DNA from: a virus
Virus record (IMG/VR): IMGVR_UViG_3300043425_000676
Location: 1-64,000 of that record
Direction: 5' to 3' (one strand)
DNA length: 64,000 nt
Shown here: piece after piece, positions 1 to 64,000 of the stretch
How the letters are laid out: every line of letters begins with the position of its first letter
How positions within the stretch are numbered: the stretch's first letter is position 1
Program-made: the position numbers and the translations under genes
Notes under the pieces: generated by a model
Seen by the model: the letters and a program-made list of their open reading frames with translations, nothing else
Databases searched by the model: none
Told to the model about the DNA's origin: nothing

Positions 1-2095
1 AACTGTCTAGCTGTCTAGCTTGTGAATCTGGTGTCCCCTTCGATAAACCATGAGCATCAAATCTAACGCCTACGCTTGGATCTACTGTTTCGTATGGATC
101 TTCTGAACCATCGGCTTTTATTCCCATCTCCCCGTGGTATGAAAGCACATCATCTACGCTATCACCCACTCTCCTAATGTTTTTGTGATCGTTGTCTGCC
201 GCTTTTTCAAGAGATTCAACAGTACCTTGAAATCCATCTCGAGGCTGTTGCTGTGGACTTCCAATGACATTGAATCCAATGTACTCAGTACCGCCTTCAG
301 CGCTGCGTTTTACGTCATCAACTTGATAACCCTTGGCTTGAACCGCCTTTTGAATCTCCCTCATCATCAGAGCGTCAAGCAATGAATTGTCGGTTACAAA
401 TGCGGTAGACCGCCCCATTTTGATTGCGTAATCTGCACGCCCATCAATCGTGTCCCTGAGACTCTGAACGGTCCTTGCTTGCAATGGTTTTGGTTCTCTT
501 CCCTGCGATCTAGCTACGCTTTCATTCCACGCATTCGCATACTCCATAAATGTGCCCGCCGACTCTGGCGATGGCTCAGCGGCTTGATTTTGGGATTGGT
601 CGACTGTTGGCGGCTGAAACTGACCCGATCCAGCTTGCTGTCTGGCAAACTCATCGTCAGATTCACCCTCGGAAATCATTCCGTCGATCATAGATGCGAT
701 CTCTGGATCTGGGGTGTCCTGAACCTGCATCTCCTGCTCGATACGGTTGATCTCGGCATCGACGTTAGCCATTCGCTCCCTGCGATTACCACCCTCAATC
801 CCCGCTGATGCTGCGTCCTCTTCGGAGATAAAACCCTTCTCCTTCAGTTTCTTCAGTCGCTCCGCCCTGTCCTGCAATGCCGAGTAAGCAGACCCAGCTC
901 CACCAAAACCAGCACCAGCGAGCGCACCGGCAGCACTAGCCTCCGCCCACTGCATGAAGTTCTCTTTCGTCAGCAGCTTCTTATCGGGCTCGTTAATCGT
1001 CGCGTTGACACTACCGAGAAACTCCTGAAAGCCTTCCTGGACTCCTTCTTCGCCGGTGTTCTTCACCGCATCCCAAATATAACCAGCGGCAGTTCGAGGG
1101 TCGGCATTTTTGATCGCTTCACCAACGCGACCCTTCCCGAGGAAACTTTTTACGACAAGAGGCATGTTTCCGAGTGCCACTTCGGATAGACCGGACGCCT
1201 GCCCGAGACCCATAGCAGAAAGCGGATTGTCGTACCCAGCCTCCCTGCCCTCTGCATACATCCCACCGCCTTCTTGCAAAGCTGTGATCTGCTGAGCCGC
1301 AGCCAATCCTCCAACTCGCTTCGCCAAGACGTTATTTACCGCCTGTCGACCCATGCGATCGGCGACTTCTTTGGCCACACCCTTCTCGACGTACTTTTGC
1401 GCTGCTTCAGCCATCGCCTTCTTAATTGCAGCGCGACCGAAAACACCGCCAATGAAGCCCGCAGGCACCGTTACGATATCGCCTGGATCCGGCGCAGGCA
1501 CAATTGCACCGCCGATCGCAGCGCCAGCCACACCCGCAGCCGCAGCCTCGGCGACCGAAGGGATCAAGCTTCCAGCCGTTCCAGCCACCCACGTACCAAA
1601 GTTGCCAACGCTCCCAAACGCACCCTTTTGCGGATCTGTGGAAAAAAACTGGTCAACTGTCGCTGGATTCTCCGATGCTTGACGCATCTGCTCCTGGTAT
1701 TGCTGGAACCTTCTGTCGGCAGCCTCAGTGTCGCCCATGGCAGCACTATACATCCCGAGCCCGCCATAGAACGCAGCTTGAGTGGTGTCGACGCCTCGCA
1801 GCAAACCACGAGTGAACTCGCTACGATTGGCTAGGTTTTGCTTCGCTGCCGCTTCCGTTTCCTCAGGGGTCTTTGAAACCTCGACAGCAGGTGGTGTCTC
1901 TGCAGAGCCTTGCTTCACCTCCTTTAACAACCTGAGCACATCTTCATAAGCTGGGCTTGATGAATCAGAGATCGAGATTGATTCATCCTGCTGCTGATCG
2001 AAAACAGAGGATTTGTCAACGAGTGGCGCAAAAGCGCCTGCTGACATTTCGCTTTTCACCTGTTTTAGCAGATCAAATGTGTCGGTGTTGCTCAT
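1..2095 (-). CDS. N-terminal part of a giant virion ejection/polyvalent protein (runs off the window start)
   Basis: Not in the ORF track. ATG at 2095 reads MSNTDTFDLLKQVK...; the parts I translated (both ends) are open and the frame reaches base 1. It contains a Gly/Ala-rich hydrophobic stretch (AEAAAAGVAGAAIGGAIVPAPDPGDIVTVPAGFIGGVFG) typical of ejection proteins and is the last gene of the structural operon. Confidence 0.75.
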   Translation of the reverse strand, partial: MSNTDTFDLLKQVKSEMSAGAFAPLVDKSSVFDQQQDESISISDSSSPAYEDVLRLLKEVKQGSAETPPAVEVSKTPEETEAAAKQNLANRSEFTRGLLRGVDTTQAAFYGGLGMYSAAMGDTEAADRRFQQYQEQMRQASENPATVDQFFSTDPQKGAFGSVGNFGTWVAGTAGSLIPSVAEAAAAGVAGAAIGGAIVPAPDPGDIVTVPAGFIGGVFGRAAIKKAMAEAAQKYVEKGVAKEVADRMGRQAVNNVLAKRVGGLAAAQQITALQEGGGMYAEGREAGYDNPLSAMGLGQASGLSEVALGNMPLVVKSFLGKGRVGEAIKNADPRTAAGYIWDAVKNTGEEGVQEGFQEFLGSVNATINEPDKKLLTKENFMQWAEASAAGALAGAGFGGAGSAYSALQDRAERLKKLKEKGFISEEDAASAGIEGGNRRERMANVDAEINRIEQEMQVQDTPDPEIASMIDGMISEGESDDEFARQQAGSGQFQPPTVDQSQNQAAEPSPESAGTFMEYANAWNESVARSQGREPKPLQARTVQSLRDTIDGRADYAIKMGRSTAFVTDNSLLDALMMREIQKAVQAKGYQVDDVKRSAEGGTEYIGFNVIGSPQQQPRDGFQGTVESLEKAADNDHKNIRRVGDSVDDVLSYHGEMGIKADGSEDPYETVDPSVGVRFDAHGLSKGTPDSQARQLDS

Positions 2096-2140
2096 TTATT
2101 TTCAGTTTCTTTTTTAGGTCTAAAATGCAATCACATTAAA

Positions 2141-4267
2141 CTAGGAACCTGCTCTGATCTTATCCAGATCGATGCCTTTTGAAAGCAAGAAAGCAAGCGC
2201 ATTTCTCCTGAGCCTGTCACTCAAATTAGTGTCAAAGGCTTCCTGTATAGCTTTTTGAACATCTGGCGGCTGCTTGCTGGCAAAATCGACTAAAGTTTGC
2301 GGCACACCTGTTTGCTGCGACGATGTTTTCGTTTGCTTTCCAGCTTTTGGAGTCTCCTTTGGCTTCTGAACCTGAGTCGGCGGACTGTAGCTTCCAGCCG
2401 CACGACCTGTCCCACCAAGACCTATGCCACCCATCGTTCTGTTCTGATCCATGCTTCTTCGCATTTCCTCGAGCTCTTTGGTGGTTGGCAACCCGAGCTC
2501 CTTCCGCCTTTCGTCGCTCATAGGAGCGGGTGGAGGTGTTGTCATCGCCTGGAAAGCCTGCTGCTGACCGGCGACCTGCTCGCGAGATGCTAACTCTTCT
2601 CCAGCTTGCATAGCCGCATCAACCTCCCTGCCAGCGGGACTGATGAACGACGATCTTCCGTACTTACTGCCAGGAGCCGCAACAGCAGGAGCGTTCGCGA
2701 CAGCTTGAGCGATCGGGCTTTGATACTGATAATCTGGTGCAACGCTAGCGGGAGTCGCCGGAGGAGCCGCAGGAGCCTCTGGTAATGCGTTGTACGCCTC
2801 CATTTGCGATGGAGTCGACACACCTGGAGAAACCTCAGCAGTGGCGGTTGGCTTTTTCTTTCCGCCTACCCAAGAAACGCTTCCCTTGCGATCACCCATA
2901 GCCGTTCCAGGCTTTCCGACTGGTTCATCGAACTCAAGACCACCTCCTGGACGAATTGAAGCCGTCACGCGGTTGCCAGTTGCCGGATTGATCCCGTAGT
3001 CCACGCCGCCAAGCCCATAGCGACCCTTGAACTGACCGACGTTGCCAGTGTTTTGCTGCGGTGCTGGAGCTCGCATTGCGGCATAAGCGGGATTTTCCGG
3101 ATTGAAGAAGTTAGTTCCTGGGCTCCTGTCCATGTTGGCAAGATCGTAAGCGGTATCCAGGTTGTTACCCATCGCCGCATCGAAACCAGCCTTTCCAGTC
3201 GAAACTGGCTGCGCAACAGGTTGCACACCAGCAGCTTGCTGACGGATGTAATCCGCACCCTGACGATCATATAAGCCCGGATCCCCAACAAACTCCCCTC
3301 GTTCGTTGTACATCGCATTTCTGCCAAGGGAAGTTACGCTTTGCCCCTGTGGGCTTATTGAAACATAACCTCTCGCCCCTCTTTTCGCTAGAGTTGCAGT
3401 AGGAGCGGCTTGCGGAGTAGCAGCAGGTGTCGCCGGTGCGGCTTGTTGCGATGCTGCCTGCTGTGCCAACACCGGCTGAACCCCAAACACTGGTTCACCG
3501 CCTGTGTAATTTCCGGTCGGTTGATACGCCGACTGACCACTCCCCTGAAAACCACCTTGAGCCAGCACTGGCGACGCACCAAATCCTGCCTCCGTGCTAC
3601 CACCAAAATACGAGGCTTGCGGCTGACCAGCAGGCGGAGCACCTTGTTGCGGCTGCCCTTGCGGCTGACCAAACAGCATTTTCTTGCGGGTGTCATACAT
3701 ACTCATGGCTTTACTGAGCCTTTCCTCGTATGGCACTGGAGTACCGTCCAAGTTTGTCGGCTCAACCATCCCCATAAACCGATCTTCCAGTTTCGGATCG
3801 GAAGCAAACGCTTGGGCGGCAGTAATAGGCTGGCGTGGACCACGAGAGACCTGATTTCTGGCTTCAACCATTTGCTGAGGGTATCCCATCGACATCGCAA
3901 TTTGCATTTGCGCATCGAGCTGTGCCATGGCGTCAGCCCTCTGTGTAGCGTCGATCGACCTATCTCGCATTACCAGTCTTTGCTGCTGCTCGAGATCTCG
4001 AATGTTTTTGATTACACCAGGATCGAAAGCGCCGCTCCTAATCGCCTGATCGCGGAACTGCATCTGCTCGGCTCTTGACGGTTCGACTCTTTGCGGCTGG
4101 GCGTTGTAATTGCGCATGGCTCCAAGCTGGCTTATCCTTGCTTGGTCGTTTCGCTGATCCAAGTCGTACTTGCGCTGTTGCATCAGCATTTGACCGCCGT
4201 ACTTCTTCAGTTCGTTACTGCTCGGTGGCACTACCGCCGCTGCGTCATACTGGAATCTAATTGGCAT
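2141..4267 (-). CDS. Putative internal virion/ejection protein (Q/A/P-rich, 708 aa)
   Basis: Long low-complexity ORF directly before the giant protein; function inferred from position only. Confidence 0.55.
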   Translation of the reverse strand: MPIRFQYDAAAVVPPSSNELKKYGGQMLMQQRKYDLDQRNDQARISQLGAMRNYNAQPQRVEPSRAEQMQFRDQAIRSGAFDPGVIKNIRDLEQQQRLVMRDRSIDATQRADAMAQLDAQMQIAMSMGYPQQMVEARNQVSRGPRQPITAAQAFASDPKLEDRFMGMVEPTNLDGTPVPYEERLSKAMSMYDTRKKMLFGQPQGQPQQGAPPAGQPQASYFGGSTEAGFGASPVLAQGGFQGSGQSAYQPTGNYTGGEPVFGVQPVLAQQAASQQAAPATPAATPQAAPTATLAKRGARGYVSISPQGQSVTSLGRNAMYNERGEFVGDPGLYDRQGADYIRQQAAGVQPVAQPVSTGKAGFDAAMGNNLDTAYDLANMDRSPGTNFFNPENPAYAAMRAPAPQQNTGNVGQFKGRYGLGGVDYGINPATGNRVTASIRPGGGLEFDEPVGKPGTAMGDRKGSVSWVGGKKKPTATAEVSPGVSTPSQMEAYNALPEAPAAPPATPASVAPDYQYQSPIAQAVANAPAVAAPGSKYGRSSFISPAGREVDAAMQAGEELASREQVAGQQQAFQAMTTPPPAPMSDERRKELGLPTTKELEEMRRSMDQNRTMGGIGLGGTGRAAGSYSPPTQVQKPKETPKAGKQTKTSSQQTGVPQTLVDFASKQPPDVQKAIQEAFDTNLSDRLRRNALAFLLSKGIDLDKIRAGS

Positions 4268-4314
4268 TTCGCAAAACTCCTTTGATTTACATTGTCTTTT
4301 TAGAGACTTACCAC

Positions 4315-6147
4315 CTAAATCGCAACCCCGTCGCTAAACGGTCTGTCTTTCCTCCAAGACTCCCAATACGGGTGCTCAACTGGAACTTTGTACTGCTGAT
4401 GCAGCATTTCCCTGCCAATTTGCAGGGATTCCTGTTTCCAGTGAACTGGGTGCGACTTATGAAAGAAAAACGGCTCGCCAATCCAACGTATTTTGGCGTT
4501 TATGCTCTCCAGGTGAATAGGAACCCACCAATCCCACATTGTCTGCCCGATCGCAAAATCAAGGTCTGGGAATGATTCTACATCCTCCGGGAACAATAAA
4601 AACGCATCAATTCCCCATCTTTCGATGTTTGTTTCAAATATTCCGTGATCGTAATTGTGCCGAAGTCCTATCAGTCTTTCCCTGGATTTTAACGCGTCGA
4701 GCAGTATCGACTGCGATCCGTGCATCTCAATGTCTGAATTTATCAGCAAAAACGCTCCGGAAACAACATGCAAAAGATCGTAAATCCTCGTAGTCGGTCG
4801 ATCGTAAGAGTCAGACTGTCGGCATGGAACAAAATCGACATACGGATAGATCTCCCGCAACTGAGCGATGTCTCTCTCAGAGTTTCCAGCAACAACCCTC
4901 AAACCCATATCCATCCAAGACTGCAAGCATCGCTCCTGAACCTTGATGTGATGCGGCAGAAGCGACAACGATGTCACGGCAGTAAGTCCGCTTATTAGAG
5001 GCTGAGGATTCTTGATCGAAAGGTAGTCGGAAATCCTTTTGATCGTCGAAAGCTTTTGGGTGCTGGCTGATGCGTGTACTATCCATGCGCCACGAACACC
5101 ATCCTCAAATGGCGTTATTGGCTGGCTGTGCTTTCCGTACCAATACTGCCAATTGGCTTGGTGCGGTAGCGCGTCAACGCGGAAATTATTGCGGTTGATG
5201 TGACCTTCGATCCACACCTGCTCGGCAAATCGAGATGTTCCTATTTCAACAGTCGGTCGTATCCAGATGTGTTTTGCCTCTCCGCGAGTGATCACCACGC
5301 CAGTGTTGAAGGCGGTTTCCAATATCGGAACATCCACGCCAGAGAGCCTGGACACTCTCTTGCGCTCTTCATTGATGATCGACGGGGATCTCAAAACACC
5401 ATAATCGTCATGGATCACCACATCGCCTTTGAACATGCTGAACAAGTCTGGGCAGTTTTCGGTGATGATGCAGTCGGCATCCACAAACATCACCTCATCG
5501 TACTGCTTAGCAAACTCGTAAACCCTGAATTTCTCCATCGGCCCCCAAGTCTCAGTGTCGTTGTCCAGGTCGATCAGATCGGCGTTTACCCTGTCAGCGT
5601 AAGCCTGCATGTGCGATCTGGTGGTAGCAAGTATCTGCGAAAACTCCACGCCGTTTGCCACCGTAATGACAGCTCGGGTTTTTCCGGTGCTAGGTCTTCG
5701 ATTGCGCCAAAGCATGTAGGCTCGATCCAGCGAGACAGTAGGCTTATCAAGCGTTAGGTTCACCTCGTTGTGAAACTCGACTGTAAACTCAAACCACTCC
5801 TCTGGTGATCCGTAGCGAGGCGGAATCTTCTTGAGTATCGCATCAACTTTCTTCTTGCACTCGCACCCGTTGGGCATGTACTTTTTGAAATCTTCAAACA
5901 GTTCAGGCGTTCCATGATCGATCCGATGCAGCTTCGACCAAGCCTTTCGACCGTCCAAAGCTTTTTTTGTATGGTAGTCGTGCAAGTTTTTACTATTGCT
6001 TCGCTTCACGGTAATGGTCGTCACCCACCCGTTCTTCCCAAAAACGGCACCGCACGAGCAGACATAAGGTCGTATGTCATTCGAGCAATCCTGATCGCAA
6101 TGCGGACATTTACAAGTTTCTACAATCTTTTCCTGAGCAGCAATCAT
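4315..6147 (-). CDS. Fusion protein: Erv/ALR-like sulfhydryl oxidase domain plus two GT-A glycosyltransferase-like domains
   Basis: Erv-like motifs GRKAWSKLH...PNGCEC...FHNEVNLTLDKP; DxD-type motifs FVDADC (with FNTGV, EQ, NW) and LINSDIE. Confidence 0.7.
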   Translation of the reverse strand: MIAAQEKIVETCKCPHCDQDCSNDIRPYVCSCGAVFGKNGWVTTITVKRSNSKNLHDYHTKKALDGRKAWSKLHRIDHGTPELFEDFKKYMPNGCECKKKVDAILKKIPPRYGSPEEWFEFTVEFHNEVNLTLDKPTVSLDRAYMLWRNRRPSTGKTRAVITVANGVEFSQILATTRSHMQAYADRVNADLIDLDNDTETWGPMEKFRVYEFAKQYDEVMFVDADCIITENCPDLFSMFKGDVVIHDDYGVLRSPSIINEERKRVSRLSGVDVPILETAFNTGVVITRGEAKHIWIRPTVEIGTSRFAEQVWIEGHINRNNFRVDALPHQANWQYWYGKHSQPITPFEDGVRGAWIVHASASTQKLSTIKRISDYLSIKNPQPLISGLTAVTSLSLLPHHIKVQERCLQSWMDMGLRVVAGNSERDIAQLREIYPYVDFVPCRQSDSYDRPTTRIYDLLHVVSGAFLLINSDIEMHGSQSILLDALKSRERLIGLRHNYDHGIFETNIERWGIDAFLLFPEDVESFPDLDFAIGQTMWDWWVPIHLESINAKIRWIGEPFFFHKSHPVHWKQESLQIGREMLHQQYKVPVEHPYWESWRKDRPFSDGVAI

Positions 6148-7333
6148 CAGAACTCACCGTGATGTAGTATTCGCAAGACCCTGTTCCAAAATAGACATTG
6201 CGACAAAAACAAGCTAAATCGCTATCTGCGATCCAATACGGCCCAAACAAAAAGCAAGCCTCTCCGGTTTCGCTCGAGCAGTTGTAATCTGTTGCGTACC
6301 TAGTGCTCGGGCCTTCCCCGCTCTCCGTGCAACCACCAGTGTTTGCCAAAACGTACTTTTCGTTGCCTTCTCCGGCAGCACAACTAAACTGAACAATAAA
6401 AAACCCGCAACACTTAGTCCCCTCATGCTTCCAAGTGTCATCAACCCGATCGTACTCAATCTCGAAGCAACATGGTTCCAGGTTTTCAAGTCTAGCACAT
6501 CCAGTTGGATCTGTCCAAATGCAAACATTTAGCACGGGAGGTAGTTCTATTCCGTCGTTTGTTCCATAGGTTGTGTTATCGTCGCAAAGGCATAATCCGC
6601 ACCGAGGGCAATTCAAGTCTCTGGTTTTAGGTGGATTGCTATTGTAGTGTCGATAGAACTCAAAGTCGTCAGCAAGCATATCCTCTTCGCTCATGCCAAA
6701 ACCGCTGTACCAGCCGTTTTCAAACAGCCCTTGAGACTTCATTGAGATGGATCCAAGTATCGAGTCCTCCACCCCAGCGCAGAAACTATCCTCGTCGATC
6801 GCTGCGTAGAACCTCCTGGATGTTCCGGTCTCCGAAAATATCTGCAACTCCTTTAGTATCGTCTCGTTCCCGCCGCTTCCGATACCAAGCCTTATCCAGC
6901 TTCGATCGATTGGGTCGGGAGATCCGCCAAAGACACCACCGAGCCTCTCATACTCTGCGAAATAGTAGGATGTCGGCTCGCACACAACAGGATCGCCAGA
7001 GTCGGTCTTTACGACATTCAGGTAGAGTCGCCACTTCTGACCGCTGGAATACTCAGAGTATGCTCTTGGTTCTTCCTCTTGCGTAACGATCGACACGTAC
7101 ATCGAACCAACTTCGTCTGGGTGCTTCACGCTACACACAGCTATCGCGTCTGGAACCTCGCAGCGAGCTCTCCAAGTCGGCGCATCAACCGTGTAGTAGT
7201 CACCTGGGTTGTCGCACCAGCCTTTACCAGAAAAAGGGGCTGACACTCGCTTCCCTAGAGGCGTTCCTGGTTCGTCTCTCGTGAAATCGTCCGAGAATAT
7301 CAGGCATTCAGCGCAACAGCATCTTCGTGACAC
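6110..7333 (-). CDS. Cys-rich putative tail/surface protein (407 aa)
   Basis: Starts MSRRCCCAEC; about 29 Cys by manual count; lies in the tail gene region. Confidence 0.6.
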   Translation of the reverse strand: MSRRCCCAECLIFSDDFTRDEPGTPLGKRVSAPFSGKGWCDNPGDYYTVDAPTWRARCEVPDAIAVCSVKHPDEVGSMYVSIVTQEEEPRAYSEYSSGQKWRLYLNVVKTDSGDPVVCEPTSYYFAEYERLGGVFGGSPDPIDRSWIRLGIGSGGNETILKELQIFSETGTSRRFYAAIDEDSFCAGVEDSILGSISMKSQGLFENGWYSGFGMSEEDMLADDFEFYRHYNSNPPKTRDLNCPRCGLCLCDDNTTYGTNDGIELPPVLNVCIWTDPTGCARLENLEPCCFEIEYDRVDDTWKHEGTKCCGFFIVQFSCAAGEGNEKYVLANTGGCTESGEGPSTRYATDYNCSSETGEACFLFGPYWIADSDLACFCRNVYFGTGSCEYYITVSSDDCCSGKDCRNL

Positions 7334-7349
7334 CTAGTACCTCGACAGC

Positions 7350-8135
7350 TTATTCTTTGCACTCACAATCATTCTCCCCTTCTGGTTCGCACTCGCACGG
7401 AAGAATTTCATCCGGATCACACTTAGCATCAATTATCCAATACTTACCCTCCTGGAACAAAACCAAGCCTTTCGTGCCAGCTACCATTTCATCCGATGCG
7501 CCAGTTGGGTCGTATATGTCTGCTAGGTGCGGCCACTTGCCTGTCATTTGACGCACGCAAGCCGAGCATTTCCCTTCTCCAGTGTCGAAATCCTCTTGTG
7601 ACTGGAATTGGAATAGCTTGGTTTCTGTATGGACTAGCATCCAGTTGATCACTTTTCCATTGTGATCTAACAGTATTGATATCTCGTCCTCAAGGCATTT
7701 TGGATGACCGCCATAAGGAGATGCGTCAACGACACCTGAGTTTTGCCCTACTCTCCATTTAACCTCAATCGGAGACGGGGGGACATAATGCACATCAATA
7801 TCTGCAATTCCCTGCGTTGGCAAAAACGCTGGAAACACTTCCCCAATGCGATATCGTTTCGCACCACCCTCGGTGACTCTACATCCAAACGGCTTCGCTA
7901 CTGAAATTCCAGGCTTTTCGGAATTGTTTTCTGCGTAATCAATGAATTTGAGTATTCTCGGGTCGAATCCACGACATACGACATGATTCTCGTATTTGTC
8001 CTCGCATGCAATCTGAACCATTGCGCAATAAGGCCACTCTCCGTGCAACTGCAAGTCGTCATGATCACCACGCATCGCATTGAACGGCGAGGGGATCTGA
8101 AAACCTGGAGTTGGACGGCGCTTCTTACGAAACAT
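7350..8135 (-). CDS. Hypothetical tail-region protein with Cys/acidic C-terminus
   Basis: 261 aa ORF tightly packed in the operon; ends PCECEPEGENDCECKE. Confidence 0.6.
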   Translation of the reverse strand: MFRKKRRPTPGFQIPSPFNAMRGDHDDLQLHGEWPYCAMVQIACEDKYENHVVCRGFDPRILKFIDYAENNSEKPGISVAKPFGCRVTEGGAKRYRIGEVFPAFLPTQGIADIDVHYVPPSPIEVKWRVGQNSGVVDASPYGGHPKCLEDEISILLDHNGKVINWMLVHTETKLFQFQSQEDFDTGEGKCSACVRQMTGKWPHLADIYDPTGASDEMVAGTKGLVLFQEGKYWIIDAKCDPDEILPCECEPEGENDCECKE

Positions 8136-8136
8136 C

Positions 8137-10146
8137 TTAGTTCGGCGTTAGCCAGCCTCCACCACTGTCGCCAAGACCGGCAATCATCTTCGCCATGTCG
8201 TTCCACTGAGGCCCGATATCTTCGCGTCGTTCGACAAACGCATAGACAGCCATAAGCAACTTGTTTCGCTCGTCGAGTTGGTATGTCATAAGCCGCATGT
8301 TTTCGGCAGCCACCGACTTCCACCCTTCAAGACGCTGAACCTTGGTGTTGACCATCTCGGCAATCGCTCTGTGCTTGTGCTCCGCAAGAGCGTTGGCGTT
8401 TTGCATGAGAAGGACAGCGTATCGCTCCTTGCCACTCATCAAGGCGGTCAATGCGTTCTGAATCTGCCCGAGTAGCGTGTGTTTCTCAGCCATTTCAGTC
8501 TTTGTGACATCCTGCGAAGCAACATACTGACGCTGGGTGCTTTCCAGGAATTGCGCTTCGATCTGCTGAATCCTTTCGTAACGCCTGTTGGCTTCCTCGG
8601 TGTCCCACTTGGCAAAAACGTCTCGAAGCTGATAAATGCGATCTATTGAGTCAATCGTTCTTTGCCTGACATCCTGCAACTTACCGTAGAGATTGGAACT
8701 TACCTCGATCCCGTATTTGTTGTTTGCGTCTTTGGCGGCAAAAACACCCTGCCTTCCCGCCAAGATCCTGTTGGTCGCATCGGTTCGAAGCGAGTAGATG
8801 TTGTTGACGAATGTTGCTTGGTAGCGTAGCACTTCCTGACGAACGGCGTGGAGCCTATCCACTCCGTCAAGTTTCCTTGCTCGCATGGAAGCCTGCTGTT
8901 CGTAAAGGCGATGCTGGTTGTCAAGCTTCTCGCGATTCAATCGGTCGTTGAGGATCTGAATCTGTTCATCTTTATCCCTCTGGTTCCTTGCTGTGACATC
9001 GATGGGCATTGTCGCCATGGACAAACCCCTGCTTACAAGCATCTGCAATTGCGACGAAAGGCTCGACGCAAACTGCTCGTTTATTCTTGCTAGGTCGGTC
9101 TGCCCAAGATTGGTCAAGAAGCCTCTTGCTAATTGAGCGTGAGTGGCGTAATCGGTTTCTAGTAGACTCAGGATTGCGTTGTAATCACCAGCATACTGAG
9201 ACAGCGTGCTACCGAAACCGTCGTTTGCTTGCTCAAGATCCAGTGCAACTTTTTGGTAATCGTCCTCGAGCTGCACAAGTATCGCTTCAACCTGATCTAC
9301 ATAGACATCAACATCCGACGAAACCTTAGCCAACTGCGCATCGATGCTTGCTGCATGCGCCGTGTAATTGCCGGAAAGTATCGCAAACGCTTGATCGTAT
9401 TCTGCTATGTGGTTATCCAGGGTGCTGTCGAGAGAAGAAATCTTCGAAAGCACATCACCCAGGTAAGCCGCGAAGTTTTGATCCAACTCAGCAAGCCTGC
9501 TGTTGTAGTTGTTGACATAAGTCGCAAGATTTGTGCTTTGCTCAGCGAAAAGAGCTTCGATATCCGCAGCGTTGTCGCTGGCATTAGTTTCCAGGTCGCC
9601 AAGCCGCGTAAGCATTTCGTCTAGGGCAATCTTGGCGTTGTTTGCATCAATGACAACCTGAGCCTGATTGTCGGTGATCATTGTCTCGATCGCTGTCATG
9701 TATTCGTCGAGATCTGTCAGAAACACTCCAGACTGTGCGTTCTGTTCATCAATCTGTGCATCAAACTGCTGATGGGAACTATCAACCATCAACGTCATGT
9801 TCCTGAGGACTTCGTTGTATCTTTGCTGGTTGGCATCCCTCGCGTTGTTTGCTTCATACGTGAAGGAATTGCACAAACTCAACAAGACACCAGATGGAGT
9901 GAGCCCCTCTTTTTTTACAGAGAAATAGTTCGTCGGAGGCGTTGTAGTTCTATCCTGACGAATGTTGGTAATCTCAAAACCTTGAGCAACAAGCCAACCC
10001 ATGACATTCTCTGGAACGTCAGTGATTGTCTGAGTAGCGAACCACTGCGCAACCGAAATAAACGGATTTATGACCCCTGGTACGTAAATCTCGTTTTGAT
10101 TTGGGGTGATCTCTGGTACTTTACTAACGTCGTTTTCTGTCGACAC
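8137..10146 (-). CDS. Long alpha-helical/coiled-coil virion protein (putative ejection protein)
   Basis: 669 aa heptad-rich helical sequence; operon context. Confidence 0.55.
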   Translation of the reverse strand: MSTENDVSKVPEITPNQNEIYVPGVINPFISVAQWFATQTITDVPENVMGWLVAQGFEITNIRQDRTTTPPTNYFSVKKEGLTPSGVLLSLCNSFTYEANNARDANQQRYNEVLRNMTLMVDSSHQQFDAQIDEQNAQSGVFLTDLDEYMTAIETMITDNQAQVVIDANNAKIALDEMLTRLGDLETNASDNAADIEALFAEQSTNLATYVNNYNSRLAELDQNFAAYLGDVLSKISSLDSTLDNHIAEYDQAFAILSGNYTAHAASIDAQLAKVSSDVDVYVDQVEAILVQLEDDYQKVALDLEQANDGFGSTLSQYAGDYNAILSLLETDYATHAQLARGFLTNLGQTDLARINEQFASSLSSQLQMLVSRGLSMATMPIDVTARNQRDKDEQIQILNDRLNREKLDNQHRLYEQQASMRARKLDGVDRLHAVRQEVLRYQATFVNNIYSLRTDATNRILAGRQGVFAAKDANNKYGIEVSSNLYGKLQDVRQRTIDSIDRIYQLRDVFAKWDTEEANRRYERIQQIEAQFLESTQRQYVASQDVTKTEMAEKHTLLGQIQNALTALMSGKERYAVLLMQNANALAEHKHRAIAEMVNTKVQRLEGWKSVAAENMRLMTYQLDERNKLLMAVYAFVERREDIGPQWNDMAKMIAGLGDSGGGWLTPN

Positions 10147-10161
10147 GATTAAACCCTTTCG

Positions 10162-12300
10162 TTAAGCAGTGGTTGCCCGAGCTGTCATGTCAAAGACCGT
10201 CCATGTGTCTGCCGCAGAACAAAAGCACCTCACGCCCTTGCTGGCTGGTATCACTACCGCTGCATTGGTCGCAAGTCCATTGATCGCACCACCCGTAGCA
10301 GGGTACAGTTTGGCAGCGATCGCACTGTTGTTGATCACCTCCATGATGTCGCCAGCCGAACCCGTTGGGAGTTTGACACCTTTAGCTGCACTGTCCGAGG
10401 TGATGAACGTGGTGTTGGTAGCCGCTAATGCAGTAGCATCCAGATACGTGCTTCCTTCTGCTGCGGTAGAAACCTGCGTAACGCTTGCGTATGGAGCCCA
10501 TGTACCGTCACCACGCATAAACTGCCTTGTGTTGTTGCTCAACTTCGGCATCAATCCGTGGTAGGTCGATGTTGCGTTCAAGTCGGTGTTGTCATCCGGT
10601 GTTGCAAAATCATCAAGCTTGATAGCCTTAGCGTCCAGCAGGTAGCGAGTAGTCCACAGATCCCCAATTGTAAGTTTTAGCGGAGAACCTGAACTTACTA
10701 GATAAAGGAGGTTCGCGTTAGCCGCTGAAACCGCACCAGTGAGACCGCTGACATAAGTTGTAAACTCCGACCAAAAGTGCGATCGAAGATTCGCGAGCGT
10801 AACCTTTGTGTTTGTCGCACCTTCGTCCACCAAGAACAAGTCGCCATCCGAAAGTGTTGCACTGCTCAAACTACCCACATCAATGCTGCTCGTAACAATG
10901 CCAGCCACATAGGTCGCCAATGCCCCGACATCCAGTTTGTAGCTTGTCGTCGATCTTCGCATCCAAAGGTCGTCGCCAGCCTGAACCGCTGGACTTGCAT
11001 CCAGTTTGTCCCACATCTCCGTTTCGACATAAGCGGCTATGTTTGCGCTGGTAATCTTTTTTGGCGTAGTACCTTCGATCACGTAGAACGTGTCCGCGTC
11101 CTCGAGCGTAGTGAGCGCGGTCAACCCGGAAACGTAAGCCTGATAATCCGTCCAAAGCTTCGTTTCTAGCTCTGACAACGTTGCTTTTTTGGGTGTTGTG
11201 CTATCCCCGACCAGGAAAAGCGATCCAGAGGCGAGAGAGGCAGAGGAAAGACCTGTGAGATCCAAAACGTCAGCCTGAACGCCAGCACCGACAAACGTTT
11301 TGAGTTGATCCACGGTGACGCTGTAAGTGACCCCACCGCGACCAATGATCACCTTGTCGCCAGTAACGACTGGATTTCCGCTTGTAGCCGACCACCCAGA
11401 AGCCAGGATATAGGTTGAAAGTAGACCAACGTCCAATTTAAGCTGGGTTCCCGATCGGAATATCAAGAAACTGTCGCCAGCGACCGTCGCCACGGCACTG
11501 GACGCACTGTTTTGAGTCCCGACCACATACGAGGCGATATTCGCACCCGTAGCTGTCCTGCCAGTGCCGCTTCGCTCGAGCAAGAACACATCGGTAGCAT
11601 TTGCCGGAGCACCCAAGGCTGAGTAGTTATCCCAAGCTGCCGACACAATGTCAGCACCAACCTCAGCTTGCACATAGGCAGCGATCGTCGAGGCAGTGAC
11701 CTTGCTCGCTACACCACTGTCGCTCGCATAGAAGGTGTCCCCGTCTGCGAGGGTGGTGATTGCTGGCAAACCATCCGTGTAAGCCAGGAATTGAGAGTGG
11801 ACGCGAGCCGCGATCGCTGAAAACGTAGTCTTTTTGGCTGTTGTAGACTGAGCCACGACATACTGATCCGAATCAGCCAGCGTGGCCGTAGCAAGACCAG
11901 CGATCTCTGCACCAAGAGCTGTCACCGAGGAATCAAGAAACGCCTTGACGTTATCAATGTCGATTTGCTTGAGGATCCCGCCATCGTTGAACACCAGCTT
12001 GTCGCCCGAGACGATAGTGGTACTTGTGTCGATCGCTTCAAGTTTATCAACCACCCAATTGAAGAAGTTCTGCGCCGTAAGGATCTTTTCAACATCTGAC
12101 TGGAAAGCGACTATCTCATCAGCGTCGGCTAGGGTTGTGATCACCGATGCTTGATGAAGCTGATCGACCGCAAAAGCAGCAAGCAAAGCCGCAGTGGCAT
12201 GACGCGACGAGGTTCCGTCGAGCAACGGGATCTTTTCTGGGCCTGTGAGCGTATCGACCGCAAGACCAGCCACCCAATCTGCAAAACTTACATCAGGCAT
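10162..12300 (-). CDS. Tail fibre protein with internal repeats
   Basis: Ala/Thr/Ser-rich; recurring motif (TLADSDQYVV, TLADGDTFYA, TLEDADTFYV, TLSDGDLFLV ... KKxT); NATSTYHGLMPK...FMRGDGTW fibre-type motif. Confidence 0.7.
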   Translation of the reverse strand: MPDVSFADWVAGLAVDTLTGPEKIPLLDGTSSRHATAALLAAFAVDQLHQASVITTLADADEIVAFQSDVEKILTAQNFFNWVVDKLEAIDTSTTIVSGDKLVFNDGGILKQIDIDNVKAFLDSSVTALGAEIAGLATATLADSDQYVVAQSTTAKKTTFSAIAARVHSQFLAYTDGLPAITTLADGDTFYASDSGVASKVTASTIAAYVQAEVGADIVSAAWDNYSALGAPANATDVFLLERSGTGRTATGANIASYVVGTQNSASSAVATVAGDSFLIFRSGTQLKLDVGLLSTYILASGWSATSGNPVVTGDKVIIGRGGVTYSVTVDQLKTFVGAGVQADVLDLTGLSSASLASGSLFLVGDSTTPKKATLSELETKLWTDYQAYVSGLTALTTLEDADTFYVIEGTTPKKITSANIAAYVETEMWDKLDASPAVQAGDDLWMRRSTTSYKLDVGALATYVAGIVTSSIDVGSLSSATLSDGDLFLVDEGATNTKVTLANLRSHFWSEFTTYVSGLTGAVSAANANLLYLVSSGSPLKLTIGDLWTTRYLLDAKAIKLDDFATPDDNTDLNATSTYHGLMPKLSNNTRQFMRGDGTWAPYASVTQVSTAAEGSTYLDATALAATNTTFITSDSAAKGVKLPTGSAGDIMEVINNSAIAAKLYPATGGAINGLATNAAVVIPASKGVRCFCSAADTWTVFDMTARATTA

Positions 12301-12302
12301 GT

Positions 12303-13550
12303 CTATCTCCACGCCCCAGAGGGCTCAATTACTGCGTTTGCACCTTCCCATGCCCAATTCCCGCTAGGAGCAGACAAAAGAAGAATCATGTACTTTCCTC
12401 TAGCTCTTGGATAGCTACGGTGATTCACCCCTGCCGTCCAAGTTCCGCTACTGTGGACAGCCGCAGGCGTAGTCCCTGCAATCAAAGACTCGATAGCCGC
12501 CTTGGCGTTGATGCTGACCTGCTCAGCAGTGTCAGCCACCATAACTCTCCAGGTGACGTTCACACTACCAGAGGCGGTGATCCCGTGTAACTGGATCAAT
12601 CTTCCGTAGGTGCTTCCATTCCCCATCAACACCGGCCCGATCGCGACATAGGATCCTGAGTGCCCAACCTTGAACGGCCAGAACTCCTGCCTCTCAGTGT
12701 CAAACATCCAAGACACCGCTGCGGACGGTATGTGAACGTAAACGGCTCTCGATTCGTGGTCGTACTCAAGCACCGTATTGACGTTCGTAACGTTCGTCAG
12801 ATGCTCAGGAATCGCGTCCTCAGACAACGCCTGCAAGCCGTCGCCAGAAGCCGACACCGTGTAAAGACCATGCGACGAAAGGAAGTAGTACCGATCGAGG
12901 TGATCGCGGCACCAAGCCTTTGCACCGACCATGCCGACTTCCCGCGAGATGTTTCGAAGTGTTCCGTCTGCAACCGGATCACCCTGAACCACCCAAAGCG
13001 AGCTACTTGTTGCCGCCAGCAAATAGGCATCTTTGTGAGGAATCAGCGAAACCACATCAGACCCTAACTCACCAGCTTCGGACAACTGCATGACGAATGG
13101 ACGCATCAAATCGCTGACATCAGCGCTGAGCGACCAATCGGAGTGGTTCGACTGCCTACTGGCAAAAATAGCTCGCCCGGAAGGACGGATGAAGCGATCT
13201 CGGTAGATGCACTGCGCAGGGTGACTATTTGGAGCGTTAGCACCTGGAGACACGTAAACCGTACCACCACTGTGAACCGCCGCAACACCTGTGCTCACGA
13301 CAATCCTGTTGCCGCTCGAGTCGGTGATCTTATTACCAGCGCTATCGGTCAAGTACCGATCTTCGGTTGCAGGGACGGTCGAAGCACCAGCCTGAGCCCA
13401 GGAGCCACCGCGAAGGCGACCCTGAAAATCCTCGGTTCGACAATTTACAGCCCAAGGACAAAAATACCTCTCCCGCCTGCCTACGCTTTGGCGAAAAGAC
13501 AGGCGACGATTAACGCCCGATGGGAAAAGTATTTCTTTGCTTGTAGCCAT
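12303..13550 (-). CDS. Tail nozzle / DNA-stabilisation-like beta-propeller protein
   Basis: Beta-rich 415 aa (ISREVGMVGAKAW, YYFLSSHGLY, WMFD..FWP) resembling podovirus tail tubular B/gp10-type proteins; position. Confidence 0.5.
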   Translation of the reverse strand: MATSKEILFPSGVNRRLSFRQSVGRRERYFCPWAVNCRTEDFQGRLRGGSWAQAGASTVPATEDRYLTDSAGNKITDSSGNRIVVSTGVAAVHSGGTVYVSPGANAPNSHPAQCIYRDRFIRPSGRAIFASRQSNHSDWSLSADVSDLMRPFVMQLSEAGELGSDVVSLIPHKDAYLLAATSSSLWVVQGDPVADGTLRNISREVGMVGAKAWCRDHLDRYYFLSSHGLYTVSASGDGLQALSEDAIPEHLTNVTNVNTVLEYDHESRAVYVHIPSAAVSWMFDTERQEFWPFKVGHSGSYVAIGPVLMGNGSTYGRLIQLHGITASGSVNVTWRVMVADTAEQVSINAKAAIESLIAGTTPAAVHSSGTWTAGVNHRSYPRARGKYMILLLSAPSGNWAWEGANAVIEPSGAWR

Positions 13551-13558
13551 GTCACCAA

Positions 13559-13972
13559 TTACGCAGCAGCTTCAAGACCCGCTACGGTTCCATTGCTAGC
13601 GATCGTTAGCGCCTTCCACGAAGTAGCAGACTCGCAAAACAGAACGACCATCTGGTTTGCCGCGACTGCCGACTCAGCGTTAGCACCAGAACCGCCGTTG
13701 ATCGCGATCGTTGCCGGATCCGTCGTTCGCAACTCACCGCCAGTGGCAGCGCCAGCGACCATGACAATCCTACCGGGAACCGGAGCAGGCAAAATGAGGA
13801 TGTTATTCGTGTTACCCCAAGTCGGGATAACCATCTGAATGAAAGCCTCATCCGACATCTTAGTTCCAGCGGCAGAAGCGACCAAAGGCACTCTACCTGG
13901 GCCTCCAGGCATAAACGCCATGAGCAATTCGTGTAATTCGTTATGAGCCGACATGATTTTCCCCTTGGGCAA
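13559..13972 (-). CDS. Small structural protein related to the tail fibre C-terminal domain
   Basis: ILILPAPVPG...AING...VLFCESATSW resembles GVKLPTGSAG...AING...RCFCSAADTW of the fibre. Confidence 0.55.
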   Translation of the reverse strand: MPKGKIMSAHNELHELLMAFMPGGPGRVPLVASAAGTKMSDEAFIQMVIPTWGNTNNILILPAPVPGRIVMVAGAATGGELRTTDPATIAINGGSGANAESAVAANQMVVLFCESATSWKALTIASNGTVAGLEAAA

Positions 13973-13975
13973 AAA

Positions 13976-14299
13976 CTAATCCTTCAACGTAACCCCAACA
14001 ACGCCAGCGGCATTGCCTGTGATCTTTAAGAACCTTGCACCAGCCAACGCTTCTGGGATCGGATACGATCGACCAGCCGCAACCGTTGTGGTGATAGCAG
14101 AGTTAGACTCGGTGTAAGCCGCAAGGTAAACTCCGGCTTCGCTGATGCTGGAATACCAAGTAAGTGTCGTCAGCGAGGATCCAGAGGGTATGTGTACCAT
14201 GCCTCTTTCAAAGTCGCCGTAAATGATCGCATCGCTTGCGGCAAGAGTGCTGCCAACGTCCAGATTTTCGATTGAATTGCTGTACCGTGCGGTTGTCAC
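13976..14299 (-). CDS. Small beta-rich virion protein
   Basis: 107 aa ORF overlapping the upstream stop (ATGA-type coupling). Confidence 0.55.
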   Translation of the reverse strand: MTTARYSNSIENLDVGSTLAASDAIIYGDFERGMVHIPSGSSLTTLTWYSSISEAGVYLAAYTESNSAITTTVAAGRSYPIPEALAGARFLKITGNAAGVVGVTLKD

Positions 14300-15549
14300 T
14301 GCGGATCTCCTTCGATTGTCAGTCTGCCTATGCGTTGCTCGCGACTGCGGTAATTGTAATCGAAAACGCTGAATTTGCTATAAGTTCCACGAGGCATATC
14401 TTGCCCCAAGCTCGTCGGGCTCGACCTATCCTGGTCGTTTCTGATCGCCAGAGCAATCATTTCCAAGTATCTTTTCTCGTGGACATGCTCTCTTTCCTCG
14501 TAATTGTGCTCTGCGGCAGCCAGACAAGCCTCCAAAAACACTTGACTGAGCATTTCCCCCCCAATTGGGTACGGATTTGCATCGCTCAGGTCTACGGGAC
14601 GCAAAATCATAGGGACCCGGAGCACGTAAGCCGCATCCGGAGCCGGATAAAACGCCAGTGACTTGCGGCTCCCGACGCTTGGATCAAATCTGTCGGTTCT
14701 GACCGAGTAATAAGCCGGACGACCAAACTCAGGATTTGTTGTCTCAAGCTTCCTGATTGTTGCGTCGTGCCGATTGCAAACAGACGGAAACCACTGATCT
14801 GGCCCTGGATAGTACGTCAAATCGCTGTCATTGGCGACAGAATCAAATGCCACATCCATCTGGATATCGGTTCTGGCGATCTGGTATGCCGACGCACTCG
14901 AAACCGTGACAGTTGTGTCGTCCAGAGATATTTGAGAGTTGCTCAAGCGACTTGCTACCGAGTAATACTTGTTGTTTACCCTAAGAATGCTATTAGCCGC
15001 CCATGAAGGGAAAGTCCCGCCGACGAGCGTTACCACACCCGAAGCGATGGTTATCGTCCCAGTTGCATACGGTGCAGTGGTCGTGACATCGACCAGAGGT
15101 TTGAAAAACGACCAATCATGCGCTGCATAAACACGACGAAGACCGTCAGTGATGCAATAGCCAATCCTGGTAAGCTGATCCTGCGTGAAGGACGCATCTG
15201 CCTCTGCTCCAAAAAGATAATGCCCGACCCTATTTACCAAGATCGAATAGCTGATCGGGCCGCCACCTGTCGCACTCGTCCTGGCTGGGAAGTCCAACTC
15301 AAAGTGATAAGTTGCGCCGTCGTAAACAAACTCGACATACGCCGTGTAAGCGACATTCACAACATCCGTAAACTCGTACTGGTAGGTTCCTGTAGAAACC
15401 AGTGTCATAGCCGTTCCATCGGCAACGACGACAGCATTGGTGTCGTTCCTCTTGACTCCATACGTTCCCGTTGGATCGGAAAGCAACGCTGAAGTTACGT
15501 TCGTCGGAACGCCATCAACCTTAAAAGTTTTTCTGATTACTCGCGACAT
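14296..15549 (-). CDS. Head-tail adaptor (tail tubular protein A-like) with inserted beta domain
   Basis: Motifs I..GLRRVY...DWSF, GRPAYY, LAFYPAPDAAYVL typical of podovirus adaptor proteins. Confidence 0.6.
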   Translation of the reverse strand: MSRVIRKTFKVDGVPTNVTSALLSDPTGTYGVKRNDTNAVVVADGTAMTLVSTGTYQYEFTDVVNVAYTAYVEFVYDGATYHFELDFPARTSATGGGPISYSILVNRVGHYLFGAEADASFTQDQLTRIGYCITDGLRRVYAAHDWSFFKPLVDVTTTAPYATGTITIASGVVTLVGGTFPSWAANSILRVNNKYYSVASRLSNSQISLDDTTVTVSSASAYQIARTDIQMDVAFDSVANDSDLTYYPGPDQWFPSVCNRHDATIRKLETTNPEFGRPAYYSVRTDRFDPSVGSRKSLAFYPAPDAAYVLRVPMILRPVDLSDANPYPIGGEMLSQVFLEACLAAAEHNYEEREHVHEKRYLEMIALAIRNDQDRSSPTSLGQDMPRGTYSKFSVFDYNYRSREQRIGRLTIEGDPQ

Positions 15550-15551
15550 GG

Positions 15552-16919
15552 TTACTCCAGTGTTATGCTTCGGTCTTCAACCTGAATGTTGTATGTGCTT
15601 CCGGCACCTCCTCCGCCAGCCAAAGACACCGCAATAGTGTCGAACCTGAATTGACCAGATCCATTGTCCTCGATCATCGAGTTTAACCTCGACAACACCT
15701 GAAGAGCTGAAACTGCCGTGGCAATCTCCGTTGACGCATCTGGCGCTAAAACACGCGCCGACAAAGCACCAGTATCAAAAGCGTCCTCGTGAATCGATCC
15801 TGGCTCTGAGTCATGCAATACCGCCGCGATATGATGCGATCCAGTAACAAGCACTTCCGTGTTATTGTCGGTAGACCTAAGCAGCCTTGCCGTGCCACTC
15901 GCGTCATTAGCAGTCAAAGCGTCTGTACCCAACTCATAAACAGTATTGACAAACAAGATTGATCCGGCTGGGTCTATACCTAACGCACCGAAGTTGGCGG
16001 GGAAAGCGGTTATCAGGTCTGTCTTGGCCTTGATCGCCAGCAATGTAGTAATCGTGTCGTAATCAACCACCGATCCAATCCACTCGACATATCGAGCCTC
16101 ACCTGAAACTGTTCCAGATATAGTGATCCGAAGGTTTTCGGCTGGATGCGTGCTAGCCACCGAATAGGTAAACGTATACCGACCAGTCGACGGACTCGAC
16201 ACCGCTGACAGATTTGCAGAACGACTTGTGCCAGCAGCATTTGCAGCCGCAATCGCTGGCGATCCGTCGAGTGCGACCAGCTTGTCCTCATCGTCACGAA
16301 CAACCACCGTAAACGCATAGGTCGTTGTGCCCGAGTCTGGAATCTCCATCAGTGGAGTCCCATAGACATTCATCTTTGCCGACAGGTTGTTTAGGTTCTG
16401 GATCGCGGTCAGGACGGTGTTGACGGTCGACTCCTTTGCTACAGTCGCGTCCTTAGCAACAGTTGTTTCATTTGCGACACTAGCAGGGAATGCCACTGGT
16501 GCTGATGCACTAGCTGCTTGCCCTGCAATTTGAGTCATGTTTGCAGACACAGCATCGATAACTGATTTAATCGAAGTGTTGGTCAATGCCACGTTTGCAG
16601 TTGGATTGGCAATCTTCGACTGATCTGTTCCAGCATAACCAAATGAGCCAGAAGCCGTAAACACAGCTTGCATTGATCGAGAATAGCATCCTGTCTTGTA
16701 CAGCACAATTCTAAGAGAATTGCAGTCAGTCTCAGCTTGGCTTGGTGTATAGCTCCATTCACCTTGTTCGACTGTTGGTGTGTTGGCTCCTGCAACAAAA
16801 GCACCACTGTCTTTTGACACCGACACCGAAACACCAGTCGTCTGAACAACACCGTCACTTATTTGGGTGATGGTTCCAATTATGAGTGGTAGTGGTGTTG
16901 GATTGTTGCGTGGATACAT
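15552..16919 (-). CDS. Putative tail appendage/fibre protein
   Basis: N-terminal VSVSKDSGAF...GEWSYTPSQAETD baseplate/fibre-type domain; Ala/Thr-rich; short TVAK repeats. Confidence 0.55.
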   Translation of the reverse strand: MYPRNNPTPLPLIIGTITQISDGVVQTTGVSVSVSKDSGAFVAGANTPTVEQGEWSYTPSQAETDCNSLRIVLYKTGCYSRSMQAVFTASGSFGYAGTDQSKIANPTANVALTNTSIKSVIDAVSANMTQIAGQAASASAPVAFPASVANETTVAKDATVAKESTVNTVLTAIQNLNNLSAKMNVYGTPLMEIPDSGTTTYAFTVVVRDDEDKLVALDGSPAIAAANAAGTSRSANLSAVSSPSTGRYTFTYSVASTHPAENLRITISGTVSGEARYVEWIGSVVDYDTITTLLAIKAKTDLITAFPANFGALGIDPAGSILFVNTVYELGTDALTANDASGTARLLRSTDNNTEVLVTGSHHIAAVLHDSEPGSIHEDAFDTGALSARVLAPDASTEIATAVSALQVLSRLNSMIEDNGSGQFRFDTIAVSLAGGGGAGSTYNIQVEDRSITLE

Positions 16920-17789
16920 TTATCGGATTCCTCCACCGACCATTCGTTGTTGATTTCTAAACCAGTAGTGCTTAAAGCTAGCTGCTGGCATCATCCATCT
17001 TCGATTAAAGGATTTAAGAAGGCCAAAACCTCGACCGCCAGCGTAAAGCTTTTGAACTTCGTTGGCTGTTAAAAATCGGTTATAAATGCGAATATCATCA
17101 AGTTGGCCCAGCAAAAAACCATTACCGCCGGAGTCTGCATTATACGCTCCGATTGACCAGGATGCGTTCGTCGCAAAGGGAGTGGTAAATGTTCCAGTAA
17201 AATTAGCCGATATGTTTGTTTGCGGAGTGCCGTTCCGATAAAGCGAAATAACACCCAAATTAAAAACAACACCGACATGATACCAGTTTCCGTCTGATAT
17301 CGTGGCGGTCGTAAAAGCACCCCTCACTTGATTACTCACCGCCGTTCCGTCACCGCTTGCGAAAAATGCTAGCTGTGTTCCGTTTGCCGAGCCGCCAAGA
17401 GAAGCAGACGAGGTTGCTAGCTGCCAAGACCTTTGATTAGTGGCCGCTTGGTATTGCCCAACAATCTGTACCTGACTTTGTGTGGTCGTCTTTCGCACCC
17501 AACCAAACGCCGAAAATCTAGAACCTAGACTGGCTCGGTTTCCAGCGACTACGTAGTCATTAGCCCCATCGAAATCTAAAGCGTATTTGCCATCACGGAT
17601 TACCCAGTCCGTTGGTGCATCCATGCCGGTGAGAGTGCCGGTGCTATTGAACCCGCTTATATCTAGCAGTTGTAAACCTGTCGGAGAAGTCGCACTTGGA
17701 CACCAGTGACCAACCAGACCATCATAAGACCATTTTTGAGCACGATCATAAACGACCGGCCCGATTCTTCGACCACGAGAAATTATCAT
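16920..17789 (-). CDS. LamG/concanavalin-A-like lectin domain protein (putative receptor binding)
   Basis: GLVGHW, ALDFDGANDYV, DGNWYHVGVV, LYRNG, FLLGQLDDIRIYNRFLT..EV..LY are LamG_3-type motifs. Confidence 0.85.
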   Translation of the reverse strand: MIISRGRRIGPVVYDRAQKWSYDGLVGHWCPSATSPTGLQLLDISGFNSTGTLTGMDAPTDWVIRDGKYALDFDGANDYVVAGNRASLGSRFSAFGWVRKTTTQSQVQIVGQYQAATNQRSWQLATSSASLGGSANGTQLAFFASGDGTAVSNQVRGAFTTATISDGNWYHVGVVFNLGVISLYRNGTPQTNISANFTGTFTTPFATNASWSIGAYNADSGGNGFLLGQLDDIRIYNRFLTANEVQKLYAGGRGFGLLKSFNRRWMMPAASFKHYWFRNQQRMVGGGIR

Positions 17790-18217
17790 GATTGATATGT
17801 TTTCGGTCTGATGGTTAGTACGTTGCTTGTTCCCATTGCTTGACCCGTACCTTGGTTTCGAACCAAAACCCGAATGTTTCCTGGGGGAATATCGAAAGCC
17901 GTTTGTACGATTCTTTGAGTTGTGTTGACGGCCCGAACTGTATAAATCAAATCGGGTAGTCTTGTTGGTGTCACAGATCCAGATCCATCTTCAAAGTTGG
18001 TTCCGTCAGTTTCTCTCAGTAACCATACCCAAAGTGCGGTGTTTGCTGTGGGTGCTGTTGGGAATGAAAACACGAACTCTACTTCGGCATCGATGTATCC
18101 AGCACTTGTAAGTGTTACACTTGTTGCATGTACTGCGTTGGCATTGTTGCCAAGGGAGTTCATTTCGGTGCTTAGAAGTGTTTGTGCAGTACCACGAAGT
18201 TGTGTTAAGTTTGGCAT
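17786..18217 (-). CDS. Hypothetical beta-sandwich protein
   Basis: 143 aa ORF translationally coupled to its neighbours. Confidence 0.6.
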   Translation of the reverse strand: MPNLTQLRGTAQTLLSTEMNSLGNNANAVHATSVTLTSAGYIDAEVEFVFSFPTAPTANTALWVWLLRETDGTNFEDGSGSVTPTRLPDLIYTVRAVNTTQRIVQTAFDIPPGNIRVLVRNQGTGQAMGTSNVLTIRPKTYQS

Positions 18218-18666
18218 TATTCAATCTTTCCGTTTGGACGGTATGTTGACCAAGCCTCTGAAACTTGCCCTGGGCCTATGACTTCATGCGAAAGAGACAA
18301 GTTGCTGATTGCATCAAACTCGGATTGCGTGATACTCGATCCTTCGTCCAAGAGCAACGACAAGAATTGAATCATGGCGTGGTCGCCAAAGTCTGACCCA
18401 CCTTCACTTGGTCGCAACCACTTCAAAACTCGACTAACGAGAGCTTTGTATGAGCCAGCATATTGCTCGAACTTTTGAAGTATTGTTTCTGCTGTCATTG
18501 GCCCAAGTTTATTGTACAGCCCACGTTCTGTAAGAATCAGACTTGACCGAATCAATGGGCTTATCTCGGAGCATCGAATCGCACACGCATAATCGTTTCC
18601 TGCTTCCGCAAGCGCTTTTGCTTGCGGGTCAGATTCGATCAAGGCTTTGAGTTCTTGTGGGGTCAT
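18217..18666 (-). CDS. Hypothetical protein
   Basis: 149 aa ORF with coupled start and stop. Confidence 0.6.
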   Translation of the reverse strand: MTPQELKALIESDPQAKALAEAGNDYACAIRCSEISPLIRSSLILTERGLYNKLGPMTAETILQKFEQYAGSYKALVSRVLKWLRPSEGGSDFGDHAMIQFLSLLLDEGSSITQSEFDAISNLSLSHEVIGPGQVSEAWSTYRPNGKIE

Positions 18667-19031
18667 GACATGCCTTTTTGGAACAAAACGGATTCAACTT
18701 TCTGTAGTTTGGTTCTCGCAACGTCATGATCACCATCAAGAGTCGCAATTCCAGCTTCAGCAACCAGACCGATCGCATGGTGCGTCACGTTATGAGATTG
18801 CTGATCCTTTGTGGCTGTTGTTTCCAGCTTTGCTAATGTTTCTGCATTCTTCTCTTGGGTTCTCGTTGCCGAGTTCATGAATGCGATGTGCGCCTCGGCT
18901 ATTTTCGGGCCGTACTTTCTACCAAGAGTGAAGAATAGCCATAGAAACGGCCCAACAAATAGAATCAGGCAGGCGAACGGGATCCCTACTGCTTGAACAA
19001 ATTGAGCAACACTTGTCCAGTCGATACTCAT
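18663..19031 (-). CDS. Holin-like membrane protein
   Basis: N-terminal TM segment (VGIPFACLILFVGPFLWLFF) followed by a helical/coiled tail. Confidence 0.45.
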   Translation of the reverse strand: MSIDWTSVAQFVQAVGIPFACLILFVGPFLWLFFTLGRKYGPKIAEAHIAFMNSATRTQEKNAETLAKLETTATKDQQSHNVTHHAIGLVAEAGIATLDGDHDVARTKLQKVESVLFQKGMS

Positions 19032-19056
19032 GGCTAATCTTTCTGTAAAATGGCGA

Positions 19057-19761
19057 CTATGGGTTTGGGCAGTTTCCGTTGACGCAGAGTCCTCGAATGA
19101 CGGCCTTCAAGCACTCTTTGTATTCTTCAGTTGTTTGAGGGTTGGATTTTGCAATCTCCTTATCCACAGGGATCCTCCAGACGTTTAACCAGTCTTTGTT
19201 CCTGCTGGTTGGTTGCCGCATTCCAAAACAAGTTTCAATCGTGCTTGTTACCATGCCTTTTGCGTCAGGTAGGTATTGCGGCAGCTTAGGAAGTAAATTC
19301 GTAAGTGAACTCGCAAGAAGCGATGTCGTACCTGCGTCCTGAAGAGTGTCAACCGCCGCTTTTGAAGTAAGGCGTATCGACTCGTAATTCGGAGCAACTG
19401 GGTTGGGCTGCGGAGTTGGATTTGGTGATGGAGTTGGCGTAGGAGTTGGCTGGATCGCTGAAGCGGTGACGTTAATCGTGTGCCAACTGTAGGCAATGTT
19501 TGCTTGCTTGTCGGCAACAATCAGACCGAATTGGTACTTTCCAGCCGTTGGTATCGAGAAGAACACATTTGCGCCGCATGAGGCCGACTGCGACTTGAGT
19601 TCATCTGGGATAATCCAGACCTTGTTGTCTCCAACAGCATCCTCGTGCGAAAGGAACACTAGCGTTCCAGCGAGAGCCGTCGCTGGCCCTTTGATCGAAG
19701 CTTTGAGTTCTTGTCCGATCGCTGGCACTGCCAGCATTAAAAAAAGAAGCAGTGTTCTCAT
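19057..19761 (-). CDS. Exported protein with signal peptide, Ig-like domain and Pro/Thr linker
   Basis: MRTLLLFLMLAVPAIG signal; QPTPTPTPSPNPTPQPNP linker; ends CVNGNCPNP. Confidence 0.65.
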   Translation of the reverse strand: MRTLLLFLMLAVPAIGQELKASIKGPATALAGTLVFLSHEDAVGDNKVWIIPDELKSQSASCGANVFFSIPTAGKYQFGLIVADKQANIAYSWHTINVTASAIQPTPTPTPSPNPTPQPNPVAPNYESIRLTSKAAVDTLQDAGTTSLLASSLTNLLPKLPQYLPDAKGMVTSTIETCFGMRQPTSRNKDWLNVWRIPVDKEIAKSNPQTTEEYKECLKAVIRGLCVNGNCPNP

Positions 19762-19840
19762 GGTTTCCTGTACTTGGCTTGCGGTGCTGCATGCAAAGCG
19801 ATGCACATCGCATCGCTTTTTGAGTTTCAAAAAACAGAGA

Positions 19841-20227
19841 CTAGGGCTTAGGCTCTGGTGCTGGCTGTTGCTTCTTCTTTCGGTTTTCGATGATCATTTT
19901 GATAATCTCAAGAATAACTGGAATCAAAACCTCCCAACCCTGCGTACCGGCAGATGGAGGAACTGAAGTTGCCGAAACATTTTGATCGAGCTCGTTGCAC
20001 TTGCACTCAAGATCGTCCAGCAAGCTTTCGAGACTCGCGCAGGACATGGTTCCGGCTTCGGGTGTGCCGCCAGGCACGTAGGACGGGGCGAGTTTAGTCA
20101 CCAAGCAACCAGCGACCCATAACGCTTGAGTGATGGTTTGCGTGGTCACCCCTTTGCGAATGTCAGCTACCAAGCTGAGAACGCAAGAGAGGGAGACATC
20201 CGAAGTGAATTTGCTTTCGCACGGCAT
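19841..20227 (-). CDS. Small protein with C-terminal amphipathic/hydrophobic helix
   Basis: WEVLIPVILEIIKMII followed by a basic tail. Confidence 0.55.
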   Translation of the reverse strand: MPCESKFTSDVSLSCVLSLVADIRKGVTTQTITQALWVAGCLVTKLAPSYVPGGTPEAGTMSCASLESLLDDLECKCNELDQNVSATSVPPSAGTQGWEVLIPVILEIIKMIIENRKKKQQPAPEPKP

Positions 20228-20260
20228 AGTAAAAACCTTTCCTAAGTTGATAAACCTAAA

Positions 20261-21205
20261 CTACAAAAAAGTGATCTGATCGTTTACAAGTGCGGCGATG
20301 ATGTCTTGGGTCTTTGGTATCCCAAACCCCCAGTACGGGTCATGTCCAGGATTGCCTTTGTCTTGGGTGTATTGCGCAAGGAAAGCCCTGACAGCTTCCA
20401 CGCCAGTGAATGCCGCCTGCCCCTCTCTGCGCATCAATTCAACTATGAGGCACAGCAAACCCGCCGCAAAGGGTGTCGCCATGCTTGTGCCTGACATGGC
20501 TCGGTATCCATTTGTGGTCGAGCAGGAAATGATGTCCTGACCTGGGCAGCACATATCGAGTTCGCGACCGCCAGACGAGAACGATGCTCGCTCTCCATCC
20601 TGGCGATACGCACCGATGCAGAGTGATTCTGGATATTTGGCGGGATATCCGATCGTATTTTGCCTGCCGGTGAAACCAGCATTGCCAGCAGCCGATACGA
20701 CAATCGATCCTTTGCCCCATGCGTACTTCAATGCGTCTTGCATCGGAGCGTAAGGACTGTCCGATCCGAGTGACATCGAGATCACATCGGCACCATTATC
20801 CGCCGCCCATCGGATCCCCTGAGCGATCGCCTCCGACGAACCGCTACCGCGATTAGACAAAACCTTGCCGACCATAAGTGATGCCGCAGGAGCCAACCCG
20901 ATACCGTCCCTTCCAAGAACAGTTCCGGCGCAATGGGTTCCGTGTCCGTTTCCGTCCCTCCAGTTTTCACCCTGAATGAACGACTTTGCCTCCACTGGCT
21001 CTGGAAGCAAATCGTGAGAGTTCATTCCAGTGTCTAGGATAGCCGCACGGATGTTTGCACCTGTTCCTCGCTTCCAAATCGGCTCAAAGATCGCCTTTGG
21101 CAAGTGCCAGAGGTTTTCTGGAGCGGCGAAAAGCTGAACACCAGAGACCAAATCTGGCGGCAAATGAACAGGAGGACTCGTGTCTCGCATGTTGAATCTC
21201 GACAA
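20261..21205 (-). CDS. Subtilisin-like serine protease (peptidase S8)
   Basis: Complete triad motifs AAILDTG, NGHGTHCAG, SGTSMATP, plus oxyanion AAGN; no signal peptide seen. Confidence 0.95.
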   Translation of the reverse strand: MSRFNMRDTSPPVHLPPDLVSGVQLFAAPENLWHLPKAIFEPIWKRGTGANIRAAILDTGMNSHDLLPEPVEAKSFIQGENWRDGNGHGTHCAGTVLGRDGIGLAPAASLMVGKVLSNRGSGSSEAIAQGIRWAADNGADVISMSLGSDSPYAPMQDALKYAWGKGSIVVSAAGNAGFTGRQNTIGYPAKYPESLCIGAYRQDGERASFSSGGRELDMCCPGQDIISCSTTNGYRAMSGTSMATPFAAGLLCLIVELMRREGQAAFTGVEAVRAFLAQYTQDKGNPGHDPYWGFGIPKTQDIIAALVNDQITFL

Positions 21206-21216
21206 GGATGATTGCG

Positions 21217-21252
21217 AAGAAAAACAGGGGAGCAGGCACCTACCTGCCCCCC
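21217..21252 (-). terminator. Intrinsic terminator
   Basis: Minus strand GGGGGGCAGG-TAGGTG-CCTGCTCCCC-TGTTTTTCTT. Confidence 0.7.
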
Positions 21253-21273
21253 ATAGATCTCAAACAGAGACGC

Positions 21274-22125
21274 TTAGGTCAGCATTTGAGCGCAAGCGAT
21301 CCAGTCGACCTTCATGTTCAACGCGGCGTTGCCAGCGATGTCCTTGATTCCGATGATCGGAGCAAGAAGCACATCGTCTGGGAAAGTTGCCGCATCGATC
21401 TCAGAAGCCGTTAGGCGAGCAGGAGCCGAAGCAGTTCCAGCCAGAGCACCATTGACGAAATACTCAACGGTCTTCGGGATAGCCTTGTAACGGAAGCCAA
21501 GCTTGACATAGGTATCAGCGACCATTGTGGCGATCGCGTTAAGCTTCGTCTTGGTGGCACCGTCTTGGTAGGTCTGACCGTCTGCCTTGTAAGCACCGTC
21601 AACAGCAGCCCCCTCGGCTTGAAGATGCACGAACCCGAGGAAGTTCTTGTCAGCCAGAGCACCAGTCGTGTCGGCAAACAATCCGTCCGTCGCGCCCATA
21701 CTGACTTCGCCAAGACCAACTGCCCACGACCACTTAGCCGCAGTGATTGCACTGACGCTAAGTCGAGTCTCAAACACCAAGTCGTTGTTGGCAAGCAAGA
21801 ACGGAGCACCCAAACCGCGACCCCATTGCAGGACAGCTTCGTCGTTTGCGGCGTTTCCGTCGATCGCAAGTTGAATCAAGCCCTTTTCGGTGGCGGTGTC
21901 AGCGATCTGCTCGATCGAACAGCCGGTTCCCTCAAGGATTCGATACGGGCCTTCTGCCGTGGTAGCCTGGAACGAATGGAAGTTGTCAAAGAACCCAAAA
22001 AGAGGGTTCCCAGACTGACCATAGTCAGGGCCGCCGAGCGGATTAAGCCGGAATGGAGCAGGAAAATTCTTCCACAACCTCCCACTTGGAAGGTACCCGA
22101 TGTCAAGTTCGTCAAAAGTAAGCAT
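21274..22125 (-). CDS. Putative capsid decoration/minor head protein
   Basis: 283 aa beta-rich protein immediately after the major capsid gene. Confidence 0.5.
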   Translation of the reverse strand: MLTFDELDIGYLPSGRLWKNFPAPFRLNPLGGPDYGQSGNPLFGFFDNFHSFQATTAEGPYRILEGTGCSIEQIADTATEKGLIQLAIDGNAANDEAVLQWGRGLGAPFLLANNDLVFETRLSVSAITAAKWSWAVGLGEVSMGATDGLFADTTGALADKNFLGFVHLQAEGAAVDGAYKADGQTYQDGATKTKLNAIATMVADTYVKLGFRYKAIPKTVEYFVNGALAGTASAPARLTASEIDAATFPDDVLLAPIIGIKDIAGNAALNMKVDWIACAQMLT

Positions 22126-22187
22126 GATTTTCCCTTTATGGAAAGTTGCGGGATTGTCCCAGCTTTGGGTGGGCGTTGTCCCAGTAC

Positions 22188-22224
22188 AAAAAACTGGCGG
22201 GCGAATTTACCGTCTGCCCGCCAG
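22188..22224 (-). terminator. Intrinsic terminator after major capsid gene
   Basis: CTGGCGGGC...GCCCGCCAG followed by TTTTTT on the minus strand. Confidence 0.75.
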
Positions 22225-22267
22225 AGACGCTTCTGTTCAATCCGCTGACTATGTGTCAGCAAACCTA

Positions 22268-23386
22268 CTAGGCGGTTTCGGTCACGGTTTGAGTGCAATA
22301 GCCACGGAAGTTACCGCGACGATTGAAGCAAACCATTTGAACCGAGTCGTCCATGCAGCGAACGCGAACGTTACTCATCTCTGGGTGCTGGAACGCCTTT
22401 CGCTTACGCATTTGCCGACCAGCAGCGTAGTAAGCTTTGAAGGTCGCCCAGTTTACGCCGAGGATGACACCATCGGTGCGAGCATTGACGCTGTTCTGGT
22501 TCGTCCAGGCTGGAACCCAAGTCATCGGAACACCACGGACATACACGGTTCCGCTGTGAGCAGCCATGTCGTCCCCGATGTTATCGTTGCCGAGCTGGAG
22601 CAATCGACGACCCGATGCCAAAACGCTGTGAGTGGTCAGCAATTCCCAATCGCTTCGCTTTTGGCTAACGATGTCAGGACGCTGAACAGGAGGCGTAAAT
22701 TGGCAAAGATCCATCGAGTTGATAACCTTCTCGACAAAATCACTGCGGCTCACCGAAGTGTAAGGGAACGTGCGGTTTCGCCATTGTGGATACTGGGTGC
22801 AGGAGATACCTCCAACACCGTTAGCACCCCAACCAACAGGCTCAAAGCCGTTGAACCCTTCCGGAGCGTTGTTCTCCGTCACGCTGTCATTCGTGGCAGT
22901 AATCCACCAGAGCAACGATGCGACCGAGAACGGGGTCTGGGTTGGTGCAGTCGGCCCAGGGCCAAACACCAAGTCTTCCATGCCCGTGTAGAACGAGGTC
23001 ATGAGATCTCGCTCCATATCCTCGATGTAATCGTAAATCTGCCGACCGCCGGTGCGGAAGATCTCTTCGTCGATGTCGTAGTGGTAGTTGTTCGTGGTCA
23101 ACGCCCACTTCAACTCGCCCTCGTCCAGAGTGTTCACGCGAGTCGAGGAGTCTCGGTGATACAGTCCGACCGTCTGGAAGTTGTCGTTGGTATTAACCTT
23201 GACCTTCCACTTGCACTGCGACGTACTCATCGTGTCTTTTTTCAGGTTGCCCGAGAAAAGACGCGAAGCATACTTGTACTCCTGCAACGACAAGGACAAA
23301 TCCTGTGCTGCAAGCATCTCCTCACCAGCGAACTTCTGGTGAATACTGTTGACGAAATCGTCAATTTGCTCAATCGATAGTGCCAT
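22268..23386 (-). CDS. Major capsid protein
   Basis: 372 aa; strong SD (AAGGAG); follows portal and scaffold and precedes a terminator; GVGGIS...WRNRT motif as in related capsids. Confidence 0.75.
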   Translation of the reverse strand: MALSIEQIDDFVNSIHQKFAGEEMLAAQDLSLSLQEYKYASRLFSGNLKKDTMSTSQCKWKVKVNTNDNFQTVGLYHRDSSTRVNTLDEGELKWALTTNNYHYDIDEEIFRTGGRQIYDYIEDMERDLMTSFYTGMEDLVFGPGPTAPTQTPFSVASLLWWITATNDSVTENNAPEGFNGFEPVGWGANGVGGISCTQYPQWRNRTFPYTSVSRSDFVEKVINSMDLCQFTPPVQRPDIVSQKRSDWELLTTHSVLASGRRLLQLGNDNIGDDMAAHSGTVYVRGVPMTWVPAWTNQNSVNARTDGVILGVNWATFKAYYAAGRQMRKRKAFQHPEMSNVRVRCMDDSVQMVCFNRRGNFRGYCTQTVTETA

Positions 23387-23405
23387 TTGGCAACTCCTTT
23401 ACTGG

Positions 23406-24377
23406 TTACGACCTTTCGAGCTCTCGATAGAGCCGATCTGCTTCCTCGCGAGGATCTTCGCGTGGAGGCTGAGGTCTTGTCGGGCTTCCACCCTGACGAA
23501 GCTGGCTCTGCCTTGAGACTTTTTTGGTCTGCTGTTTCAAACGTTTCTTGGTGATTTCGTCCGCGAAAACCATGTTGGCTACACGACCAACTAGCTTATC
23601 GTTTAGTTCCGCAGGACGACCGAGGCGCTCAAGACCGATCAATTGCGCTTTGACAGCAACGTGAAGTTCTCTGCGCCGCTCGAGTTCTTCGTCGGATTCA
23701 CTCCCGGTTTTCCCGAAAAGATCGGAAAACCCAAGTTGATCGACGTAGCTGTCGAACTGTTGCTCTTCGGCTTGAGCGTTCACATCAGCAAACCTCGCTT
23801 CGAGCACCGAAAGTCGTGATTCGTAATGATCACGCAATCGAGTAAACTCGTCGACGATCTCATCGTCATAGAGATCCTTGCTAAGCGAAACCTCATACCG
23901 ATTGCTATCCTTTCCGGCAGCATCTTCTTGCTTGGCTTCTTTCTTGCTGAATTGACCTTTCTCGTTTCGAGTCGAGCCTTCGTCGCTGTCAGCCAACGCC
24001 TTGCGTCCAGCCTCGAACGCCTTCTTGTCAAGCAATTTCAAAGCCTTATCCAACTCCTCGCGGCTGGCAAAATCCGACAAGTCAGACTCGTCAATGCCAT
24101 ACGCGGCAACCTCGGCTATCACCTTGTCGTTGACCCACTTGGGGGCACGCGACTCGTCGCCGGAAACCTCGCCTTGATCATCATCATCGGCGGAACTGCT
24201 GGAATTTTCCTCAGCAGGTGTTTTGTTGATCGATGCGGTGTCAGTGATGATTTCCGCATTCGACTTGCGATCACCCATACGCTCTCTTGCCACCTCTTCA
24301 GTGACAGTGTTCGCGTATTCCTTGATTTCATCGCTCGTCATGCCTTCGTTCAATTCGACAGTCTCACTCATCCCCAT
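23406..24377 (-). CDS. Capsid scaffolding protein
   Basis: Acidic, helical, RNEKGQFSK motif; directly upstream of the capsid gene. Confidence 0.65.
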   Translation of the reverse strand: MGMSETVELNEGMTSDEIKEYANTVTEEVARERMGDRKSNAEIITDTASINKTPAEENSSSSADDDDQGEVSGDESRAPKWVNDKVIAEVAAYGIDESDLSDFASREELDKALKLLDKKAFEAGRKALADSDEGSTRNEKGQFSKKEAKQEDAAGKDSNRYEVSLSKDLYDDEIVDEFTRLRDHYESRLSVLEARFADVNAQAEEQQFDSYVDQLGFSDLFGKTGSESDEELERRRELHVAVKAQLIGLERLGRPAELNDKLVGRVANMVFADEITKKRLKQQTKKVSRQSQLRQGGSPTRPQPPREDPREEADRLYRELERS

Positions 24378-24687
24378 AGCCTCCGTCTAAATCCCTGAAA
24401 CCGCGCATTCGCAGAAATTCGTTGCGTGCGCGTCTACTTGTGAATCGCACCTGACCGCTATCCATCACAGCGGCACCTTGAATCCTGTGCTTTTTGATCA
24501 GATCTCGAGTTTCGCCCACTTGGCTTTTCATGACACCGCACCCATCTGAAACAAGCGGGTTGTGCTCGGTGTAGGTGTTTGCCGCCATGGCTGGTCTCTC
24601 GAGCCAATCTGGCTTCCGAGGAACAAGCTTCTCAAGCTCTTGCTCGGTGACAAACTTGCCTTTGTACTTGTATTTGACAGTGCTCAT
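24364..24687 (-). CDS. Hypothetical head-module protein
   Basis: 107 aa ORF between portal and scaffold. Confidence 0.6.
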   Translation of the reverse strand: MSTVKYKYKGKFVTEQELEKLVPRKPDWLERPAMAANTYTEHNPLVSDGCGVMKSQVGETRDLIKKHRIQGAAVMDSGQVRFTSRRARNEFLRMRGFRDLDGGYGDE

Positions 24688-26477
24688 TACCCAGCCCCCT
24701 GCAACATCGAGTTTCTTTGTTGCGAATTGATTTGCGGGTTTCCGCCCATCAAGGTTTGTATCAATGCGTTGTTCCTGGCGGCTTCTGTGCCACCACTACT
24801 GATGTTCCTTCGGATTGTCTCCCTGGTTGTCGTCGGAGACTGGCGAATCGTGTTTTCGTCGCCACCTAGCATGTCCGAAGGGTTCGCAAACGTGATGAAT
24901 CGCTTGAACTCTGGTCGGTTCTTTAGTCTTGCGATCTCGTCAACAATTGCCTCTGCGTCAATCGAGGCTCCCGATGCCTGGAACATCGGCCAAAGCGGTG
25001 CGATCTCACGCAACACCTGAAAGAGTTCTTGGAGTTTCTGCTCGGGAGTCTTGAAAACCATGGAGTATGGTTCCACTCGGAACTCATAATCATCAAAGAT
25101 TCCTTCCCTGTAACCTGGAGTCCAATCTGAATTAACTTCGATACCAGTGTTACCAACAGGCATAGAGGTTTTGAGCTCAAGTGTCGAATCCTCCCACATA
25201 AGACGACCAAGATCCAAGATGCAATCCGAAGCGAACGAAACTACCGACATTCGCATGTCCGCTACGTTCTTCGATACGTTTCCGTGAATCAGTTCTTCCT
25301 GACCGAGTGTCGATGCCTGCTGCCCAAGCCCACCCATTGCCTGAAGGTTTCCAGCGAATCGATCGTATTCCGACTGCAAGAAGGTCGCCAAAGCCATGTC
25401 TCTTTGGTCGATACCACCCACCTCAAACTGCTTGATCTGATCTGGACTTCGACCTCTGTACCAACCATTGCGCTCTGATGTCCTGATTCGCTCCGCGTCG
25501 TCTTCCATCCCTGGTGGATAGATATTCACCTTGCGATGGGAGTCAGAATCATCCTCCATTCGCCTGTGTAAGCGGTTCTGTAGATCGTGCATCCCCTTTA
25601 AGTTGATCGCCGGAGACGTTGGTATCACATTGTCAGGAGTGTCCCCTAGAGACAGGAACTTGTACGGGCCAGCTTGCGATCCGATCCAATCGCGCTCGAT
25701 TAGAGGCGGTAAATCCTGTTGATCGCAAACCATGGTCGCAATGGAGTTGTTCTCCGCGATCCAAACGTCCATCAACCAAACCATATCCTTCAGATCGTCA
25801 TCCTCGGCGCTACCCCAGTCGGATCCAATGTCTCTGACCGCACCGACGGAATCCTGATGCTGCCTGGAGGTTGGTTTCAGCTTGTCTTTGACCTTCTTGT
25901 CGTACCCAGGCTCATCCATCACCTTTTCATAGTCAGCTCGGTAGCGATGACCGCAATACCGCATCTTGCTGAGCTCTCGAGCTGGCATGTCGAGTATCAA
26001 ATCGTCGATCGACACTCGATTGAACCACGGCTCACCCGGATCGAGCCAAACATCTTCCTCGGCCTCAAGCAATCCATGGAAGCGAGTGTCAGTGTCTCGC
26101 ATCATGACTACGCCACAGCCAAGGCAAAAGAACGCATCCATAACGATGGCTCGAAAAGTCTTGTCGAGAGCCATGTCGCTGATAAGCTTCTTGAGGTTTA
26201 CCTCAAAACGCCTTGCGAACGGAAGCATTTCCATTCTTGATGTAGACACCAACACGCTTGGGTTGTTGGCGGCAAGGGCAACCGTATAGATACGTGCCGT
26301 TTGGTTCATCAAATTGACCAGAGTCTTGTTCTCTGCGCCTGATTCGGCGTACCAAGAACCGACATAATCCCTGATCAACTCTTTGCGGACGCGACGGAAT
26401 GGCTCCATCGCATCGCGAGACGAGCGAATCGCTTTTAGAAGTCTGCTTCGTTTTTCAGGGTTGGATAAATCGAACAT
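24687..26477 (-). CDS. Portal protein
   Basis: 596 aa after the terminase; podovirus portal-like layout (GGLGQQASTLGQEELI, Q-rich tail). Confidence 0.75.
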   Translation of the reverse strand: MFDLSNPEKRSRLLKAIRSSRDAMEPFRRVRKELIRDYVGSWYAESGAENKTLVNLMNQTARIYTVALAANNPSVLVSTSRMEMLPFARRFEVNLKKLISDMALDKTFRAIVMDAFFCLGCGVVMMRDTDTRFHGLLEAEEDVWLDPGEPWFNRVSIDDLILDMPARELSKMRYCGHRYRADYEKVMDEPGYDKKVKDKLKPTSRQHQDSVGAVRDIGSDWGSAEDDDLKDMVWLMDVWIAENNSIATMVCDQQDLPPLIERDWIGSQAGPYKFLSLGDTPDNVIPTSPAINLKGMHDLQNRLHRRMEDDSDSHRKVNIYPPGMEDDAERIRTSERNGWYRGRSPDQIKQFEVGGIDQRDMALATFLQSEYDRFAGNLQAMGGLGQQASTLGQEELIHGNVSKNVADMRMSVVSFASDCILDLGRLMWEDSTLELKTSMPVGNTGIEVNSDWTPGYREGIFDDYEFRVEPYSMVFKTPEQKLQELFQVLREIAPLWPMFQASGASIDAEAIVDEIARLKNRPEFKRFITFANPSDMLGGDENTIRQSPTTTRETIRRNISSGGTEAARNNALIQTLMGGNPQINSQQRNSMLQGAG

Positions 26478-26569
26478 TACCAGTCAAATCAACTTCGGAA
26501 TTTTCCGGTCAATTTCGACTGGGTTTTATCTCCAGCCTATTGCACCATTTCGCCTACTTGGCGATGGAT

Positions 26570-26743
26570 CTATTTTTTAGTCGAAGATGCCGACTTGGCA
26601 CCTTCAAGCACTGACTTTGTTTGTGCGAGGTTCAAAGCGGATTGAGAAAAATGCAGAGCCTTTTGAGCATCGGGCTGAGCCTTTGCTTGGTCTGCCATCT
26701 TTGCAATCGCCTGATCCAGTTTTTCGTTCAACTCGGCTTCCAT
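26570..26743 (-). CDS. Small helical protein (57 aa)
   Basis: Below the ORF-track cut-off: MEAELNEKLDQAIAKMADQAKAQPDAQKALHFSQSALNLAQTKSVLEGAKSASSTKK. Confidence 0.6.
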   Translation of the reverse strand: MEAELNEKLDQAIAKMADQAKAQPDAQKALHFSQSALNLAQTKSVLEGAKSASSTKK

Positions 26744-26778
26744 CTTACGCCACTTCTTTCAGGTTTTATCCTTGAATC

Positions 26779-28695
26779 CTATCGCAATACATCACGTATT
26801 CCGAACTTTGGGCTGCCAGAACTGACTACTCGTCGCTCCTGGCGTTCTCTCCATAAAAAACTACCATACTCTGGAATCTGTCCGTTTTCAATATCGCTGT
26901 CAACTTTAGAATCCAAATTCTCACCAGAAAATACCAACCAAGCACCGGCAGCAGCGATCGCTCGGTCTCCGTGGTTCTTCTCGGTCGCACCCTTGTTCTT
27001 CGTCGGCGAATGGATAATCCTTCCGTTTTCCCATTCGTACTCTCCGCACTCCTTGAGCATTTCTTCCGATCTGGGAGTGTAATCGCCCTTCTCCATCGCC
27101 AAGGCAAACTGCTCAAACATATCGGCTTTGTCGGCATCCCTGCAAGGAAAACCAGCCTTCCTGGACTTTTTCTGCGATCCGAGCTGCGTAACGTCTCGGT
27201 AGAAGATGTTTCCGTAGTTGCATACCTCGACGACCTCTTTGGCAAAACCTCCAGAGACACCTGAGTCTTCCCAACCAAGTAATGCTTTGCGCATCCAAAG
27301 ACACAAGCCGACGACCATCCTAGCGAATGGCCGTGGCTCAAGCCCCTTGATGACATACTCGAGAATTTCTTCTCCTGTTCGATTGTCGATACCGGAGGCT
27401 ACTGAGTTGGACGAGTATGCACCGACACCACCAGAGGCGATGTCGCAAGCGATCGTAAACGGCCCAAGCGGTGGACTGTTGTCTATCCCGGGCTTGAACC
27501 ACAGCGACAGCGGCCCATCGTCCCTGGGGACTAAACCTTTGAGCTCGAGCGTTTCACTGTCAAATATCGGCGTTCCTCTCCAAACAGGCTTCTTGCCGTG
27601 GTTTTTCTTCATCCGATCGAGCAGGTCTGGCGAGAAAACCTTACCAGAGGATCCCTTGGCATCCATGTCGAGCTCGCGTGCGATGTACCGAGGCGTAGCC
27701 CCGGGAAGCAGGCAGTGAGAGTCGTACCAAGGCGATCTAAACTTGCCTTCGATCTTGTGCCCCCTTCTTTCGATCGCTCGCAACTCCCTCTCATGCGAGG
27801 AAACATACTTTTCAACCTGCTCTTGCTCGTCTGGGTTGATTGCCGTCACAACACCGTCTTTTTTGATGTACGCCAGTTTTGCGTGCTCTGGGTTTTCCTT
27901 CCAGTCAAGTGCGTAGACTCTGGTGTTGTCCGGATCGGTCGCCGACTCGTAGAACACACCTGTATCGGCACCGAACGTCGAACAGAGGAATATGCAGTTG
28001 GTCACGTGAGCAACCGAGCTCATGATCCTGTAATCGATACCGTTGGCAATAAACTCCTCCGATCCAACTTCGTCGAACGCAAAAAGAGTGGTTCTACCAC
28101 CCCGGGCAACGTCTGCTGTAGCCGAGTACCCGATCCATATCGCATCGGTTTTCGGGATCCTGATCGTATGGTCGGTGATGTTTCTTTCGTATGGTTTGCC
28201 GTCCATCATCCACACTGGCAGCTTGTCGAGCATGTCCGAAAGCTTGTTCATCACCGCCGACGGATCCTTAGAATCGACCGTCTTTTCGTTTCGAGTAACA
28301 AGACCTGATGAAAAGCCCTTCTCGGTGAGCGCCCTGCGGATCTGCACTCCGAGGTACGTGTAGGTTCCGCCCTGAGCTCGGCTCTTCTTGAGTGTCACCG
28401 ACACCGGATGCTCGGTAGCCATCGCCTCGGTGATCGCTTCGTCCATAGCCAGGATCACCGCTTCTTGGTGCTTCCACGGGATGAAAGGCTTGGTTTTGAC
28501 TTTTGCTCTAGGCTCGTGCACCCAAAGGGCGAACGCGAAGAAGAACAGAACATCGGTCTCGCAGGCTTGCAGTAAAGCACTTCGGAATCGCTCATCGACC
28601 AAGGCTCGCTCACGGCAACGGATACGCCACTCGAGGTTTTCTACAGGATCTTTTGGAACTAGGTCGTAATACAGCGATGACATTACCACGCTCAA
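26779..28695 (-). CDS. terL: Terminase large subunit
   Basis: Walker A-like KKSRAQGGT, Walker B FAFDEVG, nuclease ACDIASG and HGDRAIA. Confidence 0.9.
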   Translation of the reverse strand: MSVVMSSLYYDLVPKDPVENLEWRIRCRERALVDERFRSALLQACETDVLFFFAFALWVHEPRAKVKTKPFIPWKHQEAVILAMDEAITEAMATEHPVSVTLKKSRAQGGTYTYLGVQIRRALTEKGFSSGLVTRNEKTVDSKDPSAVMNKLSDMLDKLPVWMMDGKPYERNITDHTIRIPKTDAIWIGYSATADVARGGRTTLFAFDEVGSEEFIANGIDYRIMSSVAHVTNCIFLCSTFGADTGVFYESATDPDNTRVYALDWKENPEHAKLAYIKKDGVVTAINPDEQEQVEKYVSSHERELRAIERRGHKIEGKFRSPWYDSHCLLPGATPRYIARELDMDAKGSSGKVFSPDLLDRMKKNHGKKPVWRGTPIFDSETLELKGLVPRDDGPLSLWFKPGIDNSPPLGPFTIACDIASGGVGAYSSNSVASGIDNRTGEEILEYVIKGLEPRPFARMVVGLCLWMRKALLGWEDSGVSGGFAKEVVEVCNYGNIFYRDVTQLGSQKKSRKAGFPCRDADKADMFEQFALAMEKGDYTPRSEEMLKECGEYEWENGRIIHSPTKNKGATEKNHGDRAIAAAGAWLVFSGENLDSKVDSDIENGQIPEYGSFLWRERQERRVVSSGSPKFGIRDVLR

Positions 28696-28769
28696 CCTTG
28701 TTTTTGCCCCACCAACTCACCGAATCTAAGGGCTTCGGAAAAGTTCGGGTTGGTTAGGGCTTTGTGCAT

Positions 28770-28803
28770 AAAAAAAGGCTACGCAACTTTCGTCACGCAG
28801 CCT
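28770..28803 (-). terminator. Intrinsic terminator upstream of terL
   Basis: AGGCTGCGTGAC-GAAA-GTTGCGTAGCCT-TTTTTT. Confidence 0.75.
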
Positions 28804-28839
28804 ACAGGAGACTTGCTCACAATGGAGTAAGGTGCAATT

Positions 28840-28867
28840 ACTATAACCGACGACTTTTTGATGTCAA
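28840..28867 (-). promoter_or_regulatory. Sigma70-like promoter for late genes
   Basis: TTGACA-16 nt-TATAGT on the minus strand. Confidence 0.55.
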
Positions 28868-28873
28868 CAGCCA

Positions 28874-29170
28874 TCATCGCCTTTCAAGAGCCTCTTGCAT
28901 GCTCATCGTCTTGAGTCTTGCCCTGAGCGTCGATTCCTTGATTCCGTAGGCGAAAGCCCATTGCTTTAGGCTCATTTTCTTGCCAGCATGCTCGATTCCG
29001 CAACTTCCGCACGACGATGTGTGCCCGCTTTGCATATGATCGAGCCTAACTTCAACCTCGTTTCCACAGGCACACTTGCATAGGAATTTTCGCTTTCCTG
29101 TCGAGTAATGCTCTCGAATTACCGTCAAGTTTCCGTAAGTTGATCCAGTTTTTACTTCCGTCCGCTTCAA
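28874..29170 (-). CDS. Zn-ribbon/HTH protein related to HNH homing endonucleases, lacking the HNH core
   Basis: GSTYGNLTVI...LCKCACGN...SGHTSSCG joined directly to MSLKQWA...GIKESTLRARL; the TTG start is inferred. Confidence 0.55.
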   Translation of the reverse strand: MKRTEVKTGSTYGNLTVIREHYSTGKRKFLCKCACGNEVEVRLDHMQSGHTSSCGSCGIEHAGKKMSLKQWAFAYGIKESTLRARLKTMSMQEALERR

Positions 29171-29227
29171 TTCCAATTCCCTTGACTGACTGTGTTTTTT
29201 CAATGCGCAATGCAAGACGCTTGAGTC

Positions 29228-29316
29228 TGAACGCCTGGGATTTGAACCCAAGTGCCGATCGTCCAAGTCTCGCTTTCGGTGTACACCCTACTCGCGTAGT
29301 AGCTGGCCAGCATTCT
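29228..29316 (-). ncRNA. Degenerate tRNA-like element
   Basis: T-arm TTGGG-TTCAAAT-CCCAG and acceptor (A)GAATGC/GCGTTC(A); non-canonical middle. Confidence 0.4.
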
Positions 29317-29478
29317 TAAGCGCCTTGCAGCATGCACTGACACGCTGAATATACCTCTTTGCCCCAATATTGCAACTATCTTGACATTTTGGATACCACC
29401 CTACTTGACTGTACTGACAGAGCGCATATTCTTCTTTGCGCATGGTTCGATTGTTTCTTTCAATTCAGGAGGTTTGCT

Positions 29479-30066
29479 ATGTGTGTGGCGGTTTACGTTC
29501 GAGTTAGTACGGCTGAACAGAATCTTGCTGGTCAAAAGCGCGAGATTACCAAGTGGCTCACTGGAAACGGTATCAATCCAGATACGGTGATTTGGTACAT
29601 CGACAAGGAGAGCGGCGAAACGCTTGCGAGACCTCAACTTGAACAACTTCAGCGCGATATCTTCAATGGCGCAATCAAAACCGTGGTTGTCTACAAGCTC
29701 GATCGACTCTCGAGATCTCTACAGGATGGAGTAGACACCCTCTGTTCGTGGTGCAGGAAAGGTATTCGAGTGGTCTCAACTTCTCAACAGATCGATTTCA
29801 CTGGTACGATCGGTCAGCTTATCGCTGCGGTGCTGTTTGCTGTTGCCGAGATGGAAACCAACACACGAAGGGAGCGACAGGCAGCAGGTATCGCCGCAGC
29901 GAAGGAGAAAGGAATTTACCAAGGTAGGAAGAAGGGCGCTGTAAAAGCTGGCGTTGACATATCGAAGGCGCCCAAGCTGATTGAGAAAGGCTTATCCATC
30001 GATGAAGTAGCGAAAATCCTTGGAGTCAGCGGTAGAACCGTCTACAGGTATCTTAAGACTGCTTAA
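29479..30066 (+). CDS. Small serine recombinase (resolvase/invertase) with C-terminal HTH
   Basis: YVRVST catalytic Ser, RPQL, VYKLDRLSR, ERQAAGIAAAK..G...GRK, LGVSGRTVYRYL; SD AGGAGG. Confidence 0.95.
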   Translation: MCVAVYVRVSTAEQNLAGQKREITKWLTGNGINPDTVIWYIDKESGETLARPQLEQLQRDIFNGAIKTVVVYKLDRLSRSLQDGVDTLCSWCRKGIRVVSTSQQIDFTGTIGQLIAAVLFAVAEMETNTRRERQAAGIAAAKEKGIYQGRKKGAVKAGVDISKAPKLIEKGLSIDEVAKILGVSGRTVYRYLKTA

Positions 30067-30589
30067 CCAGACGCAAGCAAAACTACAACCAGAAAGCGTT
30101 TTGCAGGCAACTGCGAAACGCGACAGGTACAAGCGCACCCCAGGTTCATAAATAGTATGCAATCTCGCTACCTGCCGGAATCCAGGGGTTTTTTCCTGGA
30201 ACTGACCAATGGGCTTATTCGGAAAGGGTAAGAGGCGGGAGACCTGCATCTCCTTATCGCCGTTTGCCTAACCAGCGTCCACCCATCGCCAGCCTGCTGC
30301 ACCTGTTCGACCCTTGAGGTTAAGAGCATATCCACGCCGCAGGACGCTTCGCTTACTCAATCCCATGCACTTTGGCGGTCTTCCACAGATCGGGCAACTA
30401 GCTCAAACGATTGCAGGCACAAGCGCCGGATCCCCGGCATTACACTCATGCCATTTACGTGCTCTCCCCCAGGATGTGGTTTTGGGGGAGAGCTGTGCGG
30501 TAGGATTACGCACGAAAAGACGCCTTGCGGCGAAAGTTGAAATCGAACTGAAATCCTACCTGTGCCGAAACCACTCAGCACTTCCAATG

Positions 30590-31249
30590 TTACGCGCTCG
30601 GGTTGGTGTCGTCAACACCCTTTTCGGTTTCTTTGAACCCGTACCAATAGAGCTCGTCGTCGCTGTCAGCCACCCAGCGGCTCGCCGATGCTTCGCAACT
30701 GAACTCCTGGCTGAAAACCTTCCAGTCGGGGCGACCATTGAGCGTTTTGCTCGTAAACGCCCCTCCGTCGTTCCATCGCACGATACGGTTGTTGGGCTGG
30801 ATAAACACTCTCCCATTGGCGTTGATCACATGACCCGTCTTGTGCCCAGCGGCGATCTCGCTGTACCCTCCGTTGCACCAATCAAGGGTGAACATATAGG
30901 TTCCGTCGATGATCGATCGATCTTTCAGTAGCACCTTGCAGCTTCGATTCTTGATGTAATCGATCGTAAGAGCCGAGCAGTGGTAGCTGAAACTGTCCCA
31001 AAGCTGTAGAAAGTCTAAAGGGTAGTCTACACCACCCGTGGGCTCTGTGTGGATGTAATGGATCGGGATCCTGGCGTGTTGAGTCCCCCACTCGCTCATG
31101 CCGGTGAACAGTCCGCATCGATTCGGGATAGAGGTGTAGAGGAAAAACTCCATCGGGATCCGCTCATTTGCGGCACTCGGCTCCCTGTCGTAGAGGAATG
31201 CCGTGTCGAGGAACCCCCAAAAAAACGGAATGTTAGTGTTTAGATACAC
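30590..31249 (-). CDS. Conserved phage hypothetical protein
   Basis: 219 aa with LQLWDSFSY, YMFTLDW and QPNNR motifs that I associate with phage proteins of unknown function. Confidence 0.65.
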   Translation of the reverse strand: MYLNTNIPFFWGFLDTAFLYDREPSAANERIPMEFFLYTSIPNRCGLFTGMSEWGTQHARIPIHYIHTEPTGGVDYPLDFLQLWDSFSYHCSALTIDYIKNRSCKVLLKDRSIIDGTYMFTLDWCNGGYSEIAAGHKTGHVINANGRVFIQPNNRIVRWNDGGAFTSKTLNGRPDWKVFSQEFSCEASASRWVADSDDELYWYGFKETEKGVDDTNPSA

Positions 31250-31484
31250 CTTTTAAAGCCTCCCATTGCTCTTTTGTGATTTCTGTCAAGTTTGCGTAAT
31301 CAGCCTCGCCGTGCTTCGTCCTGAAACCTGTCAAAGTCCAAGACTCTGGCGAGTCACTTTCTTTCTTGTGGATGATACCGACTACCGGAAACTCACCCCT
31401 AGCTACGGTGGTGAAGATCGTCACCGGGAAAATGCAGTCGCCAAAATGCCCCTTTGTCGCGTAATGCTTGTCAGGTGCGATCAT
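31233..31484 (-). CDS. Hypothetical protein
   Basis: 83 aa ORF coupled to its neighbours. Confidence 0.55.
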   Translation of the reverse strand: MIAPDKHYATKGHFGDCIFPVTIFTTVARGEFPVVGIIHKKESDSPESWTLTGFRTKHGEADYANLTEITKEQWEALKGVSKH

Positions 31485-31996
31485 TTCGACCTGAAGATTG
31501 GTAGAGACATGGCGTATCTGTCAGCACTTTGCAATTTGTGATGCTGAAGGTGGTTGATCCGCACAGACCATCCCCACCAAGTCTTTGGCGTGTAGTTGCA
31601 GTGGCACGAGAAGTGGATGAACTCGTATGCAGACAGAAGCACAAGCACCGTGCAATGCGCTGTGTAAAGCCCTGGAGTGGTAAACGCAAACAACATCGAG
31701 TTTACGAAGTACATGCAGATGATCCACCAGTCTGGCAGTCCTGTGTCAGTGGTCGGGTGGTCGTGGTGCCTATCGTGCGTTTTGCGGAACGGAGTCCAAG
31801 ACCATTCGTGGAAAAACCACCTGTGCGCGATGTACTCGAGTGTCGGCCACGCCAAGACAATCGAGCCAGCAATCGCCAAGTCCCTCAGGCTAAGCGACCA
31901 CAAGGCGATCCTTAGCACAACAGCAAGCAAAGCAGAGAGTACGATTACTCCTCCCTTGCCGCTAATAAACGCAAAAACCAAACTTCGAAACGTCAT
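31481..31996 (-). CDS. Fatty-acid hydroxylase / sterol desaturase family membrane di-iron enzyme
   Basis: His boxes EYIAHRWFFH, HDRHH, YEFIHFSCH, HLQHH with TM segments; SD CAGGAG before ATG 31996. Confidence 0.85.
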   Translation of the reverse strand: MTFRSLVFAFISGKGGVIVLSALLAVVLRIALWSLSLRDLAIAGSIVLAWPTLEYIAHRWFFHEWSWTPFRKTHDRHHDHPTTDTGLPDWWIICMYFVNSMLFAFTTPGLYTAHCTVLVLLSAYEFIHFSCHCNYTPKTWWGWSVRINHLQHHKLQSADRYAMSLPIFRSK

Positions 31997-32018
31997 TGCA
32001 AACACTCCTGTTTTGAAT

Positions 32019-32134
32019 GGATCGGGCAGGATTTGAACCTGCTTGGGGGTGGTAATCCCGCTACCTCCGCGTTTTAACCGAAGGCCCACTGAATACTCGA
32101 TAACCCTGCTGCGTTTCCCACACGCCGCCGACCC
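32019..32134 (-). ncRNA. tRNA-like RNA with expanded core (family copy A)
   Basis: Acceptor GGGTCGG/CCGATCC, D-like arm GCGT-GTGGGAA-ACGC, T-arm GCAGG-TTCAAAT-CCTGC, long insert in place of the anticodon arm. Confidence 0.7.
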
Positions 32135-32282
32135 GATTGCCGTCTCTCCGGCTGTCACGTTGTTTATGCTTCGCAGTTTTCTGTTAACTTGCCTCTAGCA
32201 CTTAAGCCGTTGCAAGAACGATCCGAACTCCTCGGCCACCTGCTGGTAGTCACAACGTTTTCACCCGCTGTACAAATCAAAA

Positions 32283-32394
32283 GGATCGGGCAGGGTTTTC
32301 ACCTGCCTTGAGGACTGATATAGGGCTTTATCGCTTAGCAGCAGTCACTCTAACACGCCTCTTGTGTTTCGCGGTTGAGCCGCGCCGCCGATCC
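32283..32394 (-). ncRNA. tRNA-like RNA with expanded core (family copy B)
   Basis: Acceptor GGATCGG/CCGATCC, T-arm GCAGG-TGAAAAC-CCTGC, multi-hairpin insert. Confidence 0.65.
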
Positions 32395-32396
32395 AG

Positions 32397-32465
32397 TTGC
32401 GGGTCTAGGAATCGAACCTAGCACTCAGAGCTTATGGGGCTCTAATGGGCACCAGCCCACCCGCA
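32397..32465 (-). tRNA. tRNA with CAU anticodon (Met/Ile2-type) and shrunken D-arm
   Basis: TGCGGGT/ACCCGCA acceptor, GGGC-TGGT-GCCC mini D-arm, AGAGC-CCCATAA-GCTCT anticodon arm, CTAGG-TTCGATT-CCTAG T-arm; no CCA. Confidence 0.65.
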
Positions 32466-32473
32466 ATACCAAT

Positions 32474-32551
32474 TGCCTCTGGCGGGATTCCAACCCGCAA
32501 TACTGCGAATACACCAAACGCAGCGTGTTGGCTTGATTACACCACAGAGGC
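32474..32551 (-). tRNA. tRNA-like RNA with 11-nt anticodon loop
   Basis: GCCTCTG/CAGAGGC acceptor, GTGT..ACAC D-stem, CTGCG-TTTGGTGTATT-CGCAG, GCGGG-TTGGAAT-CCCGC. Confidence 0.6.
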
Positions 32552-32558
32552 TTGCTTG

Positions 32559-33065
32559 CTAACGGTAAATAACCGTCGCGTACCATCCGTTGCTTCCTCG
32601 AGCAACACCAATGTCCAACGCTTGGCGTTTACCCCAGAAGCAACATTTACTAATCGCATGATCTGCCGACACGGTTGAAAAGCCGACTCCCTCAGCGTTA
32701 CCGCCTCCGAATCCGCCGCCAACGTGACAACATCTGTTCATTGCTGCTTGCCGCTGTGCTTTAGACTGAGCCAGACCAGCCGAAACTACTCGCACCGGGG
32801 TTGTGGCGACACGAGCTACCGCGTAGACAACGTTGCCGGTCGTATCGACTGTTGCAGTAAGAATTTGTCCCGTTGCGTCGACGACACGTTCAACGACGGC
32901 TCCAGTCGTGCGTACCGCACTTTGAACAGTATTTCCGACCACTTGTCGAGCGACACCGCCTTGCCTGTGGCATTGTCCGTTTGCGCATTCTTGTCCATAA
33001 CTCGACCCCGACAGCAAAAAAACCACAAGCACCAACGCCACAGCTTTCAACTTAGAAAACTTCAT
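32559..33065 (-). CDS. Exported protein with CAP/SCP-like C-terminal segment
   Basis: Signal peptide MKFSKLKAVALVLVVFLL, CANGQC, AEGVG...CCFWG...GVARGSNGWYA. Confidence 0.6.
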   Translation of the reverse strand: MKFSKLKAVALVLVVFLLSGSSYGQECANGQCHRQGGVARQVVGNTVQSAVRTTGAVVERVVDATGQILTATVDTTGNVVYAVARVATTPVRVVSAGLAQSKAQRQAAMNRCCHVGGGFGGGNAEGVGFSTVSADHAISKCCFWGKRQALDIGVARGSNGWYATVIYR

Positions 33066-33158
33066 TTGACCATCCTCCATAAACTGGAAACTGAAACCAA
33101 CCTGAACTCTGACCATCGCATTGTACCGCATTGACCCTGCAACGCAATACGCTGGTGG

Positions 33159-33428
33159 CTACAGCGACTTTTCTTCGCTTGCGACATCTTCTATCCACCA
33201 GCGAAGATCACCAGGACTGAATGTCTCCCAATCCATCTCGTCCCATCCTTTTGTTTGTGCCTCGCACTCAGGGTGCATAGCTTCCGACACAATACCGGCA
33301 TCTTCGTCAACGCCGGTTCTTCGCAAGTAGGATGTTCCTTTAGGGATCTGTTTGCCGCATAAGTAGCAACTATGCGATCTTCGAGCCTTTTTGACGATCG
33401 TATCATCCAAATGCGTCCATGACATCAA
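33159..33428 (-). CDS. Small Zn-finger-like hypothetical protein
   Basis: KARRSHSCYLCG..I.KG..Y...HPEC. Confidence 0.6.
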   Translation of the reverse strand: MMSWTHLDDTIVKKARRSHSCYLCGKQIPKGTSYLRRTGVDEDAGIVSEAMHPECEAQTKGWDEMDWETFSPGDLRWWIEDVASEEKSL

Positions 33429-33952
33429 AGCACCTCGAAGCCCGTCTGAGTAACCTTTAGCATCTTTCCACTTGGCAATCCAACAACATCGCCAACGTTA
33501 CAGATGCGGAGTTTTTCCGACTCGCAACCAGCATTTTTTTCCGCCGTGTTGGGCTCGATGCGTCGGCGATACCAAGTGAAAGCCTGCTGTTGTTTTTCAT
33601 ACTCAGCAACCACGGAATGCGACCAGATATTTTTCACTGGATTAAAGTATTCATCCTCGCTTTTCAAATCTTCCGGTGGAAACTTCTCCAGCAGCCTGTA
33701 CCCTTCGCCTGGATCGGGCCTGTTGAGGAACCATTGTGGCGGATCGTAGACTTGGCAGAATTTCCATTGATTCGCGTTGTTGGATATCCAATGCAAACTG
33801 TTTTGGCATGTTGCATCATATCCACCTAAAAATCTACTGACGCTCCAAATCGACGTATCAACATCCCTAAACCTAGCCTCAACCTTCTCGCCCTCCATTA
33901 CTCGGGCAACATCCTCGGCGGTTGCATCCCGCCAAAACGCTTCGACCTTCAC
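33425..33952 (-). CDS. Two-domain hypothetical protein sharing domains with 49798-51030
   Basis: GTG start overlaps the upstream TGA; WRDATAEDVARVMEGEKVEARFRD...CQVYDP. Confidence 0.6.
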   Translation of the reverse strand: MKVEAFWRDATAEDVARVMEGEKVEARFRDVDTSIWSVSRFLGGYDATCQNSLHWISNNANQWKFCQVYDPPQWFLNRPDPGEGYRLLEKFPPEDLKSEDEYFNPVKNIWSHSVVAEYEKQQQAFTWYRRRIEPNTAEKNAGCESEKLRICNVGDVVGLPSGKMLKVTQTGFEVL

Positions 33953-34101
33953 TTTGCCGACTTTCGAGCTGGGTGATCCTTGTTCGTTAATTTGACTATC
34001 CATTTCCTGAGCTCCTTGTTTCTCTCCTGTAAAAGTTTGATCTTGGTTTTGAGCCAAAATATTTCATCTTCAAGTTTGCGTATTGTGTCTTTGTCGCTCA
34101 T
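33949..34101 (-). CDS. Small coiled-coil protein (50 aa)
   Basis: MSDKDTIRKLEDEIFWLKTKIKLLQERNKELRKW...; below the track cut-off. Confidence 0.5.
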   Translation of the reverse strand: MSDKDTIRKLEDEIFWLKTKIKLLQERNKELRKWIVKLTNKDHPARKSAK

Positions 34102-34125
34102 GATAAAACAATGCTTAAAGACAGT

Positions 34126-34293
34126 TTATTTTTTTCTTGTATATCGCTTTACGGCTTTTCCGATAATATCCATAGTTGATTGAAATGCAACTATGAAAAC
34201 CAAAAGCAACATAATTGCCAACGCTATGATTGTTGGCAGAAAAAACACAACAAGCGACATCCACGCGCCTGATGTTGTGTCTGGCTTATTCAT
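34126..34293 (-). CDS. Small membrane protein
   Basis: MNKPDTTSGAWMSLVVFFLPTIIALAIMLLLVFIVAF. Confidence 0.5.
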   Translation of the reverse strand: MNKPDTTSGAWMSLVVFFLPTIIALAIMLLLVFIVAFQSTMDIIGKAVKRYTRKK

Positions 34294-34543
34294 CGTAAAT
34301 CTCCAGTTCGAGTCCTTGACGACCGTTTGGAACGTAATCCATTGCAAGACATCCGTTGGGCAGTCGCACAACAACACCGTTCTCCTCTCGCACAACATAC
34401 AACTGTTCTTGCTGAAACGCTCTAAACCCTCCATCAAGCGCCATCCACGTTGTTGCGGCGTAATGAATACCACTTGGGAAATGCTCCATTGCTCCGTCGA
34501 GCGGTCCACCAAAAAACTCGAACGTTGCTAGGCTACCCATCAA
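34286..34543 (-). CDS. Hypothetical protein
   Basis: FFGGPLDG motif common in small phage proteins. Confidence 0.55.
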   Translation of the reverse strand: MMGSLATFEFFGGPLDGAMEHFPSGIHYAATTWMALDGGFRAFQQEQLYVVREENGVVVRLPNGCLAMDYVPNGRQGLELEIYDE

Positions 34544-34904
34544 GTTTTACGCCAAACGTGGTGCCATCGTCGAAAACCTTACGATCAAACGAATCCTCCC
34601 AGGATTGGATATGGTGGCCAAGCCTGCCATACGCTGCCGGTGGAAAGGTATTAGACCGATCATCTTTCCATGTCCACCACCTATCCCGATGAGGCGTGAA
34701 TTCCTCCGCATCAGCAAACGGTCGATACTTCGCCGGTTGCTCGATCTTGCGGATGATAGGCCACACAGCATACAAATCAGTATTCGCCTGAACCGCACGA
34801 CCATCACCGTCAATGTAATGCTCACCTTTTTTAGCACGCCAAAACCCCACCAACTCCCACCCATCGGGCACTCCTGGCACGCCGCGAAAACCTTGTTCAC
34901 TCAC
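34533..34904 (-). CDS. Hypothetical protein
   Basis: GTG start with SD AGGAGA; YRPFADAEEF motif. Confidence 0.55.
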   Translation of the reverse strand: MSEQGFRGVPGVPDGWELVGFWRAKKGEHYIDGDGRAVQANTDLYAVWPIIRKIEQPAKYRPFADAEEFTPHRDRWWTWKDDRSNTFPPAAYGRLGHHIQSWEDSFDRKVFDDGTTFGVKLDG

Positions 34905-34979
34905 TTGCAAGTCTCCTATTGCAAAACACAAAACAATCAACACGTTACTACTGTATCTCCATTGCCCCGTAAACGCAAG

Positions 34980-35522
34980 TTACAAATCAGGGGGTTTCCA
35001 TCCTTCTGCAAAAATTGGGTAGTCAACTTCCTTGACATTCCAGTTGCTCTGTTCGCACCAGTTTAAGAGCGAGGTGAACTTGTAGAGGTGCTGTCGAGCG
35101 TAGGCTGGTGTCGGCAAACTTGTGTCCCAATGCTTCGGATCCCAGACTTCAAAACCGAACGCCCATCCCATGAATGTGACTTCCGAGCCGTTTACCAGTA
35201 ATCGGACATGCGGAGATTCCATCAGTGGCGTTGAATACAAGATCAGCTTGTGGTGAGCCTTGGATATCGACTTCACCTCGATTGGGCCGACATCTGGAAC
35301 TTGGCAAACCTTCCTGCCCTTGTGCTCCGATGCTGGCTTGTGAGCTCGCCACGGGAACCCTGTGTACAAAGCCATTGCGCATTCAGCGATCGCTGCTTGA
35401 ACGTGCGAATGACCCGATGGAGACCGATCGCACGACAAGTAGTCGCCACGACCAGCACCACTGTCTGCTCGCATCTTGCCGATTTTAATCGCCAGTTGCA
35501 TTTGTTTGTCGGTGAGGATCAT
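34980..35522 (-). CDS. Putative PD-(D/E)XK nuclease-like protein
   Basis: IAECA...PDVGPIEVKS motif. Confidence 0.5.
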   Translation of the reverse strand: MILTDKQMQLAIKIGKMRADSGAGRGDYLSCDRSPSGHSHVQAAIAECAMALYTGFPWRAHKPASEHKGRKVCQVPDVGPIEVKSISKAHHKLILYSTPLMESPHVRLLVNGSEVTFMGWAFGFEVWDPKHWDTSLPTPAYARQHLYKFTSLLNWCEQSNWNVKEVDYPIFAEGWKPPDL

Positions 35523-35523
35523 T

Positions 35524-36210
35524 TCAGTCGACCTTTACCAGTCTGCAAGTGCCGTATTCTTCGCTTTCCCAAGTCTCCGCCTTCCAGCCGCTTATGCTTT
35601 TGTGTCTTGGATCCAAAGCCTCAAACCAGAACAGATCGCCGTCTGCGTGACGCTGCGTGATCAAACCTTTTGCGCCGTCGAAGAGGTTGTTGCATTTGAG
35701 CTCGACCTTATCGCCGACATTCAGTGTTACGCGAACGCCTCGCAGCTCTGGAGCTGTGTGCTCGATGTCTTTTTCACCGAACCAACCAAACTGACTTCCG
35801 CTATCGGAAGAAAAGTAGTATGGCACTTCCGGGTTTCGAAAATCAATTCGCGTTATCGTCCCTCTGTGCGAATACAGAAGCGAGTCGGCTTTGACAATTA
35901 TTACGCGGTCTTTAACCTTGTACAAACTTGCAGTTGTCAAGGATTGCTTGATAACTGGATTGCGAACGCCAGTCTCGATGTCGCAAGAGTCATGTGGGCA
36001 AGTTACACTTGTCGATTGCGCCAAATTGCAAACAAACCCTTGGCATTGGTTCGATACAGACTCATTGGCATCGAGCACTTCCGATTCGAGCCGAAACTCC
36101 TTGTTTGCAGCCCAAAACCTCTGCCCGTACACTTCGGTTATCAGTCTTGCCACTTCGTTGTCTAAAGCCGAAATAATTGCTTTTACCCAAACCTTATCGC
36201 CGACTTTCAT
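35524..36210 (-). CDS. Hypothetical protein with repeated KOW/SH3-like segments
   Basis: KVGDKVWV, KVKDRVII, NVGDKVEL. Confidence 0.55.
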   Translation of the reverse strand: MKVGDKVWVKAIISALDNEVARLITEVYGQRFWAANKEFRLESEVLDANESVSNQCQGFVCNLAQSTSVTCPHDSCDIETGVRNPVIKQSLTTASLYKVKDRVIIVKADSLLYSHRGTITRIDFRNPEVPYYFSSDSGSQFGWFGEKDIEHTAPELRGVRVTLNVGDKVELKCNNLFDGAKGLITQRHADGDLFWFEALDPRHKSISGWKAETWESEEYGTCRLVKVD

Positions 36211-36212
36211 TT

Positions 36213-36509
36213 CTACTTTTCCTTAACAAACACACCGTCTACCATCTTACCCTTGCGATCCTTGATCTGCTCCCACGCCACTTCGCGGCATTCGTCGATG
36301 TCTTGTCCAAGCTGAGCACACATCACAGCCAGTACCACCTGAATATCGCCAATCGCATCGCAGATCTCTGTGGTGTCGTTACGCAGCAAGCCATCGGACA
36401 ACTCCTGGACTTCCTCCAGAAGCTTCGACATTTGCAAGGTGGGGCTAGAACCAACCACCAAGTTCCGATCTTCCGCCCATTTCGTAACACGTTCTTTCCA
36501 ACTCAACAT
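36213..36509 (-). CDS. MazG-like nucleotide pyrophosphohydrolase
   Basis: KLLEEVQEL...DAIGDIQVVL...IKDRKGKMVDGVFVKE. Confidence 0.85.
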   Translation of the reverse strand: MLSWKERVTKWAEDRNLVVGSSPTLQMSKLLEEVQELSDGLLRNDTTEICDAIGDIQVVLAVMCAQLGQDIDECREVAWEQIKDRKGKMVDGVFVKEK

Positions 36510-36973
36510 TGAAAACCTCCAATCTGTTTCCGTCCACTTTCTAACACGCTCCCTAAACATGGCAGATCCCCTTGCGATGAATAACAGCCTTACGGAGTCT
36601 TTAGAATGCGATCTTGAAAATCAAAAGCCATCTTCAACAACTCTCGATTGCCGTTTTTTGCAGCGACAGCGATGACGCTTTGAGCGAAATCTAGTGCATC
36701 GGAAAACGCAATACGCTTCATGTCCGACTTCATTTTGCTGGCAAGACGATCAACTAGACCGCTGTCTATTTCCGACTCGTCAACAAACAACCTACCTCAG
36801 AAACGAACGGCAATTTCCAGTTCGCGAGCGCAACTCAACCGTTCTGGAGCGGTCAAATTTGATTCGCACTCAATGGTTAAGCACATGGGAAGAGTAGTCT
36901 TTGAAGCCATCTTTCCAGTCGTCGAAAAACTCAAATTGTCAATCGCATCAATAAAACTTTGACTGCTCATAGC

Positions 36974-37258
36974 TTAGCAGTCCTCGTAAAATGGGTTTGC
37001 GTTAATGTAGGCAAGCACTTTAGCAGCGTGCTCATCGCCTTCGTTGTCCGAAATCGTTTCGTCCTCGTAGACGTAGCTGCTTCGGTCGCCAAAGCATGAC
37101 TGAACAATAGTTGCCTTGCTGTGAGTGTCCTCTTGTCCATTCTTGCGAGTTTCTTCAATGTCGATCGACTCCTTGCCGAGAGTCCAATCCGTGATTGCGT
37201 ATTGAATTTCATCTACCTCGAACAAATAGACAGTGTGCGCTTGATATGCTTTACTCAT
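36974..37258 (-). CDS. Acidic hypothetical protein
   Basis: 94 aa ORF coupled to the upstream gene. Confidence 0.5.
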   Translation of the reverse strand: MSKAYQAHTVYLFEVDEIQYAITDWTLGKESIDIEETRKNGQEDTHSKATIVQSCFGDRSSYVYEDETISDNEGDEHAAKVLAYINANPFYEDC

Positions 37259-37617
37259 AGTCCCTCTCCTTCCTCGACTTCTCGATCAATTTGAATCAAC
37301 GCAAAACGAGCCTCTTGATTGCAACCGTCAGCATCTTCCTTGGTAGGCCAAGCAACCATTCCACCGTCTTCAAAGACGTTTACCCATCGTTCCACCTTGA
37401 TCTTCTTTTTTGGTGGAGGTGCTAGGTTTAGAGGACATCCAGTTGCCGAATACATTCGACGCCCGGTATCGTCCCAACCTGCGCACTCCCATTGCCCCAA
37501 AAATTTCATCCTCCCTGTATATCGGAACGCCTCCTGCCCCTCGTTGATCGCGTCGATAAACGCATCGTCGCCATTGGCCAGCTTTACCGGCCCTATCTGC
37601 CATTTGTGATTGCTCAT
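37255..37617 (-). CDS. Hypothetical protein
   Basis: ATG 37617 with SD CAGGAG. Confidence 0.55.
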   Translation of the reverse strand: MSNHKWQIGPVKLANGDDAFIDAINEGQEAFRYTGRMKFLGQWECAGWDDTGRRMYSATGCPLNLAPPPKKKIKVERWVNVFEDGGMVAWPTKEDADGCNQEARFALIQIDREVEEGEGL

Positions 37618-37632
37618 CGCAACTCTCCTGTG

Positions 37633-37730
37633 AAAAACCCGCAACGGTGCAAGGTTGGTAGCCGTTTGCCACAAGTGGCGAAAGATGCACCGCGCGGGAT
37701 TGTTCGTTTGCGTCAGGCTACCAACCAGAC
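37633..37730 (-). promoter_or_regulatory. Attenuator-like element: long terminator hairpin plus upstream 11-nt complement of its loop
   Basis: CCCGC-GCGGTGCA...TGCACCG-TT-GCGGG-TTTTT; loop GGCTACCAACC is complementary to upstream GGTTGGTAGCC. Confidence 0.5.
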
Positions 37731-37875
37731 AACAGCATCATAGCAGCATTGCCCCGTGAAGGCAATGGCTAAGCTAAGCCAAAAAGTGGTTTTGCAAAAC
37801 CATTGTAAGACCACGAGGGTGGTAACGTTTCCACCGACCGGCAGTACACAAGCATTTATGATGCCCAGGAATCGC

Positions 37876-38160
37876 CTACCAAGCCATCGCCTCAAGGATA
37901 ATCTGACGAATCTTCTTTAGAGTGATCCGAAACATTGCAGACCGAAGCTCTTCCAAATTTGCGCATTGCCAAGTGCTTAGTGAATACAAAGCCTTGACCG
38001 CCCGATTTGCATCCTCGGCACGACCAAACGTCATCTCTGACCAAACACTCTCAACGCCATCGCACAACCATGCAACACGCCATCCAGGAGAGTCAACTGG
38101 CGGAGTTCGCCTGGATTCCGCCAGATCCCAAGTAGCTACCCATCGACCAACTTCCGACAT
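37876..38160 (-). CDS. Hypothetical protein
   Basis: 94 aa ORF with SD GGAGG. Confidence 0.55.
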   Translation of the reverse strand: MSEVGRWVATWDLAESRRTPPVDSPGWRVAWLCDGVESVWSEMTFGRAEDANRAVKALYSLSTWQCANLEELRSAMFRITLKKIRQIILEAMAW

Positions 38161-38206
38161 AATGCAAACCTCCGCTTAGCAACCTACCACTATTGCCCAT
38201 CAATAG

Positions 38207-39577
38207 CTATTCAAACTGAAGCATATCGCTGCTTTTGCCGACTGCCGCATCGATTCGCGCACGAGCAAGCTCGATGTATTCGGCTTCGCGTTCAATTCCG
38301 ACGAACCGAAAACCTTCAAGAATAGCTGCCTTGCCTGTGGATCCTGAGCCGGTGAACGGATCGAGAACAAGTCCGTTTGGCGGCGTGACAAGTCGGCAAA
38401 GGTAACGCATCAGGTCGGTCGGCTTGACCGTGGGGTGGACGTTCTTGCGATTCGTGACAAATCTGCTAGTTACGTCATTTCCTGTATCCCACTCTGCGTT
38501 TTCGGGATTGCGCCTGCCGGACATAGACGACGATGCTTTCGAGTTAAAAGCATCCAAGCCTTCATCTCGGTCTTTCTTGCTTGCCTTCGCGCAATAGAAG
38601 AATCTGGCTGCGCTGCCGGAATCGCCTTCATGGAATCTTGGTGTGCCAAGCGTATTTGCCGCGCTGCCATAGATTTTGTTTTCCGTTCTTGGTTGGCCCG
38701 TAAGGCTTCCGCTTGTCGTCTCAGGAAACAACGCCAGCACCTCATCACTTCCATCGTGGATGAAGTTTGCAGGGAAACGGCCCAATTGCTCAGCCTTAGC
38801 AACCGCTTCATTGCCGCGAGCCTTGCAAGCCTCGATCGCTTCGCTGTCGTGTTTCCAAGGCCTGTCCCACCCCTCTGTGGTTGTGCTGATCCTGCCGCCG
38901 CCTAGCTTGTCCCCGTTCGCCTCCACCCTACACCCATCGATATTCAACCCGCCCGTTCCGTGGGCTAGCACATTCGCGGCGACTGTTGTGGGAAAAGGCT
39001 TACGAGCCAATATGATTGGCTCGTAAGCTGGTTTGAGTGCAGTTCCCCAACCTTGCCATTGTGTAGCTGCTTCGGTTGTCGGGATTGTTGTGTAAGCGTT
39101 CCTGCCGGATTCATCACCCCAAGTGCCACCACCGTCTCGTTTACCATCTTCAAGGCGTAGTAGGCGATCACCCCCTCGTTTGAGTGGGCCGACCTGCCGT
39201 TCCGCCCCAGCGGCCTTGTCAATCGCCTTGCTCACATCCAGCGATTTCGGAAAACCCGAGCCATATACCCACATGAGGCAGTCTCTAATCTCCCAACCAG
39301 CATCCTCAATGGCGCAGGCGAGTCGGTGGTACGTCCTCGTACCACCGAACGCCAGAAGATGCGCGCCCGGCTTTGCGACCCGCAAAGCCGCTTCCCAAAA
39401 CGGCATCCCAGGTACGCCGTGATCCCACTGTTTGCCCATAAAGGCCAACCCATAGGGCGGGTCGGTCACGATTGCGTCAACCGAACAGTCCGCAAAAGTT
39501 TTGAGTACGTCTAGGCAATCGCCATGGTGCAATGTGTAGCAATTCATCAAAATGTCCCGTGTAATTGCGCTACTCAA
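38207..39577 (-). CDS. DNA methyltransferase, beta class (N6-A/N4-C)
   Basis: VTDPPY, HPTVKP, LDPFTGSGSTG. Confidence 0.92.
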   Translation of the reverse strand: MSSAITRDILMNCYTLHHGDCLDVLKTFADCSVDAIVTDPPYGLAFMGKQWDHGVPGMPFWEAALRVAKPGAHLLAFGGTRTYHRLACAIEDAGWEIRDCLMWVYGSGFPKSLDVSKAIDKAAGAERQVGPLKRGGDRLLRLEDGKRDGGGTWGDESGRNAYTTIPTTEAATQWQGWGTALKPAYEPIILARKPFPTTVAANVLAHGTGGLNIDGCRVEANGDKLGGGRISTTTEGWDRPWKHDSEAIEACKARGNEAVAKAEQLGRFPANFIHDGSDEVLALFPETTSGSLTGQPRTENKIYGSAANTLGTPRFHEGDSGSAARFFYCAKASKKDRDEGLDAFNSKASSSMSGRRNPENAEWDTGNDVTSRFVTNRKNVHPTVKPTDLMRYLCRLVTPPNGLVLDPFTGSGSTGKAAILEGFRFVGIEREAEYIELARARIDAAVGKSSDMLQFE

Positions 39578-40742
39578 AAAGAACGTTTTGTTTCAATTTA
39601 TCAGCTTTTTGTACCGCCGAATCAATTCGATCGACAGCCAGCTTGATGTACTCTGGATTCAACTCAATGCCGACGTATTTTCTGCCATTCAAGATTGAAA
39701 CCTCGCCCGTGGTTCCGCTTCCGTTAAACGGATCGAGAATAACACCACCTTTGCGGGAGCCAGCAAGGACGCAAGGCTCAATTAGCGCAGGAGGAAATGT
39801 GGCAAAGTGAGCGCCTTTGTACGGTTTTGTGGTGACAGTCCAAACGGAGCGTTTGTTTCTGCCTTTTTCTAGGTCTACCGTCATGTCCCCAAAGTCGTTG
39901 TCGTAATTATGACCCTGCATACTTTCTTTGCTTCCTCCGCCGTTTTGAGCTCTTTTCCATCGGTATTTAGCTCGCTCGTGCGTTGCTTTGCTGCATGGCT
40001 CTTTGATCGCCTCATTGTCGAAGTAGTACCTTGCCGACTTGCTCAGCAAAAAAACGTACTCGTGAGATTTGGTACAGCGATCGGTGACGCTTTCAGGCAT
40101 TGGGTTGGGTTTGTGCCAGATGATGTCTTGGCGTAGATACCAACCATCGGCTTGCAAGGCAAAAGCAACGCGCCAAGGGATGCCAATGAGGTCTTTGGTT
40201 TTTAGCCCAACAGGAGTGCCGATCCGAGGAACGCTATTCTGAGCCTCGGGGTTGTTTGCGCCAACACCAGGGTTTGTGGATTGCTGGCGATCCGCTTTTG
40301 TGCCAGTGGCATAACTATCCCCAAGATTCAGCCACAGCGTCCCGTCGTCTCTAAGCACCCTCCGGACTTCACGAAACACCGAAACCAATTTAGCTACATA
40401 GGCATCCGGTGTCGGCTCTAAACCAATTTGACTATCAACCCTGATAGCACCGCACTTGCCGCACTTATCCTTGTACGGAATCCACAAAGCGTCTTTGTCC
40501 AGTCTGCCCTCAGAAGTTCGACTCCCACCATCGCAAGCGTTTGCAGCCTCAGCAAGATTGCGCCGTTGACGAATCTCTTTTTCTCGATGATCGCAACCAG
40601 GGTCGCCACCCTCCCACTTTGCCGTCCCGTAATCGCGCAAGCCGAAATACGGAGGCGACGTTACGCAACAATCAACCGCCCCTTGCTCCATCGATCGAAG
40701 CACAGACAAACAATCACCGCAATGCAATGTGTAAGGTTTCAT
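39570..40742 (-). CDS. DNA methyltransferase, beta class (likely N4-cytosine)
   Basis: VTSPPY, WHKPNPMPESVTDR, HFATFP, LDPFNGSGTTG. Confidence 0.92.
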   Translation of the reverse strand: MKPYTLHCGDCLSVLRSMEQGAVDCCVTSPPYFGLRDYGTAKWEGGDPGCDHREKEIRQRRNLAEAANACDGGSRTSEGRLDKDALWIPYKDKCGKCGAIRVDSQIGLEPTPDAYVAKLVSVFREVRRVLRDDGTLWLNLGDSYATGTKADRQQSTNPGVGANNPEAQNSVPRIGTPVGLKTKDLIGIPWRVAFALQADGWYLRQDIIWHKPNPMPESVTDRCTKSHEYVFLLSKSARYYFDNEAIKEPCSKATHERAKYRWKRAQNGGGSKESMQGHNYDNDFGDMTVDLEKGRNKRSVWTVTTKPYKGAHFATFPPALIEPCVLAGSRKGGVILDPFNGSGTTGEVSILNGRKYVGIELNPEYIKLAVDRIDSAVQKADKLKQNVLFE

Positions 40743-41058
40743 GCCAACAACCTACCATCATTGCCCCGATAACGCAAGTCAAAAATTGGAAGGGAAGCGA
40801 GGGGGTATACCGTGCCACGGCCCCGCGACGGGGCGGGGTCTGGATCGTTTTCCGGTGCGGTGCGGGTGTTCGTCGTCCGCGTCGGTTCCTTCGTCCGTCT
40901 CGCGTCGTCGTCCATCGCGCCACGTTTCAAGCTCGCGAAGCGTGACAAATAGGCTCATAGACTCGCGAAGCTCAGAAACATTAAGAAAACACCACAAAAA
41001 ACACCGCGTCAGACCATGCCACGTGGTCTATACCCGTGGCGACCTGCCGAATTGGCAC

Positions 41059-41754
41059 TTACCGCATCTCGGCAAGCAATCCGCGGATCTCATCGATTGC
41101 CATCCGTTCGCGGCGGATCGTCTCTCGCTCGTCTTCCACCGAGGCGGAAGCCTTCGCAGCCACATCAACGAATTTGCTGTATGCGCGGATCGAGGTTTCC
41201 AGCCAGCCAAGCGCTGACCAACTCGGTGCCGGCTGAAGCGCTCTGGACAGGTCTACGATTGTGAGCCCATCGACCGTCCTCGTGACGCTGAGTCTATTTG
41301 CTTGCACCCATTGGATTTCATGCGCAAGGCTGCTATTCGCGGGCAGTGTGGGCCAGTCCGCCGGGATCGCGTCGAGACCGACCACTCCGGCGTCCTGATT
41401 GCGCGCCCGCGCCTGCGACTCGTCAACCGATTGGACAGGCTCGGCGTGGTGCTCGCCGCTAACGGCTTCGCCCCCCACCTGACTTTCCCGTTGTTCTTCC
41501 ATCGGCGGTTGTGCCGCTGCGATTGCTCGCTTTGCTTCGTCAATCTCCGCTTGCGTCAATGGTGGGTAGAGCGTTTCCAGTTGGCGGTACGTCGTCTCTT
41601 GCGCCTCGTGCTTACTCAGCCCGATGCTTCGAGCCTCCTTCATCAGCCTATCGCGGTCGGTCATGGCTTGCAGCCATCGCCCTTCCGCTCGCAGTCGCGT
41701 CACCACTCGTGACTTCATCGCATCGAGGTCGCTTCCGCTGTCGTTTTCCGCCAT
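41059..41754 (-). CDS. Helical hypothetical protein, candidate terminase small subunit
   Basis: 231 aa helical protein next to a GC-rich non-coding tract; no TerS next to terL; function is an inference. Confidence 0.35.
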   Translation of the reverse strand: MAENDSGSDLDAMKSRVVTRLRAEGRWLQAMTDRDRLMKEARSIGLSKHEAQETTYRQLETLYPPLTQAEIDEAKRAIAAAQPPMEEQRESQVGGEAVSGEHHAEPVQSVDESQARARNQDAGVVGLDAIPADWPTLPANSSLAHEIQWVQANRLSVTRTVDGLTIVDLSRALQPAPSWSALGWLETSIRAYSKFVDVAAKASASVEDERETIRRERMAIDEIRGLLAEMR

Positions 41755-42079
41755 CGTTCGCTCGTTTCTGTGTCTGGTCAGCGCACAAGGATCCCGGGGT
41801 AACCGCTGGTTATTTATCGACGCCGCAACCGAGTCTCCCGACTCCCGAACAACACCATCCAGTGTAGCCCCTCGCGTCTAGCCAGCAGTGTAGGCGTCAG
41901 CCTGCTCACTGGCGGATTGGTCTAGCTCCGGCTAGTCCACTCGGCAACGTCTCGGCCTGTGCTTCCGCCTTGGGCGCTCGGTGACGCTGCATACCGATCA
42001 ATCTGCCCACCACCTTACCGACCGATCTGGCCACCGTCAAGAAATTCCAAAATATTTTGCTATTTGGGGTTGATTCTAC

Positions 42080-42108
42080 TTGTCGATATGCTCTCCATGG
42101 AGTAGAGT
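42080..42108 (+). promoter_or_regulatory. Putative sigma70-like early promoter
   Basis: TTGTCG-17 nt-TAGAGT at the strand-divergence point, followed by hairpin GGGGC-ATCGT-GCCCC near the expected start site. Confidence 0.45.
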
Positions 42109-42170
42109 ACCCATGGGGGCATCGTGCCCCGCAGTAGTGAGACACTGTTTTTTCTAGGAGATTTCTGATT

Positions 42171-42602
42171 ATGGCGAATTTTGATTCCGATCCGCGTGAT
42201 TTTGCTCTGGAAATGGTCGAAAACGAGGTAGTTTCGGCAGACCATTTATTGCTTTGCTGCCTCAAGTACATGAGCGCCGACGAACTTTCACCGCGTTTTG
42301 CTTGCGACGAGCCAGACCTTTGCATTGATTGCGGCGGTTCTCACATTGAGGAGGGCACCTGCCTGGGTTGCCAGCTCGCCGAGTGGCTAGACACCTTCGA
42401 TGATTCAGAATACGACGTTTCCGCCATGCGTGACGATGTTTCTACCAACAATCTCGAAGTGGGAGACGATGACGCGGCGGAAAAATACCGCCATGAAAAC
42501 ATCGTTCGCGAGTCGATTGTCAATGGCAACTACACCCAAGCCAAAGAGCAGTGCCAACGCTTCGGGCTCGACTACGAGGCGATCCTAAGCGAATGCAACT
42601 AG
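42171..42602 (+). CDS. Very acidic early protein with Cys knuckle
   Basis: SD AGGAGA; D/E-rich; CIDCGG...CLGC. Confidence 0.65.
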   Translation: MANFDSDPRDFALEMVENEVVSADHLLLCCLKYMSADELSPRFACDEPDLCIDCGGSHIEEGTCLGCQLAEWLDTFDDSEYDVSAMRDDVSTNNLEVGDDDAAEKYRHENIVRESIVNGNYTQAKEQCQRFGLDYEAILSECN

Positions 42603-42649
42603 ACTCGGGGGGGTTAGGCCGAGTGCGGAGGGGTTCGCCCCTCGTCCCC
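42603..42649 (+). ncRNA. Pistol-ribozyme-like core lacking P1 (copy 1)
   Basis: ACTCGG-G-GGGG-TTAGG-CCGAGT-GCG-GAGGGG-TTCG-CCCCTC-GT-CCCC. Confidence 0.7.
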
Positions 42650-42693
42650 GCTGTCGCGTGACAGCAAGCAACAACGAAACAGGAGAAACGACG

Positions 42694-42912
42694 ATGCCAA
42701 AGACCATCGACCAAACCAATCCAATCGAGCGCAATATCCGCGAAGCAATCGCCAGGATGAAGCGATCTAAGACTACTGGCGCCTCCATGGATTGCCTTTT
42801 CTTGAACACTCGTACTGCTGGCGTGACCGTGCCGGTCGGCATGTACCGTGCCGAGTTTGAGAAGCTCGCCCATCGCGTGGCAAGGGATCTGGCGTTCGAT
42901 CTTTACTGCTAG
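42694..42912 (+). CDS. Hypothetical early protein
   Basis: SD CAGGAGA; MPKTIDQ... Confidence 0.6.
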   Translation: MPKTIDQTNPIERNIREAIARMKRSKTTGASMDCLFLNTRTAGVTVPVGMYRAEFEKLAHRVARDLAFDLYC

Positions 42913-42953
42913 CAGGGGTTAGGGCTAGTGCGGCGCCTTCGGGCGCGTCCCCT
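42908..42953 (+). ncRNA. Pistol-ribozyme-like core lacking P1 (copy 2)
   Basis: GCTAGC-A-GGGG-TTAGG-GCTAGT-GCG-GCGCC-TTCG-GGCGC-GT-CCCC-T; stems covary with copy 1. Confidence 0.7.
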
Positions 42954-43019
42954 CGTCGACACTGTGTCGGCGGATCACCGCAGGCGTGAGACCCTGCCAA
43001 GCTTTCAGGAGAATTGACC

Positions 43020-43478
43020 GTGAAGACTGTATTTGAGACAAGATTTGCCAAAGTCGGCGAGACAGAGGAACACTACGGCGGAGTACGTTCAGCCCGAGTC
43101 GGCGGAGTCGATGACGCGAAGGAATTTGCGAGAAAGCACCTCGTACCGTATTTTGCCGACAAATGCGATGCAGAGGAATTTTTGATTGTCACCCTAGATA
43201 CCCAACACCGCCCAATTCGGATTGTCCGCGTTACTCGCGGGACGGTGAACGCAAGCCTAGTCCACCCCCGAGAAGTGTTCCGTCCAGCTATTGCCGACTG
43301 TGCGGCTGCGATGTTTCTGGTTCACAATCACCCATCTGGCGATCCGACCCCTAGTCAAGAAGATCGAGCGGTTACACGGCGTCTCAAGGACGCTGCCGCG
43401 ATCATTGGTATATCGATCCTAGATCACCTGATCGTCGGAGACACCATCGTCTCACTGGCTGAATACGGCTGGTTTTAG
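43020..43478 (+). CDS. RadC-like JAB/MPN domain protein
   Basis: E...GTVNASLVHPREVFR...HNHPSGDPTPSQED...LDHLIVG. Confidence 0.92.
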   Translation: MKTVFETRFAKVGETEEHYGGVRSARVGGVDDAKEFARKHLVPYFADKCDAEEFLIVTLDTQHRPIRIVRVTRGTVNASLVHPREVFRPAIADCAAAMFLVHNHPSGDPTPSQEDRAVTRRLKDAAAIIGISILDHLIVGDTIVSLAEYGWF

Positions 43479-43489
43479 TCCCTGTTCTC

Positions 43490-43581
43490 CCGCAAGTCTC
43501 GGCACACTTGCGGCAAAGTCTCACGAGTGCCGACGCGGTTGGCCGATGCGATATTCGGCTGTTTTTTCCACCAACACGAGA
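43490..43581 (+). ncRNA. Full-topology pistol-like ribozyme with extended P3
   Basis: P1 CCGCAAGT/ACTTGCGG; pseudoknot TCGGCA/TGCCGA; CAAAG linker; P2 TCTC/GAGA; ACGAG loop; GCG; P3 GTTGG/CCAAC. Confidence 0.55.
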
Positions 43582-43597
43582 ACAGGAGACTCGAAAA

Positions 43598-44221
43598 ATG
43601 CTCAAAGTTACACCAGCAGGCGATAACGCCAAGCTAGGCTCAGGAGTCGGAACAACCTACCGCCCAGTGGGAATTACATGCCCAAACACCTGCCCGCTAT
43701 TGGGTAACGGTTGCTACGCCCAACGCGGAAACGTCGCAATCCACGCGGCTAGATCGAAGAACGATAATCACGATTTGATGAAGCTCGCGGCAAACACGCT
43801 GGTTCGCCACCTAGTCTCGGGCGATTGGCTCAAGGCTACCAAGAACGGGCGCAAGATCCTTGACCGCGTATTTGTTCGCGCTGTTATCGCCCTACACCAA
43901 AAGTGCCCCTGGCTCACGGGATGGGGATACACTCACGCGGCGACCGCATGGCAGGCAGCAGGCATCACGCCGGCAGACCTGCCCAGTAATTTACACATCC
44001 TCGCATCATGCGACACGGCAGAGCAGAAAGCCACCCACAACGCCAACGGATGGAGGACAGCCCGAGTTATCGACGAACTGGCAGATAGGCAACCCGACGA
44101 GTTTGTGTGCCCAGTGGATGCAGCCAAGCGGAAGGGCATTCCAGCGGATCGCAGAACCAATTGCGCAAGATGCAAGGCTTGTTTTGCCACCGATCGTAAC
44201 ATTGCTTTTTTGAAGTTTTAA
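43598..44221 (+). CDS. Cys-rich phage protein (Gp88-like, radical-SAM-related)
   Basis: TCPNTCPLLGNGCYA, RHLVSGD, WGYTH, VCP...NCARCKAC. Confidence 0.65.
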   Translation: MLKVTPAGDNAKLGSGVGTTYRPVGITCPNTCPLLGNGCYAQRGNVAIHAARSKNDNHDLMKLAANTLVRHLVSGDWLKATKNGRKILDRVFVRAVIALHQKCPWLTGWGYTHAATAWQAAGITPADLPSNLHILASCDTAEQKATHNANGWRTARVIDELADRQPDEFVCPVDAAKRKGIPADRRTNCARCKACFATDRNIAFLKF

Positions 44222-44238
44222 CCAAGGAGATTCTGACA

Positions 44239-44658
44239 ATGGAAATTAACCTAGAACAAAGACTGTACGTCATTCCATCCGGCAAGGGCTACTCGTGCTT
44301 GGGGTTTGACGTATGCGAACAGCGCAGAGTGTCTTATATGCAATGGCTTGGACTGCCCGTACAACCCGTAGAAATTGGCACGCATCACGCTTATGCGGAA
44401 TACCAACGCGCCTTGGAACTGGTGCGAATACGGTGTAACTCTCCCGGTGTTAGATGCACAGTCGAATTGGTACCTGAGTTAGTGCGGTACGAACGTCGTC
44501 GAGTCGAGGTTACTTACCCCGATGGCACGAAGACCCGCTTTATTGTTGGGGTGTCGACTGGATTTATTCCAGTTCATCTTGAAATCAAGACGCGACGATC
44601 TACCGGCGGAAGTCAAGCGTACTTCCCGCCTGGATCAACAGTACGGCTGGTGGGTTAA
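44239..44658 (+). CDS. Hypothetical early protein
   Basis: SD AAGGAG; RFIVGVSTGFIPVHLEIKTRRSTGG motif. Confidence 0.65.
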   Translation: MEINLEQRLYVIPSGKGYSCLGFDVCEQRRVSYMQWLGLPVQPVEIGTHHAYAEYQRALELVRIRCNSPGVRCTVELVPELVRYERRRVEVTYPDGTKTRFIVGVSTGFIPVHLEIKTRRSTGGSQAYFPPGSTVRLVG

Positions 44659-44663
44659 AGCAA

Positions 44664-44722
44664 GACGTTTCGCGCACGAGACCACTGGCTTGCTAGTGGT
44701 CGACTGCCTGCAGCGTCGCAGG
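44664..44722 (+). ncRNA. Unclassified pseudoknot motif (copy A)
   Basis: GACGTT...stem...CCTGC-AGCGTC-GCAGG; matches 45218-45274 with covariation. Confidence 0.6.
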
Positions 44723-44753
44723 GTATTCAAGGCTTTTAATGGAGATTTGTGTT

Positions 44754-44933
44754 ATGAAGGTGACAATCGAAAACAATGAGTTGGTTATTTGCATACCCGT
44801 TGAGAACCCTCCACGACCAAGTGCAAGCGGTAAGACCCTCATCGTAGCCACGAGCAGCGGAAATCAAACCACGGACGCAATTGTCAATGGTCAATCTGTG
44901 GTGGTCGGACTGAACGCATACATTAAGAGGTAA
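44754..44933 (+). CDS. Small beta protein (SxSGKTLIVAT family), paralogue 1
   Basis: 59 aa; 45/59 identical to 47701-47880. Confidence 0.75.
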   Translation: MKVTIENNELVICIPVENPPRPSASGKTLIVATSSGNQTTDAIVNGQSVVVGLNAYIKR

Positions 44934-44935
44934 GC

Positions 44936-45217
44936 ATGAAATACTTCATTGAGCGAACTATTGGTGCTCATTCCGACACACTCGAAAAGCTCTGGGAAGG
45001 TAATGATTTACCTTTGTTCAGCCGCAATGGACATCCGTATTGCTTCAGTTGCTACAGAGAAGCTCAAAGAGTGCTCTGGAGACTTCAAGCACGATACCCC
45101 GTAACGATCGATACTCCTAGATCACCATCTGTGCCAATTGATTATTCCTTGGAAAGCATAGACACATCGGCAGCTCAAGAGTACAGACCGCAACAACACT
45201 TAGGCATGTTTGTTTAA
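44936..45217 (+). CDS. Hypothetical protein
   Basis: 93 aa ORF. Confidence 0.5.
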   Translation: MKYFIERTIGAHSDTLEKLWEGNDLPLFSRNGHPYCFSCYREAQRVLWRLQARYPVTIDTPRSPSVPIDYSLESIDTSAAQEYRPQQHLGMFV

Positions 45218-45274
45218 GACGTTTTGCGCCTGAGGGGGCTCGCCCGAACCCCTAACGGCCTGCAACGTCGCAGG
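45218..45274 (+). ncRNA. Unclassified pseudoknot motif (copy B)
   Basis: GACGTT...stem...CCTGC-AACGTC-GCAGG, starting right after the TAA stop. Confidence 0.6.
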
Positions 45275-45301
45275 AACACAACACAACAGGAGAACAGAAC
45301 G

Positions 45302-45706
45302 ATGGCAGATCGATTTTACGGCACAGTTTATTTGGGTGGGAAGCTAACTCAAGAGCAGTTCAAGAAGTGCGAGGAATTGCTAGAGGATTGCTTGGAACAC
45401 GGCGACGAGCTAAACGAGGATGGTTCAGCGTCATTTTCCGAATGCACTAGCAGCGACTTCCAAGGCATCGTCGAGTATTGCACATCCAACGGTATCGCCT
45501 TGTCCTTGCATTGGGACGCCAAGTGGGAACAAGAAGCAAACGTGGAATACTGGATGGACGGCGAATACAAGCAGTTTTTCGCGGCTGGTGATGGAGACAT
45601 CGCCATTAGGCTGGCGGAGCTGCAAGAGCACCCCGATATGACCATTGCCGAGTTTATCGCCAAGATGCAGATTCCCGAGTTCCCAACCTTCGAAATTGCT
45701 GACTGA
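45302..45706 (+). CDS. Acidic hypothetical protein
   Basis: SD CAGGAGA; MADRFYG... Confidence 0.65.
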   Translation: MADRFYGTVYLGGKLTQEQFKKCEELLEDCLEHGDELNEDGSASFSECTSSDFQGIVEYCTSNGIALSLHWDAKWEQEANVEYWMDGEYKQFFAAGDGDIAIRLAELQEHPDMTIAEFIAKMQIPEFPTFEIAD

Positions 45707-45806
45707 TGCGCGTCGGCGACTCGAACGCGAGGGGATTGCCCGATCCCTAAGCGCCCGAGCCCCTGGCAGTCAGGATCGGTAGCATCAAACACAGGAGACA
45801 TAAGCT

Positions 45807-46025
45807 ATGTATAAGCCTGGAACGTTTGTTCTTGACGGCGTTTCGTATGACCTAGCCTTTACGCGCCGACGCTACAGCAACACGACATTCACATGGGTAG
45901 CTGTCAAACTCAACGGAGAGTGGGTTGATCTAGGCGATCCATGGCAATGTATTACGCCAAAAAAGGCTGAGATTGAGGCAGGGTTGAGAATTGTTCTGGC
46001 TGCTAATTCAGTAGCCTTGGTTTAG
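45807..46025 (+). CDS. Hypothetical protein
   Basis: SD CAGGAGA; 72 aa. Confidence 0.6.
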   Translation: MYKPGTFVLDGVSYDLAFTRRRYSNTTFTWVAVKLNGEWVDLGDPWQCITPKKAEIEAGLRIVLAANSVALV

Positions 46026-46058
46026 TTTTTTTACACTTGCAAACAGGAGATTTGCGCA

Positions 46059-46487
46059 ATGTCTGAACAGTCCATCACACTGAAAACCGTCACGGCAACG
46101 CCGTTTAAGGATTGCAACTCGATGCTTACGCCTCGTCTGCAATTGGTTGTGCGGTACACGAAAGGCGGAACCAGCATTATGACGGGAGCCGAGTTTGTCC
46201 GAGGGTACGAGATCAGTATCCAGTACGACCGTCTTAGCGACGACGGATTTAGGCAGTTCTTGATTGATGGCAGAGGTAATCCGACCGAAACACTGGAGCA
46301 AGCCTCAAGATTCTCCGCCAAAGCGCTCGATAGGCTGGCAGGCGAGATCCGCAGCGGGAAGCATAACGCAACCATTGCGCACCTTTACGCACTGGCAAGA
46401 GCACGAAGACCAGAACACAACTGGCCGGAAGCAATCTTGCCGCTTGAACCCGAGAAGAAGCCCTGCACGGCTCTGATCGTCGTTTAA
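46059..46487 (+). CDS. Hypothetical protein
   Basis: SD CAGGAGA; 142 aa. Confidence 0.6.
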   Translation: MSEQSITLKTVTATPFKDCNSMLTPRLQLVVRYTKGGTSIMTGAEFVRGYEISIQYDRLSDDGFRQFLIDGRGNPTETLEQASRFSAKALDRLAGEIRSGKHNATIAHLYALARARRPEHNWPEAILPLEPEKKPCTALIVV

Positions 46488-46512
46488 CACGGTAACAACA
46501 GGAGACTTTGAC

Positions 46513-46753
46513 GATGAAAATTGCAATTTATTGGAGTCACGTGAGAAATCGCTGGTACGAACGCATTGACGGCGTTTCGACACCTTTGCGGCACTCAATC
46601 TACTTGCCAACCAATCCAACCTACAAGCAGGTTGAAGACGCTCTGATCGAGCTGGCAAGCTACTACGGGGAGGATTTGCAACCGGGAGATGTCGATATCG
46701 ACTTGTCCGACGATGCGTCGGCAACTTGGGAAAGGACGGTGGTTTGTGCTTAG
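46513..46753 (+). CDS. Hypothetical protein
   Basis: SD CAGGAGA before MKIAIYW. Confidence 0.55.
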
Positions 46754-46946
46754 TTCGAGCGATCTTGAAGGATGGAGAGCAGAAGTAACCAGCACACTCA
46801 AAGCGGCTGAGCATTACGCTGAAAAAGCGATGGACGCCAAAGAGTGGGATAACGTTGTCTTTATGCTTCGCCGAGCGCATGACAAAGCGCTAAGAATCCA
46901 AGACAGGTTGGAAATGTCGGCAAAAACTGCCAATGACACCAAATAG
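46746..46946 (+). CDS. Small helical protein
   Basis: GTG start overlapping the upstream gene end. Confidence 0.45.
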   Translation: MLSSSDLEGWRAEVTSTLKAAEHYAEKAMDAKEWDNVVFMLRRAHDKALRIQDRLEMSAKTANDTK

Positions 46947-46973
46947 TTTTTTTATTACAAGGAGGGAAAGACC

Positions 46974-47120
46974 ATGGCAAAATGGATGCTGCTGATTATC
47001 GTTGGCTTGTGCGGTTGTGCAGGTCAACGAACCAGGGTTACATTGACGCGGGTTCACGGTGAGCCTGCAATTAGTATTGAATTTGAAGACGCAAAGGAGA
47101 TTTGCAATGCGAATAGGTAG
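46974..47120 (+). CDS. Small putative lipoprotein (48 aa)
   Basis: SD AAGGAGG; MAKWMLLIIVGLCG-C lipobox-like signal. Confidence 0.55.
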   Translation: MAKWMLLIIVGLCGCAGQRTRVTLTRVHGEPAISIEFEDAKEICNANR

Positions 47121-47643
47121 CAGAGTCGCTATTACGCGAATGCGAGAAGATGGCACATGGGAGAGGTATACGGGTTGCAAGAAAAGACCCGAGGGAACCG
47201 TAATCGGTTTGGATATCGACGATTGCGACGGGCACATACGATATGATTTCGCCACAATCCGCTGGGACGACGGCAGGGTGGAAAGGATTAGGACAGAAGG
47301 CGAAGACGAGATCGGAACGTGGGAACTTGAAGATGTCACGCCGGAACTGTACGCCAACTTGTATCTTTGGGATAAAGCCTACGGAGGATCAGAGGAGGGT
47401 GGCTGGTGGTACGACGTTTACACGCCTGCTGATGGTGATTGGAACGATGAACCGCCAAAACACGGCTTGTTCGCTAATTCGACCGAAGCAGAAAACGCCG
47501 CCAAGGCATTGCGAGAATGGTGCGACAGCGAAAACCGCTCGCGTCGATCACCGAACTCCATGGCATCCGAAGGGCACTTCATTGTTAGGGTGGAAGCTTG
47601 GCCAGCAGAGCCTCACCCAACCCACAAGCCCCACTACTGCTAA
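47107..47643 (+). CDS. Hypothetical protein (YGGSEEGGWWY motif)
   Basis: SD AAGGAG; AYGGxEEGGWWY...P..KPHYC motif typical of phage early proteins. Confidence 0.65.
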   Translation: MRIGSRVAITRMREDGTWERYTGCKKRPEGTVIGLDIDDCDGHIRYDFATIRWDDGRVERIRTEGEDEIGTWELEDVTPELYANLYLWDKAYGGSEEGGWWYDVYTPADGDWNDEPPKHGLFANSTEAENAAKALREWCDSENRSRRSPNSMASEGHFIVRVEAWPAEPHPTHKPHYC

Positions 47644-47700
47644 TTCACGCTGACACGGTGTCGGCAATGTTTGTTGTTTGTTTTTACAGGAGATTTGATT

Positions 47701-47880
47701 GTGAAAGTTACGATTGAAAACGGCGAATTGGTTATCCGCATTCCCGTGGAAAACCCACCACGACTAAGCAGCAGCGGTAAAACGCTAATTGTGGCTACCA
47801 GCAGTGGCAATAAAGCAACGGCGGCGACGGTCGACGGCAAGCCCGTTATTGTCGGACTCAATGCCTACATCGCAAAGTAG
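47701..47880 (+). CDS. Small beta protein (SxSGKTLIVAT family), paralogue 2
   Basis: GTG start with SD CAGGAG; paralogue of 44754-44933. Confidence 0.75.
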   Translation: MKVTIENGELVIRIPVENPPRLSSSGKTLIVATSSGNKATAATVDGKPVIVGLNAYIAK

Positions 47881-47955
47881 GCACGGTAAAATGATCTCAA
47901 GCCGTGTGTCAATTGTGGCACGCGGCTTTTTTGGCATCAACACATTAGGGCGACC

Positions 47956-48411
47956 ATGGGAACCAAAACGAAAAACGTAATCTATGTCCGCTGGCTCATT
48001 CGCAAGGACATGCCCGCAATCAACGAGATAAACATTGAAGCGAGCTACCAACTGCTTGAAGAAGACATAACGAAGATGCTTCGCACGCGAAACGTAGCTG
48101 GCATGGTTGTCGAGCTGGACGGGGTTGTGGCTGGCTACATGATCTACGCACTGGAGAAGGGCTCGATTGACCTTTACCATCTTGTGGTTGATCCAGTGTT
48201 CCACGGGCAAGGCTTGGGCACTGCGCTCATTGAGAAGCTGAAAACCAAGCTAGGTACGCATCAAGGCAGAACAGCTATCTACACGACTGTCAGCGAATAC
48301 GACGTACAATCTCAGGTGTTCTTTCGTTCCGTCAAGTTCTTTTGCGTCGACACTATTCGCGGCTGGGACGAGAACGGGGACGGATACCTATTTGAGTTTT
48401 TGGACATTTAA
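47956..48411 (+). CDS. GNAT acetyltransferase (RimI-like)
   Basis: VRWLIRKDMPAI, VAGYMIY, VDPVFHGQGLGTALI acetyl-CoA motif. Confidence 0.85.
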   Translation: MGTKTKNVIYVRWLIRKDMPAINEINIEASYQLLEEDITKMLRTRNVAGMVVELDGVVAGYMIYALEKGSIDLYHLVVDPVFHGQGLGTALIEKLKTKLGTHQGRTAIYTTVSEYDVQSQVFFRSVKFFCVDTIRGWDENGDGYLFEFLDI

Positions 48412-48456
48412 CAGAGTTTCATTGGTGTTTTTCAATAATTACAGGAGAATCGCATT

Positions 48457-49062
48457 ATGGGTTGGGTAGTGGATTTTGGCTCTGGCGAACAGGAGATCGG
48501 CGGATACGATTTGAAGATACTTGCTGAGAAGGGAAAGATAAATCGCAAGACGAAAGTGTACTCAACGACGAAACAAAAGTGGTGCGAAGCTGGCGAGATC
48601 GCTGGCTTGGTATTCCATTCGGATAATGAATTTGATTTTGGCGTTCAGCCTGAATTTGAGGCTCCTCCGGTGATTGAGCCTCCGGTACGGTCATTGGATT
48701 GGATGAATACGCAAAAAACCGTCGTAACTAACAAGCCCCCAAAGCGACACAAACCTAGTCGCAATGTCGGCCTGTTCGACTTCGGTTTCCATCGCATGTT
48801 GACACCTGTTTTGTGCGGTTGGGCTTGGGGCGGGTGCTTAGTGTTTTTCACATTTGGTTCAATCGCTTTCGTCTTTAGCCGTTGGCGATCGATCGGCGGT
48901 GACGCTAGCTCGATTGAAAGGCAAACCGAGCAAATCAACATTGCGATCTTGGCGTTTTCTGGATGGGTAGTTAGTCTGGTTGCCGCTCGAATCACACTGG
49001 AGTGTATTGCAGTGCTTTTCAAGTGCGCTGCGTACCTGAGAGAGTTGTCTGAAAGAGACTAG
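48457..49062 (+). CDS. Membrane protein with GYF_2-like N-terminus and DUF4282-like TM domain
   Basis: LKILAEKGKI..KTKV...W.EAGEIAGL; LFDFGFHRMLTP, two TM helices, RITLE...VLFK. Confidence 0.6.
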   Translation: MGWVVDFGSGEQEIGGYDLKILAEKGKINRKTKVYSTTKQKWCEAGEIAGLVFHSDNEFDFGVQPEFEAPPVIEPPVRSLDWMNTQKTVVTNKPPKRHKPSRNVGLFDFGFHRMLTPVLCGWAWGGCLVFFTFGSIAFVFSRWRSIGGDASSIERQTEQINIAILAFSGWVVSLVAARITLECIAVLFKCAAYLRELSERD

Positions 49063-49073
49063 GGGACTTAGTA

Positions 49074-49529
49074 ATGTCTAAGGATAAAATTGGCTGGTTC
49101 GATTGCATCGAGATAGCTGCGGCGATGACTCCGTTCATTGCGGTGGGTTGTGCGATCTATACGATGGCATCCCTGGATCCGATACCCGAACCACCACCGA
49201 GGGAACTTCGCGAGTCAATTGACGAGGTTGAGCCACTCGGCGAGAGGTCGTCGGCATGGTCGAGAGTAAGAGCTGAGTTCGTCGCTGAGCACCCCGACTG
49301 CGAAGCCTGCGGGAGTCGCGAGAAGCTAAACGTGCATCATATTCAACCGTTCCATATCCATCCCGAACTGGAGTTGGAGCCAAGCAATCTGATCACGCTA
49401 TGCTTTGAGCACCACTTTAAGATCGGGCATGATCCTGACGGGCCTTGGCGACCTAAGAAGCCCAAGTGGACTGCTTGGAACCCTGCGGTGAGGCAGCACG
49501 CACAGCAGATGCGAGCAAAGGTGCGATAG
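49074..49529 (+). CDS. HNH endonuclease with N-terminal hydrophobic segment
   Basis: RSSAW..VR...CEACG...LNVHHIQPF...NLITLC..HH...GH. Confidence 0.8.
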   Translation: MSKDKIGWFDCIEIAAAMTPFIAVGCAIYTMASLDPIPEPPPRELRESIDEVEPLGERSSAWSRVRAEFVAEHPDCEACGSREKLNVHHIQPFHIHPELELEPSNLITLCFEHHFKIGHDPDGPWRPKKPKWTAWNPAVRQHAQQMRAKVR

Positions 49530-49727
49530 ATGAAACGGTTGATTTGTGGTATGGTGTCCCGCGCTTTGTTCCTTGTTGGATTTGTCGGCATCGGGTCGGG
49601 TTTGTTCCTGATCCTGCATGACCAACGCCTAATTAGGAACCAACCGAGACAAGTGTACTCGTGGCTACTGATAGTCGGCATTGCTTGCTTTGTCGCTGGT
49701 TCGGAAACCAAGGGTATGCAGGAGTAG
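49530..49727 (+). CDS. Small two-TM membrane protein
   Basis: Two hydrophobic segments. Confidence 0.5.
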   Translation: MKRLICGMVSRALFLVGFVGIGSGLFLILHDQRLIRNQPRQVYSWLLIVGIACFVAGSETKGMQE

Positions 49728-49797
49728 TTATTGGCAATGGAAGATCGCCAGCAGGTCTGCCGTTGCTTGTTTCAAGTTGCTGGAGGAGATTTGGACG

Positions 49798-51030
49798 ATG
49801 AGTGTGGAAGAACGATTTGAAAGGCTGATGGAAGTTGAGCACCTCGTAAACGCCTTGAGCGTTTGTGTGGCTAGGCTCAGGAGTGAAGCGCAAAAGCAAG
49901 TAGCGGCTATCCGAGAGTCGATTGCTGACGGAGAGCGACGAAAGGCGGCATCTACCTGGGACGGCAAGCAGCCCGACTTGTGGCTCAAGAACGGAAGGCT
50001 GTGGCGTAAGCCCACCGACGCAGATATCGGAAAGGCGGTGAGGGTTGGGCATTTTGGTGCCGATCCTGCCGACATGGACGCGGTAAAGCTTGTTGGCTTC
50101 CACCAGGAGGCTGGACAGCACGAAGGTTTTATTTGCGAGGGATCCAAAGGTCAGCGGGTGCTCTGGCCGCTCGCTTGGATCGAGTTTGAGCCTGATGAAG
50201 ATCCTGGTGAAAGCGGGAAAACGCACATCAGCGTACAGGTTGAAAGAAGCATTCAGGTCGACGAGGCTGGCTGGCTGGCTACTGTCTCTGATGATGTCTT
50301 CCAAGGGATCGCAAGTGCTTGGTTCGGCACTCAGGAAAAACCATTCGACCCGATCAATGATCCAGCCCCGATCTACCGCAAAGGTCAATGTAGGCTGATG
50401 TCAGAGGATGAGACCATCGAAGTTGGAGATTTCTTTTGGAGGAGCGTCGACCAATTGCAGAATCTTGCCAATTTCACCATCGGAATGAAGGTCAAGGATG
50501 CGGTGGCAAGAGGCAGAGGCTACAACGAATTGTGGGTATTCTATCGACCGATCGAAGCGACTAAAAGCGATAACTCCAAAGAAACTCCCAGAATTGTTGA
50601 TGCGTACAAGAAGCTTGTTCAGTCTGACAGCGACTTCGCTTGGACGGTGTTTTGCAATCTTGCAGTAATGGCTCAGGACGCTGGTGCTCGGCACAAGGAG
50701 TCTAACGAACGAGCTGCCGATCTTATGCGCAATTGGTTCGGTGTTGATGTTCGAAAGCTTTGGCAGTGGAGATTTTTTGAAACTCATGCCACGGACGAAC
50801 CAAAGCGTTTCGATTCATATTATCGCGAGGCAACATCTTTTGATATCGCCAAAGCGATGGATGGAAAAGAAGTCAAGGCTAGGTTTCGCGATTTCGATAC
50901 TCAGAATTGGATCGAAGGTCGCTGCCTCTACGGATGGAAGCGCAGGAATGATACCGGAAAATTCAAGTGGACAGACAGTGAGGGTGTAGCTTGGATGCAA
51001 TGCCAAGTGTATGATCCGCAAAAAGATTGA
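49798..51030 (+). CDS. Mosaic multi-domain hypothetical protein
   Basis: SD GGAGGAG; C-terminal domain paralogous to 33425-33952. Confidence 0.65.
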   Translation: MSVEERFERLMEVEHLVNALSVCVARLRSEAQKQVAAIRESIADGERRKAASTWDGKQPDLWLKNGRLWRKPTDADIGKAVRVGHFGADPADMDAVKLVGFHQEAGQHEGFICEGSKGQRVLWPLAWIEFEPDEDPGESGKTHISVQVERSIQVDEAGWLATVSDDVFQGIASAWFGTQEKPFDPINDPAPIYRKGQCRLMSEDETIEVGDFFWRSVDQLQNLANFTIGMKVKDAVARGRGYNELWVFYRPIEATKSDNSKETPRIVDAYKKLVQSDSDFAWTVFCNLAVMAQDAGARHKESNERAADLMRNWFGVDVRKLWQWRFFETHATDEPKRFDSYYREATSFDIAKAMDGKEVKARFRDFDTQNWIEGRCLYGWKRRNDTGKFKWTDSEGVAWMQCQVYDPQKD

Positions 51031-51057
51031 CTGCTGAGGTAAACTCCCGACCGCCGC

Positions 51058-51093
51058 AACCGCTGACACTTGTCCTGGTGCCAGCGGTTTTTT
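51058..51093 (+). terminator. Terminator at the convergent junction
   Basis: AACCGCTGACAC...GTGCCAGCGGTT-TTTT. Confidence 0.65.
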
Positions 51094-51096
51094 CGT

Positions 51097-51663
51097 TTAC
51101 TGAGCCCCAGCCTTTCGCTCGGCTGACTTCCGCATTTGCGCGAATCGAAGTAGATCAGCAGGCTGAACCCTCCACATTGATCGCTGGGCACCATCGGGTC
51201 GCACATCAATCGCCTCAAGCTCCCCGCTATCAATCCACGTTTGCACCGTCCTGCGGTTTACCCGCATCCTGGACGCAACCTCGTCAACCTTGAGCAATTC
51301 TTTACCCATATACTCTACAACCTCCTCTAGTTCGATCCTGCGTGGTGCTCTCGGGCTCGTAAGATCCAAGTATGCCTCCATGTCCCAGTCGGGCAACCGC
51401 TTTTCGGCGAGCAACGCCAATTGCCTTGCTTCTGGCCACACGGCAGCAGATCCAAGATGCTCGTGACAATTGCGGCAAACGACAAGCAGGCAGAACAGTT
51501 TATCGAGGCTTTTCTGTCGATGAACACCCCGAGATATTTCATGGACATCGAGGATGTAATCAGACCCGCAAACCTCGCACTTACCCACCGACTGGCGCAG
51601 GCTATCCCGAAGCGGCTTGCACTCAAGATAGCGTTTGCGCGTCTTATCGCTCATTCGTCTCAT
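51097..51663 (-). CDS. HNH-like domain fused to excisionase-type (MerR/HTH_17) HTH
   Basis: CEVCG...DVHEI...VCRNCH, then LLKVDEVASRMRVNRRTVQTWIDSGELEA. Confidence 0.7.
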   Translation of the reverse strand: MRRMSDKTRKRYLECKPLRDSLRQSVGKCEVCGSDYILDVHEISRGVHRQKSLDKLFCLLVVCRNCHEHLGSAAVWPEARQLALLAEKRLPDWDMEAYLDLTSPRAPRRIELEEVVEYMGKELLKVDEVASRMRVNRRTVQTWIDSGELEAIDVRPDGAQRSMWRVQPADLLRFAQMRKSAERKAGAQ

Positions 51664-51671
51664 GGCTTGCC

Positions 51672-51935
51672 TTAGAATGGAGCGTCGTCGTCAACCGACT
51701 TTTGGGAGTGGCTGGACGATTGATTCGAAGGCTTTCCGCCTCCACCCTGCTGCTTAGGGGTAAATGACATGCTCATGAACTTTCCTCGCTTGCCATCTTT
51801 GACCCAAGCCGAGATCCACATCGGCTTGCCATTGATCATGGCATCGCCCTTGTAGTCAGGATGCTTGTCGCTCTCCTTGCGATCGTTCTTGAACAACGTT
51901 CCATTGTTGTCTTTTTGTTGATAATCGTTCGACAC
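51672..51935 (-). CDS. Phage single-stranded DNA-binding protein
   Basis: NGTLFKNDRKE..HPDYKG...WISAW and acidic DDDAPF tail. Confidence 0.7.
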   Translation of the reverse strand: MSNDYQQKDNNGTLFKNDRKESDKHPDYKGDAMINGKPMWISAWVKDGKRGKFMSMSFTPKQQGGGGKPSNQSSSHSQKSVDDDAPF

Positions 51936-51937
51936 GC

Positions 51938-52519
51938 TTACTTCTCCATCGAGCTATTAGTCTTTACTTGGTGGCACTGCTCGCATAGCACTACCAAGCC
52001 GTCTGCTTCACAAAACAAACGCTGTACGAATCCTGGAATATCCTCGAATGATCTCAGCGAACCCGCAGGTACGATGTGATCGACTTCCACTTGCTTTCGC
52101 GGGAACCATCCCGAGCAAGCAGAGCACTGGTGTTCAAACTTGAGTCGCTTGTTATCGCTCTGGCTGGCTCTCTTGCAGGCGTTCAGAGCATGCCTACTGA
52201 TTGGAGCCCATTTGCGACTCGCCAGCCGCAGGTTCGACCGCAGGAACCCCCAGAACTGGGCTTCCGTCATTTCCCCGCCTGCTCTGGTTCGCGGCACTTT
52301 CGGGCTCTTTGGTTTTTTCTTCATCGTTTTTAGTATCCTTTCATTCCAGTCCATTATTGCCAGCTTCTTGTCGTATCGCATTCCCTCTGGGCACGATACG
52401 GCACCGCAACCCTGACACTCTACCTTCCAATCTCCAAGGTCGTCTCTTTGGAAGCACAGTTCAGCCTGTCCTCCGCAAAACGGACAGGGGAGTAAGGATG
52501 CTTCTTTTTCTGAATCCAT
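51938..52519 (-). CDS. Lar-like restriction-alleviation Zn domain fused to HNH nuclease
   Basis: LLPCPFCGG...VECQGCG...WNER, then CSAC...VEVDHIVP...LCEQCHQVKT. Confidence 0.75.
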   Translation of the reverse strand: MDSEKEASLLPCPFCGGQAELCFQRDDLGDWKVECQGCGAVSCPEGMRYDKKLAIMDWNERILKTMKKKPKSPKVPRTRAGGEMTEAQFWGFLRSNLRLASRKWAPISRHALNACKRASQSDNKRLKFEHQCSACSGWFPRKQVEVDHIVPAGSLRSFEDIPGFVQRLFCEADGLVVLCEQCHQVKTNSSMEK

Positions 52520-52522
52520 ATT

Positions 52523-53392
52523 TTACAACAACTCCACCAAATCCAGCCATAGACCACCTGCGGCTAGCAACTCTCGCATATCCTTGTAAGGCTTTGGAAT
52601 GAGCACCCAAGAGACACCCAGTTCCGCAGCGACCTTCTTTGCGCCAAACAACCCAGGCCAGCAGTACGAGCAACCGCGACAGTTGGATGTGCAGCTTGCT
52701 ACTCGCCCTCGCCTCTCTGGCACTTCGTCTCGCTCGCCGACTACAATCACCTTCTTGTCGGGACAGCACGCCTTTATCATTCGTTTGATGTGCTCCCCGC
52801 CATGTGTGTTTGTTCCTCTCCCGATAGCCGCCAAGCCTGCCGATTCGCACGCGGCAACGTCAGAGCCTCCCTCGACTATCCAAAGCGGCCCGCGACGGCT
52901 AAACCACTCTGGCGAGTAAAACAAGCCGACAGATCCCCCCTCGTTGGTTCTTTTGGATTTGTCAGCGTATCTCCTAACGTACCCAATGCACCTCCCGTTG
53001 TGATCGCGACTAGGCCAACTCGAAAACTCGGCACCGTTCCATTCGTCCTTGCCGACTCCGACGCGAAGCGATTCAAGCGACTCGACACTGACCGACAACA
53101 GTTCGGCAACTTCGCAACGCTTGTCGTGCGCTTTGTCGTCCTCAAACATTGCTCGGCACTCCTTTGTCCAGTCGGGCTTTTTCTCGACTGCCTTGATCAA
53201 TGTCACTGGTGGAAGCGGGTTGGACAGTACGTGGAGCCATCCCATAATGCCGTCTTTGCTAGAGCTGGTCTTTTCTGACTCTACCCTCATGCACCTGACA
53301 GCCTTTCCGTCAATTGTCCTGGTGCAGTAATCGGGCTTGCCACAGACTGGGCAAGGCTCTCGCTTTGACACTCGCTTCCATTCGCTAGCCAT
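52523..53392 (-). CDS. DNA primase (Zn finger plus TOPRIM)
   Basis: PCPVCGKPDYC, IVEGGSDVAA, GERD, KDMRE. Confidence 0.8.
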   Translation of the reverse strand: MASEWKRVSKREPCPVCGKPDYCTRTIDGKAVRCMRVESEKTSSSKDGIMGWLHVLSNPLPPVTLIKAVEKKPDWTKECRAMFEDDKAHDKRCEVAELLSVSVESLESLRVGVGKDEWNGAEFSSWPSRDHNGRCIGYVRRYADKSKRTNEGGSVGLFYSPEWFSRRGPLWIVEGGSDVAACESAGLAAIGRGTNTHGGEHIKRMIKACCPDKKVIVVGERDEVPERRGRVASCTSNCRGCSYCWPGLFGAKKVAAELGVSWVLIPKPYKDMRELLAAGGLWLDLVELL

Positions 53393-53394
53393 GG

Positions 53395-53607
53395 CTATCG
53401 CTTTCTTTTCTGCCTTCGAGTTTCCGCTGCGTCCATTGCTTGGTTGCGGAAATGCTCCCGCTTTCGCTCGCAGTTGTCGATGTGTACGGTTTCCCCGCCA
53501 ACATCGTAATAACGCCCCTCGATCTTATGTAGCCAAACGTCGGCATGGCAGAACTTGCATGTTCTGGTTTCTCCGTTGGCTTTCAATGCGCTGAAATGGG
53601 GATCCAT
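53395..53607 (-). CDS. Small Zn-binding hypothetical protein
   Basis: CKFCH...HIDNC. Confidence 0.55.
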   Translation of the reverse strand: MDPHFSALKANGETRTCKFCHADVWLHKIEGRYYDVGGETVHIDNCERKREHFRNQAMDAAETRRQKRKR

Positions 53608-53610
53608 AGT

Positions 53611-55182
53611 TTAGCTCGTTCTGTAAGGGTTTCTGCTTGTGGAATTGTCACCAACTGTAAAACCGTAGGTCGCTCGAACCTTTACTTTTTGGTCTGGGTG
53701 CTCTCTGGGTATCGGCTTAAAAACCCAATCGCCCACTTCAAATGTAGCAGGGACTCTAAACGTTAGCCCGTGCTTTCCAGCTTCGATGTACGCAAGCCTT
53801 AATGCTTGCCTGAAGTTTTGGTTGCTACTTCCAGCCATGCGAAGGGCTTGGATCATAATCTCCTTGCATGTCGGCTTTTTCGTTTTGGGTTGAGCACTTC
53901 GACTCACCTCCCGCATCTCTCCGTCAACAAATTCCAATCCCTGAGCCTTGATCTCCCTTGGAGTCGGCTCATACCCGCAATGCTTGCACTTGCCCCCACG
54001 GTAGATCGCTCCGCAGCTTGGGCACTCGACGGTAGCCCTGGCTTCGTGTGTCTTGGCTGGACGGTCGCCCCATTCCAACGTCCAGTCGATGTCATCCTCG
54101 AAGAATCCGTGCTTGCGAATGTTGTCGGCATGATCGAGCACAATGCAGTCGGACACTTCGGGGTGAACTCGGGATCCTCTACCGACCATTTGCCTGTACC
54201 TGACGACGCTGCCGATCGCGGTGCAGAGCTGAACGCACCCAACCCTCGGGATATCCGTCCCTCGCTCGATCACACCTACATTGCAGATATACTGGATGTA
54301 ACCCTTGTTTAAGTGCGAAAATAGCCGTTGTCGTTCTTCGTCCTCGGTTTCCCCGTCCACGTAGTAAGCATCAACGCCGTTTTGCCGCAGCAACTCCATT
54401 GCCTCTTGTGCCTGCGATCGCCTTGGGAAGAACCCGACCGTAGATCTGCCCTCAGCTAGCCTCTTCCAATCCCGCACCAAATCTCCTGCGAGCCCCTCCA
54501 TAGCCTTCGCAACGCTGTCCTCGGTATACTCGTCGCCTTTCTTTACGAGTACGTCTAGCTTGCCTTTGGTGGCTTGGAAGTACCGAAAGGAGGACAGAAA
54601 CCCGTTGTCGATGAGCCAGGACGGGGAAGGCCCATTGACGATCTTTGAGAATATCTTGTTCAGCTCTTTGTGTTGCGGTGTAGCAGACAGACCTAGCACG
54701 AACGGCTCAGCCAGCCCTAGTTCTTGCCGCTTCGCGTTGTGCGCCAATAGGAACGACCTAAACTTCTGCACTTGCGCATGAATCTCATCGAACACCAGGA
54801 AGTCGTAGGTGTGATCGGTGGCGTACTTTTCCTTGTCAACGTACCAACTTAGCTTCGTGTCGATTGAGGCGACTTGCAATTGCCTACCAGGGGAGGTATC
54901 GCACCCCGACATGATCACTCCATGCTGCAATACAGGATGCTCATTGAATGAATCGCTGGCGTTTTGCACAAGCCCACGGCGGTGAACCATGAATGCGGCT
55001 CGACCAGACTCGTTCTCTCGCTTCGGTCGATTTAGATATGCGCCAAGGATGTGCTTGGCAGTGATCGTCTTCCCCGCACCAGGGGGCATGCAAGCGATTA
55101 CGCTCTTGTGCGTTGCAAGTTCTTTTCGCAGCTCGGCAACGAGCGTTTCTTGGTATGGTCGCAATGTTGGGATCTCGATCAT
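53611..55182 (-). CDS. Superfamily 2 (DExH) helicase with C-terminal Zn ribbon
   Basis: LRPYQ, PPGAGKT, FDEIH, GLSATP, GTDIP, QMVGRGSR, CPSC...CKHCG. Confidence 0.92.
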   Translation of the reverse strand: MIEIPTLRPYQETLVAELRKELATHKSVIACMPPGAGKTITAKHILGAYLNRPKRENESGRAAFMVHRRGLVQNASDSFNEHPVLQHGVIMSGCDTSPGRQLQVASIDTKLSWYVDKEKYATDHTYDFLVFDEIHAQVQKFRSFLLAHNAKRQELGLAEPFVLGLSATPQHKELNKIFSKIVNGPSPSWLIDNGFLSSFRYFQATKGKLDVLVKKGDEYTEDSVAKAMEGLAGDLVRDWKRLAEGRSTVGFFPRRSQAQEAMELLRQNGVDAYYVDGETEDEERQRLFSHLNKGYIQYICNVGVIERGTDIPRVGCVQLCTAIGSVVRYRQMVGRGSRVHPEVSDCIVLDHADNIRKHGFFEDDIDWTLEWGDRPAKTHEARATVECPSCGAIYRGGKCKHCGYEPTPREIKAQGLEFVDGEMREVSRSAQPKTKKPTCKEIMIQALRMAGSSNQNFRQALRLAYIEAGKHGLTFRVPATFEVGDWVFKPIPREHPDQKVKVRATYGFTVGDNSTSRNPYRTS

Positions 55183-55199
55183 TGTTTAACCTTCACTTG

Positions 55200-55403
55200 T
55201 CAATCATTAGCTTTCATGGCGTTGATCTTTTTTCCAAGCACAACCGTCCAATACCAGTTGTATAGATCGGTTGATAAGTAGGATGGATTGGTAATGACGA
55301 CCTTTACGTTACAGGAAGGACACCTGAAAGCAGGGTCTTTTCCGTCTGGAGACGCTACATTTAATTTTGCACTGCAAAAAGAACATTTTATCTCCATCAC
55401 CAA
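55200..55403 (-). CDS. Small Zn-ribbon protein
   Basis: CSFC...CPSC; SD GGAGG. Confidence 0.55.
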   Translation of the reverse strand: MVMEIKCSFCSAKLNVASPDGKDPAFRCPSCNVKVVITNPSYLSTDLYNWYWTVVLGKKINAMKAND

Positions 55404-55440
55404 ACCTCCATAACCGCCGCCCCGAAGTGGTTTGGCAAAA

Positions 55441-55520
55441 GGATCGGGCAGGATTCGAACCTGCTTGGCAACCCGTTAGAGGGCATAGTGCCTATGCATG
55501 TCCCACCACGCCGCCGATCC
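55441..55520 (-). ncRNA. tRNA-like RNA (family copy C)
   Basis: GGATCGG/CCGATCC acceptor, GCGT-GGTGGGAC-ATGC D-arm, GCAGG-TTCGAAT-CCTGC T-arm, irregular anticodon arm containing CTCTAAC. Confidence 0.7.
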
Positions 55521-55527
55521 TGTTTCG

Positions 55528-56202
55528 CTAGTCAATCGATCCGTTAAGCACCGCAATCGGTGCAATCTTTTGGATGTTAACGGGTTGAGCCGAGTTAAGC
55601 ACCGCGACGTTAACCAAGTCGATTCCGGTCGAGTCGGTAGCCGTTGCTGATTGCCCGACGTTTAGGCCGTAGCCAGTCTTGGAAACAAGATCAAGAACAG
55701 AATCCTGCACCGTTCCGAAGGTGGTTTGGCTTGCACGAATGACCGCTTTGGTCGCGGATGTTGAGGTGTTGATGAAGTTGCAATTTGCAATCTGAAAATC
55801 AGTTCGCTGGCAAAACACCAAGTTGTTTGCGTTACTCGAAAAATTGGTGTAAGCCATCGAAAGTCTCGGCCTAACAGTCGATCCGGTTGACGGAACCATG
55901 CCGATCATACCAGGGCTCGTAAGCCCTGCCTGAGTCGTGATCGTAACAGGCTGCGATGCAGTTCCGTTGAGTTGAGCTTCGCCACTACACATGAGCCAGT
56001 ATGTCGTCGTTCTGACCTCGATGTTTACGCCTGGCTCAAAAACAATCTTGCCGCCTGGACTGACTGTTAGCCTAAAATCGACGAAGTAGTTCCCGGCAGG
56101 AATAACTCTCGTTTGACCCCCAAGAACCGTAGCCGACAACCTCGTTTGAGCCTGCGAAACGCTCGCAAGCATTGAAATCAAAAGCAAAGCAAATAGACGC
56201 AT
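55528..56202 (-). CDS. Exported protein, putative parallel beta-helix
   Basis: Signal peptide MRLFALLLISMLASVSQA; LTVSPG..IVFEPGV...GTASQPVTIT. Confidence 0.65.
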   Translation of the reverse strand: MRLFALLLISMLASVSQAQTRLSATVLGGQTRVIPAGNYFVDFRLTVSPGGKIVFEPGVNIEVRTTTYWLMCSGEAQLNGTASQPVTITTQAGLTSPGMIGMVPSTGSTVRPRLSMAYTNFSSNANNLVFCQRTDFQIANCNFINTSTSATKAVIRASQTTFGTVQDSVLDLVSKTGYGLNVGQSATATDSTGIDLVNVAVLNSAQPVNIQKIAPIAVLNGSID

Positions 56203-56241
56203 GATAAAACCTTTCTGTGTGTGAAATGAAACAAATCAAAA

Positions 56242-56297
56242 AGATCGGGCAGGACTTGAACCTGCCAAAGCTTATCAGGCTCGCTCAATGCCGACCC
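56242..56297 (-). ncRNA. D-armless tRNA-like RNA with GAU anticodon loop (family copy D)
   Basis: GGGTCGG-CATTGAGC-GAGC-CTGATAA-GCTT-TG-GCAGG-TTCAAGT-CCTGC-CCGATCT (56 nt). Confidence 0.65.
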
Positions 56298-56304
56298 TCG
56301 CAAC

Positions 56305-56595
56305 TTAGGCAGTTGCCGCCTGTTCAACTTCGCTTTGCATCGGAGGGTGATCAAACGCGGCCTCAAGCAACTCAGTGTAACGCTCGTCGCGTTCCTTCTT
56401 GGTTAGTTTGCTCATCGGCCACACGCGATCTACCATCGCCAGTTTGGCTTGATGCTCGCTAGCCGCAACCACCCACAAGCTAGGGATTTCCCGCATTGCA
56501 AACACCGGCATGTCGCGTTTCCGACTGTCCTTCATTGCCGCTAGTTCATTGTTGTGAACAACCGCATCTCGATTTTCCTTACTCATATTCCTCAA
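56305..56595 (-). CDS. Hypothetical protein
   Basis: 96 aa ORF in the operon. Confidence 0.55.
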   Translation of the reverse strand: MRNMSKENRDAVVHNNELAAMKDSRKRDMPVFAMREIPSLWVVAASEHQAKLAMVDRVWPMSKLTKKERDERYTELLEAAFDHPPMQSEVEQAATA

Positions 56596-56634
56596 TAAAC
56601 CTTTCCAATGAAAACTTTTAACCGTAACTGAAAA

Positions 56635-57477
56635 TTACTTCTTTTTGTTAAGTTGGTCTCGACGACTGTTGTAGGTGCCGCGTACAGCCGTTTTGACTTC
56701 CTCCGACTCGTTGCTTAGCAATGGATCGCTAGCCACAACGTTTAGCTTCTCCATTGAGTCAGCAGCCAGCATTTGCCTACCCCAAAGATCAATGCGGTGG
56801 TTGAAGTGGAACGATCGCACTTGGCTTTGGGTCGCCTTTGGCATCTTGCTCATGTAGTCGTTGAGCATCCCAACTTCATCGCATTGGCGCAATCCATCGA
56901 TCCAGGTTTGCGTATCCTTTGGCAAGCTGTCGTAATCTGGCTCAGCCAACCTTACAGGCGTTGTGTTCTTACTGCTAGATGATTTTGGTGGCGGTGGCTT
57001 GGGTTGCTCTTCAGGCGGTGCTGACTCTCCACCCATTGGGATATTGTCGGCTTCGTTGTCTGGCTGACCTCGTAGGTGGAACGCCGATAGATACGCAGCT
57101 TTGGCAGCATAGCTGATAGCCTTGCCAGTAGCCTTGTCGCTATTGTCCAGACCTTGCCCCCATCCGACGATATCTAGCGTCTCAACAGGGTTGTCGGCAT
57201 TCACAAGCGATATGACGATCAGGCACTCGGCATACCAAGTGGTCTTTGGCTTGCCCCATTTGTCAACCTCTTGCGTGCCCTCCAGTTTGCGATCGCGGAT
57301 CTCTTTGATAAACGCAATCACGCCATGCTCAACCAGAGCCATGCGAAGCTTATCGTCGATATCGTCGATCTTGTGATAGGCATAATGATCTCCGTATGAT
57401 GCCATTCCACTCTTGCCAATCGCACCCATGGTCTTCATCACTTGAACAATGCGCTGATGCAAATTCAAATTACTCAT
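56635..57477 (-). CDS. ERF-family single-strand annealing protein
   Basis: GQGLDNSDKATGKAISYAAKAAYLSAFHL...D ERF signature. Confidence 0.85.
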   Translation of the reverse strand: MSNLNLHQRIVQVMKTMGAIGKSGMASYGDHYAYHKIDDIDDKLRMALVEHGVIAFIKEIRDRKLEGTQEVDKWGKPKTTWYAECLIVISLVNADNPVETLDIVGWGQGLDNSDKATGKAISYAAKAAYLSAFHLRGQPDNEADNIPMGGESAPPEEQPKPPPPKSSSSKNTTPVRLAEPDYDSLPKDTQTWIDGLRQCDEVGMLNDYMSKMPKATQSQVRSFHFNHRIDLWGRQMLAADSMEKLNVVASDPLLSNESEEVKTAVRGTYNSRRDQLNKKK

Positions 57478-58300
57478 CGTTACCTCCAATCAGTGTTAGC
57501 GTGGCGTAAATCTTGCGAGCGATCTCCACTCGCGACCGGAGCGTATCGATGAAGTCATCGTTTCGCTGGAATGTGAAACACTTGATGCGTTGATACTCTG
57601 GCACAAGCGTGCTAGCGGCGTGCATCCTTTCGACCTGAGCGATAGCCTTCTTGTAGTGCGGGTTTTCCTCGTCGCAGTTGAAGCGAAAGTAAAACCGCTT
57701 CTTTTCCTCCTCAACGATCTCAAGCGGAGTGTCAACAAGGATGTGCGCGACTCGAAACATCGATCTGCCAGTCAGAGCCATATACACCTGACCTTGCGCA
57801 TAATACAAAGGATCGGGCTTCTCGGTCTCAAAGAATGTGCGAAGCGACCAAGAGCACTTGATGTCCTCAACCCACTCGTCATCGAGGATGATGTCCGGAG
57901 TTCCGGTGAAGTGATCGTCCTCGAAGGAATCCTCGTTCTTCACGCGAAACTTACCTATCACCTGCCGCGACAAAACGTCAATGGCGGCTTCCTCGCATAA
58001 AAGACCCTTGAGAATCTCGTTGGTGACTACAGGCTCGTCGTACCCGTAGGTGTTCCTGAGCCAGCAATCTCGGATGTAGTTCTTGGCGGTGGATCCAAAC
58101 TTGAACTCACCGTCTCGCTTCTCAACAAGCTCGTCAAGCTCTGCCTGCATAGTAGCAGTCAAAGGCTTGGCACTCGCATCGTTCTTGCGGGCTTCTAGTT
58201 CCTTGAGCCTAGCAAGCTGCTTTTCTGTAATTGCGTTTCCGCCGACCATCAACTGACCGACAGACGACGCACGAAACTTTACTGACGCTGTGTCAGCCAT
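57470..58300 (-). CDS. Phage exonuclease (YqaJ/lambda-exo-like PD-(D/E)XK)
   Basis: FRASS, KG..CE, GTPDII...DIKCSW, YYAQGQVYM. Confidence 0.85.
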   Translation of the reverse strand: MADTASVKFRASSVGQLMVGGNAITEKQLARLKELEARKNDASAKPLTATMQAELDELVEKRDGEFKFGSTAKNYIRDCWLRNTYGYDEPVVTNEILKGLLCEEAAIDVLSRQVIGKFRVKNEDSFEDDHFTGTPDIILDDEWVEDIKCSWSLRTFFETEKPDPLYYAQGQVYMALTGRSMFRVAHILVDTPLEIVEEEKKRFYFRFNCDEENPHYKKAIAQVERMHAASTLVPEYQRIKCFTFQRNDDFIDTLRSRVEIARKIYATLTLIGGNDE

Positions 58301-58414
58301 AGTAGCAAGTCTCCCAAAATGCTATTGAAATTGTCGCCAGACAACAACGTCCAGCACGACAGTATCCTAGCACGCAGACCCCACCATGCAATAGCACCCT
58401 GGGAATTTTTGACG

Positions 58415-61400
58415 TTATTTTTGATTCAATTTTTGCGTAATTTGACGCAATCTTTCGACCAAAGCGTCCTTCATCACAAGTGCCTGACCCTTGCGCTCGT
58501 ACAGGGTTTTGTTGTTCCTGCGCCAATATGCCAGCAGTAGCAGCCTTGCCTCTTCTGGCCCGATCTTGCCGTCGATCATGGTCTTAAGTGCCTTGTCTCT
58601 CTCGGCAACAGCTTTGGCGTAGGTCGTATCGTCCTGGAAGTCCTTGCGTTTTGGATTGGCTGAAGCAGAGTAGACCAGCGATTGTTTGCGTTGCTCTCGG
58701 CGTTGCTTGAATCGCTCAAGTTCATCCTTGGTCAAGAAGTCCTTGTAGCCTGGATCCTTCGAGTCCCATTCCATCGCTTCGAGATCCTTCTCGATCAGCT
58801 TTTTGCGTTCCTCTGCGTTGGCGTTCTTGTACTTGGTCTTAGGCCCATAGGTTCCACCACTCATCCCGAGAATGTTTAGCATGGCGATCGCTGGGCCTTC
58901 TGGCACACCACGAGCCATCAGCGTTTCAACGACTTCCCGTCCAGCCAGAGGGATGAACAGTCCCGTGGTAGCCGTGGCTACCGTTGCTTTGTTGCCAACA
59001 ACATCTTCTCCAGCAATGATGTTGATGCCAGCGGCGGGGATCGGTGCGAGTTTCTTGCGGATAAAGTTGGCTGTCAGATCGAACGTACTATCCTGACCGT
59101 ACTTCTTCTTCTCTCCCCGAATGTCAATAATTTCGCCTTCCATCGTCTTTTTCTGCCCAAGTCCAACTTGAGAAAGGAATGTGACGATTTGACCAAAGCC
59201 GGACAGTGGATCGATTCGCGTCTCTCCAATCTTGAGTTTCATGAAGTCCGTCGATCGCGGATCCAGTTCGACGGTTGGCGATTCCTCATCATCGTCGTCG
59301 TACAGCAATCCTCCGAGTGCCACGGCGGTTGCTAAGAATCCGGCAACACCAAGGGCGTGTCGAGCGTATTCCATGGCGATGAGCCGCTTAACCCTGCCGG
59401 AAACCTTGGCATCCTGAAGCATGTAGAACGGCAACCCTAGATATGCGAAGCGAGACGCGAGGTATCTAGGTGCGAACAAGACGGTGCTGAGGTTTGCCGC
59501 GACCTTGTTATAACTCCCGAAGTCCCCTCTACCTGTCGATACGTTGATAAAATTGGCAATCGCCTTGGCTTCGTCCAGCGTCACCTGACCGTTTGCCCCG
59601 AGGGTATCGACGAAATAGGTAAACAGCCGGAACCGCAAGCCGTTGAGGTAGGTCGTGTAAGCCCTGGCGGACATTGCCACGGGTGTCAAAACCGCCTTGC
59701 TGAACTTGTTGATCTTTGTGCCCTTCTTGCCGATGCCGTCCCTTGCCCATCGACCCATGTAGGCTTCTTCTTGGTTCTGGATCCTGCCAGCACTAGCCGT
59801 AACCTCAAGTTTGGCTTGTACCGCAAACGAATAGAGCCGGTGCTTGCTCATCTGTTCGGCGATATTAAACTCTTCCTCTTGGCTGAAGATAGCCCGTCGC
59901 ATTTCCTTTGCAGCCTCTCTGGCAAGCATTGGGTGAGCGAACGTCCCTGGGCCGCCCTGGCGGAACACCGCCGACAAGTCCATGGATGTCATAATCGCTC
60001 TTGCCAGGAATGAAGTCTCCCGAGCCCAGTCGAAGACCCTCTCTTTGGGGCTCAACTGCGACAATCGCCATTCTGCCGCCAGGCGGAAGAACTCCTCTTT
60101 TATTTCCTCAAGTCGCCTCTTGTGCTTGGTTATCTCGTCGCTTTCGAGTGGGGCTTTCTTGGGTTTTGCTCCAAAGTAGCCGTGCGCCATGCGATCTTCG
60201 TAATCCGCAATCCTGTTTTTCAGGTTGGCGATATAAGCTACCTCTGCTCGCTCTTGAGGGCTCATCTTGGGGTTCTGTTGTGCCTTAATCGCGTCTCTCT
60301 GAGCACGCAACGATTCGAGCTCTGCTTGCTTGGCTTTGAGTTCTGCGCTCGTTACGGGCTCAGCACGACCTCTAGGGGAGAAATCTCCGGTGCGGAGTTG
60401 TTCCGTAACCCTTTCGATCTCCCGATCGGTAGCCCTGAGAGCTGCTGCAAGCCGTTGCTCCTTGGTCGCTCCCTGCCGAGGAAACATCTCGCGGTAGTCT
60501 TTGGTGACTTCCGCTAGGATTCGCTTTTGCTCAGCCAAATCCTTGTCTTTGCTTGCCAAATCGACCTGCGTCTTGGTGATCGGCTTGCCTTCAGCCATAG
60601 CCTTCCGCAAATCCCTGATGCGGTTTGCCGTTGCCCGCATTGCGGCACCAATTGATGTCTTCAGGAGTCCCTGTTCATCCTCGGTGTAAAGGTTACTATT
60701 GCGCTTCATCTCGTTGACTTGTCGCACTAACGCTCGCTCATCGTCGGACATTTCGCGACGCTCGACACCCGTTGCCTTGGGTCGAATACCGGCTTCCAAA
60801 TCCTTGATCTTCGCCATTTGGAGCAACTGACCGTTGATGTCGCGTTGCAATCGCTTGTTTGCGTCTGGAGAAAGCGGGGTAAATTGCCCATATCCGGTCA
60901 GCGCGTCCATTGTCTGCCGCTCGGTGATCTCCGGGTCGATCTCCTGGAGCGATCTCCAGACGGCATCTAGGACGACTTCAACGCGATCTTCTTGATCCGC
61001 CGTGACGATTCCGCTTTCAATAATCGCCATCTCGATCTCACGGGCGATACGGGTAAGCCCCTCAACATCCCCAGGGCTGACCATCGGAATCGGGATTTCA
61101 CCTTGCGCCTTGATCTTCTCCCATGCCGTCGCAAACGCAGCCTGAGCCTGAACAGGCAGTTCGCCACCTATCTCTTTGCGCAAATTGGCTAGCAGTTCAC
61201 CGTAGGAGAATACGCCAGCTTCGACGTATGCCATGACGACACTCTCGGCTTCCTCAGCCATTCGTTCGTCTTCGGTCTGCATCAGCGTGTCAGAGCCACC
61301 CTTGGGCTTGAAGATGCTTGAGAACTTCTTGACGAAGCTCTGTACCGCCGTGGCGGCTTTTTGCCGTGGCTCGCTCTTGGTCTTGGTCTTGGGTGCTTTC

Positions 61401-64000
61401 TTCAAGTCATCGTCGACCACTTGTCGCACACCGTCTTGCCGTTGAAGGTCGGCAATCACCTGCTCGGCTTTCGCCAAGTCGCCCTGAACCTTCGCCAGTT
61501 CCGCAGCCAACTCAGCGATTTGCCTTGTCTGCTCTGCGCTAAGTCTCTCACCGCCGTTGGCAGCCCTGCCCCGACGCAACAACGCAGCACGAGAGAAATC
61601 CGATCGCAAGGTGATTTTCCTGGCTCCAAATGCCCTTGCTTGCAGGGTTCCGATCTTTTTGTCGACCTTCTCCATTTCCTCCATGGCATCCACTATCAGG
61701 TCAACTTCCCTGAGTGCCTTGGCTGCGGCAACGCTGTCTTTTCGGTCTTTGGCTGCAAACAATCGATCTTCAGCGGCTTCGCGAGCGTTTTCCAGCCCCC
61801 GGTAGTGCATTTGCAAAACAGCTACTTCAATCTGGTCTGGGGATCTCAGTTTGTCGTCCAGTTCTTTAACGAGTCGATCGCCGAGGGTAGGATCCTGTCT
61901 GAGCCTGTGCCCAGCTTCCTCCAGCCACTCATCCATTGTCTCGGATTCTGCATCCACCAGCCCTGGCGACCCTCGAAGCAGAGCCATGTAGTTCGCCACT
62001 TCGTTTTGGATGCTCGTCACTGGATTTGCAGGACGCAAGACGGGCTCGCCCCTGGAAACAGGCTCGCCGCCCTTGCCGCCACGCTGGTCGGCTGGCAACC
62101 CTCGCTGAACCAACTTGTCGAACAGATCGCGGATTTCCTTGGGGAGAGGCGTTCCGGTGATCTCTTGCACACCGCTGTAGATTTCTCGCATCCAACGGGA
62201 GATCTTTTGGAACAGCGAATCCAGGACGCTATTCGGGGAGTCACCCTCGTACCAATACTGCTCCCACATCTTGGCGGCTTTTTCTTCCGCCTTCACATCC
62301 CACTTCGTTACCCATTTGCCATTCACAAAGCTTCCAGCACCGCTCGCCTTCTCTAACGCTTCGATTTCCTCATCGGTGATGTCGGCACGCTTTTCGGCTG
62401 GCACGCTCTTGTCGAGCAGGAACAGTCGCATCGGATGGAAGAACTCGTGGATGAACGTCGAGAAGTCAGCCTTGTTTGTGGCTCCGATCAGTGCTCGATG
62501 TGCGCTGATGAACTTCGTCCAGCCCTTGACGCTGCCGCCTTGCTGTTGGTTCTGCATCAAGATGTTCGGGTTGTTCGGGTCGAACATGCCGCGATTGCCG
62601 GTGGCGGACTTGATTTGGGTTGGGCGTAACGCCACCCACACATCCTTCCCTACGCCTCCAACACCTTTGAATCGCTCGTCTTGAACTCCGTCAAAGCCAG
62701 CCTCTTCAAGCTTCTCAATGACAGCATTATTAAATTCCACCCTGTCTTCAATGCCTAAACTTACTACTTCTCTTCGGGCAGCAGCCAGATCCTTCAAGCT
62801 AGCTGGGTTTTTGACACTCAAGTAGAACGGTCTTGTTTTACCAAGAGCTAGTGCGCCAGATTCTTCAGAAGTAAACCAAAAACCCGGAGATACACTGTAA
62901 TTTGCGTCGAATACATCAAACTCTTTATCTGTTCCGTGGTAAACAACCAGAGGTTTTCCGTCCTTGTCCACCACCTTGCTATCGCCAAACCATCGCACAA
63001 AATTCTGCCATGTCGGCTTGCCGTTTGGAGCGATCTTTTCGCCCCACTTGTCTCGAGCGTATGACACGACTGCAGGGCGATAGTCGCTCTCGTTGAACTT
63101 GTATCCTGACGGTTGATCGAAATCTTCTTGTGCCATCGCCTGCCCAGGCACCGGCGTACCATACGGAGCAAACCCGATCTCATTGCGACCGAATGCCGTG
63201 ATGTCTTCGAGCGTAATTCCAGCCTCGATCTGATCATCGGACAGCACCCTACCGAACGCCCTCTTTGCCATCGTGACAACTTGGTCGCGTGTGATGCCCG
63301 AGACTGCTGCCGCCTGCTGCACACCATCCATGCCTGCGACTTCTGCCGCTAAGCGAAGGAAACGGCTCACCTGCAACGTGCGCTCGCGTCCAATGGTCTT
63401 GACCGAGTAGGCAACGAAGTCACGTAGATTGGTGATTCCAGCGTCCTGAGCGGCGATGGAGAGGTTCAACGCCTCCGACCACATATTCTCGTTTACGTCT
63501 GGTGCGGTCTGGTAAAGCGGGGGCGGTAGATTGCGCAGGTTGTCTGAAAGCTCGGCTTGATTCTTTTCGTCATTAGCAGCTTTAGCTTCAACGTATATAG
63601 GTTCTCCTTCCTCGTTCAGAACCTTGCTAGCCTCAATCGCTACAGATTCGCCGTTTTCTTCGTACAAAACGTGCGTGTCAGATCTATAGCCAGTAACAGC
63701 ATGTTCCTCGATGTCATAAGAAACATTTTCTTGCGCAGGCTCACCTGTCATTTGCTCCTTAAACATCTCTGCTTGCATGTCATCAACAGCCTGCCTACCT
63801 GAAGCACGCTTGCGCTTTCGAATATAAATTGAAGTACCGACTGGGGCTATATTCCTAAACCAAGACGGAGAGCCCTCTGGGTTTGCCTCGATCTCTGCGA
63901 CAAGCGACTTGAGTTTCTTCTGCTTTATATCAAGCTGCTCCTGTCGCACAAACGGAAGCTTTGCAGACTCATTAGCCGACTTAACAAACGCCTGCTTTTT
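58415..64000 (-). CDS. C-terminal part of a giant polyvalent ejection protein containing an ADP-ribosyltransferase-like (ART-PolyVal) domain and a HExxH motif
   Basis: Frame open to the window end; NFVRWFGDSKVVDKDGKPLVVYHGT...GFDGV...QIKSATGNRGMFDP; ADFSTFIHEFFH; long helical C-terminus. Confidence 0.85.
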   Translation of the reverse strand, partial: KKQAFVKSANESAKLPFVRQEQLDIKQKKLKSLVAEIEANPEGSPSWFRNIAPVGTSIYIRKRKRASGRQAVDDMQAEMFKEQMTGEPAQENVSYDIEEHAVTGYRSDTHVLYEENGESVAIEASKVLNEEGEPIYVEAKAANDEKNQAELSDNLRNLPPPLYQTAPDVNENMWSEALNLSIAAQDAGITNLRDFVAYSVKTIGRERTLQVSRFLRLAAEVAGMDGVQQAAAVSGITRDQVVTMAKRAFGRVLSDDQIEAGITLEDITAFGRNEIGFAPYGTPVPGQAMAQEDFDQPSGYKFNESDYRPAVVSYARDKWGEKIAPNGKPTWQNFVRWFGDSKVVDKDGKPLVVYHGTDKEFDVFDANYSVSPGFWFTSEESGALALGKTRPFYLSVKNPASLKDLAAARREVVSLGIEDRVEFNNAVIEKLEEAGFDGVQDERFKGVGGVGKDVWVALRPTQIKSATGNRGMFDPNNPNILMQNQQQGGSVKGWTKFISAHRALIGATNKADFSTFIHEFFHPMRLFLLDKSVPAEKRADITDEEIEALEKASGAGSFVNGKWVTKWDVKAEEKAAKMWEQYWYEGDSPNSVLDSLFQKISRWMREIYSGVQEITGTPLPKEIRDLFDKLVQRGLPADQRGGKGGEPVSRGEPVLRPANPVTSIQNEVANYMALLRGSPGLVDAESETMDEWLEEAGHRLRQDPTLGDRLVKELDDKLRSPDQIEVAVLQMHYRGLENAREAAEDRLFAAKDRKDSVAAAKALREVDLIVDAMEEMEKVDKKIGTLQARAFGARKITLRSDFSRAALLRRGRAANGGERLSAEQTRQIAELAAELAKVQGDLAKAEQVIADLQRQDGVRQVVDDDLKKAPKTKTKSEPRQKAATAVQSFVKKFSSIFKPKGGSDTLMQTEDERMAEEAESVVMAYVEAGVFSYGELLANLRKEIGGELPVQAQAAFATAWEKIKAQGEIPIPMVSPGDVEGLTRIAREIEMAIIESGIVTADQEDRVEVVLDAVWRSLQEIDPEITERQTMDALTGYGQFTPLSPDANKRLQRDINGQLLQMAKIKDLEAGIRPKATGVERREMSDDERALVRQVNEMKRNSNLYTEDEQGLLKTSIGAAMRATANRIRDLRKAMAEGKPITKTQVDLASKDKDLAEQKRILAEVTKDYREMFPRQGATKEQRLAAALRATDREIERVTEQLRTGDFSPRGRAEPVTSAELKAKQAELESLRAQRDAIKAQQNPKMSPQERAEVAYIANLKNRIADYEDRMAHGYFGAKPKKAPLESDEITKHKRRLEEIKEEFFRLAAEWRLSQLSPKERVFDWARETSFLARAIMTSMDLSAVFRQGGPGTFAHPMLAREAAKEMRRAIFSQEEEFNIAEQMSKHRLYSFAVQAKLEVTASAGRIQNQEEAYMGRWARDGIGKKGTKINKFSKAVLTPVAMSARAYTTYLNGLRFRLFTYFVDTLGANGQVTLDEAKAIANFINVSTGRGDFGSYNKVAANLSTVLFAPRYLASRFAYLGLPFYMLQDAKVSGRVKRLIAMEYARHALGVAGFLATAVALGGLLYDDDDEESPTVELDPRSTDFMKLKIGETRIDPLSGFGQIVTFLSQVGLGQKKTMEGEIIDIRGEKKKYGQDSTFDLTANFIRKKLAPIPAAGINIIAGEDVVGNKATVATATTGLFIPLAGREVVETLMARGVPEGPAIAMLNILGMSGGTYGPKTKYKNANAEERKKLIEKDLEAMEWDSKDPGYKDFLTKDELERFKQRREQRKQSLVYSASANPKRKDFQDDTTYAKAVAERDKALKTMIDGKIGPEEARLLLLAYWRRNNKTLYERKGQALVMKDALVERLRQITQKLNQK

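Follow-up and report, generated by a model that had tools for sequence, protein, structure and literature searches.

Because the core of the active site of the pistol ribozyme is retained in two RNAs placed at stop codons, the phage studied here probably cuts a long message into single-gene pieces itself. The phage is uncultivated, its genome is complete (72 kb), and the analyzed stretch, called the window below, covers 64,000 nt of it. About 15 small genes form a rightward operon, the longer gaps of which contain modular RNA cassettes, each starting from the preceding gene's stop codon. Our own gene caller yielded 15 small ORFs on the + strand (42171-47880), and all 15 are preceded by a strong AGGAG-type Shine-Dalgarno site, as had been stated in the first-pass annotation. 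The claim made there that nearly every gap longer than about 50 nt opens with an RNA structure is borne out for six of the seven gaps above 50 nt, where a conserved structure begins at the stop codon or within approximately 10 nt from it (42603, 42908, 43479/43490, 44664, 45218, 47649), while the structure in the seventh (45707) is weakly supported. The only recognizable protein families in the operon are the RadC-like JAB domain and DUF7227, and the early, host-takeover role given to it in the first-pass annotation is conjectural. The promoter-like site was read by eye, and a consensus scan reported no sigma-70-like site on the + strand, this one included; in relatives, TTGACA-type promoters having the TTGTCGATA stretch in common occupy comparable places. 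The features of the operon are the following:

42064-42092, +, promoter-like site (TTGGGG, 17-nt spacer, TATGCT)
42131-42148, +, leader hairpin (8-nt loop, AGUGAGAC); a U run and the gene 1 Shine-Dalgarno site come next
42171-42602, +, gene 1 (143 aa, without known family)
42603-42649, +, pistol-like pseudoknot, copy 1 (R1 70.2 bits, covariation): pseudoknot 42603-08/42619-24, P2 42610-13/42646-49, P3 42628-33/42638-43
42650-42665, +, hairpin straight after P2 of copy 1 (minimum-energy fold)
42694-42912, +, gene 2 (72 aa), ending with a stop codon (42910-42912) within a pseudoknot strand of copy 2
42908-42952, +, pistol-like pseudoknot, copy 2 (R1 63.5 bits, covariation): pseudoknot 42908-13/42924-29, P2 42915-18/42949-52, P3 42933-37/42942-46
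42955-42971, +, hairpin containing a single G-U pair, the apex being of the CACNGUG type
42980-42997, +, hairpin with the loop CGUGAGAC, just 5' of the RadC-like gene's Shine-Dalgarno site
43020-43478, +, gene of a RadC-like JAB-domain protein (Pfam PF04002, E 1.3e-40; phrog_10276)
43479-43567, +, third family, pseudoknot and terminator: anti-Shine-Dalgarno 43479-89, P1 43490-97/43506-13, loop 43500-05 pairing with 43527-32, conserved GUCUCAC 43518-24 and CGCGGU 43534-39, terminator hairpin 43541-60 with a U run; fold z -2.64
43598-44658, +, genes 4 (DUF7227) and 5 (phrog_10759, function unknown)
44664-44722, +, second family ("motif a"), copy 1 (R2 75.9 bits, covariation): 5' strand 44664-69 pairing with hairpin loop 44712-17; short stem, GAG/RA internal loop, variable hairpin
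44754-45217, +, genes 6 (59 aa) and 7 (93 aa)
45218-45274, +, second family, copy 2 (R2 72.9 bits, covariation): 5' strand 45218-23 pairing with loop 45264-69
45302-45706, +, gene 8 (134 aa)
45707-45780, +, possible divergent relative of the second family ("branched element")
45807-47643, +, genes 9-14, separated by short gaps
46974-47120, +, lipoprotein-like ORF (48 aa) among genes 9-14, the signal being read by eye
47649-47665, +, stand-alone hairpin
47701-47880, +, gene 15 (paralogous to gene 6 as judged by eye)
47901-47932, +, intrinsic terminator closing the operon (hairpin, then U6; fold z -3.50)

The elements at 42603 and 42908 form one family, being the only matches of model R1 in the window (nothing else had E below 3.8 with filters off). 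Among the 50 distinct copies to which 63 R1 matches were reduced, all 796 pair cells are paired, and compensatory changes are seen in 13 of the 16 pairs; the covariation score is 0.581, compared to 0.149 in shuffles (none of 500 reached the observed value) and at most 0.118 in slid controls. In particular, three of the four P2 pairs covary, although P2 was absent from the search model, and at the sixth pseudoknot pair R-U becomes G-C in all four copies with C at that position, 21 further cells being G-U. All 50 copies carry UUAGG, GCGG and the GU junction unchanged; this invariance of the core bases is partly imposed by the discovery route, in which a fixed pattern was followed by a model derived from that pattern. 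The junction was not included in the first search pattern and is present in 26/26 structured matches. A relaxed pattern aimed at divergent copies gave no R1 match among the 76 new loci listed. The stop of an upstream ORF lies nearby in 45 of the 50 copies, and in 40 of these 45 it ends at -2 to +9 of the first pseudoknot base. Moreover, 37 of the 50 members carry a hairpin after P2.

Like pistol (RF02679), these elements have P2, P3 and a 6-bp pseudoknot that uses the segment separating P2 from P3. The UUA-purine-G...GCG loop is equally long in both, P3 is joined to P2 by two bases, GU, and association with phage genes is also common to both. The 42603 element aligns to positions 24-68 of the Rfam model without any indels. 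The sections of the literature cited here list purine 32, the G33-C41 pair, G40, G42 and a fixed 2-nt junction as catalytic or structural features of pistol (PMC6154101, PMC6101554, PMC4604425); the equivalents of G40 are G42625 in copy 1 and G42930 in copy 2. Unlike pistol, the elements described here have neither the P1 hairpin nor the A-rich J1/2 linker with its conserved AAA, and neither can form; the 5' pseudoknot strand is linear and joined to P2 by a single base instead of lying in the P1 loop, and the first P3 pair is G-C, compared to U-G in the Rfam consensus. With some reservation, 42603-42649 and 42908-42952 are best explained as a pistol variant that lacks P1 and retains all of the active-site surroundings. 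The predicted scissile bonds are G42644/U42645 in copy 1 and G42947/U42948 in copy 2. Self-cleavage of the pistol-like copies is rather probable.

The first-pass annotation had counted 43490 as a third pistol-like element. It is matched neither by R1 nor by the Rfam Pistol model, and 43479-43567, which has a pseudoknot and a terminator, belongs to a third family. Covariation of P1 and of the pseudoknot was read by eye in 14 homologues, and a scan also marked the end of the element as terminator-like. The repeated pseudoknot proposed at 44664 and 45218 does comprise two copies of a single, unclassified pseudoknot family, for which a search of the 4227 families in Rfam, with E up to 10, gave no match. 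A stop codon lies near 27 of 28 second-family copies, at -12 to +1. The branched element, formerly placed at 45704, gave only a partial R2 match (45726-45753, 12.5 bits, E 0.43) and fold z of +0.34, and its orthologue, the L058 element after the gene 8 orthologue, scores 25.4 bits, which weakly suggests a divergent relative of the second family. The earlier observation largely holds, with corrections at 43490 and 45704. Outside the 42603 and 42908 elements, no motif matched known ribozyme families.

The same architecture is found in related phages: all five complete relatives contain 2 to 5 pistol-like copies clustered in one operon, and every copy is on the coding strand, preceded by a stop codon and followed by a Shine-Dalgarno site. 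In three relatives (G003, G004, G005) the same operon has full-core hammerhead motifs, of types I and II, standing directly 3' of a stop codon. Each of the three folds into a three-way junction; one has a stem I mismatch and fails the strict descriptor, which gave two matches in 1.08 Mb and none in three shuffled replicas. No site in the relatives reached the Rfam hammerhead cut-offs (the best at 13.9 bits, E 0.12, the other two unreported), and the window contains no hammerhead. The protein upstream of the hammerhead is 57% (G003) or 44% (G004) identical to the G001 protein preceding a pistol-like element, and in one case the hammerhead slot is orthologous to the pistol-like slot of another phage. 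Gene 1 orthologues are followed by a pistol-like element and in one case by the second family instead; pistol-like, second-family and terminator elements are exchanged after or before orthologous genes. The cited part of Perreault et al. 2011 (PMC3088659) demonstrates in vitro cutting of such transcripts by hammerheads that lie in clusters beside prophage genes. As there, several small ribozyme motifs lie between the genes of one phage transcription unit, and the proposed role is the same, division of a long transcript so that each mRNA spans one gene or one operon; unlike the hammerheads of that part, the main cassette here is pistol-derived, accompanied by a second unclassified fold, and all are tied to stop codons.

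The working that we propose begins with departure of the terminating ribosome, upon which the pseudoknot would fold and the pistol-like RNA would cut itself at the predicted bonds. The upstream message would be left with a compact pseudoknot end and a 2',3'-cyclic phosphate, and the downstream one with a 5'-OH, usually a hairpin (42650-42665 would form the 5' end after copy 1), an A/C-rich leader and the Shine-Dalgarno site. Slots of the same type are taken by the second family (44664, 45218 and, weakly, 45707), which probably has the same function, be it through a new self-cleaving fold or as a processing site; that it cuts itself is less likely than not. The comparison shows that the structures exist, how they are conserved and placed, and that they replace one another in slots; we infer cleavage, its sites and an effect on stability, and independence from host RNases would be pure conjecture. 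If cleavage is true, the division of the long operon message into single-gene pieces would be made by the phage. In phage T7 the polycistronic early transcript is cut between genes at RNase III sites. Each upstream T7 piece is left with a structured 3' end, as proposed for the phage studied here; T7 relies on long double-stranded hairpins and a host enzyme, while here there are short pseudoknots with a ribozyme core.

Taken as a whole, the explanation by self-cutting pistol-variant cassettes is modestly favored. The pistol core in two elements and the hammerheads in relatives support the earlier idea of a ribozyme-cut transcript, while the loss of 43490, the missing P1 and Rfam Pistol scores short of the 34.5-bit cut-off (20.3 bits in the window, 32.9 or less in relatives) weaken it. 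The latter two agree with the possibility, which we hold to be rather unlikely, that the pistol-like and second-family elements do not cut, and instead protect ends, block exonucleases or are recognized by an endoribonuclease or RNA-binding protein of the phage or the host; they may then descend from pistol with activity lost. Disruption of P1 substantially lowers the activity of classical pistol in the cited portion of Harris et al. 2015 (PMC4604425), and here the AAA linker is missing as well. Moreover, many motifs found beside twister and hammerhead ribozymes by the gene-neighbourhood strategy failed to cleave in the tests described in the excerpts cited (PMC6765202, PMC10085705); the second family resembles those candidates in being a conserved structure in ribozyme-type places, and differs from them, so far as these excerpts go, in standing outside all the Rfam families searched. 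The GUGAGAC-loop and CACNGUG hairpins of the same gaps also resemble protein or RNA binding sites. However, a plain structural pseudoknot would need neither the pistol active-site bases nor the loop length and the 2-nt GU in every copy, and the orthologous slot is taken by hammerhead motifs.

The latter exchange, together with the conserved pistol core, is also left unexplained if the elements are translational devices, in which a stop-codon pseudoknot is melted by the terminating ribosome and termination is coupled to exposure of, or re-initiation at, the next gene. In 40 of 45 cases the stop abuts the 5' pseudoknot strand or lies within it, which agrees with such coupling, and so do 43479-43489, the first bases past the stop, which pair with the next Shine-Dalgarno region in the minimum-energy fold, and the CUCC stretch retained in the third-family homologues. 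Still, the next start is 75-110 nt away with a strong Shine-Dalgarno site of its own, an unsystematic look at the pistol-like gaps revealed no conserved pairing to the downstream site, and we consider this explanation improbable. Cis-acting antitermination RNAs of the put type, as in phage HK022, or attenuators would fit the single promoter with several structured RNAs downstream and the good intrinsic terminator ending the 43479-43567 element, but no U run follows pistol-like or second-family copies, 2 to 5 stop-tied copies per operon are unexpected for put-like sites, and no put-like Rfam families were matched, leaving transcriptional action very improbable. Least credible is action of the repeats as DNA (operators, recombination or mobile-element sites): the hairpins are near-palindromic with a conserved apex, but the pseudoknot pairings are non-palindromic, all copies keep their coding-strand position, and G-U pairs occur in 16 of the 37 post-P2 hairpins in addition to those at the sixth pseudoknot pair.

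Single-sequence fold z-scores of the seven gaps are +0.49, -0.36, -2.64, -0.63, -2.34, +0.34 and -1.60, mostly no better than shuffles, also in both pistol-like gaps; therefore, the evidence beyond chance comes from comparison with relatives and not from thermodynamics. The hairpin reported at 47649 was confirmed as a conserved type, the one that follows pistol-like elements. Hairpins of the leader type number 17 in 214 kb, compared to 0.4 in shuffles, and 16 of the 17 sit shortly upstream of a GGAG-type Shine-Dalgarno site.

The two pistol-like elements of the operon (copy 1 at 42603-42649, copy 2 at 42908-42952) have the same layout and, in the 50 distinct copies analyzed, keep the core of the pistol ribozyme. 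Compared with the Rfam pistol consensus, their stretch from P2 to P3 is equal in length, and all 50 copies contain UUA, a purine, a G whose partner is the C of GCG, a pseudoknot strand of 6 nt, and GCG itself. Neither UUAGG nor GCG varies in 50/50 copies, and both are gap-free relative to the model, this invariance being partly forced by the search pattern. As in pistol, precisely two bases, GU, separate P3 from the 3' strand of P2, and this GU junction is present in 50/50 copies though it lies outside the first search pattern. The positions named for catalysis and core folding in the available parts of the pistol studies (purine 32, G40 forming a triple with G33-C41, G42, and a fixed 2-nt junction; PMC6154101, PMC6101554, PMC4604425) have their equivalents here: purine 32, G33-C41, G40 and G42 are all present.

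Differences from pistol are found on the 5' side. The pistol-like elements have neither the P1 hairpin nor the AAA (J1/2) linker, and their 5' pseudoknot strand is linear, ending one base from P2. Since only 1 base separates this strand from P2 in 50/50 copies, a 3' strand of P1 is impossible; the sequence 5' of the elements is coding and shows no conservation. The joint loss of P1 and AAA is coherent, as the AAA bases of pistol dock into the P1 minor groove, according to the part of PMC6101554 consulted. On the other hand, the consulted part of PMC4604425 reports that disruption of P1 strongly lowers the activity of classical pistol, and so cleavage by the P1-less elements is proposed as a candidate activity only. 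Judged by its sequence, the pistol-like element would work like the pistol core, yet it falls short of pistol on three counts, one of them the Rfam score. At gathering score, Rfam gave no matches in the entire window. A permissive scan of 41900-48100 yielded one match, Pistol (RF02679) at 42610-42649, gap-free over model positions 24-68 of 68, with 20.3 bits against the cut-off of 34.5, while no RF02679 match was reported for copy 2 at E up to 10. Elements from relatives reach 32.9 and 29.1 bits because a hairpin, there by chance, occupies the P1 part of the model; the gathering cut-off is reached neither by these nor by the copies in the window.

Still, a ribozyme is the best explanation for the elements at 42603 and 42908, and their self-cleavage, predicted at G42644/U42645 and G42947/U42948, is rather probable. 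Pistol has so far been described with P1 and the A-rich linker only; no P1-less pistol was found in the literature searched, and such forms might be present in the alignments that supplement pistol and hammerhead papers, which lay outside this search. If the assignment is true, a natural, multi-copy pistol of about 47 nt without P1 and linker would redefine the minimal pistol and provide a smaller tool for RNA engineering.

The fold is strongly conserved. The 18-nt pattern common to both copies has two occurrences in the phage itself and matches 35 IMG/VR stretches, and the full architecture is present in 26 of the pattern matches, 23 of them distinct. R1, the covariance model of the pistol-like elements, detects the two copies and nothing else in the window, and 2-5 copies in each of five complete relatives (61-73 kb), grouped within one operon in every case; the first-pass annotation had proposed to look for the same architecture in related phages. 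Further loci came from the metagenome scan (22 more) and the genome scan (a single MAG contig, plus a match that is probably due to chance). A relaxed pattern for divergent copies gave no R1 matches among the at least 76 new loci listed. Single-sequence folding z-scores of the structured gaps in the operon are mostly non-significant. Over the 50 distinct copies, however, 796/796 cells are paired in the 6-bp pseudoknot, 4-bp P2 and 6-bp P3, with compensatory changes in 13 of the 16 pairs. In the pseudoknot (columns 3-8 with 19-24, all paired) such changes are seen in 5/6 pairs; P3 covaries in 5/6 pairs and P2 in 3/4, both being 100% paired, and P2 was absent from the search model. The covariation score is 0.581, compared with 0.149 in shuffled alignments (0/500 reach 0.581) and a maximum of 0.118 with slid partners.

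In four copies (L032:8308-8356, L032:3822-3875, L060:8573-8623 and L032:6062-6112), the GGGG/CCCC P2, which is invariant elsewhere, carries a single compensatory change; these are natural mutants that would be useful for testing.

The elements belong to an operon of 15 small ORFs at 42171-47880 (+), in a source record of 72,061 bp that CheckV rates complete and of which the window covers bases 1-64000. Blastn of 42000-48000 against deposited phages revealed no similar phage. An AGGAG-type Shine-Dalgarno site was assigned by the gene caller to each of the 15 ORFs, as had been noted on first inspection. The promoter-like site then proposed is visible by eye, but the consensus scan reported no + strand promoter; TTGACA-type promoter sites are clearer in relatives than in the window. 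Only two operon products are recognisable, a RadC-like JAB protein and a DUF7227 protein, and for this reason the labels "early" and "host-takeover" are guesses.

Features of the operon and related sites (coordinates, strand, description)
42064-42092, +, promoter-like site read by eye: TTGGGG, 17-nt spacer, TATGCT
42131-42148, +; 42980-42997, +; 24357-24372, -: GUGAGAC-type hairpins with covarying stems and the conserved 8-nt loop NGUGAGAC (14 more in related loci)
43020-43478, +, gene of the RadC-like JAB protein (PF04002, E 1.3e-40)
43541-43567, +, intrinsic terminator, G+C-rich hairpin and U run (U run kept in 13/14 homologues, by eye)
47649, +, stand-alone hairpin of the CACNGUG type found after pistol-like elements
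47901-47932, +, strong terminator closing the operon (z -3.5)

The placement of these RNAs right after stop codons, claimed at the outset, is real, as are the structures and their conservation: in 40 of the 45 pistol-like copies with a nearby upstream ORF, the upstream stop ends at -2 to +9 relative to the base that opens the pseudoknot. The stop codon at 42910-42912 falls within the pseudoknot strand of copy 2, so a terminating ribosome must melt the fold. Moreover, a hairpin begins no more than 6 nt 3' of 37/50 copies, often with a CACNGUG-type apex. G-U pairs are present in 16 of these 37 hairpins, which points to a role at the RNA level.

The second family of structured RNAs comprises the pseudoknots at 44664 and 45218. 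It consists of a 3' hairpin whose 6-nt loop pairs with a 5' strand, together with a 3-bp stem, a GAG/RA internal loop and a variable hairpin. Among ten copies, 94.2% of cells are paired and compensatory changes occur in 12/19 pairs, including three in the pseudoknot; the covariation score is 0.515 vs 0.167. R2, the model of this family, gives 33 matches, 28 of them distinct, and 20 matches fall within the 22 loci that had been fetched via the pistol-like pattern only. No match to any of 4227 Rfam models was found for it in 41900-48100 at E up to 10, nor at gathering score in relatives. Candidate assignments to an HDV-like ribozyme, to hammerhead (suggested by the GA...GA flanks of the variable hairpin) or to a circularly permuted pistol were rejected, as the helix order, judged by eye, does not fit and Rfam gives no match. 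The same gene-neighbourhood logic earlier yielded pistol, hatchet and twister-sister, and since the second family was found in this way, with 28 distinct copies that covary strongly, there are good grounds to consider it a candidate new class of ribozyme; that it cleaves itself is plausible, though less likely than not. The branched element first described at 45704 may be a divergent relative of this family: 45707-45780 matches R2 only partially (12.5 bits, E 0.43), while its orthologue in locus L058, located after gene 8, scores 25.4 bits.

The third site originally called pistol-like, at 43490, has a different nature. It lies in the element at 43479-43567, 3' of the RadC-like gene, which does share P1, a pseudoknot formed by its loop, and an A-rich linker with pistol, yet lacks the pistol core and P2 and gives no R1 or Rfam match; the ribozyme reading is wrong here. 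A search pattern without GUCUCAC retrieved 14 homologues, in which the 8-bp P1 and the loop pseudoknot covary, as judged by eye. The order of parts is P1/pseudoknot, a linker containing AA(A) and GUCUCAC, CGCGGU, a hairpin with a conserved loop, and the U run; GUCUCAC is kept in 13/14 homologues, and GUCUCAU is found in the remaining one. The 11 bases that immediately follow the RadC stop (43479-43489) are paired, in the minimum-energy structure (z -2.64), with ~43578-43590, where the Shine-Dalgarno region of the following gene lies, and a CUCC stretch directly 3' of the stop is kept in homologues. The element is read as a putative terminator-bearing regulatory module.

Its GUCUCAC (43518-43524) is the exact complement of the GUGAGAC loops at 42137-42143 and 42986-42992. 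Hairpins with the NGUGAGAC loop were found 17 times, against 0.4 in shuffles; 16/17 lie shortly upstream of a Shine-Dalgarno site, and two of the 17 are within the operon. Among the fetched loci, phages with the terminator element also have GUGAGAC hairpins, while relatives G001 and G005 have neither, and G002 has one hairpin without the element. The complementarity and co-occurrence suggest that the two sequences may contact each other as RNAs, either in cis or in trans.

In related phages the same slots are filled differently. Reading of the gaps in relatives revealed complete hammerhead cores directly 3' of a stop codon in G003, G004 and G005, and none in the window. The descriptor followed the consulted part of PMC3088659 (C3 U4 G5 A6 N7 G8 A9, G12 A13 A14, A15.1-U16.1, H17, three stems) and gave two strict matches in 1.08 Mb, whereas three shuffled replicas yielded none. 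Stem I of the third motif (G004) contains one mismatch, and the G005 motif has one additional U after A9. All three fold into a three-way junction with the core unpaired. Rfam counts against the hammerhead claim: the cut-offs are not reached (RF02276, 37 bits; RF00163, 34 bits), the best score being 13.9 bits (E 0.12) at the G005 site in one scan, and none of the three sites was hit in two other scans, one of them at E up to 1. As the Rfam models gave no support, we relied on our own descriptor and its shuffled controls. The Rfam hammerhead models have a sensitivity gap for the short-stemmed phage hammerheads of these relatives.

The protein 5' of the hammerhead shares 57% (G003) and 44% (G004) identity with the protein that precedes a pistol-like element in G001. 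After gene-1 orthologues, 7/8 informative loci have a pistol-like element (one being a P2-covarying variant, by eye), and L200 has the second family. Upstream of gene-6 orthologues, the second family occurs in four loci and a pistol-like element in L202, while one locus has neither. The terminator element comes after RadC orthologues in 13/16 loci, and in L203 a pistol-like element does. The stop-codon slot thus holds a hammerhead, a pistol-like element or an unclassified pseudoknot, depending on the related phage.

The first-pass annotation had proposed that the phage cuts its transcript with its own ribozymes. This idea has a precedent: in the part of the work consulted, Perreault et al. (PMC3088659) describe clustered prophage hammerheads that cut ~2-kb transcripts in vitro and propose processing into single-gene mRNAs. 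The biological role of small ribozymes in bacteria and phages is called unclear in the literature excerpts available. Because related phages fill the slot variously, the proposed cutting of the operon transcript into separately stabilised mRNAs becomes directly testable. A joint reading would take the gene separators on stop codons as at least three interchangeable self-cleaving folds (hammerhead, P1-less mini-pistol and the second family as an undescribed ribozyme class), and the post-RadC element as a terminator-bearing regulatory RNA whose GUCUCAC pairs with GUGAGAC loops 5' of several operon Shine-Dalgarno sites; taken as a whole, it is rather unlikely.

Outside the operon, a giant ORF of at least 4548 aa occupies 58415-64000 (-) and continues to 72061 in locus L059, running off the contig end; should the genome be circularly permuted, this ORF may be joined to a 698-aa frame at window positions 2-2095 (-), which is open at the opposite contig end. 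The giant protein contains SNF2-family helicase and ART-PolyVal ADP-ribosyltransferase domains and is hence a phage "polyvalent protein". The 72-kb genome with a giant gene raised the idea that the CACNGUG hairpins are N4-like DNA hairpin promoters, which was set aside given this polyvalent domain content. Two adjacent DNA methyltransferase genes (38207-39577 and 39570-40742, -; phrog_67, E 6e-75 and 2.7e-83) are transcribed away from the operon. Within the operon, a 48-aa ORF at 46974-47120 (+) has, by eye, a lipoprotein-type signal ending in cysteine, and a similar small ORF is found in G002 (gap of locus L061). A pair of 59-aa paralogues (44754-44933 and 47701-47880, +) was also read by eye, with the second RNA family in front of one gene and a simple hairpin in front of the other.

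What the first reader, a model, noticed from the sequence alone, without database searches (positions are those of the whole stretch)
42603..42953. Two natural pistol-ribozyme cores lacking the P1 hairpin: a possible minimal ribozyme of about 46 nt
Seen: copy 1 is ACTCGG-G-GGGG-TTAGG-CCGAGT-GCG-GAGGGG-TTCG-CCCCTC-GT-CCCC and copy 2 is GCTAGC-A-GGGG-TTAGG-GCTAGT-GCG-GCGCC-TTCG-GGCGC-GT-CCCC. The loops are identical, while the 6-bp helix and P3 differ by compensatory changes. Established: pistol = P1 (loop forms a 6-bp pseudoknot), A-rich linker, P2, UUARG loop (G33), pseudoknot strand, G40-C41-G42, P3, G-U cleavage site, P2'. Everything from P2 onward matches, but P1 and the A-minor linker are replaced by one nucleotide in both copies. 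Predicted cuts are G42644/U42645 and G42947/U42948, each leaving a hairpin near the new 5' end of the next gene. In copy 2 the upstream TAG stop lies inside the pseudoknot strand, so translation could gate folding. I am not aware of a described P1-less natural pistol.
Basis: partly seen in the sequence, partly recalled or inferred. Interest (0 to 1): 0.9.

Follow-up and report, generated by a model that had tools for sequence, protein, structure and literature searches.

The report
Phage pistol-type ribozymes lacking stem P1
Two gaps between small genes of an uncultured phage each hold a 46-47-base RNA that keeps the cutting core of the known "pistol" self-cleaving ribozyme but lacks a stem that defines that class; relatives in other phages show it is a conserved natural variant, though cutting itself is untested.

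Summary
They belong to a real family. A covariance model built here finds 86 copies (67 distinct) in phage and metagenome contigs. Standard pairs make up 99.5% of cells, and 13 of 17 pairs show compensatory changes. UUARG, GCG and GU never vary, although retrieval partly selected for them.

The strand that pairs with the pseudoknot segment lies 0-1 nt before P2. There is therefore no room for P1 or the A-rich linker, and the upstream 32 nt are no more structured than coding controls. Rfam's Pistol model matches only positions 24-68, at 20.3 bits (threshold 34.5).

Copies start at or next to the upstream stop codon in 54 of 72 contexts. They cluster in one operon per phage. In two relatives they share that operon with twister and hammerhead ribozymes.

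Most likely this is an active P1-less pistol variant that cuts polycistronic early mRNA at G42644/U42645 and G42947/U42948. Cleavage is not shown. Six literature searches found no description.

This scan noted the same design earlier on other DNA (e1-5973984, e1-5319485). Two other notes describe pistol-type RNAs with P1 moved to the 3' end. I could not tell whether these are the same family. The 3' hairpin here is optional.

The parts
42603..42649 (+). Copy 1, 47 nt: PK 5' strand 42603-08, linker G42609, P2 5' 42610-13, UUAGG 42614-18, PK 3' strand 42619-24, GCG 42625-27, P3 hairpin 42628-43, predicted scissile G42644|U42645, P2 3' 42646-49
   Evidence: Sequence. R1 model 62.0 bits, E 5e-10. 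Rfam Pistol positions 24-68, 20.3 bits. Nested MFE gives PK+P3.
42908..42953 (+). Copy 2, 46 nt: PK 5' strand 42908-13 (contains stop TAG 42910-12), A42914 (can pair with U42953 as a 5th P2 pair), P2 5' 42915-18, UUAGG 42919-23, PK 3' strand 42924-29, GCG 42930-32, P3 42933-46, predicted scissile G42947|U42948, P2 3' 42949-53
   Evidence: Sequence. R1 model 55.6 bits, E 9e-9. Nested MFE gives P2+P3. No Rfam match at E<=10.
42650..42665 (+). Hairpin directly after copy 1 (GCUGUC GCGU GACAGC); optional accessory module
   Evidence: Fold. A comparable hairpin follows 44 of 71 family copies.
42954..42972 (+). Hairpin directly after copy 2 (CGUCGACA CUG UGUCGGCG); optional accessory module with a conserved CAYNRUG top
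   Evidence: Fold. Pattern matches. The same hairpin type stands alone at 47649-47665.
42980..42997 (+). Second downstream hairpin, GCAGG-CGUGAGAC-CCUGC, with a conserved 8-nt loop; separate module before the RadC ribosome-binding site
   Evidence: the loop (A/C)GUGAGAC occurs in 25 of 69 distinct 3' flanks, always closed by at least 4 bp, with 5 stem types.
42171..42602 (+). Upstream gene (143 aa, no Pfam family); its TAG stop 42600-02 abuts copy 1
42694..42912 (+). 72-aa gene between the two copies (AGGAG before ATG 42694); its stop lies inside copy 2
43020..43478 (+). RadC-like JAB-domain gene downstream of copy 2
   Evidence: Pfam PF04002, E 1.3e-40.

Best explanation
Each element is a natural pistol-type self-cleaving ribozyme from which stem P1 and the A-rich linker are missing. 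A linear 6-nt strand at the 5' edge plays the part of the P1 loop. It pairs with the segment between P2 and P3 and is joined to P2 by 0-1 nt. All other parts of the pistol core are kept. These are the 4-5 bp P2, the UUAGG turn (equivalents of U29-G33), GCG (G40 general base, C41, G42), P3, and the fixed 2-nt G|U junction. Transcribed within the early operon, the RNA should fold and cut between G42644/U42645 and G42947/U42948. The upstream message would then end in a compact pseudoknot with a 2',3'-cyclic phosphate. The next gene's message would begin with 5'-OH-UCCCC, followed here by a hairpin and the ribosome-binding site. Shown here: sequence conservation, covariation of all three helices, absence of P1, strand and position relative to genes, and co-occurrence with known ribozymes. 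Inferred: the pistol-like 3D fold, catalysis, the cut sites, and the effect on mRNA stability or expression.
For: There are 86 copies (67 distinct rows) in 56 sources. Standard pairs make up 99.5% of cells, and 13 of 17 pairs change on both sides (PK 4/6, P2 2/4, P3 7/7). None of 500 shuffles reached these values, and partners slid by 1-3 columns gave 40-60% paired. The PK helix has 17 different sequences. G-U pairs at PK position 1 in 34 of 66 rows fit RNA on the gene strand only. In an unbiased test, 35 of 45 core-pattern matches in viral contigs have the complement at offset 0-1, against 2 of 121 in genome contigs. As a model control, 134,876 bases of unrelated RadC-bearing phage loci gave only 2 hits, both on contigs already known to carry the motif. 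Rfam Pistol aligns the region to model positions 24-68. Relatives score 22-33 bits. The literature supports the parts that are kept. The G40.(G33-C41) triple is catalytic and A32G is as active as wild type (PMC6154101 passages). The PK helix is coaxial with P1 and P3, P2 lies beside and parallel to it, and the linker makes A-minor contacts with P1 (PMC11300833 passages). P1 plus linker therefore forms one detachable detour. On context, copies cluster within 3-4 kb in each of 5 phage records. They sit between a stop codon and the next ribosome-binding site. In L008 and L015 the same-strand operon also holds a Twister-P5 and two Hammerhead_II above Rfam threshold. Both hammerheads begin at the upstream stop codon, and the twister lies 29 nt after one.
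Against: In a canonical pistol, mutations that disrupt P1 cause substantial loss of activity (Harris 2015, PMC4604425 passages). Neither copy reaches Rfam's gathering score, and copy 2 is not reported at all. Folding energies are no better than shuffles, with z from -0.17 to +0.78. The invariance of UUARG, GCG and GU is partly by construction, because loci were retrieved with patterns that contain them. Only 3 of the 86 copies differ from the first retrieval pattern, all in P2 (my reading of the rows printed). P2 is almost always GGGG/CCCC, which suggests recent common descent and means fewer independent events than copies. The claim that a 0-1 nt link can span from the PK end to P2 rests on published descriptions, not on measured coordinates.
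Confidence: 0.7

Rival explanations
1. The RNA is a rearranged rather than P1-less pistol. The hairpin directly 3' of P2 takes P1's place by stacking on the pseudoknot helix or on P2, so the functional unit is about 63 nt and P1 has 'moved to the back'. Catalysis and cut site would be unchanged.
For: Both window copies have such a hairpin 0-1 nt after P2. 44 of 71 copies have one within 6 nt, and 3' flanks are more structured than coding controls (median -7.7 vs -4.9 kcal/mol, p 0.019). P2's distal end should lie near the place P1 occupies (inference). Two earlier scan notes describe pistol-type RNAs in phage gene gaps with P1 moved to the 3' end; I could not tell whether they concern this family.
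Against: 27 of 71 copies lack the hairpin, including all 5 in L006 and all 3 in L016. Its offset varies from 0 to 5 nt. Its 3-5 nt loops cannot form the pseudoknot, whose partner lies upstream. The same conserved hairpin stands alone after a stop codon at 47649-47665, before the operon at 42116-42130, and in L175. That pattern indicates an independent module.
Confidence: 0.15
2. The RNA is a conserved pseudoknot that does not cleave. It could be a pistol-derived 3'-end stability element, or a protein-binding or regulatory structure of the early operon.
For: No cleavage evidence was obtainable. P1 is reported as very important for canonical pistols. The element is embedded among other conserved, unassigned intergenic RNA modules: the RGUGAGAC-loop hairpin and a second pseudoknot family.
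Against: Every residue that the papers read here tie to pistol catalysis is kept across 67 distinct copies, while the helices drift freely. The GU junction length is fixed. The slot is shared with validated self-cleaving classes in related phages. A stability or binding element has no reason to keep the GCG, UUARG and GU set.
Confidence: 0.13
3. The pseudoknot is a recoding signal (stop-codon readthrough or frameshift stimulator), because it begins at the stop codon.
For: The stop codon abuts or overlaps the element in 54 of 72 contexts, and UAG is the commonest stop, 43 of 67.
Against: In copy 1 the frame hits the UAG inside UUAGG four codons after the stop, and the same register applies to the commonest layout (stop at -3, 1-nt linker). 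After copy 2 the frame ends at a TGA about 35 codons on and is out of frame with the next gene (reading). The conserved residues match a ribozyme core, not a spacer plus pseudoknot.
Confidence: 0.01
4. The element is a chance similarity or a DNA-level repeat.
For: The short core pattern alone has many chance matches: 119 of 121 in genome contigs.
Against: Covariation, G-U pairs, constant orientation with genes, and offset-specific complementarity all argue against it. A block-shuffled control of the structure-only descriptor gave 10 hits with random cores, against 86 with the consensus core in real loci.
Confidence: 0.01

Closest known systems
Pistol self-cleaving ribozyme class (Rfam RF02679; Weinberg 2015, not readable here; Harris 2015, PMC4604425)
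   Same: It has the 6-bp pseudoknot onto the P2-P3 junction, P2, a UUARG turn with purine 32 and G33, G40-C41-G42, a P3 hairpin, a strictly 2-nt G|U junction and P2'. It occurs in phage intergenic regions and is often multi-copy.
   Different: It has no P1 stem and no A-rich linker. The pseudoknot 5' strand is a linear segment joined to P2 by 0-1 nt. Total length is 45-62 nt (mode 47) against the 68-position Rfam model. P2 is nearly fixed as GGGG/CCCC. P3 usually closes with G-C rather than the model's U-G. The last PK 3'-strand base is U or C rather than A. It scores below Rfam's threshold.
Pseudoknot-containing hammerhead ribozyme (Zhan et al. 2024, PMC11300833)
   Same: It has the same helix connectivity and overall fold as pistol, so it shows that this scaffold is reused in nature.
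   Different: It keeps the hammerhead core and a helix equivalent to P1. The window elements lack hammerhead core sequences, and no hammerhead match appeared even at E<=10.
Minimal forms of other ribozyme classes, such as minimal versus extended hammerhead (PMC11300833 passages) and twister, whose stem P1 is reported dispensable for cleavage (PMC6154101 passage)
   Same: They set a precedent that a peripheral helix conserved across a class can be dispensable for chemistry.
   Different: Those cases were shown biochemically. Here the loss is a natural, conserved architecture with no assay yet.

Membership tests
Pistol ribozyme (RF02679) | Stem P1 hairpin whose loop carries the pseudoknot 5' strand | tested here: not met
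   The PK 5' strand is 0-1 nt from P2 in 35 of 35 structured matches and in all aligned rows except L177, whose linker may be 2 nt. No 3' strand of P1 can fit. The upstream 32 nt are no more structured than controls (-5.32 vs -5.38 kcal/mol, p 0.51).
Pistol ribozyme (RF02679) | A-rich linker between P1 and P2 (A-minor contacts with P1) | tested here: not met
   It is replaced by a single U, A or G, which pairs as a 5th P2 pair in 28 of 66 copies.
Pistol ribozyme (RF02679) | [quoted passage not shown] | tested here: met
   100% of cells are paired and 4 of 6 pairs have double changes, with 17 helix sequences.
Pistol ribozyme (RF02679) | P2 and P3 helices | tested here: met
   P3 has 7 of 7 pairs with double changes. 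P2 has 2 of 4 (GGGA/UCCC, AGGG/CCCU), otherwise GGGG/CCCC.
Pistol ribozyme (RF02679) | Conserved core nucleotides: UUARG loop, G40-C41-G42, and a strictly 2-nt GU junction | tested here: met
   These are invariant in 66 of 67 distinct rows of A4. In the one exception (L016:7197) the long P3 is misaligned, and the GU is present when read directly. Retrieval patterns contained these letters, so the invariance is partly by construction. The structure-only descriptor gave 86 consensus cores and 13 background hits, against 10 hits in the shuffled control.
Pistol ribozyme (RF02679) | Score at or above Rfam's gathering threshold (34.5 bits) | tested here: not met
   The window has 0 matches at gathering. 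Copy 1 scores 20.3 bits over positions 24-68 and copy 2 is not reported at E<=10. There were 0 Pistol matches at gathering in 17 related loci. The best relative scores 32.9 bits, using a fortuitous upstream hairpin as 'P1'.
Pistol ribozyme (RF02679) | Mg2+-dependent self-cleavage at the G|U step giving a 2',3'-cyclic phosphate and a 5'-OH | not testable with these tools
Hammerhead ribozyme, including the pseudoknot form | Hammerhead catalytic core sequences | tested here: not met
   No hammerhead family matched 42550-43020 at E<=10. The core motifs, recalled from general knowledge, are not visible.

The most novel reading that the evidence does not exclude
The P1-less pistol is a fully active 45-47-nt ribozyme whose folding is set by translation. 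Its first helix starts at or inside the upstream stop codon, so a ribosome terminating there would cover the pseudoknot strand and P2, and each message could cut itself only when the upstream gene is not being translated. That would make it a natural translation-coupled mRNA-processing switch and one of the smallest natural self-cleaving RNAs.
Probability: 0.15. Interest if true: 0.85.

Novelty: new variant of a known kind. Interest (0 to 1): 0.62.

Why it matters
Pistol ribozymes are defined by three stems and a pseudoknot formed by the P1 loop, and P1 was reported as very important for activity. A conserved natural lineage without P1 or the linker would have three consequences. It would redefine the minimal pistol fold at about 45 nt. 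It would show that standard annotation misses such copies, since Rfam's threshold excludes all of them. It would also supply a compact module for RNA engineering. The fixed placement between a stop codon and the next ribosome-binding site sits in operons that elsewhere use twister or hammerhead ribozymes in the same slot. That placement gives a concrete setting in which to test what phage self-cleaving ribozymes are for, which remains an open question.

Tried and rejected
1. Canonical P1 upstream. Perfect complements of the PK strand at offsets 2-40 totalled 4 among 45 matches. Upstream folding energy equals that of coding controls. Three sub-threshold Rfam alignments do use an upstream hairpin as 'P1', but in the one printed, and in L014 read by eye, the loop does not carry the pairing strand.

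2. Thermodynamic support. Z-scores were not significant, so energy alone supports nothing.

3. N4-like hairpin promoters as an explanation for the 3' hairpins. I rejected this because the giant 4,504-aa ORF matches DarB-like antirestriction (phrog_10089), not a virion RNA polymerase.

4. Readthrough or recoding. Rejected on reading frames.

5. Comparison of the orthologous slot through RadC relatives. Of the 80 loci fetched, 2 carried the motif, and both lie on contigs already found to hold it (L001, L005). The set served only as a negative control.

6. Phage database. There was no DNA match for 41000-46000.

7. Literature. Six searches found no P1-less or minimal natural pistol. Weinberg 2015, Ren 2016, Nguyen 2017 and Wilson 2019 are not held, and supplements are closed, so a mention there cannot be excluded. 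I read Harris 2015 (whole-text view, part 1 of 4, plus passages), and passages of PMC11300833, PMC6154101, PMC10085705, PMC6765202, 10.64898/2026.03.07.710320, PMC9901934 and PMC13067846.

8. RNA reads.

Full report
**Observation.** Copy 1 runs from 42603 to 42649 and copy 2 from 42908 to 42953. The loops are identical (UUAGG, GCG, the UUCG cap of P3, and GU). The 6-bp helix differs at three pairs between the copies (A-U/G-U, C-G/A-U, G-C/C-G), and P3 differs throughout. The TAG stop of the 42171-42602 gene abuts copy 1. The TAG of the 42694-42912 gene lies inside the first helix of copy 2. A hairpin follows each copy. A structure descriptor finds no further copy in the 72,061-bp virus record that holds the window.

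**Is it more than chance?** A pattern containing only P2, UUARG, GCG and GU-P2' found 30 viral loci, with 45 matches of which 37 are distinct. Of these 45, 35 (30 distinct) carry a perfect 6-bp complement of the unconstrained N6 segment 0-1 nt upstream of GGGG. All offsets from 2 to 40 together give 4 such complements. The same pattern in bacterial and archaeal genome contigs gave 121 matches in the 120 loci kept. Only 2 of these have the complement, and both lie on one 9-kb contig (L045). The other 119 act as a natural null.

**Family and covariation.** I built a covariance model (R1, pseudoknot helix plus P3) from nine 49-nt copies. It found 40 matches in the window and 31 loci. After a more specific metagenome scan (37 loci), it found 86 matches (67 distinct rows) in 417,998 bases.
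- On that alignment 99.5% of cells are standard pairs.
- 13 of 17 pairs change on both sides: pseudoknot 4 of 6, P2 2 of 4, P3 7 of 7.
- None of 500 shuffles reached the observed values, and partners slid by 1-3 columns gave 40-60% paired.
- The pseudoknot helix has 17 different sequences.
- Its first pair is G-U in 34 of 66 rows, which fits RNA read on the gene strand only.
- The alignment was fitted to the model, but the pseudoknot and P2 columns contain no gaps apart from one single-base insertion column in P2 (L177).
- As a negative control, 134,876 bases of unrelated RadC-bearing phage loci gave only two hits, both on contigs already known to hold the motif.
- A structure-only descriptor that ignores the core letters gave 99 hits in 1.06 Mb. 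Of these, 86 had the consensus core and 13 had random cores, against 10 hits in a block-shuffled copy.

**P1 really is absent.** The pairing strand is separated from P2 by one nucleotide. That nucleotide forms a fifth P2 pair in 28 of 66 copies. No P1 3' strand or linker can therefore exist. The 32 nt upstream, which are the end of unrelated coding sequences, fold no better than coding windows 100-300 nt further up (mean -5.32 vs -5.38 kcal/mol, p 0.51). Copies are 45-62 nt long, with a mode of 47.

**Relation to pistol.** Rfam reports nothing in the window at gathering thresholds. In E-value mode the only relevant match is Pistol, model positions 24-68 of 68, at 20.3 bits (threshold 34.5), and only for copy 1.
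- Relatives score 22-33 bits. Three of the nine sub-threshold matches are full-length alignments that recruit a fortuitous upstream hairpin as P1.
- Harris 2015 defines the class by P1, P2, P3, a pseudoknot from the P1 loop, ten highly conserved nucleotides and a fixed junction length. That paper also reports that disrupting P1 causes a substantial loss of activity.
- The G40.(G33-C41) triple and purine 32 are catalytic, and A32G is about as active as wild type (PMC6154101). The window copies have G at that position.
- The pseudoknot helix stacks between P1 and P3, P2 lies beside and parallel to it, and the linker makes A-minor contacts with P1 (PMC11300833; PMC6154101).
- From this I infer that P1 plus linker is a detour that leaves and returns near the same end of the pseudoknot helix. 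A 0-1 nt bridge to P2 is therefore plausible. This step is inference, not measurement.

**Context.** Among 72 distinct contexts, the stop codon of an ORF of at least 30 codons starts between -5 and +3 of the first nucleotide in 54. It starts between -7 and -18 in 13, and is absent or belongs to a short ORF in 5. TAG accounts for 43 of the 67 stops.
- A Shine-Dalgarno sequence and a start codon appear in most of the printed 3' flanks, with the candidate start codon 1-166 nt downstream.
- In five phage records the copies (5, 3, 4, 3 and 2) lie within 3-4 kb of each other.
- In L008 and L015 the same strand also carries a Twister-P5 and two Hammerhead_II above Rfam threshold. Both hammerheads begin at the stop codon of the upstream ORF, and the twister lies 29 nt after one.
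- The slot is therefore one that validated self-cleaving classes occupy in related operons.
- Neighbouring genes are small and mostly without a family. Two exceptions are RadC-like JAB and DUF7227.

**The 3' hairpin.** 44 of 71 copies have a hairpin (dG <= -5 kcal/mol) starting within 6 nt of P2, while 27 do not, including all copies in L006 and L016. The hairpin often has a conserved CAYNRUG top. The same hairpin stands alone after a stop codon at 47649-47665, at 42116-42130, and in L175. I therefore read it as a separate module. A role as a relocated P1 cannot be excluded for the copies that have it. Two earlier notes of this scan describe pistol-type RNAs with P1 moved to the 3' end, and I could not tell whether they concern this family.

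**Mechanism and rivals.** The best reading (0.7) is an active P1-less pistol variant that cuts the polycistronic early transcript at the G|U step. The rivals are:
- the same ribozyme with the 3' hairpin acting as P1 (0.15);
- a conserved pseudoknot that does not cleave (0.13);
- a recoding signal (0.01), rejected because in copy 1 and in the commonest layout the UAG of UUAGG is in frame four codons after the stop;
- chance (0.01).

**Novelty.** Six full-text searches found no natural or engineered pistol without P1. Four key papers and all supplements could not be read. This scan had already noted the same design on other DNA (e1-5973984, e1-5319485, e1-6223561). Those notes agree with my reading, but I do not count them as independent evidence.

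**Limits.** Cleavage is untested. Retrieval patterns fixed the core letters and P2, so core invariance is partly circular and the family sampled may be one recent lineage. The 3D argument rests on text descriptions of published structures.

Noticed in passing
window 44659-44722 and 45218-45274 (+): A second repeated intergenic RNA sits right after stop codons. The 5' (G/C)ACGUU pairs with the loop of a conserved hairpin CUGC-ARCGUC-GCAG. Between them lie UYGCGC-N-UGAG, a variable hairpin and a short covarying helix (GCG/CGC, GCC/GGC, GCA/UGC). There are 14 distinct copies in the window plus 10 related loci, all followed by a ribosome-binding site. No Rfam match appeared even at E<=10. It occupies the same slot as the ribozymes and is a candidate new ribozyme or processing element.
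   Followed up: partly
window 42132-42151 and 42980-42997 (+); 25 of 69 3' flanks in related loci: A hairpin with a conserved 8-nt loop (A/C)GUGAGAC and covarying 4-5 bp stems (5 stem types) lies between the ribozyme or first hairpin and the next ribosome-binding site. One copy precedes the first gene of the operon. Its function is unknown; a binding site for a phage regulator is one possibility.
   Followed up: partly
window 47649-47665 and 42116-42130 (+): The CAYNRUG-topped hairpin that follows many ribozyme copies also occurs alone, once directly after the stop at 47641-43.
   Followed up: partly
window 43479-43567 (+): After the RadC stop there is a hairpin CCGCAAGU-CUCGGCAC-ACUUGCGG whose loop can pair with GUGCCGA about 20 nt downstream. 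A terminator-like hairpin plus U-run follows at 43540-43567. An earlier same-genome note calls it pistol-like, but it lacks UUARG and has no Rfam match.
   Followed up: partly
L008:5324-5405(-); L015:462-536(-) and 2815-2899(-): A Twister-P5 and two type II hammerhead ribozymes above Rfam threshold lie in the same operons as the P1-less pistol copies of related phages. Both hammerheads begin at the upstream stop codon, and the twister lies 29 nt after one.
   Followed up: partly
window 58415-64000 (-), continuing to about 71930 of the genome (L268:416-13930): A giant ORF of 4,504 aa matches DarB-like antirestriction protein (phrog_10089, 1311.7 bits) with methyltransferase and helicase regions.
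   Followed up: partly
window 38207-39577 and 39570-40742 (-): Two adjacent ORFs (456 and 390 aa) have translations showing DPPY/SPPY-type motifs typical of DNA methyltransferases. This was seen only, and no family search was run.
   Followed up: no

What the first reader, a model, noticed from the sequence alone, without database searches (positions are those of the whole stretch)
43481..43590. Third, full-topology pistol-like RNA with an alternative helix that hides the next SD
Seen: P1 43490-97/43506-13; loop TCGGCA pairing with TGCCGA (43528-33); CAAAG linker; P2 TCTC/GAGA; ACGAG loop; (C)GCG; P3 GTTGG/CCAAC with a 28-nt insert; AC at the cleavage position. Separately, CCTGTTCTC (43481-89) is complementary to GAGAACAGG (43578-86), which overlaps P2' and the SD. 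Inference: ribozyme fold and SD sequestration are mutually exclusive, coupling cleavage to translation of the Gp88-like gene. Deviations from typical pistols are the 8-nt P1 loop, an extra C before GCG, and AC instead of GU.
Basis: partly seen in the sequence, partly recalled or inferred. Interest (0 to 1): 0.7.

Follow-up and report, generated by a model that had tools for sequence, protein, structure and literature searches.

The report
Pseudoknot-plus-terminator RNA, not a pistol ribozyme
The stretch after a phage RadC-like gene holds a real, conserved RNA pseudoknot joined to a terminator-like hairpin and a helix that covers the next gene's ribosome-binding site, but it does not pass the tests for a pistol ribozyme.

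Summary
Three parts get support from relatives.

- **P1 and pseudoknot:** the 8-bp P1 and its loop pseudoknot (7 bp, not 6) keep pairing through compensatory changes.
- **"28-nt insert":** it is a terminator-like hairpin plus U-run. With the bases before it, it forms a 26-nt core that is nearly invariant across divergent phage contigs.
- **SD-covering helix:** the 9-bp helix is rarer than chance (P about 0.0005).

The pistol-specific parts fail.

- **P2 and the P3 3' strand:** they belong to the 5' leader of the next gene. In relative L002 they lie about 1.1 kb from the element.
- **P3-P2 junction:** it is not held at 2 nt in relatives.
- **Internal loop:** the conserved pistol loop bases are missing.
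- **Model scores:** Rfam Pistol gives no hit at E <= 10. A model built from the phage's own pistol-like motifs gives none either.

Best reading: an undescribed phage RNA module at the RadC 3' end. It is an H-type pseudoknot joined to a conserved terminator-like hairpin, enclosed by an anti-SD helix.

In passing: two true pistol-like motifs without a P1 hairpin lie upstream, at 42601-42649 and 42906-42952, with strong covariation.

The parts
43014..43478 (+). RadC-like JAB-domain gene whose stop codon (43476-43478) lies 2 nt before the element
   Evidence: Pfam RadC, E 1.4e-40. The ORF is listed.
43481..43489 (+). 5' strand of the long-range helix. It overlaps the pyrimidine anti-SD pentamer at 43486-43490.
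   Evidence: Perfect 9-nt complement to 43578-86. P about 0.0005. The pentamer directly 5' of P1 is invariant in the 6 aligned copies and is present in L357.
43490..43497 (+). P1, 5' strand
   Evidence: 8 bp with 43506-13. 3 of the 8 pairs change on both sides among 6 copies, and none is broken. L357 has a third version.
43499..43505 (+). Pseudoknot 5' strand, inside the P1 loop
   Evidence: 7 bp with 43527-33. 2 pairs change on both sides and 1 changes to a wobble pair.
43506..43513 (+). P1, 3' strand
43514..43526 (+). Loop 3 of the pseudoknot.
   Evidence: A 7-nt stretch is conserved in the RadC-linked copies only. It is absent from the distant copies, where loop 3 can be as short as 5 nt.
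43527..43533 (+). Pseudoknot 3' strand, abutting the conserved core
43534..43559 (+). Nearly invariant core: a 7-nt single strand (CGCGGUU), one variable base, then a 5-bp stem with a conserved 8-nt loop
   Evidence: Same block in 12 non-identical copies from divergent contigs. The variable sites are the base before the stem and two loop positions, and L526 has a 7-nt loop.
43540..43567 (+). Terminator-like hairpin (7 pairs with wobbles) plus a run of six U
   Evidence: Flagged. The hairpin folds at -9.6 kcal/mol. A U-run is present in 9 of 12 copies.
43571..43581 (+). Here they are read as part of the leader of the next gene.
   Evidence: The same bases precede the DUF7227 gene in L002, about 1.1 kb from the element.
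43578..43589 (+). 3' strand of the long-range helix (43578-86) and the Shine-Dalgarno GGAGA (43585-89)
   Evidence: stereotyped AGGAGA sites in this gene cluster.
43598..44221 (+). Downstream gene, DUF7227 family
   Evidence: Pfam DUF7227, E 6.2e-12.

Best explanation
This is an RNA module at the 3' end of the phage RadC-like gene, transcribed from the + strand.

Anatomy:
- An 8-bp hairpin whose loop pairs with a strand 13 nt further on. This makes a compact H-type pseudoknot: stem 1 of 8 bp, a 1-nt loop, stem 2 of 7 bp, a 13-nt loop.
- The pseudoknot abuts a nearly invariant 26-nt core: a 7-nt single strand (CGCGGUU), one variable base, then a 5-bp stem with a conserved 8-nt loop.
- In most copies a U-run follows, so the core looks like an intrinsic terminator.
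- In the RadC-linked copies the whole is enclosed by pairing between the bases 2-13 nt after the RadC stop codon and the Shine-Dalgarno region of the next gene.

Shown:
- The pseudoknot.
- The conserved core.
- One copy per phage record.
- Its position right after RadC in 7 related records.
- The non-random long-range helix.

Inferred:
- It marks the end of a RadC transcript unit by partial termination or 3'-end formation.
- On read-through transcripts the next gene's ribosome-binding site stays covered unless a ribosome finishing RadC, whose footprint reaches the anti-SD strand, opens the helix (translational coupling).

It is not a pistol ribozyme. The role of the pseudoknot and of the conserved loop is not known.
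For: Structure:
- P1, pseudoknot and hairpin pair in 126 of 126 cells over 6 copies. 5 pairs change on both sides. 0 of 500 shuffles reach the covariation score. Slid controls pair in 25-44% of cells.
- L357 gives a third P1 version (85.3 bits to model R1).
- L361, L362, L363 and L526 have unrelated P1 and pseudoknot sequences in the same layout, abutting the same core.
- In all, 11 of 12 non-identical copies have the layout; L512 does not.
- A control at random positions gives this layout with a 6-nt or longer pseudoknot in 126 of 5000 cases, and with 7 nt in 45 of 5000.
- G-U pairs (UG:4, GU:6, UG:1) place the RNA on the + strand.

Core and terminator:
- The terminator-like site 43540-61 plus T-run is flagged.
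- The core is conserved in contigs of 43-62% G+C.

Copy number and position:
- One copy in each of the 8 records that have it.
- None in G003 or G004, where RadC runs straight on to the next gene.
- The element starts 4-8 nt (anti-SD pentamer) after the RadC stop in the window, L002, L003, L270, L309 and L357 (read).

Long-range helix:
- P = 0.00045.
- An anti-SD to SD pairing of 5-7 bp is possible in all 7 RadC-linked copies, with A-U to U-A exchange in the extension between L309 and L357 (read).
Against: - The U-run is poor in 3 of 12 copies (L361, L526, L512).
- The stem is short and only -9.6 kcal/mol, no better than shuffles (z = -0.9).
- A terminator does not explain why the loop sequence and the 7-nt strand before it are almost invariant.
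- No sigma-70-like promoter was found downstream (0 in 41800-45300), so the following genes need read-through.
- The anti-SD feature is absent from the distant copies (L361-L363, read).
- In the window, the 9-bp helix and the shorter anti-SD to SD pairing seen in relatives use different registers.
- There are only three independent sequence types among the RadC-linked copies.
Confidence: 0.55

Rival explanations
1. One reading: a pistol-class self-cleaving ribozyme. P1, pseudoknot, P2 (43519-22 with 43578-81) and P3 (43538-42 with 43571-75) with a 28-nt insert. It would cleave between 43576 and 43577 and compete with the SD-covering helix.
For: - All strands are present in the window with a 2-nt junction.
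- P1 and the pseudoknot are real.
- A purine-G before the pseudoknot strand and GCG after it resemble the pistol core (Rfam consensus; residues named in review PMC6154101, passages).
- Harris 2015 says the junction bases vary, so AC is not disqualifying.
- Two true pistol-like motifs lie within 900 nt upstream, and ribozyme genes tend to cluster (PMC4604425 introduction, passage).
- In L002, L003, L205 and L309 a 4-bp wobble-containing P3 plus a 2-nt junction plus GAGA can be drawn.
Against: - No Rfam Pistol match at E <= 10.
- No match to model R2 of the local pistol-like motifs with filters off.
- P2 pairs in 50% of aligned cells.
- In L002 the window's P3 3' and P2 3' strands lie about 1.1 kb away, in front of the DUF7227 gene.
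- The junction is 0, 1, 2 or 7 nt depending on the copy and register, and L270 has only the 7-nt form.
- The P3 5' strand changes G to U in L357 and the distant copies, with no change opposite.
- In L526 loop 3 is 5 nt, which leaves no room for a P2 strand.
- The three loop bases that are upper-case in the Rfam consensus are not present.
- P3 would compete with the conserved hairpin for two G residues and would have to span a U-run terminator.
Confidence: 0.06
2. The conserved core is the working centre of another kind of functional RNA, and the U-run is secondary. Candidates:
- A site bound by a phage or host protein, such as an antitermination or translational-operator site.
- A ligand-sensing attenuator.
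- A new self-cleaving class.
For: - A near-invariant single strand and hairpin loop next to helices that vary freely is the pattern of ribozymes, riboswitches and protein-binding sites.
- It is single copy per genome.
- 3 of 12 copies lack a good U-run.
- It lies beside pistol-like motifs.
- No Rfam family matches it in three members tested.
- The three core bases CGC could pair with GCG in the hairpin loop (read; untestable because both are invariant).
Against: - Neighbouring genes are not of one function, which is unlike a riboswitch.
- No conserved alternative (antiterminator) pairing was found. The window's repeated 5-mers that would allow one are not kept in the L003 type.
- No candidate binding protein was identified.
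- Only 12 copies are known.
Confidence: 0.3
3. Chance complementarity in an ordinary intergenic spacer with a plain terminator. Under this reading the pseudoknot has no function.
For: - The hairpin-plus-loop-complement topology is common by chance: dozens of cases in the window, and 767 of 5000 random positions with 4 nt or more.
- The nested minimum-energy fold of 43479-43601 has z = -2.5 only.
Against: - Compensatory changes in 5 pairs with none broken.
- The same layout built from unrelated sequences in distant copies.
- The core is conserved across contigs of very different G+C.
Confidence: 0.03

Closest known systems
Pistol self-cleaving ribozyme (Rfam RF02679)
   Same: - A hairpin whose loop forms a pseudoknot with a strand further 3'.
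- An A-containing linker.
- Purine-G before the pseudoknot strand and GCG after it.
- A hairpin following.
- A phage intergenic setting.
   Different: - No conserved P2.
- No fixed 2-nt P3-P2 junction.
- The conserved first three bases of the internal loop are absent.
- There is an extra C before GCG.
- The hairpin after GCG is an invariant terminator-like stem-loop, not a freely covarying P3.
- There is no score to the Rfam model.
The P1-less pistol-like motif of the same phages (window 42601-42649 and 42906-42952; model R2)
   Same: - Same operon and strand.
- A pseudoknot strand followed by one base and GCG-G.
- In the window type the pseudoknot strands share a 5-mer with that motif's commonest pseudoknot.
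   Different: - That motif has P2, P3, the pistol internal loop and a GU junction, all kept in 26 of 26 copies.
- It occurs several times per genome.
- The finding has none of these features, is single copy, and does not score to R2.
Intrinsic (factor-independent) terminators
   Same: A G+C-rich stem-loop followed by a U-run at the end of a gene.
   Different: - The loop and the preceding strand are conserved in sequence across distant phages.
- A pseudoknot abuts it.
- 3 of 12 copies lack the U-run.
Compact H-type mRNA pseudoknots, such as the T-even phage gene 32 leader pseudoknot and the pseudoknot aptamers of small riboswitches (preQ1-I, SAM-II). Recalled from memory, not tested here.
   Same: - Two stacked stems.
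- A 1-nt first loop.
- A longer, A-containing last loop that can lie in the groove of stem 1.
- A position next to an expression signal.
   Different: - No sequence likeness.
- No Rfam hit.
- It lies in a 3' region after a gene rather than in a 5' leader.
- It is joined to an invariant hairpin.
Anti-SD helices that give translational coupling between adjacent genes (general mechanism, recalled)
   Same: A strand just after the upstream stop codon pairs with the downstream ribosome-binding region.
   Different: The two strands are about 90 nt apart and enclose a pseudoknot and a terminator-like hairpin.

Membership tests
Pistol ribozyme (RF02679) | P1 hairpin whose loop forms a pseudoknot of about 6 bp with the strand between P2 and P3 | tested here: met
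   P1 is 8 bp and the pseudoknot 7 bp. Both are kept through compensatory changes.
Pistol ribozyme (RF02679) | P2 helix joining the strand after the linker to the strand after the cleavage site | tested here: not met
   - Present in the window only as drawn.
- 50% of cells paired in 6 copies.
- In L002 the 3' strand is about 1.1 kb away.
- There is no room for it in L526.
Pistol ribozyme (RF02679) | P3 hairpin directly after GCG | tested here: not met
   - It needs a 28-nt insert that is itself a conserved hairpin plus U-run.
- The 3' strand is gapped in 5 of 6 copies.
- The 5' strand changes G to U without compensation in L357 and the distant copies.
Pistol ribozyme (RF02679) | P3-P2 junction of exactly two nucleotides (length strictly conserved; Harris 2015, section 5) | tested here: not met
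   It is 2 nt in the window. Other copies give 0, 1, 2 or 7 nt depending on register, and L270 gives only 7 nt.
Pistol ribozyme (RF02679) | Conserved core bases: the 5-nt internal loop and GCG after the pseudoknot (Rfam consensus; purine-32, G33, G40, C41, G42 in review PMC6154101) | tested here: not met
   - Purine-G and GCG are present.
- The first three loop bases differ (window and L003 type).
- An extra C precedes GCG in all copies.
Pistol ribozyme (RF02679) | Score to the Rfam covariance model at or above 34.5 bits | tested here: not met
   No hit at gathering threshold in the window. None at E <= 10 on 43400-43680 or on 40000-47000.
Pistol ribozyme (RF02679) | Site-specific self-cleavage | not testable with these tools
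   Needs a bench assay.
P1-less pistol-like motif of these phages (model R2 from 26 copies) | Match to model R2 | tested here: not met
   With filters off over the whole window, the two upstream copies score 68.8 and 59.7 bits. Nothing in 43481-43590 reaches E <= 10.
Intrinsic terminator | G+C-rich stem-loop followed at once by a U-run, at a gene end | tested here: met
   - Site 43540-61 plus TTTTTT.
- -9.6 kcal/mol.
- A U-run in 9 of 12 copies.
Intrinsic terminator | Transcripts end there | not testable with these tools
H-type pseudoknot | Two helices in which the loop of the first pairs with a strand outside it, with both helices kept in relatives | tested here: met
   11 of 12 copies.
SD-sequestering helix / translational coupling | Non-random complementarity between a strand near the upstream stop codon and the downstream SD region, kept in relatives | tested here: inconclusive
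   - Window: 9 bp, P = 0.00045.
- Relatives keep a 5-7 bp anti-SD to SD pairing in another register (read).
- The distant copies lack it.
- The effect on translation is not testable.

The most novel reading that the evidence does not exclude
The near-invariant core (the 7-nt strand plus the hairpin with its fixed loop), held by a freely varying pseudoknot, could be the active centre of a new small functional RNA class. That could be a new self-cleaving ribozyme, or an RNA switch that sets read-through of the terminator. It sits next to pistol-variant ribozymes, as new ribozyme classes have been found before.
Probability: 0.12. Interest if true: 0.85.

Novelty: new variant of a known kind. Interest (0 to 1): 0.45.

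Why it matters
The claim as written, a third pistol ribozyme that couples cleavage to translation, would have been a new regulatory use of a ribozyme. The evidence does not bear it out.

What is there is still of some value.
- **New RNA motif:** a structured RNA motif that matched no Rfam 15 family in the three members tested. Its core strings appeared in none of the papers searched.
- **Conservation pattern:** helices that vary, and a strand and loop that do not. That pattern usually marks a specific molecular function.
- **Distribution:** it is single copy in phages of very different base composition.
- **RadC unit:** in the window's relatives it closes a RadC gene unit that opens with a pistol-like motif. 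This suggests that these phages cut and end their early transcripts gene by gene.

It gives a defined target for termination, probing and cleavage assays.

Tried and rejected
**Searches that gave nothing**
- Rfam at gathering threshold over the window: nothing.
- The phage GenBank collection with 43000-44300: no match.

**Pattern scans that were mostly chance matches and were screened by script**
- 111 stretches, only the window's two relatives true.
- 62 stretches, 1 true.
- 82 stretches, 2 true.
- 120 rows, scan cut off, 0 true.
- 3 stretches, 1 true.
- 74 stretches, 2 new.
- The first motif scan of the window used a wrong spacing and was uninformative.

**Ideas considered and dropped**
- **P3 as the conserved hairpin, P2 from the A-rich linker and the U-run.** The linker is not A-rich in L003 or L309, and no common pairing exists (read).
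- **Pseudoknot-type hammerhead.** It has the same topology as pistol (PMC11300833, passages), but I saw no hammerhead core motifs by eye and there was no Rfam hit.
- **HDV-like fold.** The topology does not fit, and there was no Rfam hit.
- **Stop-codon read-through or frameshift signal.** The frame after the RadC stop is open for 56 codons in the window, but single-base indels between the window and L003 break it, and a terminator lies inside.
- **Attachment-site core copied from a host gene.** No bacterial genome among the species representatives holds the block, apart from one phage-like contig in a MAG.
- **Antiterminator by the repeated 5-mers of the window.** They are not kept in the L003 type.
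- **The CAAC of the P3 3' strand as a common leader word.** 4 of 16 listed sites in the 42-49 kb cluster, against a 12% background and 5 of 60 sites overall. This is too weak to use.

**Step stopped**

Full report
**Setting.** The window is the first 64000 bases of a 72061-base IMG/VR virus record. The finding lies in the 119-nt spacer between two + strand genes. Upstream is a RadC-like JAB-domain gene (43014-43478; Pfam RadC, E 1.4e-40). Downstream is a DUF7227 gene starting at ATG 43598 (Pfam, E 6.2e-12). Both belong to a run of small + strand genes from about 42.1 to 49.6 kb with a stereotyped AGGAGA ribosome-binding site.

**Observation.** Three corrections apply.
- The loop-to-downstream pairing is 7 bp (43499-505 with 43527-33), not 6.
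- The "28-nt insert" in P3 is a stem-loop followed by six T. The consensus scan flags it as terminator-like (43540-61, 7 pairs). It folds at -9.6 kcal/mol.
- The proposed P3 5' strand shares two G residues with that stem.

A hairpin with a 6-nt loop complement downstream is common by chance, with dozens of cases in the window. The topology alone therefore proves nothing.

**Rfam.**
- At gathering thresholds the window has no hit.
- With permissive filters on 43400-43680, the only match at E <= 10 is a chance terminator-like match to an sRNA family. Pistol is not listed.
- The only Pistol signal in the genome is a partial one: 20.3 bits against a cut-off of 34.5, covering model positions 24-68, at 42610-42649, about 870 nt upstream.

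**Relatives of the element.** Protein and pattern searches found copies in related contigs.

| Copy | Source |
|---|---|
| L002 | near-identical copy |
| L003, L205, L309, L270 | a second sequence type |
| L357 | a third type |

A covariance model of the element (R1) finds one copy in each of G000, G001 and G002. It finds none in G003 or G004. In those two records RadC is followed directly by the next gene.

- On the six-copy alignment, P1, the pseudoknot and the hairpin pair in all 126 cells.
- Three P1 pairs and two pseudoknot pairs change on both sides.
- None of 500 shuffles reaches the covariation score, and slid controls pair in 25-44% of cells.
- L357 adds further exchanges in P1.
- G-U pairs put the RNA on the + strand.

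**A wider family.** Scanning for the hairpin alone brought in copies from quite different, A+T-richer contigs: L361, L362 and L363 (identical to L369), and later L526 and L512. All share a 26-nt block with the window: a 7-nt strand, one variable base, then a 5-bp stem with an 8-nt loop that varies at two positions (7 nt in L526). Upstream of the block, the sequences are unrelated to the window. Even so, four of the five again form a hairpin whose loop pairs with the bases abutting the block:

| Copy | P1 (bp) | Pseudoknot (bp) |
|---|---|---|
| L361 | 6 | 6 |
| L526 | 5 | 7 |
| L362 | 7 | 4 |
| L363 | 6 | 4 |
| L512 | none | none |

At random positions such a layout appears in 767 of 5000 cases for 4 nt or more, 126 of 5000 for 6 nt or more, and 45 of 5000 for 7 nt. 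The 4-bp cases are therefore weak on their own.

- In all, 11 of 12 non-identical copies have the layout.
- The family is single copy in every record that has it, 8 of 8.
- Its neighbours have no common function.
- No Rfam family matches the window copy, L369 or L526.
- Its core strings occur in no paper of the library searched.
- No bacterial species representative carries the block, apart from one phage-like contig in a MAG.
- A U-run follows the hairpin in 9 of 12 copies.

**The pistol-specific parts.** The test is whether P2, P3 and the two-base junction are kept.
- **L002.** The element again follows RadC, but two genes are inserted after its U-run. These strands therefore belong to the leader of the downstream gene.
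- **Alignment.** On the alignment P2 pairs in half of the cells. The P3 3' strand is gapped in five of six copies.
- **Alignment-free search.** The arrangement "P3 strand, two bases, P2 strand" exists as drawn only in the window. L002, L003, L205 and L309 allow a 4-bp wobble-containing P3 that uses the ribosome-binding site as P2, with a junction of 0, 1 or 2 nt according to register. L270 allows only a 7-nt junction.
- **Junction length.** Harris et al. 2015 state that the junction bases vary but its length is strictly conserved (section 5 read).
- **P3 5' strand.** It changes G to U in L357 and in the distant copies, without a change opposite.
- **L526.** The loop between P1 and the pseudoknot strand is 5 nt, too short to hold a P2 strand and an internal loop.
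- **Core bases.** Purine-G and GCG are present. The first three internal-loop bases, upper-case in the Rfam consensus, are not, and an extra C precedes GCG.
- **Local model.** A model built from the phage group's own pistol-like motifs (below) was run without filters over the whole window. It scores the two upstream copies at 68.8 and 59.7 bits and finds nothing in 43481-43590 at E <= 10.

I conclude that the element shares the P1-pseudoknot half of the pistol topology and a GCG. It is not a member of the family, and it has no conserved site for pistol-type cleavage.

**The SD-covering helix.**
- The 9-nt complement between 43481-89 and 43578-86 is reached in 9 of 20000 shuffles of the downstream segment, and in 6 of 9125 equally spaced control placements in the window.
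- In the RadC-linked relatives, the pentamer directly 5' of P1 is invariant and complementary to the GGAGA of the next gene.
- That pairing is extended by 1-2 A-U pairs in L003, L309 and L357, with an A-U to U-A exchange between L309 and L357 (read).
- The anti-SD pentamer starts 4-8 nt after the RadC stop codon in all of them. That is within the reach of a terminating ribosome (general knowledge).

I read it as ordinary masking of the ribosome-binding site, relieved by translation of RadC. It is not a partner in a ribozyme switch. The distant copies lack this feature.

**Mechanism.** My best account is a module that closes the RadC unit.
- A pseudoknot abuts a conserved terminator-like hairpin, which ends or attenuates transcription.
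- An outer helix keeps the next gene's start site covered on read-through RNA.

Three facts argue that termination is not the whole story. The loop and the 7-nt strand are almost invariant. Three copies lack a U-run. No promoter-like site follows, so the downstream genes need read-through. A specific protein- or ligand-dependent function of the core, or a new catalytic RNA, remains open.

**The neighbouring motifs.** The weak Pistol hit belongs to a 47-56-nt motif present twice in the window (42601-49 and 42906-52).
- My filter found 26 distinct copies in the loci held. The filter required the internal-loop motif, GCG, GU and a complementary P2.
- On their alignment all 364 cells pair, 11 of 14 pairs change on both sides, and 0 of 500 shuffles reach any measure. 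The pseudoknot and P3, which the filter did not require, carry 8 of those 11 pairs.
- The motif has the pistol P2, internal loop, pseudoknot strand, GCG, P3 and GU junction, but no P1 hairpin. The 5' pseudoknot strand lies one base before P2.
- In all seven RadC-linked records, one copy lies 517-567 nt upstream of the element, just before RadC (coordinates).
- A literature search for such variants found nothing relevant.

**Papers.** I read section 5 and passages of Harris 2015 (PMC4604425), and passages of reviews PMC6154101 and PMC11300833. The pistol discovery paper was not read, and supplements were closed.

Noticed in passing
window 42601-42649 and 42906-42952 (+): Two copies of a 47-49-nt pistol-like motif without a P1 hairpin.
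- Layout: 5-nt pseudoknot strand, 1-nt linker, P2, the pistol internal loop, pseudoknot strand, U, GCG, P3 hairpin, GU, P2.
- Rfam Pistol scores the first copy 20.3 bits, below the 34.5 cut-off.
- 26 distinct copies in related contigs pair in 364 of 364 cells, and 11 of 14 pairs change on both sides. My filter required the loop, GCG, GU and P2 complementarity.
- It looks like a new pistol variant, present several times per genome between early genes.
   Followed up: partly
window 42906-43570; L270, L309, L205, L357, L198, L200: In all 7 RadC-linked records the RadC gene is bracketed. The pistol-like motif lies just upstream, 517-567 nt before the element, and the pseudoknot-terminator element lies just downstream. 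L004 and L009 keep the upstream motif but lack the downstream element.
   Followed up: partly
L002 1888-3000 compared with window 43570-43598: Mosaic spacers. L002 has two extra genes (54 and 262 aa, no Pfam family) between the element and the DUF7227 gene. Leader segments with their ribosome-binding sites are exchanged between genes in these phages.
   Followed up: partly
window 41437-41478 (+): Weak partial match (11.2 bits, E 0.82) to the model of the pistol-like motif. It keeps the 5' strand and a covarying P2 but not the core. It may be a decayed copy or chance.
   Followed up: no
window 58415-64000 (-): A very long ORF of at least 1861 aa that runs off the window end. It has only weak matches to two PHROG families of unknown function. 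Its nature was not resolved.
   Followed up: partly
window 38207-40742 (-): Two adjacent ORFs (456 and 390 aa) whose translations show DPPY/SPPY-type motifs by eye, suggestive of DNA methyltransferases. This was not tested with a family search.
   Followed up: no
window 42130-42170 (+) and L002 700-745: The same leader cassette precedes different genes in the window and in L002. It consists of a short hairpin, a T-run and AGGAGAT.
   Followed up: no
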